DNA from: Alloascoidea hylecoeti
Taxonomy: Eukaryota
DNA length: 64,000 nt
Direction: 5' to 3'
NCBI GenBank assembly: GCA_001600815.1
Contig: BCKZ01000019.1
Span: forward strand, 435,981-499,980
Shown: piece by piece, positions 1 to 64,000 of the stretch
Layout of the letters: the number at the start of each line of letters is the position of its first letter
Numbering within the stretch: position 1 is the first letter of the stretch
Notes under the pieces: generated by a model
Told to the model about the DNA's origin: nothing
The model's input: the letters and a program-made list of their open reading frames with translations, nothing else
Databases searched by the model: none
Translations under genes and position numbers: made by a program

Positions 1-2171
1 AACTGACCTCAATCCAAATCATGATCAATTCATCATACTAAAACAGTGCTTCTTTTAAACTAATCCATATGTCTAATTAAAGCATAATTTCAAACACTAA
101 AAAGCAGAATTCTCCTTTAATTTGTATGGATCAAATAAATCTTTTGATCAACAAATATAAATTATATAAGAATTTAAATGCATATGGCATATGCATAATA
201 TACTTACACCACCCACGTGTATTTAGTTTAACAGTTGATTGATTAATTATCTATATCTATATCTATTTATATAACGTAATTATTGAAATGTTAGAAGTTT
301 ATGAAATTGCTTCAGGTAGCTAAGTTGATTCAATAAAATATAGATGCCGAACTTAAAACTTCAGCATTAGGGTCCTCTATAACGAGTCATATTTTTATTT
401 CTAACAAGATTTATTATTGACCCAAGAGTTAGAAAACTCAATTGTAAATTTAAAAATCAAGCAATTTTTATTAAAACGTATAAATGATCCAATGGTAATT
501 ATAAATTAACACTTATACCGGTATTGAGATGCTGATTATTTGAGCAATCTAGTTGTAGTACGGACGTTTAGCACCTATATTTAGTTTTCTTTACAGAATT
601 ACATACTTTCCTATTGAATTATGTTCTTTTGTTTTTGTTCACTTACTACCGAATTGTTAGCTTGCTATTAATCCTTTTGATGATCTTCCACGTGTTCTAA
701 TTGACTACTTAAATCATTAACTTCGTGTTCGATCTAGTATACTATCAACGAACGCATGATACCAAACCAAATAAGGTGAATTTAGGTCCAAATTCAGGAT
801 ATTAGCCTTAAGATATAGATGTATAATATAGCCTCTTTGATTTATGGTTTTATGGTTTTATGAATTTTTGAATATTGTTCAACTTTTGGAGAACGACCTG
901 TGGAAACTTTTAATCAAGGTGTTTCTCCTGTGGTGTTGTGTAACAAAATACAATAAGAATAAGAATAAGTCTTACATTCGTAACTTTAGCTGCATATACT
1001 TTATTGCTTTCTTAGTTTAATTTGGGGATCTACATGTATACCTTTAAATTAGTATTAATATTATGTGGAGTAAGTTTAGCTATAAATATAAATTCCTATA
1101 ATTGATCGGCTGTTAATTATTGCGTATTAATGATTTTTTATTAATTTGTTATTTCTATTTCTATTCGGAATATATAATTTTCCGGATTTTTTATAATAAA
1201 CAACATATTTTATAGAACTCATTCATTTATCATTACTGATAAATAATGCCAAAGCCTTTCGGTTATTTATTATTGTGATTGAGAATTAGAAGAATCTTGA
1301 TGGAGATTGTACAATTGAGATCTCTATTAACTGTCTTAACCTGAAGATACATATTTTACCTTTGACATGATCACCTCTCTATTGCAATTAGTTGCTGCTT
1401 TATTATAGCATAATTAACATTAGTACTAGTGGGCCTTCAGTTGATCCCTGACAGCAAGAATAAAACCTTTCAGAACCTTCTTTATTGATAAAGCTTACGG
1501 ATTTAAAGTTTAGGTTCACTTATAATGCCCCACATGGGGTGTGCGGAATAGTAGTTGATATAGAGAGCGCTAGAATTGTAATATCGACCTCTTTATATTC
1601 GCCCACATTTGAGTAAGTATTCGCCTACTGTTTGATAAAAATGATACATTAATATTATAATTAATAGTATCTTGGAGCCCACGTCCACATAATAGATAAT
1701 TATAATTAATTATTAACGGAATTCAACATCTATTATACATATTACATAGATCTAGATCTAGAACAGTAAAGACAAATAAGACGTTAACCAAAAATTTATT
1801 TAATTAATATCATAATTAAGATATAGACAGAAGTTATATGGTTATATATTAGTTATTCATAAATCTAATCAATCAGATTTAATATTAATTAAAAATAAAA
1901 GGCTCTAGCTAGATCAAGTTTAATACTCCGGTATTAATATTAATGATTTATATCATAATAAAATAAAAATAAAAAAAGGAAGAAAAATCCCCATATATAT
2001 AATAAAAGTAAGCATTATTAAGCTGATGTAACATTATAAGTCAATAGAATGATAATGTGAAACGAGAAAACATGAACTATGAAATGTTATAATTGAAATG
2101 TGTGCGAGTAAAACGAATTCAAAACACAAAGAAATAATATAATTATTGCTAAATTCTTATAGGTAATTAAT

Positions 2172-2265
2172 AAAGAAATAAAGAAAAAGAAAGAAAAAGA
2201 AAGAAAGAAAAAGAAAGAAAGAAAGAAAAAGAAAGAAAAAGAAAGAAAGAAAGAAAGAAAGAAAA
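2172..2265. repeat. (GAAA)n/(GAAAAA)n polypurine microsatellite
   Basis: Direct reading of about 95 nt of GAAA/GAAAAA units. Confidence 0.95.
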
Positions 2266-2973
2266 TTCAAAAACCACTTTATATTTAAGGATCAGATGAA
2301 TTGGGGATAATTCTATTTACTATTCAAATCAATTGAATATAGTTATAACTTATAAACATAGATATAAATATAGATATAAAATAAAAAATAAACAATTAAA
2401 AAAACAAAAAATAAAGTTGATAAATAATCAAAATAAACAATCAAAATCTCAAGATGTAGTAGAAAACGACACAAATAAATTTAAACAAATGAACAAGACA
2501 AGATTTTTTATAAACAAATACAAATAAAACAAGACACAAAGTTTCAAAAATAAATTTAAGAGATGATAGATAGCAAATCAATAACAATTTATAGAGGAAT
2601 TATATAAAAATGTATAAATAAATATTTTTTTTTTTGTTTTTTTTGTATAAGATAAGATTGATTGAGTTGTATATTCTTTCAAAAAGTGTCTTTTATGGAT
2701 AGTATGGTGATATTATATAAATCAGATATCATTTCCATTTAAAAAGTATCTTTAAGTAAGAATCAAAGGGAGGAAGTAGATCTAAATTTAGATATGCCTT
2801 GTAATTAATTTCAAATGATTAATATAGTATAATCATTTGTTATAATATACTATATTATATTCCAAGGAAAAAGAAGAGAAAAGGTGTAATATAATATAGT
2901 TTTGTGTAAAAATACAACAATAATACAATATTAATTACTGGAACCAATAGACTTTGATTTTACATATGAATCT

Positions 2974-3546
2974 TTAATAATGCCTTGAATGAATTGTAGC
3001 AGCTTCCAATAATATATCAGCACCAGCAGTATTATAAGTATTATTATTGTATGATGATTGTTGTAAAATTTCAGGTAATGGTGGTAAAATAGAATTAACA
3101 TTTCCATTTCCAGTACTACTTTCATTGTTTCCCATATTTATTTCATTTATTGAATCTAAATTTAAATTAATACTTAAATTCGAATTTGATTTTGATTTCG
3201 AAACGGTTAGTTTCTTATTAGCTAAATTACTATTGTAATTTGGAAATATGTGAAATGAATCCATACTTCTATTTGCTAATTTCATTTTTATACCTAATGA
3301 AGAAGCAGTATTAGAATTAGAATTTGTATTTGTAATTGTATTAGAATTTGCTGAAGTTAATGAATGGATAGATGGTAATTTAACATGATTTTGTAGTTGT
3401 TGTTGCTGTTGTTGTTGAGAGTCATTAAGGACAGAATTTAACCATTGTTTTGTACCACCACCAGGATTATTATTTCTATTTGAAATTGAAAAATGTGGAG
3501 CATTTTGATTAGATACTGTATCATCAATACCTATTGGAATAGATTG

Positions 3547-3579
<33 letters not shown>

Positions 3580-4085
3580 TTCATGCCAACTATTGAAGTT
3601 ATTTGAAACTTTTCTTGGTCTTAATTGACCAGTTGAAGTTGAATTTTTTAATTTTAATTCACTTGCAAAGAAGCTTCGTATAGGAGAGATTGAGTTATTA
3701 TTACCATTTCCATTACCACTTGTGTTTAAATTGTTATTATTACTAATATTGAAATTATTTGTTGTTGGAGTTTGTGAACGTATTGATGATATTGATGGTG
3801 GAAACGCTGAAGAAAATGGAGATATTGCATCATAAGGACTTAACATTGGGGTTATCGATGATGAAGAAGATCCCAAAACAGGAGAAATTGCAGAACCCGA
3901 TGTTAAAAAAGACGCTGATGATCCAGTACCCCCACTAGTGTTTAGACCAGAGAATGAACAAGAAGTTGGGGTTGGTAAAAACGCACTTGTTACAGGAGTA
4001 TTTGGTCCATTGATACCTTGAGTTAATGAAGTAACAAAAGTAAATTGGGTTGACGTTGATGAGGCTGCTGGTTGCTGTTGAAACA

Positions 4086-4143
<58 letters not shown>

Positions 4144-5010
4144 GTTATTGTATGGAGAATCAATATAAGAACCATTTCGATATGAGAAATTGGTGGTTTC
4201 AGGAGGAGCTGACAAAGGAGGATTTGTTATATAATTTGAAACGGGAATAGAAATTTGGTGCTGCTTGTAATCATCTTCCTTGACTGTTGATGTATTAGTC
4301 AAAGTTCCTGCGCATGTTATTGGGCCATTTGAACCATTTGAGTCCTGACGATACAGTTGAAGAGGTTGAGGACGATGTTTTGGTCTAAAAGCAGGAGGTG
4401 GGCGCAAAAACCCAGATGTTGAGGGGGAAGGCAAGGGAACCGGGTCTGAATAGCTCATGACAACGACGCTTGGTAGATTTGTGCCTGGCTCGGAGGTTTG
4501 TACATTTTCAGGTTCAGGTTCAGGTACAGGAGCGGTACTAATTGGATCAGAATTGAGGTTTAAAGATTCCGTGCTATTTGTTTTTATATTTGTGTTTGTA
4601 TCTGATTCATAATCGTCACTTTCACTACAACTTCCATTATTATGCTTAATACGTTTCAAAGATCTCGTGGTCGGTATATCTAATTCTAATGTTTCATAGG
4701 CATGAACCGTATTGACATGTTGTCTTAGATTATCGAGCCGGGAGAACTTCCTGTGACATGAGGGACACTCAAATGGACGTTCGCCCGTATGTTTTCTGAT
4801 ATGTCTTGCTAAATGCTCGGATCTGGTGAAGACCATATTACAACCTAGATAGCCTGTACATTTGAATACTTTTGGGGATCTAAAAGGGGATTTTTTCTTT
4901 TTCGGAATGGAATTTGAGGATGAAACGGAGGATGAAGACGAAGAATTGGAAGCTTTCTGTTTTTTGGACATTGGTGAAGTATTAGGGATTTGGAGGTTGG
5001 GAGTGACCAT
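2974..5010 (-). CDS. USV1: C2H2 zinc-finger transcription factor, Usv1/Rgm1 (Nsf1) type, with poly-Asn/Gln low-complexity C-terminus
   Basis: 678-aa [53 protein letters not shown] matches the Usv1/Rgm1 two-finger signature. Confidence 0.8.
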
Positions 5011-5554
5011 TTATTTTGTAACAAAATAAACAAAAAGAAGAGAAAAGGTGTGAAGTTCTGTCAAAACAAAAAGAAGGAGGAAAATTAATTTCAAACTAAC
5101 CAGCATATTTTATATAATATTAAAGTTTATGTCTACATATTACTTTATTTTTGTATACAAGAAACATTAATTATATTTTAAAACATTTAAACAAAAAAAA
5201 AAACGGAATAATTATATTTTTATATTTATATTATTTTTTTATCTTTATTTTATTCATTTAGTAAAAATGGTGCAAAAAAACGATTCTAGAAAAGCTTAAT
5301 AATAGCACTAAACCATTTTTACACATACGCGATACGCTATCTTAAATCCACAATCTCATTAAACTTTATATTGTTAACATTAATAGTAATAGTGTTGATT
5401 TAAATTTAATTATTATATACAAATCATTTATATATCCCACAATATTATATAAACAAATACAAATTTAAATATTGACACTATTTTTACTATATATATCAAT
5501 TATCCTTTTAATAATATCAATAATTATCATGTTTATAACAATAATTAATCATAT

Positions 5555-6694
5555 TTATACCGGTGGTTGGACTGGTGGGGCACTAGTTGGATCCATATTT
5601 TGTTGCATCATCATTAATTCCTCAGTCATTGATTCAAATTGAAGTCCCAATCCTAATCTTGAAGTATTTTTTAAATGATCGATTTCGGTACAAAACATAA
5701 CAGAAACTGTTGGTAAAACTTTACGTTCTAAGAAACATGAAATTTTACCTTTATTATCAACTTGTCCTCTGAAAACTGATTGTCGGAAATCATATCTAGC
5801 TCCAAGGGTTGTATTTCCTTCAAATTGAACTTCATATCCACCTTGTGCTGGTTTCAAACCAGCTGCTAATTGGGTCTCAATGCCAGCTTGCAATTTATCA
5901 CTAACTCTTCTCCAGAATGATGATACAAAAGCACCTTGGGCTTGTAATTGGGCAGTTGCAATCCATTCATTTGCATTATATCTTGCAACATAATTAGTAG
6001 CAGCTTCTGGTGGTCCACCTGCTCCTGCTGCATTATATACAGATTCAATACCAAGAGCGAGCTGTGGAGTAACTGATTGTAAAACAGATCCAATAATTGT
6101 ACCTGTAAATTCTCCTTCTAAAATAGATGGATTTTGTGCTTTAATATTAATACTGCAATCATTTGCTTGGAAGTCTTGTTCTAAAACACAAATAGGTGGT
6201 TGTCCTTCAGCAATTTGAACAGCAACTTTTGAAATATTATTTTTACCCCAACCATAATTAAATCTCCCTGAAAAAGTTTTACTATTATCAATATTACCTT
6301 GAATAAATAATTTATTTGATGCATAAATTCCACCAAATGCATAAGGTGGAAATAATTTAGATCCTGTCGTGAAAGTATGACTTGTTTGAAAAACAGGATC
6401 CATACCAAATGATTTATTTAAATCAGCTCTTAAACCTGTGAAGAAATAATTTGTTGAAAAAACATCTCTACTAATTTCTTTTGTTAAACCCTCCATTGTA
6501 CCTGGATTATTAAGATTCATCGATTGACGTCGGGATTGAATGCCAGAATATGTTTCATTAAGATAATAAAATAGTGGATTACTTGACCAGAACCCATCAT
6601 TGTTCAAATCTTGTCTTGGTGTTAATCCATGAATTGATGAAATATCAACTTTTGAAATATCCCCAATAGGTGATAAAGGAGAAGTAGTAGTCAT
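5555..6694 (-). CDS. TOM40: Mitochondrial outer-membrane import channel Tom40
   Basis: 379-aa ORF with NPGTMEGLTKEISRDVF, FTGLRADLNK, FQTSHTF, QSVTPQLALG, YDFRQSVFRG and EIDHLKN...LGLGLQFE, typical of fungal Tom40. Confidence 0.96.
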   Translation of the reverse strand: MTTTSPLSPIGDISKVDISSIHGLTPRQDLNNDGFWSSNPLFYYLNETYSGIQSRRQSMNLNNPGTMEGLTKEISRDVFSTNYFFTGLRADLNKSFGMDPVFQTSHTFTTGSKLFPPYAFGGIYASNKLFIQGNIDNSKTFSGRFNYGWGKNNISKVAVQIAEGQPPICVLEQDFQANDCSINIKAQNPSILEGEFTGTIIGSVLQSVTPQLALGIESVYNAAGAGGPPEAATNYVARYNANEWIATAQLQAQGAFVSSFWRRVSDKLQAGIETQLAAGLKPAQGGYEVQFEGNTTLGARYDFRQSVFRGQVDNKGKISCFLERKVLPTVSVMFCTEIDHLKNTSRLGLGLQFESMTEELMMMQQNMDPTSAPPVQPPV

Positions 6695-6989
6695 TCTAAA
6701 ATCGCAAATTTTGAAAAATTTGAAAAAGAGTTGGAAGAAATTCCAATTCCAAATTCCAAATCAAATTCAAAAATTAAAATGGTTAGTTTCATCTTTTTCT
6801 TTAATTTTTCATTTTAAATTGTGATAAATATAATTACCTTTATACAAATAAAACAAATAATAATGACTTATGTTTGTAATTTTGACAAGTGGATGCAAAA
6901 AATTCCCCAAGGCTCGTGATTAAATTTACCGCAGTGATCAAATATACAGTGATGTCATTTCGTTAATTTCGGCCATTTTTTATACTATT

Positions 6990-7906
6990 TTACATGCATA
7001 TATATGAATATATATTAGAGTTTATGCTATAGAAATGTTTAATTATATCATAAGTTAATTTGAATCTTTCTAGTGAGATAAACTCCTCAGAATTCAAAAT
7101 ATTAGAAATTGATGGGCAAATTTGTACTTGATAATTAACCTCAATAAACACTTCTTGTTCCTTTAAGAATCTAGTACAACCAAATTCTCCATCTATTAAG
7201 AATAATTTATTAATATTATGCAACGATTCTACTGCTTTTATCGGTTCTTTCTTTAAAGCACCAGGTGTCAATTTTTTTGCAAACCTATTGTAGATTATAC
7301 AAAATCTTAGCAAATCTAACTTGGAATTTCTCATACTTTTTGAACCAGTGTAGTAAATTTAACAAGTGTAGGACACTCGAGAAATAACACAACAAAAAGA
7401 ACATTATGAGAAATTTCCATAACTTCTGCTATGAACTTTGGTGAGCACCTCCTTTCAGCTAACAGAGTAGCAGTGATTATTGGAAAACATATTGCAATGC
7501 GAGTCAACGTGATAGAAGTTGGAGAAAATGATGGTTTCTCATACGTATGATATTTAATCTCGTAAGCTGAAGAAAACATTTTAATCAGAGTCTTTGTATC
7601 ATTGTTAATGTTTAATCTCTCAAATCCACTTTTTGTAAGGTTTCCTTGTGTCATGAACAAGAGCAACACAATAGTCATATCACACTTAAATCTTTCCTCA
7701 ATATATATTTTACTCATTTCAGAATATTTAGCAGTAGCTTTTGCCATCAAGTCATCGACAGCTTTTTCGACACTAAAATCAGTCCTTTTAAAATCATTAA
7801 AAGTAGGATGCGTTTAAAAGATGCTTTGGATCATTTTTGAGACTTCCGGGTCAAATAAAAGATCAACATCTAGCGAAATATCATCTAGAAAACTAAAGTC
7901 CTCCAT
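6990..7906 (-). pseudogene. Endogenous negative-strand RNA virus nucleocapsid gene (Phenuiviridae / tenui-phlebovirus N-like), disrupted
   Basis: ATG at 7906 opens MEDFSFLDDISLDVDLLFDPEVSKMIQSIF. After a TAA at 7816-7814 the same frame continues into ORF 7750..7331; a frameshift near 7335-7360 leads into ORF 7334..6990. DMTIVLLLFMTQGN and ITLTRIAICFP resemble phlebovirus N (DAKKMIVLALTRGN, LTLSRVAAA), and YNRFAKKLTP resembles FSRVINP. No introns. Confidence 0.75.
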
Positions 7907-8342
7907 TTTTATAATGTTAAGTTTTTAAGGAGAACAAATTATGAAAAGATATCATAGCAAAGCAATGCAAACCGTGAAATGTAGGGAAATACCATATTTT
8001 TATAAAGGAAACAGGTATCCAAAGATGCGGATATTGATTAAATGTAAAAATAATAGTGATCTAATTACCCAGGTTCATCAATATCCATTAACCTGTGGTT
8101 GGGAAAATATAAGAAAGATTTATTGAATCAATCGCAAATAATATAAAAATTAATATTATACATCTATTCTTATCGGCTCCATATCATCAGTATTATAATT
8201 GGAACTTTGATGTTAATTACTACCAAAGTAATTAAGAAACACTTCTGATCAGCCTTTTAATTAGTCAAGTATAAGATCTAGACGACCTCATCAGATAACC
8301 TAATATTTGAACCTGTTATTGAACTGATCGTATTATTATAGC

Positions 8343-9009
8343 CTATGAACAATCCATCTCAACATCTTCATCTTCATCTTTTTCTTGTTGAATTGTCGTT
8401 GAAGTTGTATCCATATTACTCTTCTTAAAATTTTCAGAGAATCGTGCTCTAACTGCTGTATTAAAATCTTCAATTACATTTCTATAGTAACATAAATTTA
8501 TGTTAATTATAATAAATATTCCATTTATATAGAAAATATTTTTTATTGAACTTACTTTTTTTTACCTATTCTAATTTTTAATTTATCAATTTTTCCATTC
8601 TTATCTTGAACTTTTTCCTCAAGACCATTTATTGCATGTATTGCCCTTTTTGCTTTAGAAAGCTTTTGACGAATTTTACCTGCCTATACCATATAACGAG
8701 TATAATAGTTAGATGTGGTCATTAAAGACATGAAAAGTATATAGATATTTGTATTACCTCATTGTCGACGTCTTTCGGTAATATTTTATTCTTCTCAACT
8801 TGTTTAAGTAGATCTAAAACATCGGGCAATAGTTCTAAATCGATAAGATAATTTGTTGCTGCTTGTGCTTCAGTTAAACCATTGGCGGATTGAAAAGGAT
8901 TAGGGGTATTTAGATTAACTGAGGGGGTTGCTGGTCGACTTATTGGAACAAGGAGATTCGAAGATGATATTGGAGTTCCTATACTAAAATTAACTCGTGG
9001 TGTAGCCAT
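8343..9009 (-). CDS. MED9: Mediator subunit Med9 (Cse2)-like; exons 9009-8758, 8683-8556, 8481-8343
   Basis: Introns 8757-8684 (GTAATA..CTAAC..TAG) and 8555-8482 (GTAAGT..TAG) splice into an open frame: ..LLPDVLDLL..PKDVDNE/AGKIRQKLSKAKRAIHAINGLEEKVQDKNGKIDKLKIRIGKK/KNVIEDF.., the Med9 coiled-coil pattern. Confidence 0.75.
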
Positions 9010-9499
9010 GATGTTAATATTGATGGTTATAATTATTGTATTGGTGGTGATGAAGAGAAATTGGGGTAACAATCATGCACAGGCAATTATTTAGACCAAA
9101 TTCAATATTGAATCTTTGGCACAATAGAAACACAGATATCGGAAATTTAAAAATATGTTCAACCCCCACACACATTTTTAAGTGAAATACATTTTCTTGC
9201 AAAAATCAGTCTTTTTAAATATAATGACTTCTAGAATTCAGGCAACTGAGCTTCATAAAATGCAATTAAAACCATAAGCAGATTAATTTAAATTCTGAGG
9301 GTTGTAAAACTTGAATACTTTTGATGAGCTAGCTTCAAATTTCGGAATGCTTGGAATAATATCGATGTTGTATTTAATAACAAATGTTCGTTCGTTACAA
9401 GATCCGGGTCCGGAAAGGTATAAGCTCGACAACAGTTAGGCTAGGTCTTTGAACCTCGAAATATCTATAATATAAGGATATGTAATACCTATGGTATGC

Positions 9500-9950
9500 A
9501 TTGACATTTGGAAAGGAGACTGTGCTTCGCTGTATGGTGGTCGGAGATCCTAATACCAGAGAAAAGGAGCCGCAGGTTCCATAGAATTTCCTACATAAAA
9601 CTTTTGGACGAAGCCTTTGATGAGGTTACTGAGTCCTTTATATTCAATCAGGATAACACACCTAATCATGAAGCTGGAATCGCGATGAATTCGTTTCGTG
9701 GTAATAAGAAGGAGGTGTTGTAGTCTCCCTTTTGACAGTTGATGTTTGATGATATCCAGTTGAGCGCGTGTTCGAATCTCCTCAGAAAAGTGCACCAAAG
9801 GCAGAAATCAAGATTACGACCCTTCTAAATGATATAGGAATGAATAAATATCGGGGTTCTTTCAAAATATTGGACCTCATGCATCAGTGTAGCGTTGATA
9901 ACCTGATTAACTTCATGCCTCGTACAGTGGGTATCTATGTCTTGAATTGA
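9500..9950 (+). mobile_element. Tc1/mariner (DD34E) transposase relic
   Basis: FIFNQDNTPNH resembles FQQDNAPCH; downstream VDNLINFMPRT resembles the Tc1 C-terminal NLIxSMPxR. Broken by stops and frameshifts; no TIRs recognised. Confidence 0.7.
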
Positions 9951-10377
9951 TATGGAAAGCAAATATTGATACCAAAATCAGAAAACTACGTTCTTGATTA
10001 TTATTATAAGTTTACATTTCATTATAAGCAATTTCAGAAATAATTAATAATATTAAAATCATATATAAATACATATATAAATACATATTTAAATAGATAT
10101 CTTTAAGCAGTTGAAATAAATAATTTGCTGGGGTAGTAATTTTTTTCTAAGTCTTGTTCAAAAATTCCAGCATTATTATCGATATTTATAAGATGTCCTG
10201 ATTTTTGATTTGTTGTATAATTATAAATTTTCAAATTTGTTTATTGTTCAGTTACCGCTGAAAGAGTATTAGTTGGATTAGTGAAAGAGTATTAGTTGAA
10301 TTGGGTGTTGAATTTAATCACAGATTTGTAGTTTTATAATTATAATGAGAATTTGAAGTAAATGCAGATGTAGCTTT

Positions 10378-11222
10378 TTAAATGTTAGTGACTTCTGTAG
10401 ATCCAGATATTTCCACTTGATCATGATCTATATTAACTATACGCGAGATAGAGGATGTTCTTCTTCTTTTATATTTTGTTGGCGAAGAGGTACATTCTCC
10501 TATAGGCTTATACTTGTCGAGATCTATCGCAGTATTATGATAACGATTATGATTCAAGTTAGAATTATTTGTTTTTGTAGGATGTGTTTTATCATTAGAA
10601 GGGTGGTTTATAATATTTTGAATATTCATATACATTCTAGATACTGAATTTGAAGTTGACCTTTGATCTTGAATATGGTGATTCGTTTTTTCTATTGCAA
10701 TTGTTATTTTTCCAATTGGATAAATTTCTTTGAATTTATTTTCTGAATCCGTATTTATGTGAATTGCATTATTTTCTCCAATTGTTTTGGGGTTGAGACT
10801 ACAATCGACTTTACTATTATTAATTGTGGCTGTAGTATTAGTGGTAGTAGTACTCTTATTATCATTTTCAATTGAAACTGATTGACTTTTATAAATAAGA
10901 TATGCTTGACGTAACCTTTTTTTAAATAAATTCGCATGCTATAAAAATTCGGTATTTAGTAAATTATACATATTCATCTAATTCATATGATATATTTTAT
11001 TTCATACCTCTCTAATAGGATCTTTATTAATAACTGAAACGCCATATGGCTTAATATAACCATAGTCTATATCTAAACATGTTTTATCAATGAGGTCCTA
11101 GTTATATTTATTGTGTTAGCTATTTATTCATATTCAACTGCAAAGACTTTAACTTATTTATAAAATTGATGCTCGAGACATACTATTTCTGGGTTTCTTT
11201 TCTTTGTGAATTGCTGCAGCAT
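10378..11222 (-). CDS. Three-exon gene (about 229 aa), possible Whi5/Nrm1-like repressor; exons 11222-11184, 11097-11008, 10938-10378
   Basis: Two phase-0 introns: 11183-11098 (GTATGT..GCTAAC..TAG) and 11007-10939 (GTATGA..TACTAAA..TAG). Splicing gives MLQQFTKKRNPEI/DLIDKTCLDIDYGYIKPYGVSVINKDPIRE/HANLFKKRLRQAYLIYKSQ.., in frame with ORF 10635..10378. Confidence 0.65.
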
Positions 11223-11769
11223 CTTATATTTTTTTGTATTATTTTGAATGAGTAAGAATCCAGGACTAACTGAAATCAATGATGTAAAGTGCAATAAATA
11301 TGAATAAATCAAATGAAGATGCTAAAGAAAACAGCAAAGGCAGAAAATGTGATTGATAGTTGTAGCTGTATTATGGGAAAACCATGTCTTAATATAATCC
11401 CCTTGTAACTACAACTTATATAAATATTGTTAATTAAATAGTAACTATTACCGTACGTCCCTATCAATTTCAACTAAATCTTACCTTCGTTTATTTACAT
11501 TTATGGCTATATAGTTGCATCAAAATATATGGGGATAGTTTAGCTGCAGATAAGCATGTGAGCATATGCATAACATTGACAAGTTTAAGCTTATGATACA
11601 TTAAACATTTACCGAAAGTAAACAAACGGGCCACAGACTTTCTTAATTTAACTATTAATAGATAATATTAATAATAAACAGATTCAACGAGGAATGATAA
11701 AATATATCGATATATTAAATATTAGATGGTTTAATCCTAAACTCACTAACTAGTTATCTTGTGTGTGTA

Positions 11770-12643
11770 AATAGGTCTGTTGGATATTTATTATTTATGT
11801 ACGAAGGATAAAGTGATTACGGTTAACTGGTAATGAGCTTTACCGAGAAAATATACAGTATATTAAAAAAAGATCCAAAAATAATAAGAATGGTAAACAC
11901 AAGATCAGACACAGATGCACACCTCAGTGACTTTGTTCTCGACCAAACAAATAGTGTCGATGTTTGGTCTAATAATCCTGTAATCAAATATCATAAATCA
12001 TTGAATGTATGGTTATTCTTGTGTAGAATCGGAATTAAAAGATATTGGAGTCTTTGGTAGCACTAGAGTATCACATTTTACCAATTCGAAGTTTTAACAA
12101 AAGAGAAAGTTGATACCTGAGAATGAAGAGTTATAAGAAAAGGTTTCAGTGCGTCACCATTAGACAAACATATCTACTATACTATTCCTTGTAAAAGGGC
12201 AAGGATTTTACACCATGGCTGATATCTCATCACGTATCATTTTAAGATTCTAATTCCAAATATCTAAACACGTTAAACAGGATGAAGGACAGAGCGATCT
12301 TTTTCTAACTATAAATTAAGAAGCTCATGTAACGGCTTACATCAAACTTACAACCAATGAGTTTTCTGGTAAATCAACGTTAAAGTTTTCTGAATTTATC
12401 GACTCTGGTAAAAGAAATTGAGTTTTAAACAAAGTCATAATTAAGTTCATCACTTGCCTCCTGAGGAAAAAAACACAAATTTCGTTGAAATATCTTTCAA
12501 ACTCAAAAAGCAAAAATGAAAGAAAAGTCTCTTCACCTCTAATAAAACCCCCAACTAAGGACCCCCTTGATAACCTTACATTACTTAATTATATAAATTT
12601 ATGTATTGCAATTGGGATGATATTTCAAATTTATGATCTGTAA
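11770..12643 (+). pseudogene. Decayed intronless coding-like segment of unknown origin
   Basis: ORF 11833..12060 plus a second frame that stays protein-like for about 200 codons with scattered stops (GYSCVESELKDIGVFGSTRV..MADISSRIILRF*FQISKHVKQDEGQSDLFLTIN*EAHVTAYIKLTTNEFSGK..). No family recognised. Confidence 0.3.
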
Positions 12644-13819
12644 TTAAGCTTTAATAATAATTGAGCTATAAATAACTTAAAGAGCACAAAATATTTCTTA
12701 ACTGATACTGATACTATTATAATTGCTCTATTGATATTTCAATATTAATATATTGAGTACAAATATGCAATTCATTGTAAATATTTCATTAAAAGCACAA
12801 ATAAAAATACGAGCGTAATTAAGAAAGTAAATATAAACATAAACAGAGTGTAAGATTAAAGTTTAAGAAGACGTGAAAAAGGCACTCTATATATATACCA
12901 GTATATTCGATTAAGATGTGTAATCATATATGTAACTCTATATAAATAATTGATATATAGTCTTAGATATAGGTTATGATATCTGGTCTCTTGCGGGGTG
13001 ATTAAATGAGAACCACGATAATAATATAACAAAGCTAATAATGTAGTATATTACCTTTCAATTGTAAATTAAAAGTGAGCAACGCTCAATCTACCTAATT
13101 ATTTATTTACGGCGAAGTTTTACGCCTGTTTTTAAGTTTAAAGCACGCTTTAACTATATTTTCTTGTTTACATACTAACTTTATAATTATTTAGTACTAA
13201 TTTAAGGTTCTACTAATACTTCAAATCTAAACGGAAATTGTCTATCTTCGGAATCACTGTAAACAGCTTTTCAAACATTATAATAATAATAAACCCATAA
13301 AATTTGCATCCTGTATTGAGCTGTTAAATGTTTTCTATGTGTGTCTGAATGTTTATTGTTGTTAGCTTGTTAATGGGCATAATATTTTGATTGAACCATA
13401 GTATAGTGGTGCCTTCAATGGAAGAGGCTTGCTCTGTATTCCTATAATCATTCTCTGCTGATTTATTAAAAACAATTAATATTTAAATATATATACAATA
13501 GTTTCATTTTACAGATAATATAAAATTGTCATAATAGACTAATAAAAGGATCACCAAATACCTTTTTTAACATCTCAATATAACACCCTGTTTCTTCCAC
13601 CAACTCAGCTAATTCATATATTCTACTTTTATAACTATATATGGCAAACGCAATATATGCCGTGTCTTATACGTAGTGCAAAGAAAATAATCTAGAAGGC
13701 TTAACTATGCAGTGTGCACGCAGAATTGTGCACTTGAGACAATAAAGTAATGATATTCAGCCGTTTATACGTACACCCAAATCTTAATTATAATATCAAT
13801 TTTTCCAATAAAGCTTCGC

Positions 13820-14623
13820 AAGCTTCCTTTATAAACTCGGTGAATTTAAATTCAGGTAAATCCCATACAAAATGAATTTTTCCTCAATTTTTTTAGTTAC
13901 TTCCACCTAATTTTTGGCTACCCTCTCTGAAATTTGATGATATCTTCTGGGGATTAAAAGGATGAATTCTAGTTGTTGCAAAGCCTAGTCGAATATTTTT
14001 AGCGATTATACCCTCAGCGCTTGACGTCTGATACGTATTGTAATGAAATCTCTTTTTTTAGAGGCCGGTGGTTTCTGGGGATTGTTAATAGATGGAAGAT
14101 TCATCTATTCTTCCACTGGTTACTTAAATAGTGACTTTATGCCAAAGAAATTGTTTCTTCTGAATTCCTTTTTTAAGATTTGAAAATGGTCATATTGTCT
14201 TATTAGATGTATCTAACAGTCATATAAGTTTTCAATTTGTAAGCAAATATACTAACAATAGTATTAGATTCTTCATTTTTACCGAAACCCAAGTATTGGA
14301 TGAGGTATCGATATATCTTATTTTGGACAACCAAAGAGGAGGTTAAAAAGTATCTACGATGGGAAGCTAATAAAAAATCCCATCAAGCACTGCCTCAAAA
14401 AGGATTTCAATTCAATACATCGGACATCAAATGGTGAGACTATAATCCCTAAAAATATTGGATCGGGTTTTGCAACAACTGAAATCCATCCTTTTGATCC
14501 TTAAAAGATATTATCAAATTTCGGACGCCAGGTTTGAGTAGGAGAAAAAGAGGTAGAAATAACCAAAAAATTGAGGAAATACTCATTTTTTATGAGGAAT
14601 TACCGAGTTTGTAAAGGAAACTT
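13820..14623. repeat. Imperfect inverted repeat, arms 13820-13908 and 14551-14623
   Basis: Left arm aagcttcctttataaactcggt..aaatgaatttttcctcaatttttttagttacttccacct; reverse complement of right arm aagtttcctttacaaactcggt..aaatgagtatttcctcaattttttggttatttctacct. The left arm carries a roughly 16-nt insertion. Confidence 0.85.
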
Positions 14624-14860
14624 ATGTTTCCCGCGTTTGGACAAATAACTTCAAGGGGATATAGGAAACTTTATCAGCTCATATTTCTACCACAGTGCTC
14701 GAAGATCCCCTAAAAACTAATTGAAGTGGAATTCAGACTTAGAAGAAGGGAAGGAAACTAATCACACACAATTATTTGGAGATAACAAAGAGAGATGTGT
14801 GTTGGAAGCTTGGAATTAGTAACATCAATACGGCAAATTGTAGAAGAATCCTCACACTAT
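14070..14860 (+). mobile_element. pogo/Fot1-family (DDE_1) transposase relic
   Basis: 14304-14520 reads GIDISYFGQPKRRLKSIY..KKDFNSIH..KNIGSGFATTEIHPFDP*KIL, matching the Fot1/pogo QPLDVxxFGPLK and NIxSGFxxTGIxPFDPxKVL motifs. Upstream WGLLIDG resembles RLLILDG. Not in the ORF track. Confidence 0.75.
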
Positions 14861-15282
14861 AAGATTTACACAACAAAATATCGAACATATATTATCAGTA
14901 TTATGAGATCAAGTAGACTTTATTAAAACTATTTTCAATAATATACATTTGTTGGCGTTTTTTCAATTCGTGGTTGAAGTGTAATAGTTTTGGGAGTCTG
15001 AATTGTAAGTATTAAGTACGCTTTTTCATCTCAGTTTTGCTAAAAAATCAGATTTTCGGCATTATTAATTATTTGAAAAAAACTTTTCAATACTATATTT
15101 TCTTCTAATGATCTATTGTATACGTATATGTAAGTGTAATTTATAACAATCAATTTAAATAATATTTTTTATAATTTTAGAACTGTATATCTACAGGAAT
15201 ATATGCTTTTTTAAAAAATCAATATTTGATTACTTTTCATTTATTTTTATTTTTATTTTTATTTTTATTTTTATTTTTATTT

Positions 15283-17349
15283 TTATGATAGTAAAATATT
15301 CATATTATCAACCCATTGAGTCATATTTGATAAAATTCTTGGTTTAATTAAATCCCCATTTCCTGATGCAACAGTTAATACCAATTCATTTAATTCAGTA
15401 CTTCCAAGTATATCAACATGTTCAGCAGTTTTTGCACCACCTCTTATATCAAATTTATCGGGTTCATGCATCATTTCAACAATTTTGACTTCTGAACCAC
15501 CAGGATTAAAACTACTTTTTCCTTTTGCCCATATATGACACATTGAATGGGTTAAAATTGAAACAGTACCATCACCTTCACTAAATACAACAGGATCTTG
15601 AATTCCACCACCTGCCATACTTATATTTAATTGAGTATATTCTTTATTGATTTCTTCTTTATAATAATAACTACGTTCAGTTGGATTTCCAATACCGTAA
15701 AAACAATAAATTTTCATATTTGGTGCATTTGGTAAACCAACTTCTAATGGGTTTGACCATTTATTAAATTTATCATTATTTTCAATTAATTCTTCTTTTG
15801 TTTCTGCTAAACCATATGAATAATGTAAATTTGTTCTTTCTTTAAACCATGAAGATGCTTGATCTAATAAAAATTCAACAGATTCTGCCATTGTATAATT
15901 TTGATCTGAATGTTCACCAATTGTATTTCTAAATCTTAAGAAATTACCATAAGTTACATTATCAGTAATGGTTTTTTGAGGATTTCTTTTACTATATGGA
16001 TCATCAGGTGCAGATGTTAGACTACCCCAAATTTTATCACCACCTTTTGGTAACATACTTGCAATACCACCAAAAGACCTTAACATTGTTGCTCTTTCCT
16101 TTTTTGAAAAGAATTTCTCAAGACCATAAACAGCAACAGTATTTAGTTGAACTGTATCTTTCATTTCACCACTAAGTAATGCAACAATAGCCTTTGGAGT
16201 TCCAAGAGTTGATCCTGATACATCAACATAACTATCAATATATTTATCAACCCAACCTTTACCGCCATTACCGAAATGCTTACCTTCTGCTTCTACCCAT
16301 TTTAAGAAATAAAAAATAACTTGTGAACCCATAGAGTGGCCAATCAATAAAGCCTTTTCACCATTGGTTTCAACCATTGTCTCAATTCCCTTTTTCAACT
16401 TACTAAAATAACTATCTCTTCTTTCTAAATCAAGATAACTTAATCTCCAATCATAAGAAGCACTTACCATATTATTTGGATCATAACCAATAACACTTAA
16501 GTTTTCTAAAATTTTATTCCAAATCCAATAACCAGTTATGAAAAAATCAGCAGCTTCAAAACCTTGAGCAGCTCTAATTTTCACTCCAACGGGATCTAAA
16601 CCAGTTTCTGTATCCAACATAATATGTTTTAACCAACATTTTTTATCAAAAAACATTGCTTTTAACATATAAAAAGACCCCCATAAACGTTTTCTAAAAT
16701 GTTCACGACCAGGACATTCATCAGTTCCAACAGGATCCCAAGATTCTAAACCTGTTGATATAACACCAGGCACTAAAATTACCGGATGCTTTGATTTAAA
16801 ACCTTTTTGTTTTGCAAATATACCAACAGAAAATGCTTCAGATGTACCAACATCTTTCTTTGTATTTTTAGCTTCATTTAAAAATCCTGCAAGACCAGCT
16901 GGTAAATTATCCATAAATCCATCATATATTTGATTTACTTGTGAATCAAAATCGAAATCTTGTAATAGATGGGGTGTTTTTGTGCCACCTTCTGTTCCGA
17001 AATAAGCAGCTGTGATTAAACCAACCAATGCCCCAAGTACTAAACATTAAAAGATTAGGCACAAGTTAGAATGATATATGAAAAGTAAGTGGTTTTCATC
17101 AATTATAATAATAATGAAAAATTTACTTTAATTGAAAATGATTTGTAACATACCGAAGATTAGTTTTGCACTTTTATACCAATATTTCTTTTCATCTTCT
17201 TGATTTGTTATCTCAATGCTAAGTAAAGGTGAAGGTGAACTTTCTTTTGAACCTATTGAACCAATTGGAGATAATTCTTTTTGATTGAATAAAAGACTAG
17301 TTGATAATTTCCGAGGTTTTTTGGAGGAACGTCTTTTACGTGCACCCAT
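15283..17349 (-). CDS. LRO1: Phospholipid:diacylglycerol acyltransferase; exons 17349-17154 and 17039-15283
   Basis: VPGVISTGLESW, FRKRLWGS, YDWRL, GHSMG nucleophile, GDGTV and RGGAKTAEHVDILG. Intron 17153-17040 (GTATGT..CCTAAT..TAG) joins LIF/VLGALVGL in frame. Confidence 0.95.
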
Positions 17350-17628
17350 TATGGCTATCTATTTGGACTCAATGAGAAATTGAAAAAAAAATTAAAGAAG
17401 AAAAATATGAGATCTTAAATGAATAATTAATTGTTAAATTCGGAAAAAATGGAATGTCAGATAAGCCGGTTTAGCAATAATACTAGTTTTAAGTATTTTG
17501 ATGACATTAAAACACATCAACACAAAACCAAAAAAAAAAAAAACACCGTACTTCGAATTGAATGATTGTTTAAGACCAATATTTCGCATTCAAAATTTTA
17601 TGGTTTCACATGCAAAATCGGTTATATA

Positions 17629-18652
17629 ATGGTACTAACAGAGGAACAAAAGAAAAGAATAGCAGATAATAGAGCAAAAGCTCTAGAAAGATTAAAAAAT
17701 AGGGGAACGCAGAGAAACCAGACATCCTTAACTAGTGCAGTAGCAAGTACCAGTACTAATCATTCAAATAATTCTGTTCCCGAACGAAATAGCAATACTA
17801 ATTCACAACAAAGTAAGCAAAATAGTAAAAGATCGCATTCCTATATATCAAAGGATTATATCGAATATGATCTTTCGAAAATGGTGGATTCTCGGGGTGG
17901 ATTTATACCCGAAGACGATATTATAAATGATAAAAATAAGCAAACATTAAAAGAGTGGCAAGAACAACAACAAAAAGATTCCGAGATTCCGAGTTCAATA
18001 TCAAAATCAAACAAAAATAACCCAAGTTGTTTTGAATGTAATACAATTGAAATTGATTATCTTTTGTATCGAAAATTTAATAAAGCAAGAGTTTGCAAGC
18101 AATGTGAAAAGAAATACCCAGAGAAATATTCACTTTTAACAAAAACCGAATGTCGACAGGATTATTTATTAACAGATCGTAAGTACTCTCTATTTTTTGG
18201 ATATTATTGGAATTTTATGGTATTTCTGTTTGTTCAGCTTCTAAATATACTTTTTGTATGATATAGCTGAATTAAATGATCAAGATCTATTACCTCATCT
18301 TGAAAAGCCAAACCCACACAAACAAACGTATTCAAACATGATGTTATATCTTCGGTATCAGGTTGAAGAATATTCTTTCAAAAAATGGAACGGAGGAGAA
18401 GGTTTGGATGCTGAATATGAACGTCGTGTGCAGCAAACAAAAGAACGTAAAGATAAAAAGTTCTTAAAGAAGCTACAAGATATGAGGAAGAAGACAAGAG
18501 CCGAAGAATACACGAGGCGAATTAAAGATGGAAGAGGCATAGGAGATCATACACATGAATGGGGTGACGCTGTTCAAGTAGGAGACGACGAAAGAGTTGT
18601 CGCCAGAAGATGTTTTGGATGTGGGCTTGAAACCGAAGAGCTTCTAATTTAG
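17629..18652 (+). CDS. RAD14: Nucleotide excision repair protein Rad14/XPA; exons 17629-18178 and 18267-18652
   Basis: YIEYDLSKMVDSRGGF, C4 zinc finger, KYSLLTKTECRQDYLLTD/PEL, KPNPH and C-terminal RRCxxCG. Intron 18179-18266 (GTAAGT..TAG) restores TDPEL. Confidence 0.95.
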
Positions 18653-18916
18653 CAGCTTCACATCTACTTACAATTATAATGGTAGGACGATCCACGGGCT
18701 GGCTGAGGGTTTGAGACAGGCGCCGCCATACAAACCTCCAGACGGCCCCCGTACACTCGGTAACTTTATGGGGCATTTCGCTCACGTGCTCCTCAAAATT
18801 TACTTAGGTACAAAACCAATATACCAATATATATATATACCAAAAATACACTAATATATAATTGAAGTTTTTCTTCTTATGTATTTTATATATAACCGTC
18901 TAATTTAAATCCAAAA

Positions 18917-20746
18917 ATGCCCCCGAAATATTCTCCGGAATCTACTGCACAAAACTCATCTCAACTTTTGAATGATAATGCACCATCGTATGGATCAACA
19001 AACAATGCCAATACTAACTATACACAAGATTCACCATTTATAAGTAGAGATAAAGGTTCCATTAGAGCAGAAACTAAAGTGTTCTTCAAAACTTCTTCAC
19101 CACTTATTATATCGTTTTTTCTACAATATTCGTTGACGGTCGCTTCCGTTTTTTCAGTTGGCCATCTTGGAAACAATGAACTAGCTTCAGTTTCATTGGC
19201 CTCAATGACTGCAAACATAACCGGTTACGCATTAATTCATGGTATTGCTACATGTTTAGATACATTATGTGCCCAAGCCTATGGACGAAAAGATTATAAA
19301 ATGGTTGGTGTTCATTTTTTAAGATGCACCATATTAGAATTAATAATTTATTTATTTATTGCTTTTTTTTGGATTTTTTTATCAAAACCAATTTTATACC
19401 TTTTAATACCTGAACATGATTTATGTGATTTAGCTTCAAAATATTTAAAAATATTATCTATTGGTTTACCTGGTTATATTATATTTGAAAATTCAAAACA
19501 TTATTTACAAGCTCAAGGTATATTTCATGCTTCAACTTATGTTCTTTTTATAGCTGCCCCAATAAATGCTATATTAAACTATGTTTTGGTTTGGAATAAA
19601 CATATTGGATTAGGTTTTATTGGTGCTCCAATTGCTGTTGTTATAACTGATTATATCTGTTGTACTTGTTTATTACTTTATATTTTCTTTGTTGATGGTT
19701 ATCAATGTTGGTATGTCTTCAATCCAAAAACTTTTGAATTTAAATTAAGACATTGGACAAGAATGATCAAGTTAGCAGCTTCTGGTATTATAATGATTGA
19801 AGCAGAATGGATGGCATATGAAATTTTGACATTAGCCGCTTCAAGATTAGGTAAAAATGAATTAGCTGCTCAAAGTGTTGTTACAACAATATCTGGTTTA
19901 GTCTTTCAATTTCCTTTTTCAATGGGTGTTGCAATATCAACAAGAGTTGCAAATTTAATTGGTGAAACAAAAATTCATTCGGCAAAGAAAGCTTCATATG
20001 TTGCAATTTCTTATTCTGCTATATTAGGATTAATATGTGCTATTTTATTGGTTACTTTTAGGAGACTAGTTGGTTTATTATTTACTTCTGATCCTGATGT
20101 TTTAAGAATTGTAATGTCAACTATACCTGCTTGTGCATTGTTACAAATTAATGATTTCATTTGTTCAGTTTCTGGTGGTGTTTTAAGAGGTCAAGGTAGA
20201 CAAGATATTGCCGGTTATGCTAATATGATTGCATATTATTTAATATCTTTACCAGTGGCTTTCCTGTTAGCTTTTAAGTATAAATGGCGTCTTGCTGGTT
20301 TATGGGCTGGTCTTGTTGTTGCTGTTTTTATTGTTTCTATTGTACAATGTTTGGCAATTATTAAATCTAATTGGGTTAAAATAGTTGAAACTTCAATTTC
20401 TGATTCAACTGCTGAAAATGAAATGCCTCCATCTGATAGTTTATATTATTATACGGAAGTTGAAACTGAAGCAGAGACTGATATTGAAGATACTGATGAT
20501 GAAAATATGATCGGTTCAAGTAGATATTATACCGGAGTAAGTACGATTGATGAAGAAGATGAAGAAGATGAAATCCAATATCATAGGCCTCTATTAATTC
20601 ATCGTGGTGATACAGATGGGTCAAATAAAAAATCCAAAAACAAAAAATCTTCAAAGATAAATATACCTAAAAGAGATGTTTCTAGAAGGCCATCTTTAGG
20701 TGTTTTAGATGATTCATCTTTTAGAGGCAGAACTTTATCTATCTAA
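18917..20746 (+). CDS. MATE-family multidrug/ethionine efflux transporter (Erc1/Ydr338c-like)
   Basis: SVGHLGNNELASVSLASM, LDTLCAQAYG, EAEWMAYE, STRVANLIG and GVLRGQGRQ, with about 12 hydrophobic segments. A TCACGTG (Cbf1-type) site lies at 18782-18788. Confidence 0.93.
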   Translation: MPPKYSPESTAQNSSQLLNDNAPSYGSTNNANTNYTQDSPFISRDKGSIRAETKVFFKTSSPLIISFFLQYSLTVASVFSVGHLGNNELASVSLASMTANITGYALIHGIATCLDTLCAQAYGRKDYKMVGVHFLRCTILELIIYLFIAFFWIFLSKPILYLLIPEHDLCDLASKYLKILSIGLPGYIIFENSKHYLQAQGIFHASTYVLFIAAPINAILNYVLVWNKHIGLGFIGAPIAVVITDYICCTCLLLYIFFVDGYQCWYVFNPKTFEFKLRHWTRMIKLAASGIIMIEAEWMAYEILTLAASRLGKNELAAQSVVTTISGLVFQFPFSMGVAISTRVANLIGETKIHSAKKASYVAISYSAILGLICAILLVTFRRLVGLLFTSDPDVLRIVMSTIPACALLQINDFICSVSGGVLRGQGRQDIAGYANMIAYYLISLPVAFLLAFKYKWRLAGLWAGLVVAVFIVSIVQCLAIIKSNWVKIVETSISDSTAENEMPPSDSLYYYTEVETEAETDIEDTDDENMIGSSRYYTGVSTIDEEDEEDEIQYHRPLLIHRGDTDGSNKKSKNKKSSKINIPKRDVSRRPSLGVLDDSSFRGRTLSI

Positions 20747-21048
20747 ATAATTTTGATTATACATGTATTTACTTGAATTTTTTTTTTTTTTTTTGGCATA
20801 TTATAGGATTTTTTATATGCATGTGTATATATTTATAATCTAACTTTATATGGTTATTGGATAAACTTAGAGAAGATTTGGTTCATCAGACATGTTGAGC
20901 AAAAAATAGTAGAGTGACTTGAATTAAAGTAAGGACATACAGGGTAGAAATATATTAAGTCTGAAATTCAATGATATATGGCTGTAAGGCCGAAATTAAG
21001 TGGGATAAATATAGGACCACCCTGCTTTTTCCTATAAGCTACATCAAA

Positions 21049-23075
21049 ATGTTTCCATTATATTACCTTTAGCAATTTGTTTTGTATTATATCCTCGTGC
21101 AATTACTCAAAATTTAAGATGTGTAAATGATGGTGAATGTGGGGAAGTTTTAGTTCTTGAATATTTGCTGGATAAGTGTTTATAGCCAGTACAAACTATA
21201 CAGCCTTTTTACACATAATTCTTTGCTTGAATAGTTTTGTTATAAAGTATATTAATATATCCAATGAAAATATCACTTACCTTCGCCCGTTTTTCAGATA
21301 TGACAATATTATTAAAAGCATCCACACCTAACTCTAGGATTTCAGAACTTGTATCTAACTTATATTCTAAGAACATGTCATTCCATATTATCATTGGAAA
21401 CACACATTGTCACATATATATAATTACTATAATCTTTGAAAGAATAGAACACGAAAAAGTGACATTAACCTTGTGGCAGAATCAAATTGTTCCGAATTAT
21501 AATGACAACAATGAGATATTGTTGGTGGAAACTTTGTTCCTAATGCTAAGAAAGGATGAGTACGAGGATTGCTGTTCCTTAAACTAACTGCTGTTGGACT
21601 TTTGGAGTTATTGTATGTCGAAAATACAATTATTGATACGACTATTATTGATAATCGTAAGATCAATGGTGGTGACCCTAATATAAACCATACTGATGAT
21701 GAATGTGTAATACAAATAATCCCGTTGATCACTGGTTCAATTATCGTCGCATCTCGAGTGTTTATTTTCAGTCAGATTCAAAATCCGAAACAATAATAAA
21801 TTATACGCAGAATTCCCACAAACTTCTGCTTAATAAACCTTCAGATCAATTTAATTGGAAAAATACAATCTCCATTGAACCTAAAAGTACTTCTTGCCCT
21901 ACAGCCGATAATAATTATAGTATTTGGAAAGTCCCAGTCAACTTTCATGAGAAATTATATATGTAGAGCTATCACTTTGGTATCATGATCAAAAGTTTTA
22001 TACTATTTAACATTCTTTATAAGAAAAGGAAAAAAGGGATAAAAAAATCTTATGCAGTCCAACATGGTGATTTATTCACACCTGAGAAATTTATAAAAAT
22101 TAATGATAACACTGCTAAGAAATATCTAATATCAATTATTTTTCCTATTGAAAATTATAGTTTTTATCCATCTGGTCGTATTATTATAAATTGTTATAAG
22201 AAAAATAATGGATAGTAATAACAAATTACACTCAACAATGGTTTGGCAAATTAAACTCAATTATGATTTAAGTGTTTATCAATATAAGATGCGAAGATTT
22301 CGAGTGGAAATGCGCTTTACAGAAAATACCCATCTACTTATTCTTTAGATTATCATGATTAGCTCAAATTTATTTCAAATTTATTTCAAATTGATTTTAA
22401 TTGGAAAATTATAAATAATGTGTTCTTTAATAACTTATGTTGTGTTGATAATTTTCAATTATTATGAATTCCAGTTATAAGCTTTTTAAATATGATTAGA
22501 AATAATAACAATATTGAAGACCATATAAGAATTGATGCTGAATCTTTTAATTCAATATTTTCGGATACTTCAGATATATGCTGTGACTTTAATTTATATG
22601 GCGATAATAGTTATGCCAATTGCAATTGGAAAGTCATACTAGAAACTCCTAGAAATAATATCCTTCATCCTTTAATAAACATTAAGCACCCTAATTTTGA
22701 AATACAAGAAATCAAAGTTGATCCAAAAAAATAATAATATAGCAATAAAAGTTCAATATTACCGTTGGAGCTATTCCAGATATGAATGTTGAAATATTGG
22801 ATAAAAGATTTGAATATTTTATACTTTATGATATTGAAACTGAAAAATAGAAATTTATTGATTTAAATAATACATCAACTGATAACTTTCAAACTTTGAT
22901 GAACTTTGTTCTATTTGGTGAAGATTCTGTCAGTATTCCAATTTATAAGTAAATAACAGCTACAAGATCTTACAGTCCTACCGTACCACCCAAAATTGTT
23001 ACATTTCAAGCGCAAATTGCAAAACCTGCAACAAATATAAATTATTCAAAGATAGTACTGCTAAAATATACTTAA
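21049..23075 (+). pseudogene. Decayed secreted/cell-surface protein gene (possibly adhesin-like)
   Basis: Signal-peptide-like start (SIILPLAICFVLYPRAIT-QNLRCVNDGECG) after ATG 21049 with a frameshift. Successive protein-like fragments on + (ORFs 21569, 21703, 21985, 22492, to ..TFQAQIAKPATNIN) are interrupted by many stops. Confidence 0.45.
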
Positions 23076-24007
23076 TCTCATATAATACTAATAATGTAAT
23101 AAATACTTTACGTTTTGAAGAATGACTCATTCAAGAACGGGTTTATATATAAATAGTTTGTGTATTCCCACAAAATAACCACCAACTAATTAACACTTTA
23201 ATCCAAATTTATCAAATTTATCAAATTATTATATCTAACATTAAGTGATGATTAAGATTCCACTTTTTTTCCACTAATTTCGATATAAGTTTGTTTAATA
23301 CCCCGAATCGCAGCACGATAACAGACCATACTTGTTAGGGTTAACTCTGTCGCGGTGTTCTTTTACATTAATAATTATGATAAATAACACAAAAATTCTT
23401 AGCTTTGTTAGATTTAAGTAAGTCAATCATCTGAGAAATGGCAAACAGACTCTATGTTACCTTCTCAATGAACTAGACTACATAAAGAAACTTGAATTAT
23501 ATCAATCTGAATTATTTTTTAACCATTCCGGACCCTCCGTGGCGCAAAGAAAGTTAGCCTTAAAAAAATTTATAATCATATTGAATGTTTTATAATTCGA
23601 ATTCTGGGTTTAAGAGATTATGAAAAAGTCGGCCCAAACAATCAATATTAATACAATGGTATGTAGTTACTCCGCTATTAGATTTAACAGTCGTTTATTA
23701 TTAGAGGGGAATTAAAAGCGACTTTAAAGCACCACGTTAGGATAGAAAGTTACAATTTTGGGATTCTATCGAACTGAAGCTGTCATTTGGAAGGATTTGA
23801 CTTTAACCTGCCTGTGAATTCATAGAAAACTTACGATTAATACTTACTTTAGATTTATCAAATTAAAACAATTTTAATAAAATTAATATAAGGTATATTA
23901 AGTCTTCATTTTAATTCATATCACTCTACTACTTTTAGCATTAATATTATTAATATTATTGTTTTCAACATTTCAAATATTTCTATAGATGAAGCTAAAT
24001 ATAATAT

Positions 24008-24482
24008 ACTTCCTTTATTAATGTTTAAATTTTCGGTAATAACAATATCACCATACATAGTAAAAACAACTAATAGCCTTTTCGAATCAATATCAGTTGA
24101 CTAAGTTAGCTATGAATGATGATTCAAAAATTGATTCAGAAACCGATTCATGGTATGAATTATATAAAGAACGTTATCGTTTAGAACGGAAAAATGATAA
24201 ATTTACACAATATAGATGACGTGTTCATTCTGCCAAAACATTTTTTGTGTTATATTTTTTAATGGATGGCGTTGTATGTTATGCTGTCATTTTTCCAATT
24301 TGATTCTAAACGATAACGTTCTTTATATAATTCATACCATGAATCGGTTTCTGAATCAATTTTTGAATCATCATTCATAGCTAACTTAGTCAACTGATAT
24401 TGATTCGAAAAGGCTATTAGTTGTTTTTACTATGTATGGTGATATTGTTATTACCGAAAATTTAAACATTTATAAAGGAAGT
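24008..24482. repeat. 179-bp near-perfect inverted repeat (arms 24008-24186 and 24304-24482, 117-nt spacer)
   Basis: Arms compared by eye; only one mismatch seen (cctttattaatg vs cctttataaatg). Additional pairing ggaaaaatga/tcatttttcc occurs inside the spacer. Confidence 0.95.
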
Positions 24483-24600
24483 CGGTTTCTGAATCATCAT
24501 TCATCAACAAGCTTTAACTATACTATTTTAAACAATTTATATTTGTTGCTGGTTTTGCAATTCTTGGTTGAAATCAAACAATTTCGGATTTGCCATTAGC
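24483..24600 (-). pseudogene. Inverted paralogous fragment of the 21049-23075 pseudogene
   Basis: Minus strand aaattgtttgatttcaaccaagaattgcaaaaccagcaacaaatataaattgtttaaaaatagta aligns with plus 22993-23057 aaattgttacatttcaagcgcaaattgcaaaacctgcaacaaatataaattattcaaagatagta (IAKPATNIN in both). Confidence 0.7.
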
Positions 24601-25913
24601 CTTCATTGACTTTATATAATAAATATTTCTAAATTGTACTTCTCTTTAAAACAAAGTTAGTTCAGTTATTTAAGATGAGAAATTGTTACCTAAAATTTAT
24701 GACCACAGATCCTGAAACAAATCGTTTGAAACGGTTCGAAATGAGCTCTAAAAATGTTTGTAGATTCCTTTTTTAAAAAAAGGAATTACTCTGCGTTTAT
24801 ATAAACAATTTATACTTTAAAGCTAACTAATTTCATATCATGTTGTCATGTTGCTATTCGTCAGTATACCTATAAAGTTAGTATGAAGTTGGTATAAACT
24901 AAAAAGCTTAAGAAAACATGTGGCTATTTCCCATTATTTTATTAAGACCGGTTGGTTTTAAGAAAAACAAGGATAAGTAACTGAACATATCAAGTACTTT
25001 GGTTATATGAAGAAAAAAAAGAAGGGTAAATAGAAATGAAAATCAAGAAAAGTTACAATCGATATCACTCCAGCATTAAGATGTTATGTCTTTAAAGAAA
25101 CTAACGTAGGCTTAATAATTAATTTTATAATTTTATTAGATCTAAATTAAATTAATGCTGTGAGCTAAACCCTATAAGCCTCATGGTCGTTCGAGACTCG
25201 AACTTCGATAATATCAATTGAGTATAAAGTGACAACAGATTTGGGCCTAATTGTAGGCTATATGTGGTGGTCGTACATCATTATTAATTGCTGTATATAT
25301 TGGTATAAGATTTTATACGAAGTTTTTACGACCAATGCAATCTTAAGACCATTAATTAAATCTATCTGTCGTTGCCTTCTATCTGCATTAATAACATTAA
25401 TGTTTCTTGGGATAAAGCTTTTGGTCGTTCAAGCTATTGGACGAATATTAAAACAACTGGAGATTTGAATTTAATGTCAATTATACTTATATATCTCTTT
25501 ATATTAGTAAATTTTCTTAATATACCCTGAATTCAAGTAGCACCGATCTGTCTCCTGAACATTGATATTATATATTAGTAAAAAAAGAAATATGAAACTT
25601 GGTGGCCATAATATTCTTACACCTGATTCAATCCTGAGCACAATTCCATAAATCATTAAATCTTCAAGTGTTAACTATCCAATATTTGTTTCAATGCTGT
25701 ATTATTTGTAATGTCACTTTTTTTAACAACTTAAAGCATAGTTGATGGAAAGAAAATGTTAATGAAAGTGTGAAAGAAAAAGTAAATTAATTGTAATTAA
25801 TGAAACTATTCAATGAAAGGGAATAGGAAAAATGATTAAAGGGAGTTGTTAATTGTTAGTTTAAAAGCATAACTGTATAAGTTTTATATTTATATCTGTT
25901 TATTAAATTGATA

Positions 25914-27077
25914 TCATTTTTCGGGTTTCTTCCTATTAGTAATATCATAAAAACTTGAAATGCAACTACCACCGGTCCAAGTAACGTCCCTGCTTCTATC
26001 ACAACGACATTTCTTTTCAATAAAGATATCTTTATCAGCTGGACAGTTATATAAAGGATTATGAAAATAGCCAATATCATCAAAGAAATGGAATTTTTCT
26101 TTTGGCATTAAGAAACTTAATGCTAATGAATGAATTCTAGCATCATCCCATCTTTCATAATAAAGCCCACCATTTAAATCTAAATAATTAAAATAATCAA
26201 TATATTTTTGAGAATTCCAAAATGATAATTTACCAATTTCAAAATTGGTAAAAAATTGACATCCATTATAATTGAAATCATCAATGTTATTATTATTGGT
26301 TAACCAATTTAATAGATTTTCTTTTTCAATATATTCAGGATTTTTATTAATAAATTCTTTAGTTACATTCCATAAAGATTCCTTGTCTCCAAATAAATTT
26401 TTTGTTGCAATTGAAAACCCAAATTCTTTATTATTATCCTTCATAAACTTAAATATGTCATAATCAACATCACATAAAATTTCAATACCTGGTTCAATTT
26501 TCCAAAAATAATCATAATTTGCTAATAATTTATGTCTAAAGAAAAAACCGGAAAAATATCTATGAATATGACTACGAGTCATTGAGTCACCTTTATCTCT
26601 TTTTTTATTTTCTTTTATAACTTTTTTCGCCCTTTTTTTATTAACCCATTTAGGTATTGACCATTGATCTTTTAATGGTATATAACCATAATATGTATTA
26701 CCTGATACTAAATCTGATGTAGTTTCAATAAATCTAAAAGAAAATTGTTGATCATTTAAAAAAACCCAATCATAATTAAATTTATGATTAAATCTATCTT
26801 CAATTTGCCTTATTGATTTCATAATATCATATAAATCACTATCTCGAACTACTGATATGAAAACTGCATTTTCTCGTGGTGTTCTTATATTCTTGGCTGA
26901 AATCCCCGGTGCTCTAACTTCATCATTAAATGGGAAAACTACAACTGATTCATCGGTTACTGTATGATAATAGTTGTTTAATCTTTTTGTAAAGTTTAAA
27001 AAGTATAGTGATACTATAATGAGAATTGCAATAAGATATCGAAATACTCTTTTCGGAACATGAAATTTTATGAACAT
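25914..27077 (-). CDS. Alpha-1,2-mannosyltransferase, KRE2/KTR (GT15) family
   Basis: Type II membrane anchor plus RENAVFISVVR, EDRFNHKFNYDWVFLND, SGFFFRH, CQFFTNFEIG and YERWDDARIHS. Confidence 0.93.
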   Translation of the reverse strand: MFIKFHVPKRVFRYLIAILIIVSLYFLNFTKRLNNYYHTVTDESVVVFPFNDEVRAPGISAKNIRTPRENAVFISVVRDSDLYDIMKSIRQIEDRFNHKFNYDWVFLNDQQFSFRFIETTSDLVSGNTYYGYIPLKDQWSIPKWVNKKRAKKVIKENKKRDKGDSMTRSHIHRYFSGFFFRHKLLANYDYFWKIEPGIEILCDVDYDIFKFMKDNNKEFGFSIATKNLFGDKESLWNVTKEFINKNPEYIEKENLLNWLTNNNNIDDFNYNGCQFFTNFEIGKLSFWNSQKYIDYFNYLDLNGGLYYERWDDARIHSLALSFLMPKEKFHFFDDIGYFHNPLYNCPADKDIFIEKKCRCDRSRDVTWTGGSCISSFYDITNRKKPEK

Positions 27078-27190
27078 AATTGATAGGCTTATTTATAATT
27101 TCAGTGGGCGATGGACACATTCGCTCATAGCTAACCTTTGTTGTGAACTTGTGAGAATACCAAATCTATATTCGCATCACCTGGGTGTAT

Positions 27191-27206
27191 TGAGTGTACG
27201 GATGTT
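27191..27206. promoter_or_regulatory. Rap1-type site / telomere-repeat-like element upstream of the KTR gene
   Basis: TGAGTGTACGGATGTT (reverse strand ACATCCGTACAC, an RPG-box match), about 114 nt from the KTR ATG. An identical 16-mer lies at 42774-42789. Confidence 0.6.
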
Positions 27207-28739
27207 TATAACTTCTAATTAAAAAAAAAAAAGGGCACAAACATTTCCTACCACCCTTATGCTTCGAATATAGGTCCTCTCCATCGGTTGGCAGCTTGAA
27301 ATTATATTCTGTTTTTAGAAGTGACGAGCTGTCATTTCTTCGCTTTTTATCTATTTTTTAATAAATTTTTATACCCTTGATTAATATTCCAGAAAGAGTT
27401 TTTTTAAGATCATGTCCCGAACTAGCAATGGTGATTAATTTTCAATGAATAGCTTTTGAGATGACAATCTGATCTTATGTTGACTGAAATGCATATATCA
27501 AGGAGATTCTATGTATATTCATTATATTACCGATACATGCTAGTTTGGCGTGTTATATGACAGCTAACTTTATCTATCTAACCTTTTATTTCTTGAATAT
27601 TTGTGGGCTCTGAGCACATATTTTAACTATTTTTCTTTAAAGTATGGTATAATAAGCTAGGCTTCATATTTCATCTTTGGAATTTCCTTCTTAATTACCA
27701 CCATTTAAACTGAAGAATGACTTAGCTAATAAATGATGTTAAAGAACGTGTAAGGGTTAAAATTTTTGTAATTCAATAAATAGAATATTAGTGGATATGA
27801 ACAGAACCAGAAGAATGTGAGAATAAACAAAAGAGAGTATAATCAGAGGTCAATTATCGGTAAATTATAATTTATATAATTGACGTTTCTATAAGATTTG
27901 TAATATATTTCTATATCAAGAAAACTTGAAAACCATCACAGCTTATAATTAACTAATGTCCTTTTTTCTATTAATTGCAACAACATTTCTTTTAAACAGT
28001 TGGACGATTATTATATCCTGTAAAGGGTCAATTGTAAATGTCCATATTGAAACAATTTTTGCAATATTAGTGCTCATTTAGCTACAAGTTTATAAGTTAT
28101 ATCTCACTATGCATAGCTATAGCGATACAATACATTTACCATCAGCTTTCAAATATAAGCTCTTAAGGGTTTAAATAAATCTGGATTTGTTGTTGCTTTT
28201 CTATGTAAGTAATCGGGAATATTCAATCAGCAGCTTATTGAGTGGAGTTGAAACTTCTCTGACAAAGCTTCTTTATCTGTTAGATAATCCTCATGATCAT
28301 TTATACACTAAATTTTGATCCGATATGAAGAAAAATGATTATAATATTTATGATTAAAGAATAAACATTTTAGACATTGGGCCACGATTTTACATATAGT
28401 CCTGAGTTTTGTACCGTAAATTTATTCCAATTATTTTGTTTTCAAGTCGTACCAAGTGTTTATCCTTCAGGTTGTATCAATTGTTTTATCTGCAGCTGGG
28501 TCTAATTGTGTTTTTTGAAGCAATGTAAGTTAAAATCAAAATCATTTATTAATTGTGATTATTTACAACTATAATATAATGTTATAATGTTAAATGTTTT
28601 TTATTATAAAATCATAGCATATTCACCATCCCAATATTTCATCATTATATATAAGAAAATACTTAATATTTACATTATATATATTATTTTTATCAATACC
28701 ATTTTATCTTTCTTCTTAATGTAGTACTTAAGAGTAAAA

Positions 28740-30059
28740 TCACCAAGCTAAAACTTCTTTCTTTTCACTGCATTCCAATTTCTTACAGATGCCATCTAAA
28801 TCTTTAGCCATATCATTCATATCACCACCAACAAATGCAGGATTAATAGGATGTCCAGCTTTTTCTTCCTTGTCAAAATGTGCCTTAACAAGATCTTTGA
28901 CAACGTTTTGATAATATAAAACACCTCTTTCCTTTTGTGGATGTAAGAAACCAGTTGAATAAATTCCTTGATTTAAGTTCTTTTGAGTTGCTTCACAAAG
29001 ATCAAAATCTTCAATTTCAACTTGTTGCAAGAAATCAACAAATTCTTTAATTTCTTCATCACTAGTACCCTTCTTTCTGTAAATGTCATACATTAAAATT
29101 GTATGAGATGCTGAAACTGGGCATACTCTAATTGAATACCAGGCAGGTGAATAACAGTTGATACCATTACTTGGGAAAGCATACATCCACATACCATCGG
29201 TGTCACCACCTGTGTTTTTTGGTGCTTCAACTTCAACAACCTCTTCGACAATAGTTTTTCTACCAAGCCAATCAGTTGATTCAACCTTCTTTGTGATTTT
29301 CTTTGGTTCTGGTCTAACAACTTGAGCAAAATGACGGCAATAGTTGGTTTTGGGCTGAACATTATAGGTATTCATTTTAAAGGCGGTGTTTAAACCAGGA
29401 TGAGTAGTAGGACAATGATAACATTCTTGGTAACCATCCATCAAAGTTTTCCAGTTAAATTTACCATCTAATTGGTAAGACATGTGATATTCATAGTCGC
29501 TAAAATCATATTCATTCATTTCGTTTTCCATACCAACAAACCATTCATCAAATGGAATTGGTCCTTCTTTTGTGCTATCAAAATTGATGAATACAAGACC
29601 TTGATTTGTAACATGGGTTCTAATTGGGAATAATCCATTTTCAGCCTTTTCAAAACCTTCAACAGTATCAAAATGTGGTGCTTTTGTTAATTCTCCATTG
29701 GTATTGTAAGACCAACCATGGTATTTGCATCCTAAAACTAATGAAGATCCTTGTTCTTTACGAACAACTGGGAAAGCACGATGACGACAAACATTATGGA
29801 AAGCATGAACTTCACCTTGTTTGTTCTTAACTATGAAGAACTGAAGACCTGCAAATGTATAAGAAAGATAATCACCAGCCTTTTTTAATCTTGACTCGTG
29901 AACAACAAAGAGCCAACATTTGAAGAAGATTGCTCTCTTTTCTAATTCTAAAACGCTATCGGAAAGAAACCATGAGGATGGTAAAGTGTGTAAGTTAGCT
30001 TCGGGTTTGTCAGTTGGGATAGTAGGAGCAGATGCCTTTTCGATTTGAGCAGTAGCCAT
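28740..30059 (-). CDS. Rieske non-heme iron monooxygenase, CntA/YeaW/yeast Cmo1 type
   Basis: Rieske ligands NVCRHR and CKYHGW; mononuclear Fe site NWKTLMDGYQECYHCPTTH..EDFDLCE, with the bridging Glu and C-x-x-C typical of CntA. Confidence 0.9.
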   Translation of the reverse strand: MATAQIEKASAPTIPTDKPEANLHTLPSSWFLSDSVLELEKRAIFFKCWLFVVHESRLKKAGDYLSYTFAGLQFFIVKNKQGEVHAFHNVCRHRAFPVVRKEQGSSLVLGCKYHGWSYNTNGELTKAPHFDTVEGFEKAENGLFPIRTHVTNQGLVFINFDSTKEGPIPFDEWFVGMENEMNEYDFSDYEYHMSYQLDGKFNWKTLMDGYQECYHCPTTHPGLNTAFKMNTYNVQPKTNYCRHFAQVVRPEPKKITKKVESTDWLGRKTIVEEVVEVEAPKNTGGDTDGMWMYAFPSNGINCYSPAWYSIRVCPVSASHTILMYDIYRKKGTSDEEIKEFVDFLQQVEIEDFDLCEATQKNLNQGIYSTGFLHPQKERGVLYYQNVVKDLVKAHFDKEEKAGHPINPAFVGGDMNDMAKDLDGICKKLECSEKKEVLAW

Positions 30060-32303
30060 TGTTAAGTTTAGTAATTATATCAAGCAATGATAACGATAAT
30101 AAAAGAATAAGAGGGGATTTGAAGAAGTATTTATATAGATCTATAGTTATCAACGACCCCACTAAGAAACCTGCTATCTTACTCCTGCAATACTAGTTGT
30201 AGACATGAAAACCGATAACCATAATTATTTTAAATCGTAATCCTGTTGGGGTCATGGTACTCATTGTATAGAACACTAGCCAGATTACCTACGCCGTATC
30301 TCCTAATTGGGAAAATCTACGTATAGAACTGATTATGCACGAAGGGTTTCTTGACCGAATAGGGTAATCGACTGTAGCCTCTAACGATTCTGACCACTCA
30401 AATCTTTTTTTGAGATGTTGGAGAGGGAAATGAATATTGAATTACTATTTTTGGAAATATTGCAATGTGAATGTTTGTAAAATGTTAAGTGATGATAAAT
30501 GTTATATAGTCCCATATGTATTGATATCGATATCGATTTAGACAATTCCGAATTGTAGTACCGAAGGACTTCTCATACTTTATCAGTATCATACAATAGA
30601 ATTATTTCACTATATTAATAATAAAAGATATGAAATTCTCTAAAATTGAAAATTATCTCCAAATTTTATGTAAAAGACTATGATTTTAAAGGTATGTTTT
30701 GTTCGTTTAACCTAAATCCAAGCCTTTTAATTTCTAGCTAGATAAGCCTATTTCCCTTACAACTGTTATTACTGTTAAATACAATCTATTCCTTACCTTT
30801 TCCATTTAATTTTTGGTGCTCCTTTAAGCTTAATGTACCATATTGTTATAAGGATACCATTGATTTTTGATATCCCTAATGATTAATGCGGCATACATAT
30901 CTCGATTTAAAGTTCTTCTCAGCGAAAGCTTAAAAAGCCAGTTTGTTCATTATAATTATGATTTATCGAATACCAACAAATAGTGAATTATCTAATATAT
31001 CACTCACTATACACAAAGTTAATAACTTTCTCTATAACTGGTAGTTCAACTCAATTAATATATGCAATATTAATTAGAAGATGATAATCCTGAAATATAC
31101 TTGCAGAAATTCAAAAAATATCTCAAATCTCGCTATCGTAAAATCTGAATAGGCAAATTTTTAAAGAACAATTAGCCAGAAGTAAGTATAATTATAAGCA
31201 TTAGCTCTATAGCTGTGATGTCTGCATATAAACTGTAATGTTCAGATATATCTAGATATCTAATCAGCTATAGCGATAGATTACGGCCAATCATTTCGAT
31301 ATTTGTATATAATATTTACACTCTTTTATGCAAAAATTTCTGTTCAATAATAACTCTTGTTCAATAATCAACTTACAGCTAGTATGTGATCAAGAAGTCA
31401 CTAGGTATAGCCATACATCAAACCCTTCTGGAATTACTTGAAAGGGATAAAACAATAAAGTTCAACAATTATATCTATGGTCAGTAAAAATCATAAAGAA
31501 GAAGCTGCAATTCATAACCCGCGGGATTCAAATACTAAATGGTACGTCTAGTTATGCATGCTGATAATTTTGTACGTGTGGTACACAAAAAAATCATATT
31601 TAAAATACAGCCAATTCTATTTTTATAGCTGTATTCTGTCAATTAGTAGTAAATTATCTATAAGATCTTAATATGATAGCCAGCTAACTACTGTTTATCA
31701 TTGATATGTAACTGAACATAGAATGAAAATACAGAAATCTTGATTACATCTTATAAATTTATAATCAAATTATTAGTTAAGTTCTGAAATCTATATATTG
31801 TGATTGCTTAATTTTATCTTCAGCTTCAATTGTAAGACATTTCCAAATTAAGAAAAGAGAAACCGTGGGATGTCATTATTTGTTTAATTTCCGATTATTA
31901 TTCAAACGACTTTTAATTATGGATTCGCGAATTCAATCAAGTATCATGATCTTATGAATTGGAAAACATATAGGTATAACATTGAACCGCCAGCTATAGG
32001 TATGAATCAGTATTATGGTAACCTTATAGATTCGGAAACATAGAATGTATAACGCTGAACTGCCAGCTGTAGGTGGTGTGGTATGGCATAGCGTGCTATA
32101 CAATCATAATTATAATTACAAACATTGAAACAAACGTTAACACTGGACTGCCGTTTGGCCACAGGAATTCAATGATTATTTATAATTATTTCTAAAAATG
32201 GTTATAAATATAAACCATTACAATTATTTCCTATAACTAATATAAAAATCATTAATCTTGATAAATATATGTTTACTCATACGCATAGATTCATGATCAA
32301 GAT

Positions 32304-33878
32304 CTATTTCCAACTATCGATTCTCATTGTACCATTTTCTCTCAAATTTAAATGCATTTTAAATACTTTATCCAACATCTGTGGTTCATTCAAACTTTTA
32401 CTTTTCTTACATTCAAATTCAGCCCTTTTAAAGTACTCTAATAATAATGGTTTGTAAACGGGGTGTGCACAATTTTCAATAATTTTCAACGCTCGATTTC
32501 TTGGAGAACATCCTCTTAAATCAGCCAGACCTTGTTCAGTAACCATTATATCTAGATCATGTTCTGTATGATCAATATGTGAACACATTGGCACTATACA
32601 CGATATCCCAAATGGGTCAGTTTTTGTTGGTCGTGAAGATGGTGAGTGCATTATTCCTAATTTACCACTTCTTAAGAAATCATTCGAACCTCCAATACCA
32701 TTAACTAATTTACTCCCAGAAACATGACTTGAATTTGCATGTCCATAAATATCAACTTCAACTGAACTATTCATTGCAATAACTCCTAATCTTCTAATTA
32801 TTTCAGGTAAATTAGTTACTGATTGTGGTCTTAATATTAACATTTTTTTATAATCTTCCCAATTGGAATATAATTTACCAAAAGCAGCTCTACTGAAAAC
32901 TAAAGCAGTACTACTTGCGTAAACAACTTTACCAGATTCCATAAAATCAATAAAAGAATCTTGTAATACTTCACTCCAAACATATAAATCAGAAAATGGA
33001 CCATGAGCCAAACCTTCAATAACTGCATTTGCAATATTCCCTACCCCACTCTGTAAAGGTAATAAATTTTGTGGAAGTCTACCATATTTAACTTCATGTT
33101 GGAAAAACTCAATTAAATGAGATGCAATTCCACCACAAACATCATCAATTGGATCAGGATCAACTACACTATCCATTTCATCACTTTCAACTACAGCAAT
33201 AACTTTTGAAGGGTCAATTTGAATAGTTGGTGTTCCAATTCTATCAGTTGTTTTGCTAATTGAAATTGGTTTTCTATAAGGAGGGAAAACTGGAGGTACA
33301 CAATCATGAATACCCTGATAAAATGGCCAAATGTTTGAAGTATTAACTTCTAATATAATTTTCGAAGCAACACTTGTTAATTCAGGTACGGCTCCAATAG
33401 CAGGACCCATTATTAAACTTCCATCTTCTGAAATACCAGAACATTCAATAATTGCAATATCAATTGATGGTTCACTTGGAGGTTTATCCAAAGAATAAAA
33501 CCCATAACCAATATCTTGTATCCAAGAGCTTAAATGCTTATCAAAAAATTCAATTTCACCACTATTAACACCATCTGCGATGATTTTACCAGATTGATAA
33601 GGTGATCTTTTTGATAACATTTTATTTTTGGCCCATCTTAATTCCATTGGACCGGTTGAAGCGCCACAAAGTAAACTAAAACGAAGTTCACCTTGTAAAT
33701 TATTTGCTTCAACATAATCTGATAGCACATCGGGTATTTTTTTAGGAGCGCCAGCAGCTCCAAAGCCAGACCATCCTAAAACTTGGCCGTTCTTGAAAAA
33801 AGGGATACAATCTGAAGCCTTGGCTACTTTAGATAAATAGGGCGTGTACTTTATTCTCGATTTGAACAAGGAAGACAT
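32304..33878 (-). CDS. Acetyl-CoA hydrolase/CoA-transferase (Ach1 family), divergent paralogue
   Basis: LPLQSGVGNIANAVIEGL, VWSEVLQD (catalytic Glu), EVDIYGHANS and HTEHDLDIMVTEQGLADLRG. Likely start MSSLFKSR at 33878. GFGAAG and GGSND deviate from the usual GFTGVG and GGSAD. Confidence 0.9.
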   Translation of the reverse strand: MSSLFKSRIKYTPYLSKVAKASDCIPFFKNGQVLGWSGFGAAGAPKKIPDVLSDYVEANNLQGELRFSLLCGASTGPMELRWAKNKMLSKRSPYQSGKIIADGVNSGEIEFFDKHLSSWIQDIGYGFYSLDKPPSEPSIDIAIIECSGISEDGSLIMGPAIGAVPELTSVASKIILEVNTSNIWPFYQGIHDCVPPVFPPYRKPISISKTTDRIGTPTIQIDPSKVIAVVESDEMDSVVDPDPIDDVCGGIASHLIEFFQHEVKYGRLPQNLLPLQSGVGNIANAVIEGLAHGPFSDLYVWSEVLQDSFIDFMESGKVVYASSTALVFSRAAFGKLYSNWEDYKKMLILRPQSVTNLPEIIRRLGVIAMNSSVEVDIYGHANSSHVSGSKLVNGIGGSNDFLRSGKLGIMHSPSSRPTKTDPFGISCIVPMCSHIDHTEHDLDIMVTEQGLADLRGCSPRNRALKIIENCAHPVYKPLLLEYFKRAEFECKKSKSLNEPQMLDKVFKMHLNLRENGTMRIDSWK

Positions 33879-34185
33879 TTTAATTTTGGGGTAGAAATAT
33901 ATATTATTCAATTTATATTTAAATACGGTTTATTATACGGTTATATCATAATTATAGTTTTAGGTAAACTGAAAAGTGGGGTATTAAGTATTATCCCTTC
34001 AAACTATATACTATGGCTAACGGCGGTAGAGAAGAAGAAATGTTGTATTAAACCGGTCAGCGTTTTTTAAGGGCATTGAGACAAGCCAATAAAATTAAAC
34101 CATGGCTGTGTGGGGAATCTGGAGATGGTTAGCTAATATAACCGCAGTAAATATCACAGAGCCGGCTCTTTTTGAGATTATTAGA

Positions 34186-35703
34186 TTACGTAAGATTTAC
34201 ATGGACAGCCTTTGTTTGAGTATACTCTGAAAATCCCCATTCACCCAATTCTCTTCCAAACCCACTCATTTTAACTCCACCAAAGGGAACCCTTTGATCC
34301 TCATTATTACTGCAGTTCAAATAAACAGACCCAGCTTCTATTGTTCGTGCCAACCTATGTGCGCGTGACATGTCTTTGGTGAAAATCATTGCTGCTAAAC
34401 CATATTCGCTGTTATTGGCTTTTTCAACTACCTCTTCTTCTGTTTTAAAAGGCGCAATTGCAGCTACTGGACCAAATATTTCTTCTTTCATGATTGTCAT
34501 ATCTTCAGTCACATCTGCAAAGATTGTTGGTTCAACGTAATATCCATCGGACAAAGGGCTAGTAGTTGGAGCCTTACCGCCAATGATTAATCTCGCACCT
34601 TCTTTAATACCAGATTCAATATATTTTAATACCTTTTCTTGTTGTAATTTTGAAATTAAAGGACCAATTTGAACTTTTTCATCAAAAGGGTCTCCAATTT
34701 TATAATTATTTTCACAGTAATCAGCAAATTCTTTTATGAACTTTTCATAAATTGACTCATGAACATAAATTCTTGAATTTGCTGTACAATTTTGTCCCAT
34801 ATTATACATTATACCAAATGATGCCCATTCAATTGTTTTTTCAATATTTGCATCTGGAAAAACTAATAATGGTGATTTACCACCACATTCTAATGTAACT
34901 GCTTTTAAATTTGATGATGCTAATTTTTGTACAATTTGTCCTGTTAATGTTGATCCCGTAAATACAATCTTTCTAACTTTTAAATGACTCGCAATTGCTG
35001 CACCACAAGTATTACCAAAACCTGATAAAATATTGAAAACACCTGCCGGGAATCCTGCTTCTTTAACTAATTTTGCTAAATAAAGCATTGATAATGGTGT
35101 ATTTTCTGCTGTTTTCATAATTATACAATTTCCTGCTGCTAATGCTGGAGCAAATTTCCAACCAGCCATTGAAATTGGATAATTCCAAGGTATAATTTGT
35201 CCAACAACTCCAAATGGTTCATCAATCGTATAAGCATAATTTTCTTCATCTTTATGAATTAATTTATCATTTGATTTTGATTTATCTATCCATCCTGCAT
35301 AATATCTAACAAGAGCACTTGTACTATAAATATCATTAATTGAATTAGTTTGATATGGTTTACCTGAATCCATTGATTCAATTTTTGCTAATAAATGAGC
35401 ATTTTCATCAATTAAATCTGCAAAGTTATTCATAATTTTAGCCTTTTCTTCATGATTTGTTTTATTCCAAACATTATAAAAAGTTTTTGTTGCAATTTTA
35501 ACTGCAATATTAACATCTTCTTCTAATCCTTCATAAATTGATACAATTGATTTTGATGTTGTTGGATTGAATGTTTCGAATTTTGCTTTTGATTGTGATG
35601 GGACAAATTCGTTATTTATAAATAATCCAATTGGCTGAAGATATGCTTCACCTGTTGGAAGAGTTATTTCAACTTCTAATTGATCTTCAATTGATGATGA
35701 CAT
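34186..35703 (-). CDS. Cytosolic NAD+ aldehyde dehydrogenase, Ald2/Ald3-like
   Basis: IIPWNYP, FTGST, TLECGGKSP, GQNCTANSR, EEIFGPV and PFGGVKMSGFGRELG. ECGGK and CTANSR are Ald2/3-type signatures; no mitochondrial presequence. Confidence 0.93.
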   Translation of the reverse strand: MSSSIEDQLEVEITLPTGEAYLQPIGLFINNEFVPSQSKAKFETFNPTTSKSIVSIYEGLEEDVNIAVKIATKTFYNVWNKTNHEEKAKIMNNFADLIDENAHLLAKIESMDSGKPYQTNSINDIYSTSALVRYYAGWIDKSKSNDKLIHKDEENYAYTIDEPFGVVGQIIPWNYPISMAGWKFAPALAAGNCIIMKTAENTPLSMLYLAKLVKEAGFPAGVFNILSGFGNTCGAAIASHLKVRKIVFTGSTLTGQIVQKLASSNLKAVTLECGGKSPLLVFPDANIEKTIEWASFGIMYNMGQNCTANSRIYVHESIYEKFIKEFADYCENNYKIGDPFDEKVQIGPLISKLQQEKVLKYIESGIKEGARLIIGGKAPTTSPLSDGYYVEPTIFADVTEDMTIMKEEIFGPVAAIAPFKTEEEVVEKANNSEYGLAAMIFTKDMSRAHRLARTIEAGSVYLNCSNNEDQRVPFGGVKMSGFGRELGEWGFSEYTQTKAVHVNLT

Positions 35704-36690
35704 TTCTTTGTAAATTATTGTAAGAAAGAGAAGCTTAGTTTATCCTAATTATAAACGTTAAGAAATAGAAAATCACCATTAATTTATATTGATTCGGGTA
35801 GCATTACTGTATTTGGAAATAACCTATCAAATAGCAGGATTCAATACAATTAAGATTAGATCCAAAACACCCCACATCAGACTGTTTTCAAATCAAATCA
35901 AATAAATATTATGTTAGGAGATCTCTACCTAATGATGATAGTGTTTATTTTAGACCTTAAAAAGAATATTAACTTTTATTATTAAGGGAGTTGAACTAAA
36001 CTCTACTATTGATTAATAATGATTCAGTCAATTCACTTAATTTAAGCCATTATGATCACTAATTATCGGATATTCAAAAAACTATTTTAGCCCGTATAAG
36101 GAACAAATTCGGATGTCAAAATCCCACCAAAATCAGTTATGCAGGAGGTCTATAATTAGTAATCATAATGGCTGAAATTAAGTAAAAAGACTATACAATA
36201 GATACGCGCGATAACATTTTTAAGATGAGTACTATACGGACTAATAGTATGTGTTAAGCCTATAGTGTATCTATATTTATAATTATTCTAATTACTATTA
36301 TATGTATTACTTAATAATTTCTATTCAATTTCTAGTATTGCTATCATTATATCGTTTTGTGCCATTGTTAAAGTTTGGCATATATCAACATAAAACCATG
36401 CATGTAGATCATACACATGATAGATAAGAAAGCTCCATAAAGACGAACTTTGAAGAAAAATTTAAGAAATATCAAGTTGGAAGACCTAGGTCGATACAGC
36501 CATTTGCAGGTTGCCATTTGCAGGTTGCTAAAAGGGAACAAATTTAAAATAAGGTTCTTCTAAAAAAAGACCCTCCCAGCGGTACATCCAGGAACGCTAG
36601 GTATATTTCGGGACACCTTAGATCATCGTCGTTATGTTGTTATCCTCCTATCTTTCTTCTTTTTAACCTCCCCACATATTCAGTAAGAAC

Positions 36691-38682
36691 ATGATTATCA
36701 ACAATATTATCACTCTAAGAGTTTCAACGACGGGGTCGTTTGATGATGAAAGTGATGTAAGACGCTTTTTTCTAACATCCGGGAGTCCAATTTTGATTGG
36801 AAGATCATCTCGCTTTTTGGAGTCTAGAGAGGCAAAAAATACTAATGCGTTGTTTCCATATACTGTTCTTTCTAAAACACATGCCCTCTTACACATTCCA
36901 TTGTATCATAGAGAGGCTGATGGTACTGCTGTTGTCGATGAAAGCGATGGGTATTTTGTTGAAGACCTTGGTTCTAAAAATGGAACAATGCTAAATGGGC
37001 AGGTATTAGAACCCCATAAGAAGTATCCACTGGTTCCGGATAAAGATGGTTTTGTTATTCTAGGCTTTGGTATTCCATCTAAGCTTCATTCATCTCAAAA
37101 ATCTAATAATTCTACCACAGTTGGTGATGATGGAAAGGCTAAAGGAGTTGGATTTCCGAAGGCGAAGCTTATCATGAAAGTATTCTTTCCTGCATTGAAA
37201 AAGCTCGGAACAACAGTTGCCTCCGACAAAGTTGACGTTACTAAGATTTCTTACATCACTAATAGTGATGATGTCTATGTAGTTGGTCCTCAGAAAAAAA
37301 CTATTATTGAAAAAGGGGAAATTAAATTCGGTGAGGAAATGAATAAATTCACGGAGGATATGAATAAATTTGGAGAGGATATGAATAAATTCGGAGGTGA
37401 TGTGAATAAATTTAAAGAGGATATGGATCATCATTCAAGGGTTATGGATGATATGATGAAAAAAGTTGAGCCCGTTATTATCAATCTTAGCGATGATGAT
37501 AACGACGACAATGACAGTGGTGATGATTTTCACGATGATGAATTATTTGATTGCGGCTTTTCTGATGATGATGTCGATGATAGTGAGGATGATGCTGCTG
37601 ATGACGATGACGATGACGATGATGAAGATAATGATGAAGAAGTATCAGATGATTGCACTTTTAATCATGAGCTGGCTGGTTGCTTGTTTAACTTTTCCAG
37701 TGTTCAACCGAAACCTTTTCCGTTGCCCTGTTTCAAAGACATTGTATCTAAAAATTTCAATGAATACCTTGAAAACAAGGTACGCTGCCCAGATATTATC
37801 CATAATATCAACGTTGGTGACCTTGGAAGTAAAGATGTCCAAAAGAATGACAATGAAAATGAATCATCATCTGATAAAGATCATATAGACAGTGATTCCT
37901 CTTCGGATGTTAGCGAATATAGGTCTCACAACAGCCGATCAACTACAGTCAATGCAAACGAGAGTGAGACTACATTGGAAGAAGTTTCAGTAACTCATAA
38001 TGAATCCTATATAAGGGATGATGACAAACGATCGAATATGGCACAAGTACTTGTTAATGAGAGCTCTGAAAAAGAAAATATGTGTACTCCAAATGCTGTT
38101 GAAATCTCACATTCTCAATTGGATGAACCATCCGCTTTATATAATATAATTAAAAAGCGAGAAAACTCACCCAGTGATGAAGATAATGATAATGATAATG
38201 ATGAAACAGTCATTGATAGAATTGATATTAAAATGTATGAACCTACCAGTCAAACTCATGATCAAGCGACTTCTATAAAAGACGATGTGAAGAACAAATT
38301 GTATCATGGTAACATAACTACTGTTGATGAGTTTTTATTTTCAAGTTCTTTTGCTTCACGTGAACTCAGTAGTGCCGATTTTCCAACTAATCCGCCATCG
38401 GAAATTTGGTGTGGTGAGGAGTTAAAACCTGAAGATGAATCACACTATAATATTACACTTGGTACTAAACGTAAATATGATGAACTCCATTCTGAAGATA
38501 ATGCTGGTTCAATTAAGAAAAATGAAGAAAAGAAGGATGAGCGACAACCACACAAAAAGACCAAAAGGGATATTTTCAAGAGAATTGGGAAACAAATTGT
38601 TACACATTCTGTTGCAGCTATCTTTGGTGGTGTTGGAACTATAGCATTATTAGCCAAATTAAATGAAAATGATATGCTATAA
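36691..38682 (+). CDS. FHA-domain protein with acidic linker and C-terminal transmembrane anchor
   Basis: FHA motifs IGRSSR, LSKTHA and DLGSKNGT; Asp-rich tract; 7-aa repeats EDMNKFG; C-terminal hydrophobic helix VAAIFGGVGTIALLA. Confidence 0.8.
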   Translation: MIINNIITLRVSTTGSFDDESDVRRFFLTSGSPILIGRSSRFLESREAKNTNALFPYTVLSKTHALLHIPLYHREADGTAVVDESDGYFVEDLGSKNGTMLNGQVLEPHKKYPLVPDKDGFVILGFGIPSKLHSSQKSNNSTTVGDDGKAKGVGFPKAKLIMKVFFPALKKLGTTVASDKVDVTKISYITNSDDVYVVGPQKKTIIEKGEIKFGEEMNKFTEDMNKFGEDMNKFGGDVNKFKEDMDHHSRVMDDMMKKVEPVIINLSDDDNDDNDSGDDFHDDELFDCGFSDDDVDDSEDDAADDDDDDDDEDNDEEVSDDCTFNHELAGCLFNFSSVQPKPFPLPCFKDIVSKNFNEYLENKVRCPDIIHNINVGDLGSKDVQKNDNENESSSDKDHIDSDSSSDVSEYRSHNSRSTTVNANESETTLEEVSVTHNESYIRDDDKRSNMAQVLVNESSEKENMCTPNAVEISHSQLDEPSALYNIIKKRENSPSDEDNDNDNDETVIDRIDIKMYEPTSQTHDQATSIKDDVKNKLYHGNITTVDEFLFSSSFASRELSSADFPTNPPSEIWCGEELKPEDESHYNITLGTKRKYDELHSEDNAGSIKKNEEKKDERQPHKKTKRDIFKRIGKQIVTHSVAAIFGGVGTIALLAKLNENDML

Positions 38683-38759
38683 TTTGCAAAGAATTTTTTC
38701 ACTGTAAATTTTTATTTACCATTTACTATTTTTTATTTATTTTATATTATTTATCTCCT

Positions 38760-38823
38760 TTTTTATTTTATTTTATTTTATTTTATTTTATTTTATTTTA
38801 TTTTATTTTATTTTATTTTATTT
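38760..38823. repeat. (TTTTA)n microsatellite
   Basis: About 12 consecutive TTTTA units. Confidence 0.95.
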
Positions 38824-39913
38824 GATATGAGGGCACGAGTATATGTTTGATCTTGAAGGTTTATCCTCTGGATAGGAATTTTTTTAATGGGGTGATTAAT
38901 TTAAGATATATGATTCACGGTTGGAAATATTTTGGATGAGAAGGAACTATTTGATTGTTTTTGCTTTAGGATTTTTATTTTTTAAAGTTTCTTTAAATAT
39001 ATAATATACTTATATATTCATTAAATTATATATCCTTTTCTTGCTTTTCGTCTAATATTTAATTTATAATGTTTTATGTTCAATTATTATTTTCAATTTA
39101 TTTAGATATTTCTGTACTTTCGAATGTTTTCCCGTTAAATAGTTTCCTGTTGGATTCATACTCATATTGGGATTTAAGTAACATTTTATCAATCATTTAT
39201 GATTGCAATTGGATATTTTTAAAAGGAGTGATGCAGTAAAGTTGTAAACACATCAAACAGCATAAGCCAAAAACTTTCAAGAGCTGTACCCCGGTATATG
39301 TATAATTACACACCAATTATTCGTAGAAGAACAAAAGAATAAAAGAATAAAAGAATAAAAGAAGAAACTTCTCTCACGTATCAAATGCGTTCAGAAATAC
39401 TATACCAGTTATGCCTCTAGGTCGAAATAGCGAACCATCAATAGTCAGAAAAAGGTATCTAGTATCTACATAATAATATTAATATTCAGAATAGTTTTCC
39501 TGGTCAATCACCAGATGAGAAACTACAAGCAACCGAAACTATAACTATAACACTTTAGGAGTAAGAAAAACACGAGTAAACTGTGATTTTAAAAAGTTCG
39601 CTCATGTTTCAATTCTACATTTTCTTTGTCTGTTAATTTGGAATTGAAGTTGAAGTTCATTTACATTTCCATTTCCATTTCTATTTTTAATTTAGATAGA
39701 GGCGGGTGTTTGGAGGTTAGTTTGTGATCAAATAATATTTACATGTATATTTTATTTATCTTCACCAGAATATACTTTCACTCTTTTAATTTCTGTCTTT
39801 TGTTCTTGTCATAATATATATACTGATTTGAATGTTTATTGACCTTTCATGGATTTTTGATCAATAGTTAAACATAATCAAGAATACAAAATAATTAACT
39901 TTGGATAAAGAAA

Positions 39914-42424
39914 ATGACCCCCCACAATGATTTTGGATATGATGGACTACCGTCATTACCACCTTCTTATAATGATCCAGAAGTAAATGGATCAACACAA
40001 TCTTTAAATGAGAATGATACCGTTAGCTCATCTCTTCTTCAAAGTCAAACAGAAACACATATAGAACAATTTGAGGTTGATGATAGCAACAATAATAATA
40101 ATAATAATAATAATAATGATAATAATAATAATAATAACAACAGAGGAATTCATTCCATTTCAATAGCATCTCATAGAATCGCGCAAGAAATAAATTCAAA
40201 AATAGTATCTCCTGTTCAAAGATTTTTAGATCCACTTGCACAAGTCTGGAGTTTAGTTTCAAGCAAAATGGATACATATTTAACGAAAGTTGGTAATCCT
40301 TTAATTATAAAAAGATTAATCTATATTATTTTTGTTTCAATAATTATTTTTTTTGTTATTAAATCTGGAGATTCAGGATTTGATCAATTAGGTGGTAATT
40401 CATTTTCTGGTGGTCCAAGTTTTTATTCCGTTGAGGAAGTTTACAACTTTTTGTCAAATAATGTTAATCCAAAAAAAATGGAGGAACAGTTGGAATATTT
40501 CTCTTCAATGCCACATATTGCTGGTACAGTGGGTGATTTGAATCTAGCTAAACATATTATAAGTGAGTTTAAAAATTATGGTTTTGACGCCGTTGAGTTG
40601 GCTGAGTTCAAATCTTCTGTAAATTATCCAACAGGTAGAAGTGTATTGAAAATCTTAGGTGATGGTAATAATAAGGATGTTGAAATCAAATTGGTCGAAA
40701 CTGAGCCTTTTAATGTGGATAACGATGGGAAGATACAGGGAATTGAAAGAATGGCATTTAACAGTTTATCTGTTTCAGGCGAAGTAATCGGACATCCAAT
40801 ATATGCGAACTATGGTACTCTAAGTGATTTCAATTTTTTACAAGATCAGGGCATCATACTAGATGGTTCGATTGCATTCATAAGATATGGTAAAGTTCCT
40901 ACAGGTTTAAAATTAAAAGCTGCTCAAAAGTTTAATGTAAAAGGAGTTGTATTTTTCACAGATAGTACGAGTGAAGAAGATTGGAAGATATTACCACATA
41001 ATTCAATTCAAAGAGATTCGGTCAAGCTTCCTGGTGAACTTAATCAAAAGGATACTGTTACTATACCTAGTATTCCTATATCATGGAATGAACTTACTAA
41101 AATAATGAATCTCATTCAAGGTAATGGGAATCAATTAAATACTTCAAATTGGGTACCTATAATTTCCGATATAAATGAATGGTGGACAGGAAACATAACA
41201 TCTAGACAAGTATATTTAAAAAATGATATGGATACACAAAAAGATCATATAATGTGGAATTCTATGGGAAAGATTTTTGGAGGTGAACAGGAAGATCGTG
41301 GGATTATAATTGGAGCACAAAGAGATTCTCTTTGTAATGGAGCAATTGGTCCCAACTCAGGAACAATTATATTAATGGAAGTTGCTAGATTACTTGCGTT
41401 ATTAAAAGAAAAATTCCATTGGAGGCCCTTAAGAACGATATTTTTTATCAGCTGGGATGGATCTGAGTATGATCTTTCTGGTACTACTGAATTTACACAA
41501 AGATTTGGTCGTATTCTAGAAGGGAGCATTTACTCTTACATTGATTTAGATTCAATAATTTCAGGTACCGAATTAAATATCGAAGGGCATCCAGTTATGG
41601 AAAGTATTGTAAAGGATGTTTTAGAAAACTTTAATGATCCAATAACAAATATTTCAATAACAGATAAATTTCAATCAAATGAAAGATTAGTAAATTTATC
41701 AAATTCTTATGACAATAGTTTACCATTTGTTGATCAATGTGGTGTTCCAACAGTTAAAATATCATTTAAAGGTTCTACATATCCACAAAAGTCTTGTTAT
41801 AATACATTTAATTGGCTTCAAGAACATGGTGATAAAGATTTTAGTTATCATGTGTTATTAACAGAAATTTTGACAAAATTGGCTTTTAAATTAACAGATG
41901 AACCATCAATTTTATTCGATATGAAAAGTTATAGCTTATCACTTGGAAATTCAACAAATGATTTAAATAAATATTCTGAATTCATATTTGGTAAAAAACT
42001 TAATACTGATAAACTCGAAAAGTCAATTAAAACAATGAGTGATGTTGGTGTTAATTATGAGCGTTTTGTAAAGAAATGGTCAGGACTTGTTAGAGCTAAT
42101 GATTATAGAGAACCATCAATGATTACGCAATACCGGATAAATTGGAATAATCATTTATCAATGTTAGATAATAATATACTTATTCAAACAGGTCTTGAGG
42201 ATAGATCATGGTTTAAGAATGTTTTATTTGGATCTCAGGAATGGCCTGAATTAGATGAAGATGGGAATCGATTATTTGAATCCGGAAGTTTCCCGGGAAT
42301 TAGAGATTCTATTCATAATAAAGATTTTAATAGTGCTCAAAAGGAACTGGATTACGCAGCGGATTTATTATTGAAATCTACTGAAATTTTGCTGGCACAA
42401 AATGATGGTGATATGAGGCAATGA
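39914..42424 (+). CDS. Transferrin-receptor-like Rsp5 adaptor Tre1/Tre2 (PA plus inactive M28 domains)
   Basis: N-terminal LPPSY (PY motif), one TM segment, SSMPHIAGT, YANYG, IIIGAQRDS (degenerate Zn site), SWDGSEY and FPGIRD. Confidence 0.85.
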   Translation: MTPHNDFGYDGLPSLPPSYNDPEVNGSTQSLNENDTVSSSLLQSQTETHIEQFEVDDSNNNNNNNNNNDNNNNNNNRGIHSISIASHRIAQEINSKIVSPVQRFLDPLAQVWSLVSSKMDTYLTKVGNPLIIKRLIYIIFVSIIIFFVIKSGDSGFDQLGGNSFSGGPSFYSVEEVYNFLSNNVNPKKMEEQLEYFSSMPHIAGTVGDLNLAKHIISEFKNYGFDAVELAEFKSSVNYPTGRSVLKILGDGNNKDVEIKLVETEPFNVDNDGKIQGIERMAFNSLSVSGEVIGHPIYANYGTLSDFNFLQDQGIILDGSIAFIRYGKVPTGLKLKAAQKFNVKGVVFFTDSTSEEDWKILPHNSIQRDSVKLPGELNQKDTVTIPSIPISWNELTKIMNLIQGNGNQLNTSNWVPIISDINEWWTGNITSRQVYLKNDMDTQKDHIMWNSMGKIFGGEQEDRGIIIGAQRDSLCNGAIGPNSGTIILMEVARLLALLKEKFHWRPLRTIFFISWDGSEYDLSGTTEFTQRFGRILEGSIYSYIDLDSIISGTELNIEGHPVMESIVKDVLENFNDPITNISITDKFQSNERLVNLSNSYDNSLPFVDQCGVPTVKISFKGSTYPQKSCYNTFNWLQEHGDKDFSYHVLLTEILTKLAFKLTDEPSILFDMKSYSLSLGNSTNDLNKYSEFIFGKKLNTDKLEKSIKTMSDVGVNYERFVKKWSGLVRANDYREPSMITQYRINWNNHLSMLDNNILIQTGLEDRSWFKNVLFGSQEWPELDEDGNRLFESGSFPGIRDSIHNKDFNSAQKELDYAADLLLKSTEILLAQNDGDMRQ

Positions 42425-42773
42425 GCTCTAGTAGTGTTAGTAAACTTAAGTATTATAAGATCTTATGCCAGGAGCTCTGAGATTTTGTTAAAGTATGCAT
42501 TTCGATTTGAAATTAACATGGATAACATATAGTTATTAATAATTAAATATAATTTCTACTTTATATTAAAGAAATACATTTTAAATAGCAATTTTAACAG
42601 TCATGAAAGTTTTTCTTAATTGATCGTGTAGCGTTTTATAATTATGAAGTAATATTAACGGCTGGAGACATACTGACCAGTTTCATGTTGTATTATTATC
42701 ATGAAGATTTATGAATATATATATATTTTATTAATTAATTATGATTCCACACAATCGGTATACCGGTAAATTA

Positions 42774-42789
42774 TGAGTGTACGGATGTT
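42774..42789. promoter_or_regulatory. Rap1-type site / telomere-repeat-like element upstream of the DAP1-like gene
   Basis: Identical to 27191-27206; about 116 nt upstream of ATG 42905. Confidence 0.6.
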
Positions 42790-42904
42790 AGTAACAAAAT
42801 GGAGTGATATAATCAAAATCGCAAGATGTAGCTAATAAATATTAATTGCCCATATATTTCGAATTCTTACTCCCTCCTACCATCTTCACAGAAAGATTTG
42901 AAAA

Positions 42905-43320
42905 ATGTCTGCCAAATTCACACGAAATGAGCTACAAAAATTTAACGGTGTCACCAAACCTGAAGTTTACTTAGCTGTTGGTGGAAAGGTCTTTGATGTA
43001 ACCTCAGGTGCTGGATTTTATGGTCCTGGTGGCCCATATGCCATATTTGCTGGTCATGACGCCTCTAGAGGTTTAGCTCTAAATTCTGTCGATCCAGGTA
43101 TGTTTTCACACTCTCGATTATGATCTGTATCTGTGATAGGAACATTGATTTTAACGTTCAATTGATTTTAACGTTCAATTGATTTATAGAGATGATTAAG
43201 CCATTTGATCAGCCTATTGATACACTCGATGATCTTACACAAAGCGATATTAACGTGTTAAAAGAATGGGAATCTTTTTTTGTCAAGAAATACAAATGCC
43301 TTGGAGAATTGGTAGAATAA
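42905..43320 (+). CDS. Cytochrome b5-like heme/steroid-binding protein (Dap1/MAPR family); exons 42905-43097 and 43190-43320
   Basis: FDVTSGAGFYGPGGPYAIFAGHDASRGLA. Intron 43098-43189 (GTATGT..TAG) yields DPEMIKPFDQPIDTLDDLT..EWESFFVKKYKCLGELVE*. Confidence 0.9.
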
Positions 43321-43509
43321 ATAATCAATAATTAATTGGGTTTCTTTTTGTTCTATGTTTATATTTAATGATCATATATTAATAAGCGTGATGTGCTATT
43401 GGTCTAAATTCAAACCATAATTGATACACACAAATATTGTTGTTTTCCTCGAGCTTTCTATAATAGGACTAGAGGAACAGTTACGGATAAAATAAATACA
43501 TTATAAAGG

Positions 43510-44260
43510 ATATCTAATCCCATTTATATTCATTAGCTTTGTGAATGGCTCTCCAGAGGGGTTGAGTATATGTAATGCCATGTACTTATAAGTACAGTAG
43601 ACAGAAACAAACAGGGTTCATGATCTATATTATGAATTATCACTTGTATGATATACTTCTCGGATCTATACCTGCTAGATATACCTTTATAACAGTGAAG
43701 ATCTTTTTGGACTGCTAGAATGTGTCAGTACACGATCGGTATGTTGAATCCAAGCATTTTTATCCCCATAGGAAGCCATTGAAGCTTATCCTCAGTATTC
43801 GCGATTCAGATTACTCAGAGGTAGATAGAATTATAAGTAACTTCCTAATGTAGTAACAATCATCTTATTACATCTGACAGTATTTTTTTAACCTTATCCG
43901 ATACTTACGTATAGATCTAGATAGGACTAAATTTTGTTTGCTATATATATAATAAAGAAATCTTTACCTTATGAAGATTTAGAACCTCTATTATAATTAT
44001 ATATACTAGCGTTGAGTTATCAGTATGGTCTTCCATGAAGAACTAGAAGTCTTGTTGTCAATCATTCTAGAATCATTACTAATATAATGTTATTTATAAC
44101 AATCGAGAGATGGACTAGAGGTCAGTAATTTTCTGAAGTAGTTTTCTTAATGACTATCAGATACCTTGATCGGGAATGGGTTACTACCGGAGTATCGACG
44201 AGAGTGATTGTTCTACTGGCTTTCTAATCCCACGATTATATCAGGATACATAATCCGATC
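43510..44260 (-). mobile_element. Highly decayed Ty3/Gypsy-like pol (reverse transcriptase) relic
   Basis: Across frameshifts, 43670-43528 reads IDPRS/YH/QVIIHNIDHE/TLFVSVYCTYKYMALHILNPSGEPFTKLMN, resembling IDLRSGYHQVRI..D..KTAFVTPYGTYEY..MPFGL.NAP..FQRLMN. DIIVGL near 44240 resembles the protease DIILG motif. Confidence 0.45.
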
Positions 44261-45162
44261 TGAGTGTTATCAGTGTTAATGAATTTATTTGTTTTTTCAA
44301 AATCACTGCTAAATAATTGTGAGTAGTCACTTTTAACTTAAAATTATCGTAAAACTACTGAAAACCCAATGATGATGATCCTGTTGGGGAGAAACATCCT
44401 AAACTTGCGACAGGGCCAGTATTTATTAACAGTGCAGCCCTGCAACGCATAAACTTGCCTACTATTTGTGTGTATATAATTAGGATTAATGTGAATTCGC
44501 TATCGTACCATTTTGTGCATCCAAAGCCTGAGCTGGATGTTGATCCCTTGAAATTATCTTCTTTTTTCTTTGTAATTATAACATATTGTATAACTATAAG
44601 ACTTATTCTTATTAGATCATTTTTGACTTATAATTATAAGGTATCTGTAGCTATCATACCTAGCTAACTAGCAATCCAACTAACTATCTAGTCATCGATT
44701 GCGACTTTGATCTCAATTTATTATACCTTTTTTGAATCCAATAGCGAAAGTTGACCTCACAAGGGGATTTATAGTATAATTATTGGGATTTATGTCACAT
44801 AAGTTATATCATTTTTAACTTCAAAAATGGAGTCAATTCCTCAACAAATAGTTTAGATCAAAGATTATCCGATGATTCCAACTATAGTGTTGGCACAAGT
44901 GCTACATCTAGTTATACAGTTGTTTTTTAAGTCTCAATTTATAACGCTTTGCTTATGGTATTTAACTAATATTTTTTATTCATTGCTTCTTATATTTATG
45001 CAAAAAGTATCTCTCGAAAGGTGGCCACAGTGGTCTTCGATGTGCCTTTCACAATGTTTCATTGGTCTAGCCGTTGGGGTAATATTTCGCAAACCTCCAA
45101 CGACCTCACATCTCCAAAATCACAACCACCATCACCTCCATACTTACACACATGCCACACAC

Positions 45163-48100
45163 ATGTCCTACGAAAACTCAAACAGAAATTTCTTCATCTC
45201 CGGTTTCAACAGAAGAGTTACACCAATCTCCGGTGGCATTGGCCGTGATTACTGGATGAAGGATGAATCTGCTGCTGAGTGTTTCTCATGTAGTAAACAC
45301 TTCACAACATGGCGACGCAAACATCATTGCCGAATATGTGGCCAAATCTTCTGCAGTTCATGTACTTCCTTAATACAGGGTGAACGTTTCAATTATGATG
45401 GTAAAATGAGAGTTTGTTCGCCTTGTTTGAAAATGTTGAACAAATACCAGGATTTACAACTGAGTGAATCGGAATCAGATTATGAAGAAGAACAAGATCA
45501 ACTTCAACGGCATGACTACAGTATATCAATGGATCATGAACCACAACCAGCTCCACCGATGACTATTCCTGCTACGAGGATGGCGAGTTCTGTTGCTGTT
45601 GAATTACCTTCTAGATCCCAATCCATCTCTGTTTCTCATTCTCAACACCATATTTCATCACAATCTTTAAATCAAGTTACTTATAATGCCAACGAAAGAA
45701 AAGGTCGATCTATTTCTCATCGCCACCACACCCTACAATCACATTCTCATCTTCATCATAATCATCATGGTCATGGTCATGGTCATGGCTATGGAGAGGG
45801 TAAAAGTGTACTATTTGATGATTGGGATGCTCAAAGTGTAAGATCAATGAGTATTCAAAATACTCATCCACTTTCTTATTCTGATTGGGATAATGATACC
45901 GATGAAGAAGACGAAGAATCAATGAGTTTATATGCTGCATTAAATTCCACAACCACTCCAAATAATAATTTACAAATACAACGACCTAGATCAGCTAGTG
46001 CTACAATATCTTCAAGAAGATTAAAGGAAAATAGTTCAAATATAAATAATAATGCAATTTCTGATAATTCTCCAAAGGCAACTACTTCAAATAGTCACTT
46101 ACGAAAGTTTTCTTCACGATCTTGGACAAATTTGAATACGACTATCCTAAATACTAATACTAATACTAATACTAATACTAATACTAATACTAATACTAAT
46201 ACAAATTCTAACCTTAATAATAATAATAATACTGGTACTAATAACAATAATACTACTACTTCTAATAACAACAATACTACTACTACTTCTAATAGTAACG
46301 ATAATAATACAACTTCTAATAACAATAACAATCAGCAACCAAAAGTTTTACAACAACGACAATCTTCAGAATTAACTCCGCTTGCACTATCCCACTCCCA
46401 ACTGCTCCTTTCCCAACTCCTTTCAAACTTACACCTTTCCCATGAACAACACACACAATTTCAAAAAGCAATATCAAAAGCCTTATTAATTGCAACTAAA
46501 AACATTATAGTTGATGTAAAATCTGGTGATTCAATAGATGTTCGAAACTATATAAAATTGAAAAGAATTCCTGGTTCCACCCCCAAAAAGACGAAATATA
46601 TACAAGGTTTAATTTTCGCTAAAAAACTATCTTTGAAAACAATGCCTAACTCCATCTCCAACCCCCAAATTTTATTAATTACATTCCCATTAGAATACAA
46701 TAAACATGAACAACATTTCATGTCTTTAGAAACAGTAATAGCTCAACAAGAAGAATATCTGAAAATCTTAGTTGCAAGAATATTAGCCTTGGGCCCACCA
46801 TCAATTGTTATAGTATCAAAGGGAGTTTCTAGGTTTGCATTGGATTTATTACATCAATATGGCATTGTTGTAATATATAATGTTAAGGAACATATTATTG
46901 AAAAATTGGCTAGATTAACTGGCAGTGATGTCATTTCATCAATTGAAAAATTTGCAATTGTAAGGAATCATCAACATCATAATAATAATAATCAATCAGA
47001 TATTAACAGTATCATTAATAATATTAGCGGTTCAAATGGGAAACCACATTTAGGTACGTGTTTGTCATTTAAAGCTAAAACTTTTCAATTTGGTGAGAAT
47101 CAAATGCCAAAAACTTTCTTATATTTTGAAGGATGTCCAAAAGAATTGGGGGCAACTATTATTTTAAGGGGAGGTGGTATGGATATCCTAGGAGAGGTTA
47201 AGGAATGTGTGGAGTTTGCAGTCTATGCTTATTTTGGGTTGAAGTATGAGACTGCCTTGATGAGAGATCAATTTATTTCAACTCCTTGTGTGGATAAAGC
47301 TGATAATATCGATGAAAATGATAAGGGGAAGGAAAACGAAATGATTGATGATACAAATAATGAAGCTAAAAGCGTATTAATAAACGACACTGATGATTTA
47401 AAACCAGAACTCGAAGAAAATGAAGAAACAATTGAAAATGATACTGAAAAAACAGAACACGAAAATGAAAAATTTCATAGTATATTTGAAAAACTTGTAA
47501 AACTTCATGAATCTTCAATATTATCAACATCACCAAGTGTTAAATTCCCAGAACCTTATTTATTGACAATAGCCCGAAATCTAGAGAAAGAACTATATCA
47601 ATATAAATTAAAAATATCACATTTTGAGAGTTCCAAAACTAACTCCAATGAAATTCAAGATTTATTAGATTATCTTGGTTTTAAATTTAAAATCATTGAT
47701 TTACCGAAAGGCATTGAAGATGCAATAAATATCATTTCAACAATTTATGATTTTAAATTCAAAAACTTGCAAAATAATTTTATTTCAAAACAACGACAAT
47801 GGGAATTATTTTATTCACCATACATGTTTGAACCAATGACTCATCAGTCTTTTGTCTTTTTATATTCAATGATTTCATCAGTTAATGCAACACCATGTGT
47901 TGGTCCAGATATTTTGGAAATCCTTTATTATAGTAATAGTGATATGACACTTGGTCAATATATTGAACATGTTTGTCTTTCGGCAAATTCAAATAATTGT
48001 ATTGAATGTGGACTATCATTAATTTCTCATTATAGACAATATGTTCATGATACATTTAAATTAGATGTTATTGTTGAAAATTTTAAATGTCGAATACCAG

Positions 48101-51100
48101 GTTTACAAAATTCAATTTTAATGTGGTCATATTGTAAAAAATGTAAGAATTCAACGCCTGTTGTGCCAATGTCAAAAACATCTTGGAATTATTCATTTGG
48201 AAAATATTTGGAATTGAGTTTTTGGAGCGAAAAAAATCATTTAAGAGCTGGTTTATGTGAGCATGATTTTTTCAAAGATCATGTTAGATATTTTGGATTA
48301 TATGATTTAGCTGTGAGGTTTGAAATTAGTGAAATTGATGTTTTGGAATTGAAAACACCAAATAGTATTATTACATGGCAGATTGAAAATGATATTCAAT
48401 TAAAATTAGATTTATTTAATTTAATTGCTTCAAAAACAATTGACTTTTATCAATCAATTGAAAATCGTTTAAATAGAGTTAAAATTGATGATCAATCAAT
48501 TGAAGTTAAAGCAAGAATTTTAGAATTGAAACAAAAATCAAATGATGAAATGAAAATCATTAAAGAAAATTTGAAAAATATTTATGAAATGACTGATGCT
48601 ACTGAACATTTGATTTTAAATTCAATAATCAGACAAATTCAGGATGCTGCTGTTATTTGGGATGGCATATTTTTGGAATTTGAACAAGAATTTTTACCTT
48701 CGGAGAAAGATATCACAAGGATTACGGCCTTTCAGCTGAAGAAACTTTTTACTGCCACGGATGATAAGAAGGAAAAGAAATTAAAAGAAAAAGAAAAAAA
48801 AGTAAAAATTGAAAAAGAATTAAAGGAGAAAGAATTAAAAGAAAAGGAAAAGGAAAAGGAATTAGAAATGGAAAAAGAGAAAGAACAGGAATCAGAAGAA
48901 AATGAAAAGAATGAAAATGAACTGAATAGTAATATTAATGATGATTCTAAAGATGAACAGAACAATAATAATCAAAATAATTCTAACGATGAACAGAACA
49001 GTATTAAAAACGACTCCCAAGAATACAAAGAAGAAATTATCGATCCAAAAGTTCCAATTGAAAATACATTTGTGTCACCTATAGCTTCATCTAATACCAA
49101 GACTCCAGCTTCAATATCTAATGATTCTAATGAAAACATATTAGAATCAATAGAATCTAAAATATTGGAACTTGAAAACAGCCCTAAGAAGAAACCGGTT
49201 TTATCACACGCCAACTCATCATCATCACCTCCTTTAACTATTAATTTATCTTCAAATAATAATGTTATACTACGTGGGAATCATAGAGTACTAGATGAAG
49301 TCGCTAAATTTGAACAAGAAAATAAAACAACGTCAAACATTAATAATATTACTATTAATGAAGTATTAGATTCTATTAATAATGTGGATATATTATCACA
49401 AACCAATTTAATACAACCATCAACTATTAAAAAAAGTAATATCCCAGTATTGATGCCATCATCCACATTATCATCAAATACTTCCATCCCAGCATTGCAA
49501 CATCAACCATCATCACCCCAAATCAATAATATTATTAATTCTTTACCTACACATCGTTCAACATCATCATTTAACAATGGTATATTTGAAGAAGCAAGTA
49601 ATAAAAAATCATCAATTCCAACAAGACCTGTACCGATCAATTCAAAATTTCAATCAAGATATGCCCAAATAGCAAGTACTAAACAACTTGAATTGCAATT
49701 AAGGCAAGGTAACTTAAAGCATGGTCGTGGTGGATTCGCACAATCTCATTTACCTACCTCTCCGCCCATGTCCCAAACAGGATCTGGGCCTCAACTACAA
49801 TTTAATACATCTGCAACAAATAAAGTATCTAAATTGGCAATATTTTTCGATAAAATTCACTATGATCAAATATCGAAGGAGTTTGAATTAGAGAGAGCTA
49901 GAGAAAGAAGAAGATTAAACGCTGAACGTTTTAGGGCTAATCCAGTTGCTTCTGCCAAACCTATAGTTGAAGTTTATAAAAACGTACAGGATGCTGTTGA
50001 GGATGCAGATGGAGAAGATGAAGTTGGTAGGAAAAAAAGTAATGTTGTTGATAAGCCGAAGAAACAGAGACTTAGAAATATGAATAAGGTTGGTAATGGT
50101 GAATCCACTCATTTATCAACTGATGATAAAGATAAATTATTGAATAATTCTCAAAAGGAAAGTAATAGTGGTAATGAAAATGAAAATGACGATGACGATG
50201 ACGATAATGATGACGATAATGATGAAAATGTAGATGAAAATCAAAATGAAAAAGAAAAGAAAGGGAATAAAAATATCATTGACAAAAATGAGAATTCTGC
50301 TGTAACTGATTTATTGGATAACAAACCTTATTACGAAACCTCGGACATAAATCCAGTTGATATACCTATTCAACCAGGGGAGGATAAAGGCAAACAAAAG
50401 GAAGAAACTCTTAGTGATTCCAATTTCAAATCCATGTCGGAATCTGATATCATTAGAGAATCCACAAGTTCAAGTAGCAATGTAAATACTAATGATTCGA
50501 CTCCATTATCAGAATTACCAATTCCAACAGAAAATGAAAAGACATCACTTATAAAAACTTTACAAAATTTTTGGGCCGATAGATCTGCAACAGGTTGGGA
50601 ACCATTAGCATATCCATTATCAACATCCGAGCATATATTTGTTGATTCTGATGTTATTGTAAGAGAAGATGAGCCAAGTTCATTGATTGCATTTTGCTTG
50701 TCATCTTTAGATTATAAAGAAAAGATCAGAAAAATTCAAGAACAGGAAGCAATTAATATAAATCAAAATTTTGGTTCCTCGGAGAATGCTAGTATAAATA
50801 ATAATAATACTACAGAAAATGAACTAGAACATATGATGCTAAAAAAAACTGGTACACATTTAAGGTATCAATTTCAAGAAGGTCAAACTTTGTTATCATG
50901 TAAAATATTTTTTTCAGAACAATTTCATTCATTTCGTCAACAATGCAATTGTGATTCGAAATTTATTCAAAGTCTCTCGCGATGTGTGAAATGGGATTCT
51001 ACTGGTGGTAAATCAGGATCAGCATTTCTAAAAACTTTGGATAATAGATTAGTTGTTAAGCAATTATCACATTCGGAATTGGATGCATTTGTTAAGTTTG

Positions 51101-51778
51101 CTCCTTCATATTTTGAATATATGGCACAGGCCTTTTTTCATGATTTACCAACAGTTATTGCAAAACTATTGGGATTTTATACTATTCAAATTAGAAATCC
51201 AATAACTGGTAAGAATTTTAAAATGGATGTTCTTGTTATGGAGAATTTATTTTATGATTGTAAGCCAAATCGAATTTTCGATCTAAAAGGTTCAATGAGG
51301 AATCGACATGTTGAACAAACAGGAAAGGCAAATGAAGTTTTATTGGATGAGAATATGGTTGAGTATATCTATGAATCACCATTATTCATAAGGGAAAGTG
51401 ATAAGAAGTTATTGAGAATCTCGTTATGGAACGATACATTATTTTTAGCCAAGATGAATGTTATGGATTACTCCTTGGTAATTGGAATTGATTCAAATAA
51501 TAAACAATTATTTGTGGGAATTATTGGCAAGTATATTAAAATAAAAAACAAGTTAAAAAAGAATGCTCAGACTAACTAAGAAAATAGATTGTATTCGAAC
51601 ATTCACGTGGGACAAGAAGCTGGAAAGTTGGGTTAAGGAAAAGGGATTGGTTGGAGGAGGTGGTGGAATTGAACCAACAGTAGTAACACCTCGGCAATAT
51701 AAAAATCGATTCAGAGAAGCTATGGAACAGTACATTTTGATGGTTCCTGATTGTTGGTATCAACAAAGTCAGCAATAA
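45163..51778 (+). CDS. FAB1: Phosphatidylinositol-3-phosphate 5-kinase Fab1/PIKfyve; last intron 51527-51587
   Basis: FYVE ([15 protein letters not shown]), CCT-like domain and kinase motifs ([33 protein letters not shown] after splicing). Start uncertain; MSYENS at 45163 is the likeliest ATG. Confidence 0.95.
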
Positions 51779-52108
51779 TTATCAATTTATTAAGGCTGAT
51801 ACAAAGTTTCTACTTAATTTCGGCCCCTTTTAATGAGTAATTATCGGCCATCTGCTTCATTATTCAAACATTTCTGTAGTAAACAGAGCTTTATATGTTT
51901 ACACCTCAAACTTATAAATATCCATAGGCATAGTTAATTAATTATGTACCGGTATAGTAATTATAGAGGTGTCAGGAGTGGCCGAAATGAGGTGGACACA
52001 ATAAGGTTTGTAGAGTTAATTAAGGTTAGCAGTCATGTGCGCGAAAAGACATCGCAATAATAATTTTCAGGCATCCATAATGTTTTTTTTGCATTGGATT
52101 CGTGAGAA

Positions 52109-54073
52109 ATGCAGCTTTTTTCGCACTTAACACACTCGCGGCAGCATCAGACGGCCCCGCCCTCAGAAGCTCCATTTGAGCTGGCTATTGATATTGAGTC
52201 TCCGCCGGCTATTTTGTACGGGCCTCCTACAGACTCCTCAGGGGCCCTTATTTCGGGTCTCCTGACGATGACCATTCCTACTCACACAGAGGCTTTTACG
52301 GAGCCTCTTACGGACCCAGATTTCCCCCTGATATCTGTCCGGTTGGCCTTAAAGCAGTGGGTCACTTATAAAAGGCCGTATGTGCCAACATCCTCCACGA
52401 TTGTCGGTTGCCACAACTGCTGCCATAAGTCAACGGAACTGGCTCGATGGGATATTGTTGACGAGCCAATTCAAATCCACAGAGGGAAACACGAATACCT
52501 CTTTTCCCATTTATTACCGGGATCGATACCCGCAACGGCAAAAATTGGTCTCACCGGCTCTTCGATCAGGTATGAATTGATTGCAACTGCCGTTGGCTCT
52601 TCGAAAAGATCAACTGTCAACGTACGGCTACCGATCCGAGTGTCAAGATCGATCATAAAGGGCCCTGATAAAAATTCCTTGAGAATATTCCCTCCAACTG
52701 ATATGACGGCAGATACAACCTTACCAAGTGTTATTTATCCCAAATCAACTTTTAATTTCGAAATGAGAATAAATAATATTTCAAAAAGTGATCCAGGTGA
52801 TCCAAATCCGGATGCAGATAAAAAGAGATGGAGATTGAGAAAACTATCATGGAAAATAAACGAAGTGATCAAAGTTAAAGCTGTTTCTTGTGAAAAACAC
52901 GCTTCTAAGTTATCCCATTTAGAAAATGTTGCTCATGCCCAGAAGACTAAAGATCAAAAGGGTAAAAGAAAGAGTGCCCTCTTTAATATTGGTAGTAATA
53001 ATCAGAGTGCTGAAAATACACCTGAATTCACTGCTTTGTCCACTGCCATCTCGTCACAGTCTACACAATCTATTCCATCAGTAAGAAACAACAGTAGATC
53101 GTCGCAATCTATACTTCCAATGGCATCGGCTACTAGTACTTCTGGAACTTCCATTTCCACTCCTTTATCACCCGCAGTTGAAGATTCTCTAACACCTGCT
53201 ATAACTCCGATAGATAAATCCATTTATATCGAAGAAACTCGTCATATAGCAAGGGGGGAATTGAAAAAGGGTTGGAAAACAGATTTTACAGGGGATGGTA
53301 AGTGTGAGATAATGGATGCTTTTGATTTGATAAATACATCAACTGGTCCAACAAAACATATAACACACGCTTCTTCAAAACAACCATTAAAGGAAGACGC
53401 TTTTTCACAAGCAGGTACAAATGTTTGTTGTGATTTACAAGACCCTGAATTGGGTATATATGTTAAACATATTCTTATTGTTGAATTGATTGTTGCTGAA
53501 GAAGAGCTTCAATCAAGATTAGACTTAGGCTTACCAGCAACTAAAAGCTCAGTTCATACACGAAATTCAGCTGATGACAGATTAGCGGAGCTTTCTCCTG
53601 CATTTGCAGCAACTGCACGGGCTCCTCACACTCGCGATCGTACTTCGACATCGGAAACGCCATCGGGTTCGAATTCTCATTCAAAAGAAGAGTATATTGG
53701 TATTCCAAGTGGAGCGGCTCGCATCTTACGAATGCAATATAATGTAAATTTGACCGAAAGAGGTGGTCTTGGAATAGCATGGGATGATGAAGTTCCACCG
53801 ACATACCAAGATGTCCAAGCTTTGTCACCTCCTTGTTATGTTGAGAGTATTTCCAACACACCTGCTCTAACACCGCTTATGACTCCATTGGCAACTCCAT
53901 TGGCGACTCCATCACAATCCAGACTCCATAATCCTTTACATCATTCAACTCCTGGTGTATTATACGGTGTTGGTACAACTCCTGGTTTCACTCCATTCAT
54001 AGGAGGAAATAATACTGCTGGTAATAGCATTGATGAACAATTAAACGACGAATTTCAAGAATTACGATTATAA
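52109..54073 (+). CDS. LDB19: Arrestin-related trafficking adaptor Ldb19/Art1
   Basis: IESPPAILYG..SGALISG, FSHLLPGSIPAT, LRIFPPT, WRLRKLSW, GWKTDF, GAARILRMQ and GLGIAWDDEVPPTY. Confidence 0.92.
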   Translation: MQLFSHLTHSRQHQTAPPSEAPFELAIDIESPPAILYGPPTDSSGALISGLLTMTIPTHTEAFTEPLTDPDFPLISVRLALKQWVTYKRPYVPTSSTIVGCHNCCHKSTELARWDIVDEPIQIHRGKHEYLFSHLLPGSIPATAKIGLTGSSIRYELIATAVGSSKRSTVNVRLPIRVSRSIIKGPDKNSLRIFPPTDMTADTTLPSVIYPKSTFNFEMRINNISKSDPGDPNPDADKKRWRLRKLSWKINEVIKVKAVSCEKHASKLSHLENVAHAQKTKDQKGKRKSALFNIGSNNQSAENTPEFTALSTAISSQSTQSIPSVRNNSRSSQSILPMASATSTSGTSISTPLSPAVEDSLTPAITPIDKSIYIEETRHIARGELKKGWKTDFTGDGKCEIMDAFDLINTSTGPTKHITHASSKQPLKEDAFSQAGTNVCCDLQDPELGIYVKHILIVELIVAEEELQSRLDLGLPATKSSVHTRNSADDRLAELSPAFAATARAPHTRDRTSTSETPSGSNSHSKEEYIGIPSGAARILRMQYNVNLTERGGLGIAWDDEVPPTYQDVQALSPPCYVESISNTPALTPLMTPLATPLATPSQSRLHNPLHHSTPGVLYGVGTTPGFTPFIGGNNTAGNSIDEQLNDEFQELRL

Positions 54074-54358
54074 ACATTACTTAGTGGGAAAACTATGGAA
54101 GAATTGAACTTTTTTCTCTTTTTATTTGGCAAGATCTAGATATATCGATGTTCTGTTTTTTTTCTTTCTTTGCTTTATATTATAACTTATAACTAATCAT
54201 AATCGTTACATTTTTTCATGATATAAAATCATTTTTATGGTATATTACTATTGGAGCTATATCTAGAGATTCATAAGCTTTGACGTGTACACTACTTCCT
54301 CATCCGGATACTGGGACAATCTTCCTGGCCTTGTGGGGAAGATCTAGAGTCTGTGCCC

Positions 54359-54370
54359 GGGAATCGAACC
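54359..54370 (-). promoter_or_regulatory. Isolated RNA Pol III B-box (GGTTCGATTCCC), no cloverleaf
   Basis: Plus strand gggaatcgaacc; the flanks cannot form a T-stem or acceptor stem. Confidence 0.4.
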
Positions 54371-54540
54371 TACCCACCCACACTGGTTGCGTTGTGGAGC
54401 GTTACCCCCACAACCTCCGTTACGTGACAGTAATGATCACATAACAATGAACTCCGGTGCACGTGCCTAGATCAAAATCAAGCAAACTTTATAGATCTGG
54501 AGATGTCGTCCCTTTAAACTTATAATTATAGATAAGAATA

Positions 54541-55692
54541 ATGCTCGCTTCTTCGCCTTCTCCTCCTCAGCATCGCAACACCTCATCGGGTTCTCCCAAA
54601 AAGAACCGTCCTTTAAAACAGATCAATTATATTCCTACTAAAGAACTCACGTATGAAACACCTGGTCCTGGTTCGATCCTACAGTTCACATATGGCAAAA
54701 TTGAACTTCCAATTGATCCAAATAGCGTCGTAATAAAAGTTAAAACTGCTGCTTTAAATCCATTTGATATTAAAATGAAAAACTCTCAGTTAATGTGGGC
54801 TATACCTGGTGATAAAGGAATCGGAAAAGATTATTGTGGCGAAATTGTCGAAGTTGGTGAAAATCTTAGATCAGCTTATAATGTTGGTGATTATGTCTGC
54901 GGCATGTATTTAAAGCAAGGCTCCGGTACAATTCGTTCACATATTGTTGTGAATCCAAAAACTGACAGATTCGCTCCTCAGCCATCAAATCTTACTTATG
55001 CCGAAGCTGCTGCCTGGCCCTTAACTTTTGGTACTGCTTATCTAAGTTTAGCTCATGTTAATTTTAAAAATTATGATTACTCAAGTATATTAATCTTAGG
55101 AGGTACTACTGCTGTTGGAATCATGGCTATTCAATTAGCTAAACGCCATTTTATGATTGATAATGTTGTTGTTACTTGTTCTCATCAAGGTGAAGAATTA
55201 TCTGTTACACTTGGTGCCGATAAATGTATTAATTATCGTGAAGATCAAAATGGTGATCTATCTGATTATATAGAAAGAGAAGCGCCAAACAAGAAAAAAT
55301 TTGATCTTATTTTGGATTGTATTGGTGGTAATGAAATTTTCAATATTTGTGATAAAATTTTGGAGCCGAGTAAAAATGGTTCTGCATTTGTTACACTAGT
55401 TGGTGATAATAAAAGTAATTTTGAGGCACTTGGTGGTCCAGCCGGTTATTTTTATCAACCATCAATGATCGGAAGAAAACTCTTTGGTGGCTTATGGGGT
55501 ATGAATTATATTTCTCAGACTGTTAGTCATGGTGATTGGATTGATCTTGGTGTTGAATTATTACAAGCGGGGAAAATTAAAGTGATCATTGATTCAGAGT
55601 ATGACTGGATTGACTTTCAAAAAGCAATTGATAAACTTGTGTCTAATCATGCTAGGGGAAAGATTATTTTAAGAATTGAAAATTTCGCTTAG
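54541..55692 (+). CDS. MDR-family NADPH quinone/enoyl reductase-like protein (Yim1/Ast1 group)
   Basis: AALNPFD, GKDYCGEI, EAAAWPLTFGTA, LILGGTTAVG, FDLILDCIG and ARGKII. Confidence 0.85.
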   Translation: MLASSPSPPQHRNTSSGSPKKNRPLKQINYIPTKELTYETPGPGSILQFTYGKIELPIDPNSVVIKVKTAALNPFDIKMKNSQLMWAIPGDKGIGKDYCGEIVEVGENLRSAYNVGDYVCGMYLKQGSGTIRSHIVVNPKTDRFAPQPSNLTYAEAAAWPLTFGTAYLSLAHVNFKNYDYSSILILGGTTAVGIMAIQLAKRHFMIDNVVVTCSHQGEELSVTLGADKCINYREDQNGDLSDYIEREAPNKKKFDLILDCIGGNEIFNICDKILEPSKNGSAFVTLVGDNKSNFEALGGPAGYFYQPSMIGRKLFGGLWGMNYISQTVSHGDWIDLGVELLQAGKIKVIIDSEYDWIDFQKAIDKLVSNHARGKIILRIENFA

Positions 55693-57080
55693 TTAGTCTA
55701 ATATAAATATATTTTAAGTTACTATGCATATACCAAATATCAAATCTAGCTATAAGGTATACTTTATTAAGGAAATCAAATATTTCCGCCGTTGGTTAAC
55801 TTCGACAACGGGATAAAAAGAAACAATATATACGTATAGAAGTTTATAGATGAAATATTAACGGCATATAACAAATGCATATGATATATGTGAACTGAAA
55901 ATTCGGTAAAAGGTTTAATATTCCTCAAGTACGAATTCGAGCATATAATATACCCTTTCGCTGTTAATTAAGTGAATCATATTTCTTTCTCAAAACTATC
56001 TTGGCCTATCAATCAGGCTTTTCTGATTTTGTAATTATAGTTGGCGCCGATTACAACACTCTTCTAGTTCGGTTTATCGTTAATATGTTAGTTGGTGAAT
56101 TTAGTATTAGAAAGTTAGTTACAATTGAATAATGTGAATATCATCGTAATTTCGTAGGTTTGGTATTACAGGTCCGGTATTCATTGAAAGTTTGGAATAT
56201 TAATCTTTGTCGGCAAATGGAACAGGAAGTTTCCTGTAATAATCAGAGGACCTAATTACCTATAACATGATATAAATTCACAGAAGACTATAGCCTATAT
56301 AGCTATTTTCTGGAAAACATTAAAATTCTTCCAAATAATCAGTTTTTTATTATTCATACCAAATTCATAGCTTTTTATTCTTTATAAAAAATCTATATTT
56401 TTTAGAAAAATAAAATACTAACCTCTGAAATATTGAAAATTACTGAAATATTATATTCCAATGGGTCACAGGACCCAATTTTGCTTGATGCTGAAATTTT
56501 TATGAACATAAAATCTTAATTAAAGGTGAAATTTTCAAGGAAATATTACTAAATAAAATACCAGTAATGTTTCCTATATATCTACATGTATGTATCACTA
56601 GAGATATCTTTTATTGTTACAAATGCAATTGACTATTCTATGTATATGGTATATGCATATGAATTTTACTCTTAAAGTGGGAGAATAGCCCATTTGAGAA
56701 ACAGATCAATGGTAATTAACATACAAATGATATTAATAGTCAAATGAATGTACCATATTGGTATGGCTTATAGATTATTCATGTTGATTGTTTGAGAAAT
56801 CTCACTCTTTGAAGTGTGCCCTTGGCAATCTAACACCTCCTTAGTTTTCATTAAAGAATTAAAGAATCACATACTTTCTAATCAGTGCTTTTCTTTTGTG
56901 TTAGTTGCTAAATTTGCTGGATCATTAACCTCACTGTTAAATAAGTTCAATTATATCTACCTCGAGATCTAAACCCCAGCTACATCTGCAGCCGTACATT
57001 TTAATTTTTATCTCATTTAAAACCTTCCCCAGAATAATATATTACACACAAAAAGAACATTACACCAAACATACTTTTAG

Positions 57081-57512
57081 ATGTCTGATGACTACCAAAC
57101 AATCGCATCGTCCGAGGTAATAGTAATTGCAGGAGACAGAGCCAGAATTCAAACTAACCGCGGTGCCGCCAATGTCTCTGACTACATGAAGACAGCGATT
57201 TCTAATTGCACTCCTAGCGCTGATACTCTTCCGCTTGTTCATATAAACCATATTGAAGGCCAAATATTGAGGAAGGTGATCGAATGGTGTGAATACCACC
57301 AATACTACATAAACATGGTTATGCAACCACAAGATATAATTAACGAGAGGGATGAATGGAATAGCAGTTTTTTTGCTGGTATGAATCATGAAACATTGCA
57401 GCTTATCTTTTTCTCAGCAGACTATTTATGCATCGAGCATTTAATGAATGCTACATACAGGGTACTTCAACGAAGGATTGCCACAGATGTGGAAAGCCAC
57501 AATGATAATTAA
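57081..57512 (+). CDS. Divergent Skp1 paralogue lacking the C-terminal F-box-binding helices
   Basis: LRKVIEWCEYH, DEWNSSFF and LIFFSADYLCIEHLM match the Skp1 core; the ORF stops before the GKxPEEIR..FNI segment. Confidence 0.8.
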   Translation: MSDDYQTIASSEVIVIAGDRARIQTNRGAANVSDYMKTAISNCTPSADTLPLVHINHIEGQILRKVIEWCEYHQYYINMVMQPQDIINERDEWNSSFFAGMNHETLQLIFFSADYLCIEHLMNATYRVLQRRIATDVESHNDN

Positions 57513-58414
57513 AAAACGAAGATACTCCTTGATATACATGTTCCAATTACAAAATTACGATGAAGATTAGGATAAAGTTAAGGCCATGCATATGAGAACC
57601 ACCAAGATGTCTTTTCCATGGTCATCGATATATATCAATATCGTTAATATTTTACAATTTATTTTTATACCAATGCTATTAACTACCAAACTAAATGTAA
57701 TGATATTCATTTTCATATTACTTAATATTGTTAATTTTATGTATATTTTTAACAAATGAAAGTGACTGAAATTCTATATAAGGTGCTTTGACTTTGTGTA
57801 TAATAATAAAGGCGGACAGTGTCGATTATCAGATATTGATATATGCATACTTAGTTATAAGATTAGTATTTTTTTTTCGGCTGTAGTTACATATCTTTTT
57901 TGTACTTCCTTTGTAATGCGATCAAGTAATTTTCTATAACTGGTATTTTCCAGGCTAGACTCCTCTAATAATACTACTCTTTGGTTGAATCTGAATCCTT
58001 ATTAGGAACTAGAGGTTATATCCAGATCTGATCATTAGTTAGTTACTGTGGTAAAAGAGACCTATACACTTCATACAAAATCAGCTATCCGCTTGGAACA
58101 TATCAATAACTAGGTATAAGCTTTAAGGTTACAATACTAACGTCATTGCAATACATCTCCTTTTGTATCTTCATTATGATTAAATATACAGATTGTTTTG
58201 AAATTGTTGGTTTTATAAAATATAATTCGAAATTTATAATTAAAAAAGCACGATCAATGAATTCAATAGATTGAGAAGTGGTCACATGACTACCGCTAGA
58301 ATTAACTTTGTGTGAGGAACTTCGGAGATCTCGCGTTTGCTATAAGACTGTTTTTGGTATAATTTACATAATCTAAAGCAGTGGTCTTGCCGACATGTTA
58401 TTTTACCAATTATA

Positions 58415-61036
58415 ATGTCAACTAAACCTCCAAGAAAGCAATATGCTTGTGTTATTTGCAGAAGACGACGAACAAAAGTATATTTTATCTATTGGTTTTC
58501 TGTAGGAATCAGTTACTAACTAATTATATAGTGCGATAGACAGAAACCACATTGTACACGATGTATTAAGCTTGGATTCGCTCATCTTTGTTTATACAGG
58601 GACAAACGATTAAAGGAAGTAAATGCTGATGAAACAAAGATGCATCATCTAAATTTGTTCGAGATGGAATTATCTTCACGAAACGCAATACTTAAAAGCC
58701 AGATTAAAATTAAAAAAAAAGAGTTGCGACGCACGAAGAAGAGGAGGTCTACTAATAATATTAAGCCATCTGGGAACTCTATTAGCAACCTCGAAAATGA
58801 TCCTATTATGGAATTGACCGAAAGTATTAATTCTTTAAATATTGAAAAGGATTACGCTACACATTTTGGTGCAACAGGCAGATTGAGCATTATAACAAAA
58901 GATCCTATATTGGCACAGGTTTATTCTTCAACAAATTCCGATATTATTATTAAATCTACTGATACTAAAAAGAAGATTGAGCCGGACCCTATTTATGGTC
59001 CAACAGTTGGATTACAATCGATTTTACATCGAATATATGAAATTATTCCTTCGGTAGATCATTGCAAGATTATTGTCAAGTATTATTGGTTTTACTTTGA
59101 TGTTATGTGGAATGTCGTTGATTATGAACCTTTTACCACCATATTGAAGAATATTAGTTCAATCATAATTGATGATAATGGAATTGCACGATATAGGTTC
59201 GGATTTCCAGATTTGCAATTTAATGATAGCGAGTTAATCAGTCTAGCAACTTTTCTGTTCATATTAAGAATAGGATATTTAACAATGCCAATTGCCAATC
59301 GTAAAGATAACATTTCCAATAACAATTCTAGTTGCTTAGATGATTTTTTCGAGCCTCTGATAGAAAATAATATTTCAATTGGCCCTGAATTTATGACATT
59401 ATCACAAAATCTTTTATCTTATATTAATATGACAAAAGTAAGAAAAATCTTTGATTTACAATTATTGCAATATTTTATTTGCATGCGATTGTATCATTTA
59501 CATGCACCTGAAGATGGAGATGGGGTTGATGCCGACGAAAGTACTATTTTACTGGGAAGAACAACCCGTTTAGCTATGGAGATGGGTATTCACAGAGATC
59601 CGGATTCAACGGGAATAATATTTGATGAAGACTTTAAATATAAATGGAGAAAAACGTGGTGTTTTATACTTGCAATCGATGCAATGCAAGCTTCAAACTT
59701 GGGTAGACCTACTACTATAAGTCGCGATTATACGGACACAAAACAAATACAAGAATCACATATTCATGACCCATCTCTCTATAAAATTACTGGATCATCA
59801 TTATATGGCATCAAAAAACTAAAAAGGAGTGCTGAGGTGCTCAATTTTTTATATGATGAGAGTCAATATCTAGCAGATGGAGCCTGTATTTGGATGAATT
59901 TAAAAGAAAAGCCGCGAAGATCATCAGTTGAAAGTATCGTTGTTAATATATTAAATACATTGAAAGACCGATTTCCACGATTATCTGAATCATTTAATAA
60001 GTCATTCAAACCTCCTGAAGAGATTGGTTTTAAGTCTAAAGTTAATCCATATACTGATAAACCAATTAAAAAATTGATTGATGATGGTGACTTTAAAATG
60101 AAGGTTTTATCAAATGCCCATAAGACACAGCAATTACTATTGGAGTGTGTTGTAATACTACAACTTCATATTCATTACTACCTATTATTTTTGAATACTG
60201 ATCAAAAAATTGAACCTAGCATGTGCCAGCATTATCTTTTACAAGCAGAGATTTCCGCAAGCTTGGTATTTTATTGCGCTCTCAATTTATTTAATTTAAC
60301 TTGTTCTGATTATAACTCACTAGACAAATTTGGGATTGGGGTTGAAGCTAGAAATTTAATATTACCTCAAATAATATTACCTTTGTACCGACTTGTTCCA
60401 TTTATAATCTCATTAATATTAAGAAGTCAGACAGATGAGTTCCAAGCGGAATTAACATTACACAATTTATTTAAATCGCATCCTTATTTTTCTTCCATGA
60501 CGACAATTTCTAATATATTGGGAAATAACAATATATATAGAATCAGTTGCAATTCTCCTAACATATATTCATACCTGCCGAATGAAGTATATGAATGCTT
60601 GAAAAAGCCTTTAATTGTCTATTTTCAAGAGTATTATGAATTACTTCTTAAATATCCTGAAAGATTTGGACAAAAATCTAACGAGATTTATTCAACGTGG
60701 AATAAAATGAAGAAAATTTATAAGAAAAATGATAATGGATCACCAGTAATTAACGTACCTGATCTTCCAATTCCGTTTAAGCATGAATTTGAAAGTGGGA
60801 ATATTAATAGTTCTTCTGCCTATACAATGAATGGTAATTTAACACCGTTTCAAAATTTAAACGATATCGATATTAATTTAAATCCCCAATATCTTAACTA
60901 CGGTGGCAGTCAGGATATCAATGCAACTGATGAGCTAATGGATATTACAATGTTAAATGATCTATTCCCTAATGATTTATTCTTTGAAAGTCTCCGTTAT
61001 GATTCAGTCATGAATGATATGTTTGATTATAATTAA
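58415..61036 (+). CDS. Zn(II)2Cys6 transcription factor with fungal TF middle homology region; exons 58415-58477 and 58532-61036
   Basis: MSTKPPRKQYACVICRRRRTK / CDRQKPHCTRCIKLGFAHLCLY after removing intron 58478-58531 (GTATAT..TACTAAC..TAG); AMEMGIHRDP and WRKTW..D motifs. Confidence 0.92.
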
Positions 61037-62934
61037 CTTTTTATTCGTTTTGAATTTATGATATGTATAGTGAACTGTGGTAAAATTGCTATTTGATATG
61101 CCAATACATTATTGCAATTAGCCATGTTACTGGTTTTATAATGATATATTTAACTATTGTTTTCTCCCCTAAAACCTCATTTAGGGTATTATGTTGTGTA
61201 ACTACTAATTATATAAAAAGTATTAATCAGGGCTGAGGTCTTAATTTGAAGGGAATTAGCTAATGTGACGACTAGTAAGCTAATGTTTTCTAAAAAGTCT
61301 TCTTAAACTTGCTGATTTGAAAATTATTGTTAAATGGTGGATTTTACTAAGAGGTCTCGGCGATATGCCCCGATAGCCTCTAAAGCTTATACTCAGCTAT
61401 TAATAACTCTTATCATTCTATTCAACTACCTCCTAATAGACAGCTTGATGGAGGATTGTCAGAGTATAATCTTTAAATAAAATATTAGAAGTGATCATTC
61501 GAAGAATGAGGTTTCGACGGGTTTTTTATTGGTGTAGTTACAAGGTCAAGATAAACCTGTAATGATAATTAGTATAAGCTTACACGTAGATATGGAATCT
61601 AGATAAGTTTAGTTTTAAAATATCTCAGTCAGTTTCCCGGCAATTGTACTATTATAATTTATAACTATATTATTAATTGCCAAAAAAAAGAAAGTGCACT
61701 AGACGCCATTTTAATAATATACCATATGGAGTAAGTTATAAGATATTTCAACAACAAGTGCAAAACCGCGACTTCAGAAAATGATGTCTGTTGAATGACG
61801 CCAAATGCTTGTACAATGATTACTACAATCTATAAAAAGACTTTCAGATTCTCCTGTGTCTCTGACTGTCTCACCTAAAAAGAGAGTGCCTTTTATATAC
61901 ACGATAAATATATTTATAATTATTAAATTTTAAAAAAAAATTTAGTTTTAAATTTTGTGTTTTTTATGATGGTGCAGATGTCGTAGTACATAACTTGCCA
62001 ATTTGCAATAGATTAATGCGATTTCAGTGTTGATAATTGGCAATTAGAATTTCAAGTTGTACATGTTGCAACATTAGCTAGTTTAAATGGGCCGTTAACC
62101 TGCAGTATTTCCACACCGAATACTTCGTCCAACAGAGAGTGGAAATACTGTATACATTTCTCATCTAGGGAATCTAGTTCTATCTACTAATTAGTTAGAG
62201 GGTCTATAGTACGTAATACGTATACATTTATAACCCCTTGCAATTGAATCTACGAAATCAGAGCAGAGAAACTGTATCACTGATGTAATCGGGAAAAAAC
62301 AACAATTTTGACGACACTATTGAAAGACAATTGCAACAAATTCTCAACCTGTAACATGAACACGAATCTTAAGCTCTACATTTAAAATTTAAATATACTA
62401 CTTTATATAACAAGCTATAATTGAATGAAGTGTTTCTAAATACCTGTAGCGAAATTATAATGTTAAGAATGCATGTAAGCCCATAATTATATGCAGTTTC
62501 ACAACGTATATGCGTAATTACAATATTTAAATTGCAATATACTAATATTAATGTACGAGCGAATGTCGTAAATGATATTGTATAATGTTTGATTTTCCCT
62601 TATATGTTTAAATTTAATCAATGTTCTCTCACTCGAAACCAAACCTTTTACGACGTTTAAGCTTGATTTAAATAAGCATTCAGTTTAAGCTTAGTATAAG
62701 CTTATAATTCCTTATGTGATTAATTATAACTAATTTACAGTATTTACTGGAAACAAAACAAAATTAAGTTTTAAGATATGTTCCTTACTAGTTAATATAA
62801 TTATACGTACCATGGTACATATATGCAAATTATAATTATGATCATATGTCATCAAGGGGAAATGCAACACTATAATAGTGATATATGTTTATTAAATTAT
62901 TAATAGTATATGATATCACCACCATAAAAAAAAT

Positions 62935-63440
62935 TTGGATCCATGCAAAGTCGCCTGTATGCGTTGTCGTCGGACTGCGTCTGCATATGATAAATCTCAC
63001 CGTATCGCAGGACGGAACGAGATATTCGATTTTAGAATTCGGTTTGCATTTTATGAGTTTTCGGATTCGAATTATACATTACTATTAAAATTTATTAAAT
63101 ATTATACAAAATATATAATTAAATAAATATATACATGGCTTTAAAAATTTCCCAAATTTAAACACACGGAAATAGATGATATCGCCATGTGTTAACACGA
63201 ACATACCCTCCTTGAATTCATCTGCGATTGAAATTAGAAATCTAATGAAATTAAATTAACCAACAATTGCCTAAACAGTTTTATTTGATCGTTAGATGAT
63301 ATCGATATTGATAATCACACATATATAGAACATACCCCTCATTCTCGTTAAATTTCGAGAACTTAAAACATTCCTTGTCCACTTACGACTATTGAAACTT
63401 TAAAGAATCTGTTTGAAATTAAATTAACAGAACTCATGAA
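62935..63440 (+). pseudogene. Possible decayed gene fragments (family unclear)
   Basis: Broken protein-like frames (CKVACMRCRR; FPNLNT; KFRELKTFL) with many stops; near ambiguous bases at 63716 and 63763. Confidence 0.2.
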
Positions 63441-64000
63441 TTAAACATCAGAAGATGTCAACTGTATAGGAAATTTATTTCTTAACAATATGATAAACAA
63501 TTTTTGGATGTTGTGAGTAAGAAGAATGAAGAAAGATTTGCAAAAACAAAATTTAAAGCTTCCAAACTCCCTAACACCAGAAATTAGAGCTTATAATTAT
63601 GTATTACTATTTAAGATGAAGTAAACGTAAACTTAAATAAGTATATATTGTTGCTCATGTAAAATAGTACTAGTTTACAAACCCATTACCAATTCCGGAA
63701 TAGCTGATATTTTCTNAAGAAAGTCGCCATTTTCAAAGTATACTGATACCGAACGTTCGAACNATTATATAATATTAATAAAGTGTAAAGTTAGCCGGAA
63801 AGAAACTGATTAATTATATGGATACATTAAATAAAAAAACGGTAAAAAATCCGAATATATAAATCTCTACTGCTCTCGCACTAATTTACCTTACCACTGA
63901 ATATATTTTAATCAAAACATCCTTGTTAAATTAAGAATTTTGCATATTTTACTGTTTCCGACCGAGTAAATTGGTGTTTTTAAACTTTTCAGATTTTTCT

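Follow-up and report, generated by a model that had tools for sequence, protein, structure and literature searches.

Closest described systems

Catabolic gene clusters of budding yeasts, such as DAL and GAL, consist of adjacent genes for successive steps on a poor nitrogen or carbon source, and they are conserved in related species and co-regulated. Among quaternary-amine oxygenases, a close described system is CMO1 of Scheffersomyces stipitis (Linder 2014, as cited in PMC5816127). According to the latter paper, the yeast genetics concern growth on choline, Cmo1 is proposed to convert choline to trimethylamine (TMA) and glycolaldehyde, and the protein has a conserved, fungal-specific C-terminus. 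A connection between the conserved C-terminal Trp of choline monooxygenases and the CIA (cytosolic Fe-S) machinery has been described (PMC11126956, excerpt). For bacterial CntA/YeaW, residue roles have been described, and a Tyr together with a CxxC pair marks the group-Va quaternary-amine oxygenases (excerpts of PMC7948474 and PMC10952381). Plant choline monooxygenase (CMO) is also a Rieske and mononuclear-iron oxygenase acting on choline, but it makes betaine aldehyde and does not release TMA.

Here, we analysed a 64,000-nucleotide stretch of Alloascoidea hylecoeti DNA (the window) in which a CMO1 orthologue adjoins genes for an Ach1-like CoA-transferase and an aldehyde dehydrogenase (ALDH). 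An earlier note had read these genes as a quaternary-amine catabolic cluster, an interpretation that our results partly support. We put the probability at about one half that the locus is a lineage-specific neighbourhood rather than a conserved pathway cluster, its neighbours most likely serving general short-chain aldehyde and acid metabolism.

Organisation of the locus

All three genes lie on the minus strand: the oxygenase at 28740-30059 (439 aa), the CoA-transferase at 32304-33878 (524 aa) and the ALDH at 34186-35703 (505 aa). The ORF coordinates match exactly the adjacency and shared orientation described earlier, with no intact gene between them and no recognisable content in the spacers; the gene identities as first read also agree with Pfam domains and homologues for all three. 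The spacer between oxygenase and CoA-transferase (30060-32303), the presumed CMO1 promoter, is 2.2 kb long and gene-free. No stop-to-stop frame over 63 aa lies wholly within it, and a 93-aa frame (32176-32457) overlaps its edge and extends into the CoA-transferase gene. A Pfam search of 14 frames of 40-93 aa from this spacer returned nothing at E ≤ 0.1, searches for tRNAs and Rfam families were negative, and tblastn found no relics of the three protein families. Nothing was found in the 307-bp spacer (33879-34185) that separates the ALDH stop codon from the CoA-transferase start codon. The ALDH promoter (35704-36690) is divergently shared with the neighbour beyond it, an FHA-domain gene on the plus strand (36691-38682).

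A domain search of 15 ORFs of at least 150 aa and 37 further frames of at least 70 aa found no reductase-type domain in the window, in keeping with the earlier note. The sole haem/flavin-type match in the window was a Dap1-like cytochrome-b5 fold at 42902-43320. The gene order recurs in contigs of two other runs. One contig of 7056 nt spans both the CoA-transferase and ALDH genes as well as the upstream gap, and a single public contig of 12,901 nt carries all three proteins. This DNA may itself derive from those runs, so the contigs are not independent support.

The oxygenase belongs to the yeast Cmo1 family

The oxygenase contains the Pfam domains Rieske (E 6e-18) and Ring_hydroxyl_A (E 6e-27), and its membership of the yeast Cmo1 family, already proposed, is upheld by 55-68% identity to 99 database clusters. 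The 24 clusters that bear an organism name are all presumably from budding yeasts, judging by those names. The Ogataea angusta protein is 64% identical and those of three Scheffersomyces species are 61-62% identical, and deviations are limited to 7 of the 165 conserved columns. The protein is an ordinary orthologue of yeast Cmo1, a Rieske [2Fe-2S]/mononuclear-iron oxygenase of the group-Va (quaternary-amine) type.

Its Rieske cluster ligands, C91-x-H93 and C111-x-x-H114 (29715-29789), are all invariant in a 25-sequence alignment. The E-C-Y-H-C-x3-H motif of the earlier note is present as E212-C-Y-H215-C-P-T-T-H220, within the longer stretch Y210-Q-E212-C213-Y-H215-C216-P-T-T-H220-P-G (29394-29432) that contains the cation-pi Tyr, the bridging Glu, the CxxC pair and two Fe-ligand His. 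E212, C213, H215, C216 and H220 are invariant in 100/100 yeast homologues, so the motif is not a chance occurrence; Y210 is found in 99/100. Residue for residue, it aligns with CntA Y203/E205/C206/H208/C209/H213, giving the oxygenase the CntA-type group-Va signature of bridging Glu, cation-pi Tyr and CxxC pair. The earlier distinction from plant CMO stands as well: E212 aligns with CntA E205, whereas the plant bridging carboxylate is Asp and the plant Rieske domain belongs to another subfamily, although the catalytic domains share a CDD subfamily (PMC6157903, excerpt). At the C-terminus, ...V-L-A-W (28743-28754) ends in W439, invariant in the 25-sequence yeast Cmo1 alignment. No metal ligand has been lost, and the terminal Trp is likewise retained.

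While family, Rieske and iron motifs and C-terminal Trp are those of yeast Cmo1, A219T, F287T and L290M, three substitutions next to the iron and within the pocket, are unique to this oxygenase in a comparison with 100 yeast homologues. Position 219 is Ala in 98/100 of these, and T287 (29199-29201), which is Phe in 95/100, stands at the position of CntA Phe258, a pocket residue (PMC7948474, excerpt).

The earlier note had named carnitine and butyrobetaine, besides choline, as candidate substrates. An oxygenase acting on the first two would be a carnitine/gamma-butyrobetaine monooxygenase like CntA/YeaW instead of a choline enzyme, and the ALDH would take malic or succinic semialdehyde. CntA (6y8j, E 1.7e-38) is indeed the best solved-structure match, but the strong part of it is confined to the N-terminal 214 residues and a second stretch scores 13.8 bits. 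The bridging Glu and the cation-pi Tyr are kept, as are the CxxC pair, the iron site of two His and one Asp and the equivalents of CntA Tyr225 and Tyr295, and yeast homologues appear in some database records under the names 'cntA' or 'YeaW'. Succinate, moreover, is a substrate of Ach1-type transferases (PMC3386497, excerpt). Against this, Phe258 is replaced by Thr and Tyr315 by Leu (L344, invariant across the yeast alignment), and Phe319 is without a counterpart. Scores fall far short of all bacterial equivalog cut-offs in NCBIfam; the highest, for GbcA, is 133 bits where 670 are required. The oxygenase also differs from CntA/YeaW in being eukaryotic, in lacking an adjoining CntB-like reductase gene and in being about 70 residues longer, Trp-ended C-terminal tail included. 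With two pocket residues changed, a third absent and choline as the substrate in the printed Cmo1 model and family genetics (PMC5816127, available portion), we consider a carnitine-type enzyme improbable. As that model already has choline converted to TMA, a TMA-forming yeast pathway has been proposed before and would not be new.

As an orthologue of Cmo1, the anchor gene of the locus would act by analogy with CntA. Electrons from a reductase encoded elsewhere would enter at the Rieske cluster (C91, H93, C111, H114) and reach the mononuclear iron (H215, H220, D351) by way of Glu212, across the subunit interface. Tyr210 would hold the trimethylammonium head of the substrate. The carbon beside the nitrogen would be hydroxylated, and the resulting hemiaminal would break down to TMA and an aldehyde, which in the case of choline is glycolaldehyde; CntA/YeaW presumably cleave the C-N bond in the same way. 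The likely role of Cmo1 would be nitrogen scavenging. Motifs and orthology are observed here; the reaction is carried over from the literature proposal and from CntA.

An ordinary aldehyde dehydrogenase

The ALDH has a strong Aldedh match in Pfam (E 2e-171), and its best PDB matches are 7kqv (E 1e-150), human ALDH2 (about 1e-143 to 1e-144) and yeast Ald4 (8rwk, 1.5e-141). Among the best 120 matches listed, identity is 60% for the nearest relative and 46-59% for the others. The protein contains LECGGKSP (aa 271-278) and GQNCTANS (aa 303-310), which we take to be the catalytic Glu and Cys motifs of ALDH, and it deviates at only 3/125 conserved columns. Its N-terminus is acidic, with no presequence-like start. 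We predict an unremarkable cytosolic ALDH1/2-class enzyme and have dropped the previous 'Ald2/3-type' label, which is backed only by inconsistent database names.

A divergent CoA-transferase

The middle gene encodes a member of the Ach1/AarC family of class I CoA-transferases, with N-terminal (E 1e-37) and C-terminal (E 6e-39) AcetylCoA_hydro domains. It is collinear over its full length with S. cerevisiae-type Ach1 (8dh7, E 7e-204) and Acetobacter aceti AarC (E 1e-113). On NF053853, the curated NCBIfam model for succinyl-CoA:acetate CoA-transferase, it scores 522 bits, above the cut-off of 500 and the lowest of nine sequences tested. The catalytic glutamate of AarC, Glu294 (residue roles from PMC4876117), corresponds to E303 in S-E303-V-L-Q-D (32958-32975) in the alignment to 4eu3. 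S74 (AarC Ser71) and the oxyanion residues N356 (Asn347) and G397 (Gly388) are kept too, and the enzyme is predicted to be catalytically intact.

The divergence noted earlier is confirmed, and this protein is the real oddity of the locus. Its identity to all fungal Ach1 listed is 55-59%, whereas S. cerevisiae Ach1 has a median of 74% in a 37-sequence alignment. Its end branch measures 0.83, where the median is 0.14, and is the longest among the 37-38 sequences in our trees, which do not fix its phylogenetic position. Of 120 fungal Ach1 sequences, none diverges more; it deviates at 35 of 207 near-invariant columns (median 1). The fungal-invariant residues missing near the active site are V42, H94, V96, I279, R327 and L392. 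Two of these fall in the carboxylate-site loop S-P-Y94-Q-S96-G (33588-33605), where fungal Ach1 has His and Val; position 96 corresponds to the acetate-binding Thr94 of AarC and 279 to its Val270, and 392 lies five residues before the Gly397 oxyanion-hole loop. Deviations at such active-site-proximal positions are what would be expected had the gene been recruited for a new substrate.

The long branch and the low model score would also fit a redundant duplicate that is drifting under relaxed selection and being lost, its divergence functionally meaningless. However, the gene retains an uninterrupted frame of 524 aa and all of its catalytic residues, and the deviations are not random. Four of the six active-site-proximal changed positions show states common in distant homologues, as do positions 94, 96, 279 and 351: distant representatives have Tyr/Phe at 94 in 31/32 and Ser/Thr/Ala at 96 in 25/32. 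The loss of R327 follows the same pattern, Arg being present in 0/32. In addition, the protein has 11 and 14 deviating columns in common with two other divergent proteins, where 2.5 and 5.0 were expected. Drift is thus a very unlikely explanation.

Linkage in other yeasts

We assessed linkage in named yeasts present in both homologue lists (55-65% identical), using for the ALDH side paralogues among the best 120 matches. ACH1 was unlinked to CMO1 in 12/12 yeasts, where the two genes lay on different contigs or 366 accession numbers apart. The most similar ALDH was unlinked in 11/11 species, in nine of them on another contig or scaffold. The two ALDHs of Kuraishia capsulata stand 28 and 228 gene models away from CMO1; in Candida anglica, about 1174 accession numbers separate CMO1 from the most similar ALDH. 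None of 53 Cmo1-bearing contigs of 10-300 kb equalled in size a contig in the best-120 ALDH or Ach1 lists. Among 80 metagenome loci with distant oxygenase homologues, an ALDH was nearby in two and an Ach1-like gene in none. The claim that the genes are organised as a cluster, which the earlier note had itself tied in part to linkage in relatives, is not supported where it was tested. The locus resembles DAL- and GAL-type clusters in adjacency but differs in the absence of linkage in the species tested and of a shared promoter motif. Since this trio does not occur side by side in the other yeasts tested, the existence of a dedicated pathway is unproven.

Under our preferred reading of a lineage-specific neighbourhood, ALDH and CoA-transferase would form a generic pair leading from aldehyde to acid to acyl-CoA, as from acetaldehyde to acetate to acetyl-CoA. 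The CoA-transferase, of the succinyl-CoA:carboxylate type, intact yet strongly diverged, would adjoin CMO1 without being dedicated to it. Three observations count against this reading. An aldehyde producer, an oxidiser and an acid activator form a triple of chained chemistry, adjacent and co-oriented, that would rarely arise by chance; the CoA-transferase is no ordinary Ach1; and Cmo1 has its own changes by the iron and pocket.

These would fit a true lineage-specific quaternary-amine catabolic cluster, in which Cmo1 cleaves off TMA. The aldehyde left behind, which would be glycolaldehyde if choline is the substrate and a longer omega-aldehyde if it is a different betaine, would be oxidised by the ALDH. 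A CoA-transferase retuned in its carboxylate site would then use succinyl- or acetyl-CoA to activate the acid, be it glycolate or some other short one. The short 307-bp spacing is consistent with such a cluster, as is acceleration specific to one gene of this genome, since the CoA-transferase far exceeds ALDH and Cmo1 in deviating columns while keeping its catalytic residues and changing at 96, 279 and 392. The printed pathway, moreover, leaves the fate of glycolaldehyde unassigned (PMC5816127, available portion). Set against it, besides the lack of linkage, are an ALDH without sign of specialisation and an Ach1-like N-terminus on the CoA-transferase, whereas Cmo1 and ALDH look cytosolic. The CoA-transferase may also be simply the lineage's only, fast-evolving ACH1. 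To our knowledge, no yeast route through glycolyl-CoA exists. Overall, we regard a dedicated cluster as possible but doubtful, and likewise the functional link of the three enzymes from aldehyde to acid to acyl-CoA, which is chemically coherent but unproven.

The promoters give no sign of co-regulation either: no k-mer of at least 10 nt is common to all three. GATAA occurs 10 times in the proximal 1 kb upstream of CMO1, compared with 4.2 per kb in the non-coding DNA of the window, and among the three promoters this enrichment is limited to that of CMO1.

Gene content of the locus

Three genes lie side by side on the minus strand of the window, which is AT-rich (about 30% G+C) and whose genes and short introns are of the budding-yeast type. 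They encode a 439-aa oxygenase at 28740-30059, with matches to the Pfam Rieske domain (E 6e-18) and the ring-hydroxylating catalytic domain (E 6e-27), a 524-aa CoA-transferase at 32304-33878 (PF02550 and PF13336, E about 1e-38 each) and a 505-aa aldehyde dehydrogenase (ALDH) at 34186-35703 (Aldedh, PF00171, E 2e-171, 571 bits). The genes flanking the trio, for a KTR-type mannosyltransferase and an FHA-domain protein, are unrelated to it. Within the 2.2-kb spacer upstream of the oxygenase gene, no frame longer than 63 aa lies wholly inside, and its single 93-aa frame (32176-32457) extends into the CoA-transferase gene. None of its 14 short frames had a Pfam match, and searches of the spacer revealed no tRNA, no Rfam family and no relic of the three gene families. 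The earlier note had described these genes as adjacent and co-oriented, with no intact gene between them and no reductase gene in the window; the ORFs, Pfam matches and spacer searches confirmed the arrangement, and a domain search of the whole 64 kb found no reductase gene, including none of the cntB/yeaX type beside the oxygenase.

Gene order was the same in contigs from two other sequencing runs, and the three proteins occur together on a single 12.9-kb public contig. As these contigs possibly derive from the same material as the window, they exclude just a local misassembly. None of the sequencing runs listed as containing this DNA was an RNA run. The study behind one of the sequencing runs (X3) includes two metatranscriptome runs, neither of which yielded a contig matching the stretch; they were uninformative on expression.

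A Cmo1-family oxygenase with a CntA-like iron site

The oxygenase has 99 relatives among the yeast homologues in our set (P0002-P0100), at 55-68% identity and 93-100% coverage, and its identity to other fungi falls to 53% or less. All 24 relatives that carry an organism name come from species that we take to be budding yeasts. Judged by this orthologue-level similarity over its full length, the oxygenase is a member of the Cmo1 family. Its terminal tryptophan, W439, is invariant in a 25-sequence Cmo1 alignment. The available text of two studies describes a conserved, Trp-ended C-terminus as fungal-specific in Cmo1 (PMC5816127, PMC11126956), and the terminal Trp is compatible with the cytosolic Fe-S delivery signal outlined in the accessible part of the second (PMC11126956).

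The best match among solved structures was the bacterial carnitine monooxygenase CntA (E 1.7e-38). The Rieske ligands C91, H93, C111 and H114 are present (CxH...CxxH), and the iron site consists of H215, H220 and D351, with D351 aligned to CntA D323 (2-His-1-carboxylate). Around this site, Y210, E212, C213, H215, C216 and H220 align with CntA Y203, E205, C206, H208, C209 and H213. In the available portions of the structural papers, these CntA residues are a cation-pi contact to the ammonium group (Y203), the bridging glutamate (E205), a cysteine pair (C206 and C209) and two iron ligands (H208 and H213) (PMC7948474, PMC10952381). E212, C213, H215, C216 and H220 were found in 100/100 yeast homologues, and Tyr at position 210 in 99. 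According to the passages available from PMC7948474, an aromatic residue at CntA position 203 separates group Va, the Rieske oxygenases for quaternary amines that include CntA, CMO and OxyBAC, from the demethylating Vb clade, which has Asn. With the Rieske and iron ligands, the aromatic residue at position 203, the bridging carboxylate and the CxxC pair all in place, the oxygenase is a predicted group Va enzyme. The distinction that had been drawn between a CntA-type bridging Glu and plant CMO holds, because the Glu is invariant in the yeasts (100/100) and plant CMO, which belongs to another Rieske-domain subfamily, bridges with Asp in what is available of PMC6157903.

The likeness to CntA does not extend to the substrate pocket. 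Two CntA pocket residues are kept, Tyr225 (Y232) and Tyr295 (Y324), but Phe258 is replaced by T287 and Tyr315 by L344, and Phe319 falls in a gap. CntA Asn270 is matched approximately by N298 in a weak C-terminal alignment (13.8 bits). At the Phe258 position, 95 of the 100 yeast Cmo1 proteins have Phe, and Thr occurs in the window oxygenase alone. The oxygenase approached the cut-off of none of the bacterial NCBIfam models. The carnitine or butyrobetaine activity considered in the earlier note is therefore not supported, and that the oxygenase is a carnitine enzyme, as its CntA-like iron site might suggest, is unlikely given the pocket residues that were not kept. Together with the lack of an adjacent cntB/yeaX gene, these changes indicate that it is probably not a CntA/YeaW carnitine monooxygenase proper. 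Its predicted placement is clear: the Cmo1 family, with an electron path like that of CntA and a pocket unlike it.

An ordinary aldehyde dehydrogenase

The ALDH belongs to class 1/2, has a full-length Aldedh domain and contains the sequences LECGGKSP and GQNCTANS, presumably the catalytic Glu and Cys motifs. The nearest relative among the matches listed is 60% identical and the others 46-59%, and the protein departs from the family consensus at 3 of 125 near-invariant columns. It looks cytosolic because its N-terminus is acidic. For the Ald2/3 subtype named in the earlier note, a tentative assignment here, three of the 119 listed relatives bear the name ALD2, and no S. cerevisiae sequence is among them; 'mitochondrial aldehyde dehydrogenase' or '[NAD(P)+] 1' is the database name of several more. 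Fragments of the ALDH promoter (35922-36187), about 35-45 nt long, recur on several other contigs of the sequencing runs X3 and X4, and read depth across this interval is about doubled: it is a small dispersed repeat.

A divergent Ach1-type CoA-transferase

The unusual gene of the trio is the CoA-transferase. It aligns along its whole length with the S. cerevisiae-type Ach1 structure 8dh7 (E 7e-204), and the catalytic Glu294, Asn347, Gly388 and Ser71 of AarC, the succinyl-CoA:acetate CoA-transferase of Acetobacter aceti, are kept as E303, N356, G397 and S74. Its score against the succinyl-CoA:acetate CoA-transferase model NF053853 was 522 bits (cut-off 500), the lowest among the nine proteins tested, and it fell below the cut-off of TIGR03458, as did all eight comparison proteins. 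Architecture, family score and catalytic residues all point to a class I enzyme of the Ach1/AarC/ScpC type, one that is unusually diverged and predicted to be still catalytically competent.

Among the matches listed, all fungal Ach1 proteins, those of yeasts and of Rhizopus alike, share 55-59% identity with the CoA-transferase; S. cerevisiae Ach1 has a median identity of 74% to the others in a 37-sequence alignment. The end branch of the CoA-transferase measures 0.83, against a median of 0.14. Across the 207 columns that are at least 95% conserved in the other 119 sequences, it departs at 35, where the median protein departs at one. The acceleration is specific to this gene, since in the same genome Cmo1 departs at only 7 of 165 conserved columns and the ALDH at 3 of 125. 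That the gene is instead in decay is unlikely, because the frame and the catalytic residues are intact and the changes are patterned.

Six fungal-invariant residues (117/117), V42, H94, V96, I279, R327 and L392, are A, Y, S, V, V and V here, so that the protein lacks the residue signature of a canonical fungal Ach1. Besides the window protein, only the divergent database proteins P0122 and P0152 deviate at these positions; each is 57-58% identical to it. The deviating columns of the three proteins overlap pairwise at 10-14 columns where 1.9-5.0 are expected, an excess that controls showed to be somewhat inflated by between-site rate heterogeneity. P0122 lies within the budding yeasts beside a canonical relative (P0130, 72% identity), and P0152 groups with P0374, a representative from the library, and stands outside the canonical fungal Ach1 clade.

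The changed positions are predicted to be near the active site. The acetate-binding Thr94 of AarC aligns with position 96 and its thioester-clamping Val270 with position 279, and position 392 is five residues before Gly397 (AarC Gly388) of the oxyanion-hole loop. We compared residue states across 32 distant, catalytically intact representatives from a profile search of a 50%-identity library. Of these, 31 had Tyr or Phe at position 94, 25 had Ser, Thr or Ala at position 96, 20 had Val at position 279 and 27 had Pro at position 351, and at all four positions the window protein carries states common among them. Arg at position 327 was found in none of the 32, and few if any of them share the window protein's own Val at 327 and 392. 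In this protein a backbone of fungal type is thus combined with an active-site periphery that is not fungal. We considered reading the loss of Arg327 and His94 as lost dicarboxylate binding, and dropped this because bacterial succinyl-CoA:acetate transferases also lack both residues. A profile search with the three divergent proteins found no further divergent CoA-transferases in the same library, in which fungal Ach1 is collapsed into very few representatives.

Phylogenetic placement of the CoA-transferase varied. It was sister to P0122 inside the budding yeasts in one tree and part of a polytomy in another, and with outgroups and a mixture model it fell outside all fungal Ach1. A tree constrained to place it among the budding yeasts fitted equally well (p-AU 0.52), and monophyly of the three divergent proteins was neither supported nor rejected (p-AU 0.39). 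The sole CTG codon of the three genes is codon 451 of the CoA-transferase (32526-32528), where all three sequences of an alignment (A2) have Leu, which agrees with CTG being read in the standard way and not as Ser.

Linkage and regulation in other genomes

We judged linkage from contig assignment (via size), locus tags and the accession numbers of named homologues. ACH1 was adjacent to CMO1 in 0/12 named yeasts and the nearest ALDH in 0/11, in tests where the species are all distant, the paralogues come from the top 120 matches and the longest contig listed may be another strain's. ACH1 and CMO1 are on different contigs in S. amazonensis, Suhomyces tanzawaensis, Pachysolen tannophilus, Candida arabinofermentans, Ogataea angusta, O. 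philodendri, Priceomyces carsonii, Lodderomyces beijingensis, C. jiufengensis, Clavispora lusitaniae and Ascoidea rubescens, and 366 accession numbers apart in C. maltosa. As for ALDH, two genes are 28 and 228 gene models from CMO1 in Kuraishia capsulata, the most similar one is about 1174 accession numbers away in C. anglica, and the two genes are on different scaffolds in Cyberlindnera fabianii and on different contigs in eight further species. Among 53 Cmo1-bearing contigs of 10-300 kb, none had a match in size among the contigs of the ALDH and Ach1 lists. The gene cluster suggested in the earlier note is thus not one that these distant yeasts share.

A metagenome scan with the 25-sequence Cmo1 alignment as query returned 80 loci, all distant (23-56% identity) and none with a yeast orthologue, so they are of no use for synteny; an Ach1-like gene was present at none of them and an ALDH at two.

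The promoters likewise revealed no common signal. GATAA occurs upstream of CMO1 at 10 per kb against a background of 4.2 per kb, an enrichment seen at this promoter only, and GATAAG is at or near the background rate in all three. The three promoters share no k-mer of 10 nt or more, and none contains a Zn-cluster CGG-spacer-CCG site.

A possible role in choline use

In the available text of PMC5816127, Scheffersomyces stipitis, the one species for which this is known, needs CMO1 to use choline as a nitrogen source, and Cmo1 is proposed to give trimethylamine and glycolaldehyde from choline. Our best reading, to which we give a probability of roughly one in two, is that the window holds a CMO1 orthologue for this proposed step in a lineage-specific neighbourhood. 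Cmo1 would convert choline to trimethylamine, and the ALDH and CoA-transferase would be a generic aldehyde/acid pair beside it.

A functional link among the three proteins, in which oxygenase, ALDH and CoA-transferase form a chained aldehyde/acid/acyl-CoA route, is a tentative alternative that we regard as rather doubtful. Release of an aldehyde by the oxygenase, its oxidation by the dehydrogenase and activation of the carboxylate by the CoA-transferase can be chained chemically, and glycolaldehyde, glycolate and glycolyl-CoA are hydroxylated counterparts of acetaldehyde, acetate and acetyl-CoA, the series that ALDH and Ach1 ordinarily serve. It is this coherent chemistry, with the gene-specific remodelling of the CoA-transferase, that keeps the link alive. 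However, none of the yeasts open to testing has the genes linked, the ALDH is ordinary, the promoters share no regulatory signal, and we know of no yeast fate for glycolyl-CoA. In its fullest form, which we consider unlikely, a Cmo1-type oxygenase whose pocket is altered (F287T, A219T), the ALDH and a retuned Ach1-family CoA-transferase would make up a three-step route in a wood-associated yeast lineage, taking trimethylamine off a quaternary amine and salvaging the carbon skeleton as an acyl-CoA. Quaternary-amine catabolism would then have its first eukaryotic gene cluster, and an Ach1 relative would for the first time have a new acid as its substrate.

Judging by the available text of PMC5816127, the genes of yeast choline catabolism have been assigned in part only. 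A functional tie between CMO1 and its neighbours would make these candidates for the missing aldehyde-handling steps and give an Ach1-type CoA-transferase a new function for the first time. Cmo1 itself and the trimethylamine-forming choline route in yeasts are already in print; in the literature searched, we found no description of a CMO1-ALDH-ACH1 cluster or of a biochemical assay of yeast Cmo1.

Other features of the window

The 8.6 kb at 6695-15282 lack ORFs of at least 150 aa, and the frames of 70 aa or more have no Pfam match above threshold; this stretch is gene-poor to an unusual degree for a yeast. Another stretch without ORFs of 150 aa or more (20.7-25.9 kb) harbours an inverted repeat of 179 nt (24008-24186/24304-24482), 99% complementary with a 117-nt spacer, which is flanked by a weaker inverted pair (22990-23050/24527-24587).

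Three plus-strand genes are interrupted. A gene for a Dap1-like cytochrome-b5 haem/steroid-binding protein (42902-43320) has two exons separated by a GTATGT intron, in which about 22 nt including a TTTTAAC branch-like site are tandemly duplicated; this gene does not encode a reductase, and its product is unlikely to serve Cmo1. The RAD14/XPA-like gene (17629-18649) is read in two frames, its XPA_C domain being interrupted by a GTAAGT...TATAG intron at about 18180-18267. In the FAB1-like gene (44872-51775), the PIP5K domain resumes in another frame past a 61-nt stretch (51527-51587) that reads as an intron with GCAAGT as a non-canonical 5' site, gACTAAC as its branch point and AG at its 3' end, and joining the exons across it restores a conserved 15-residue sequence.
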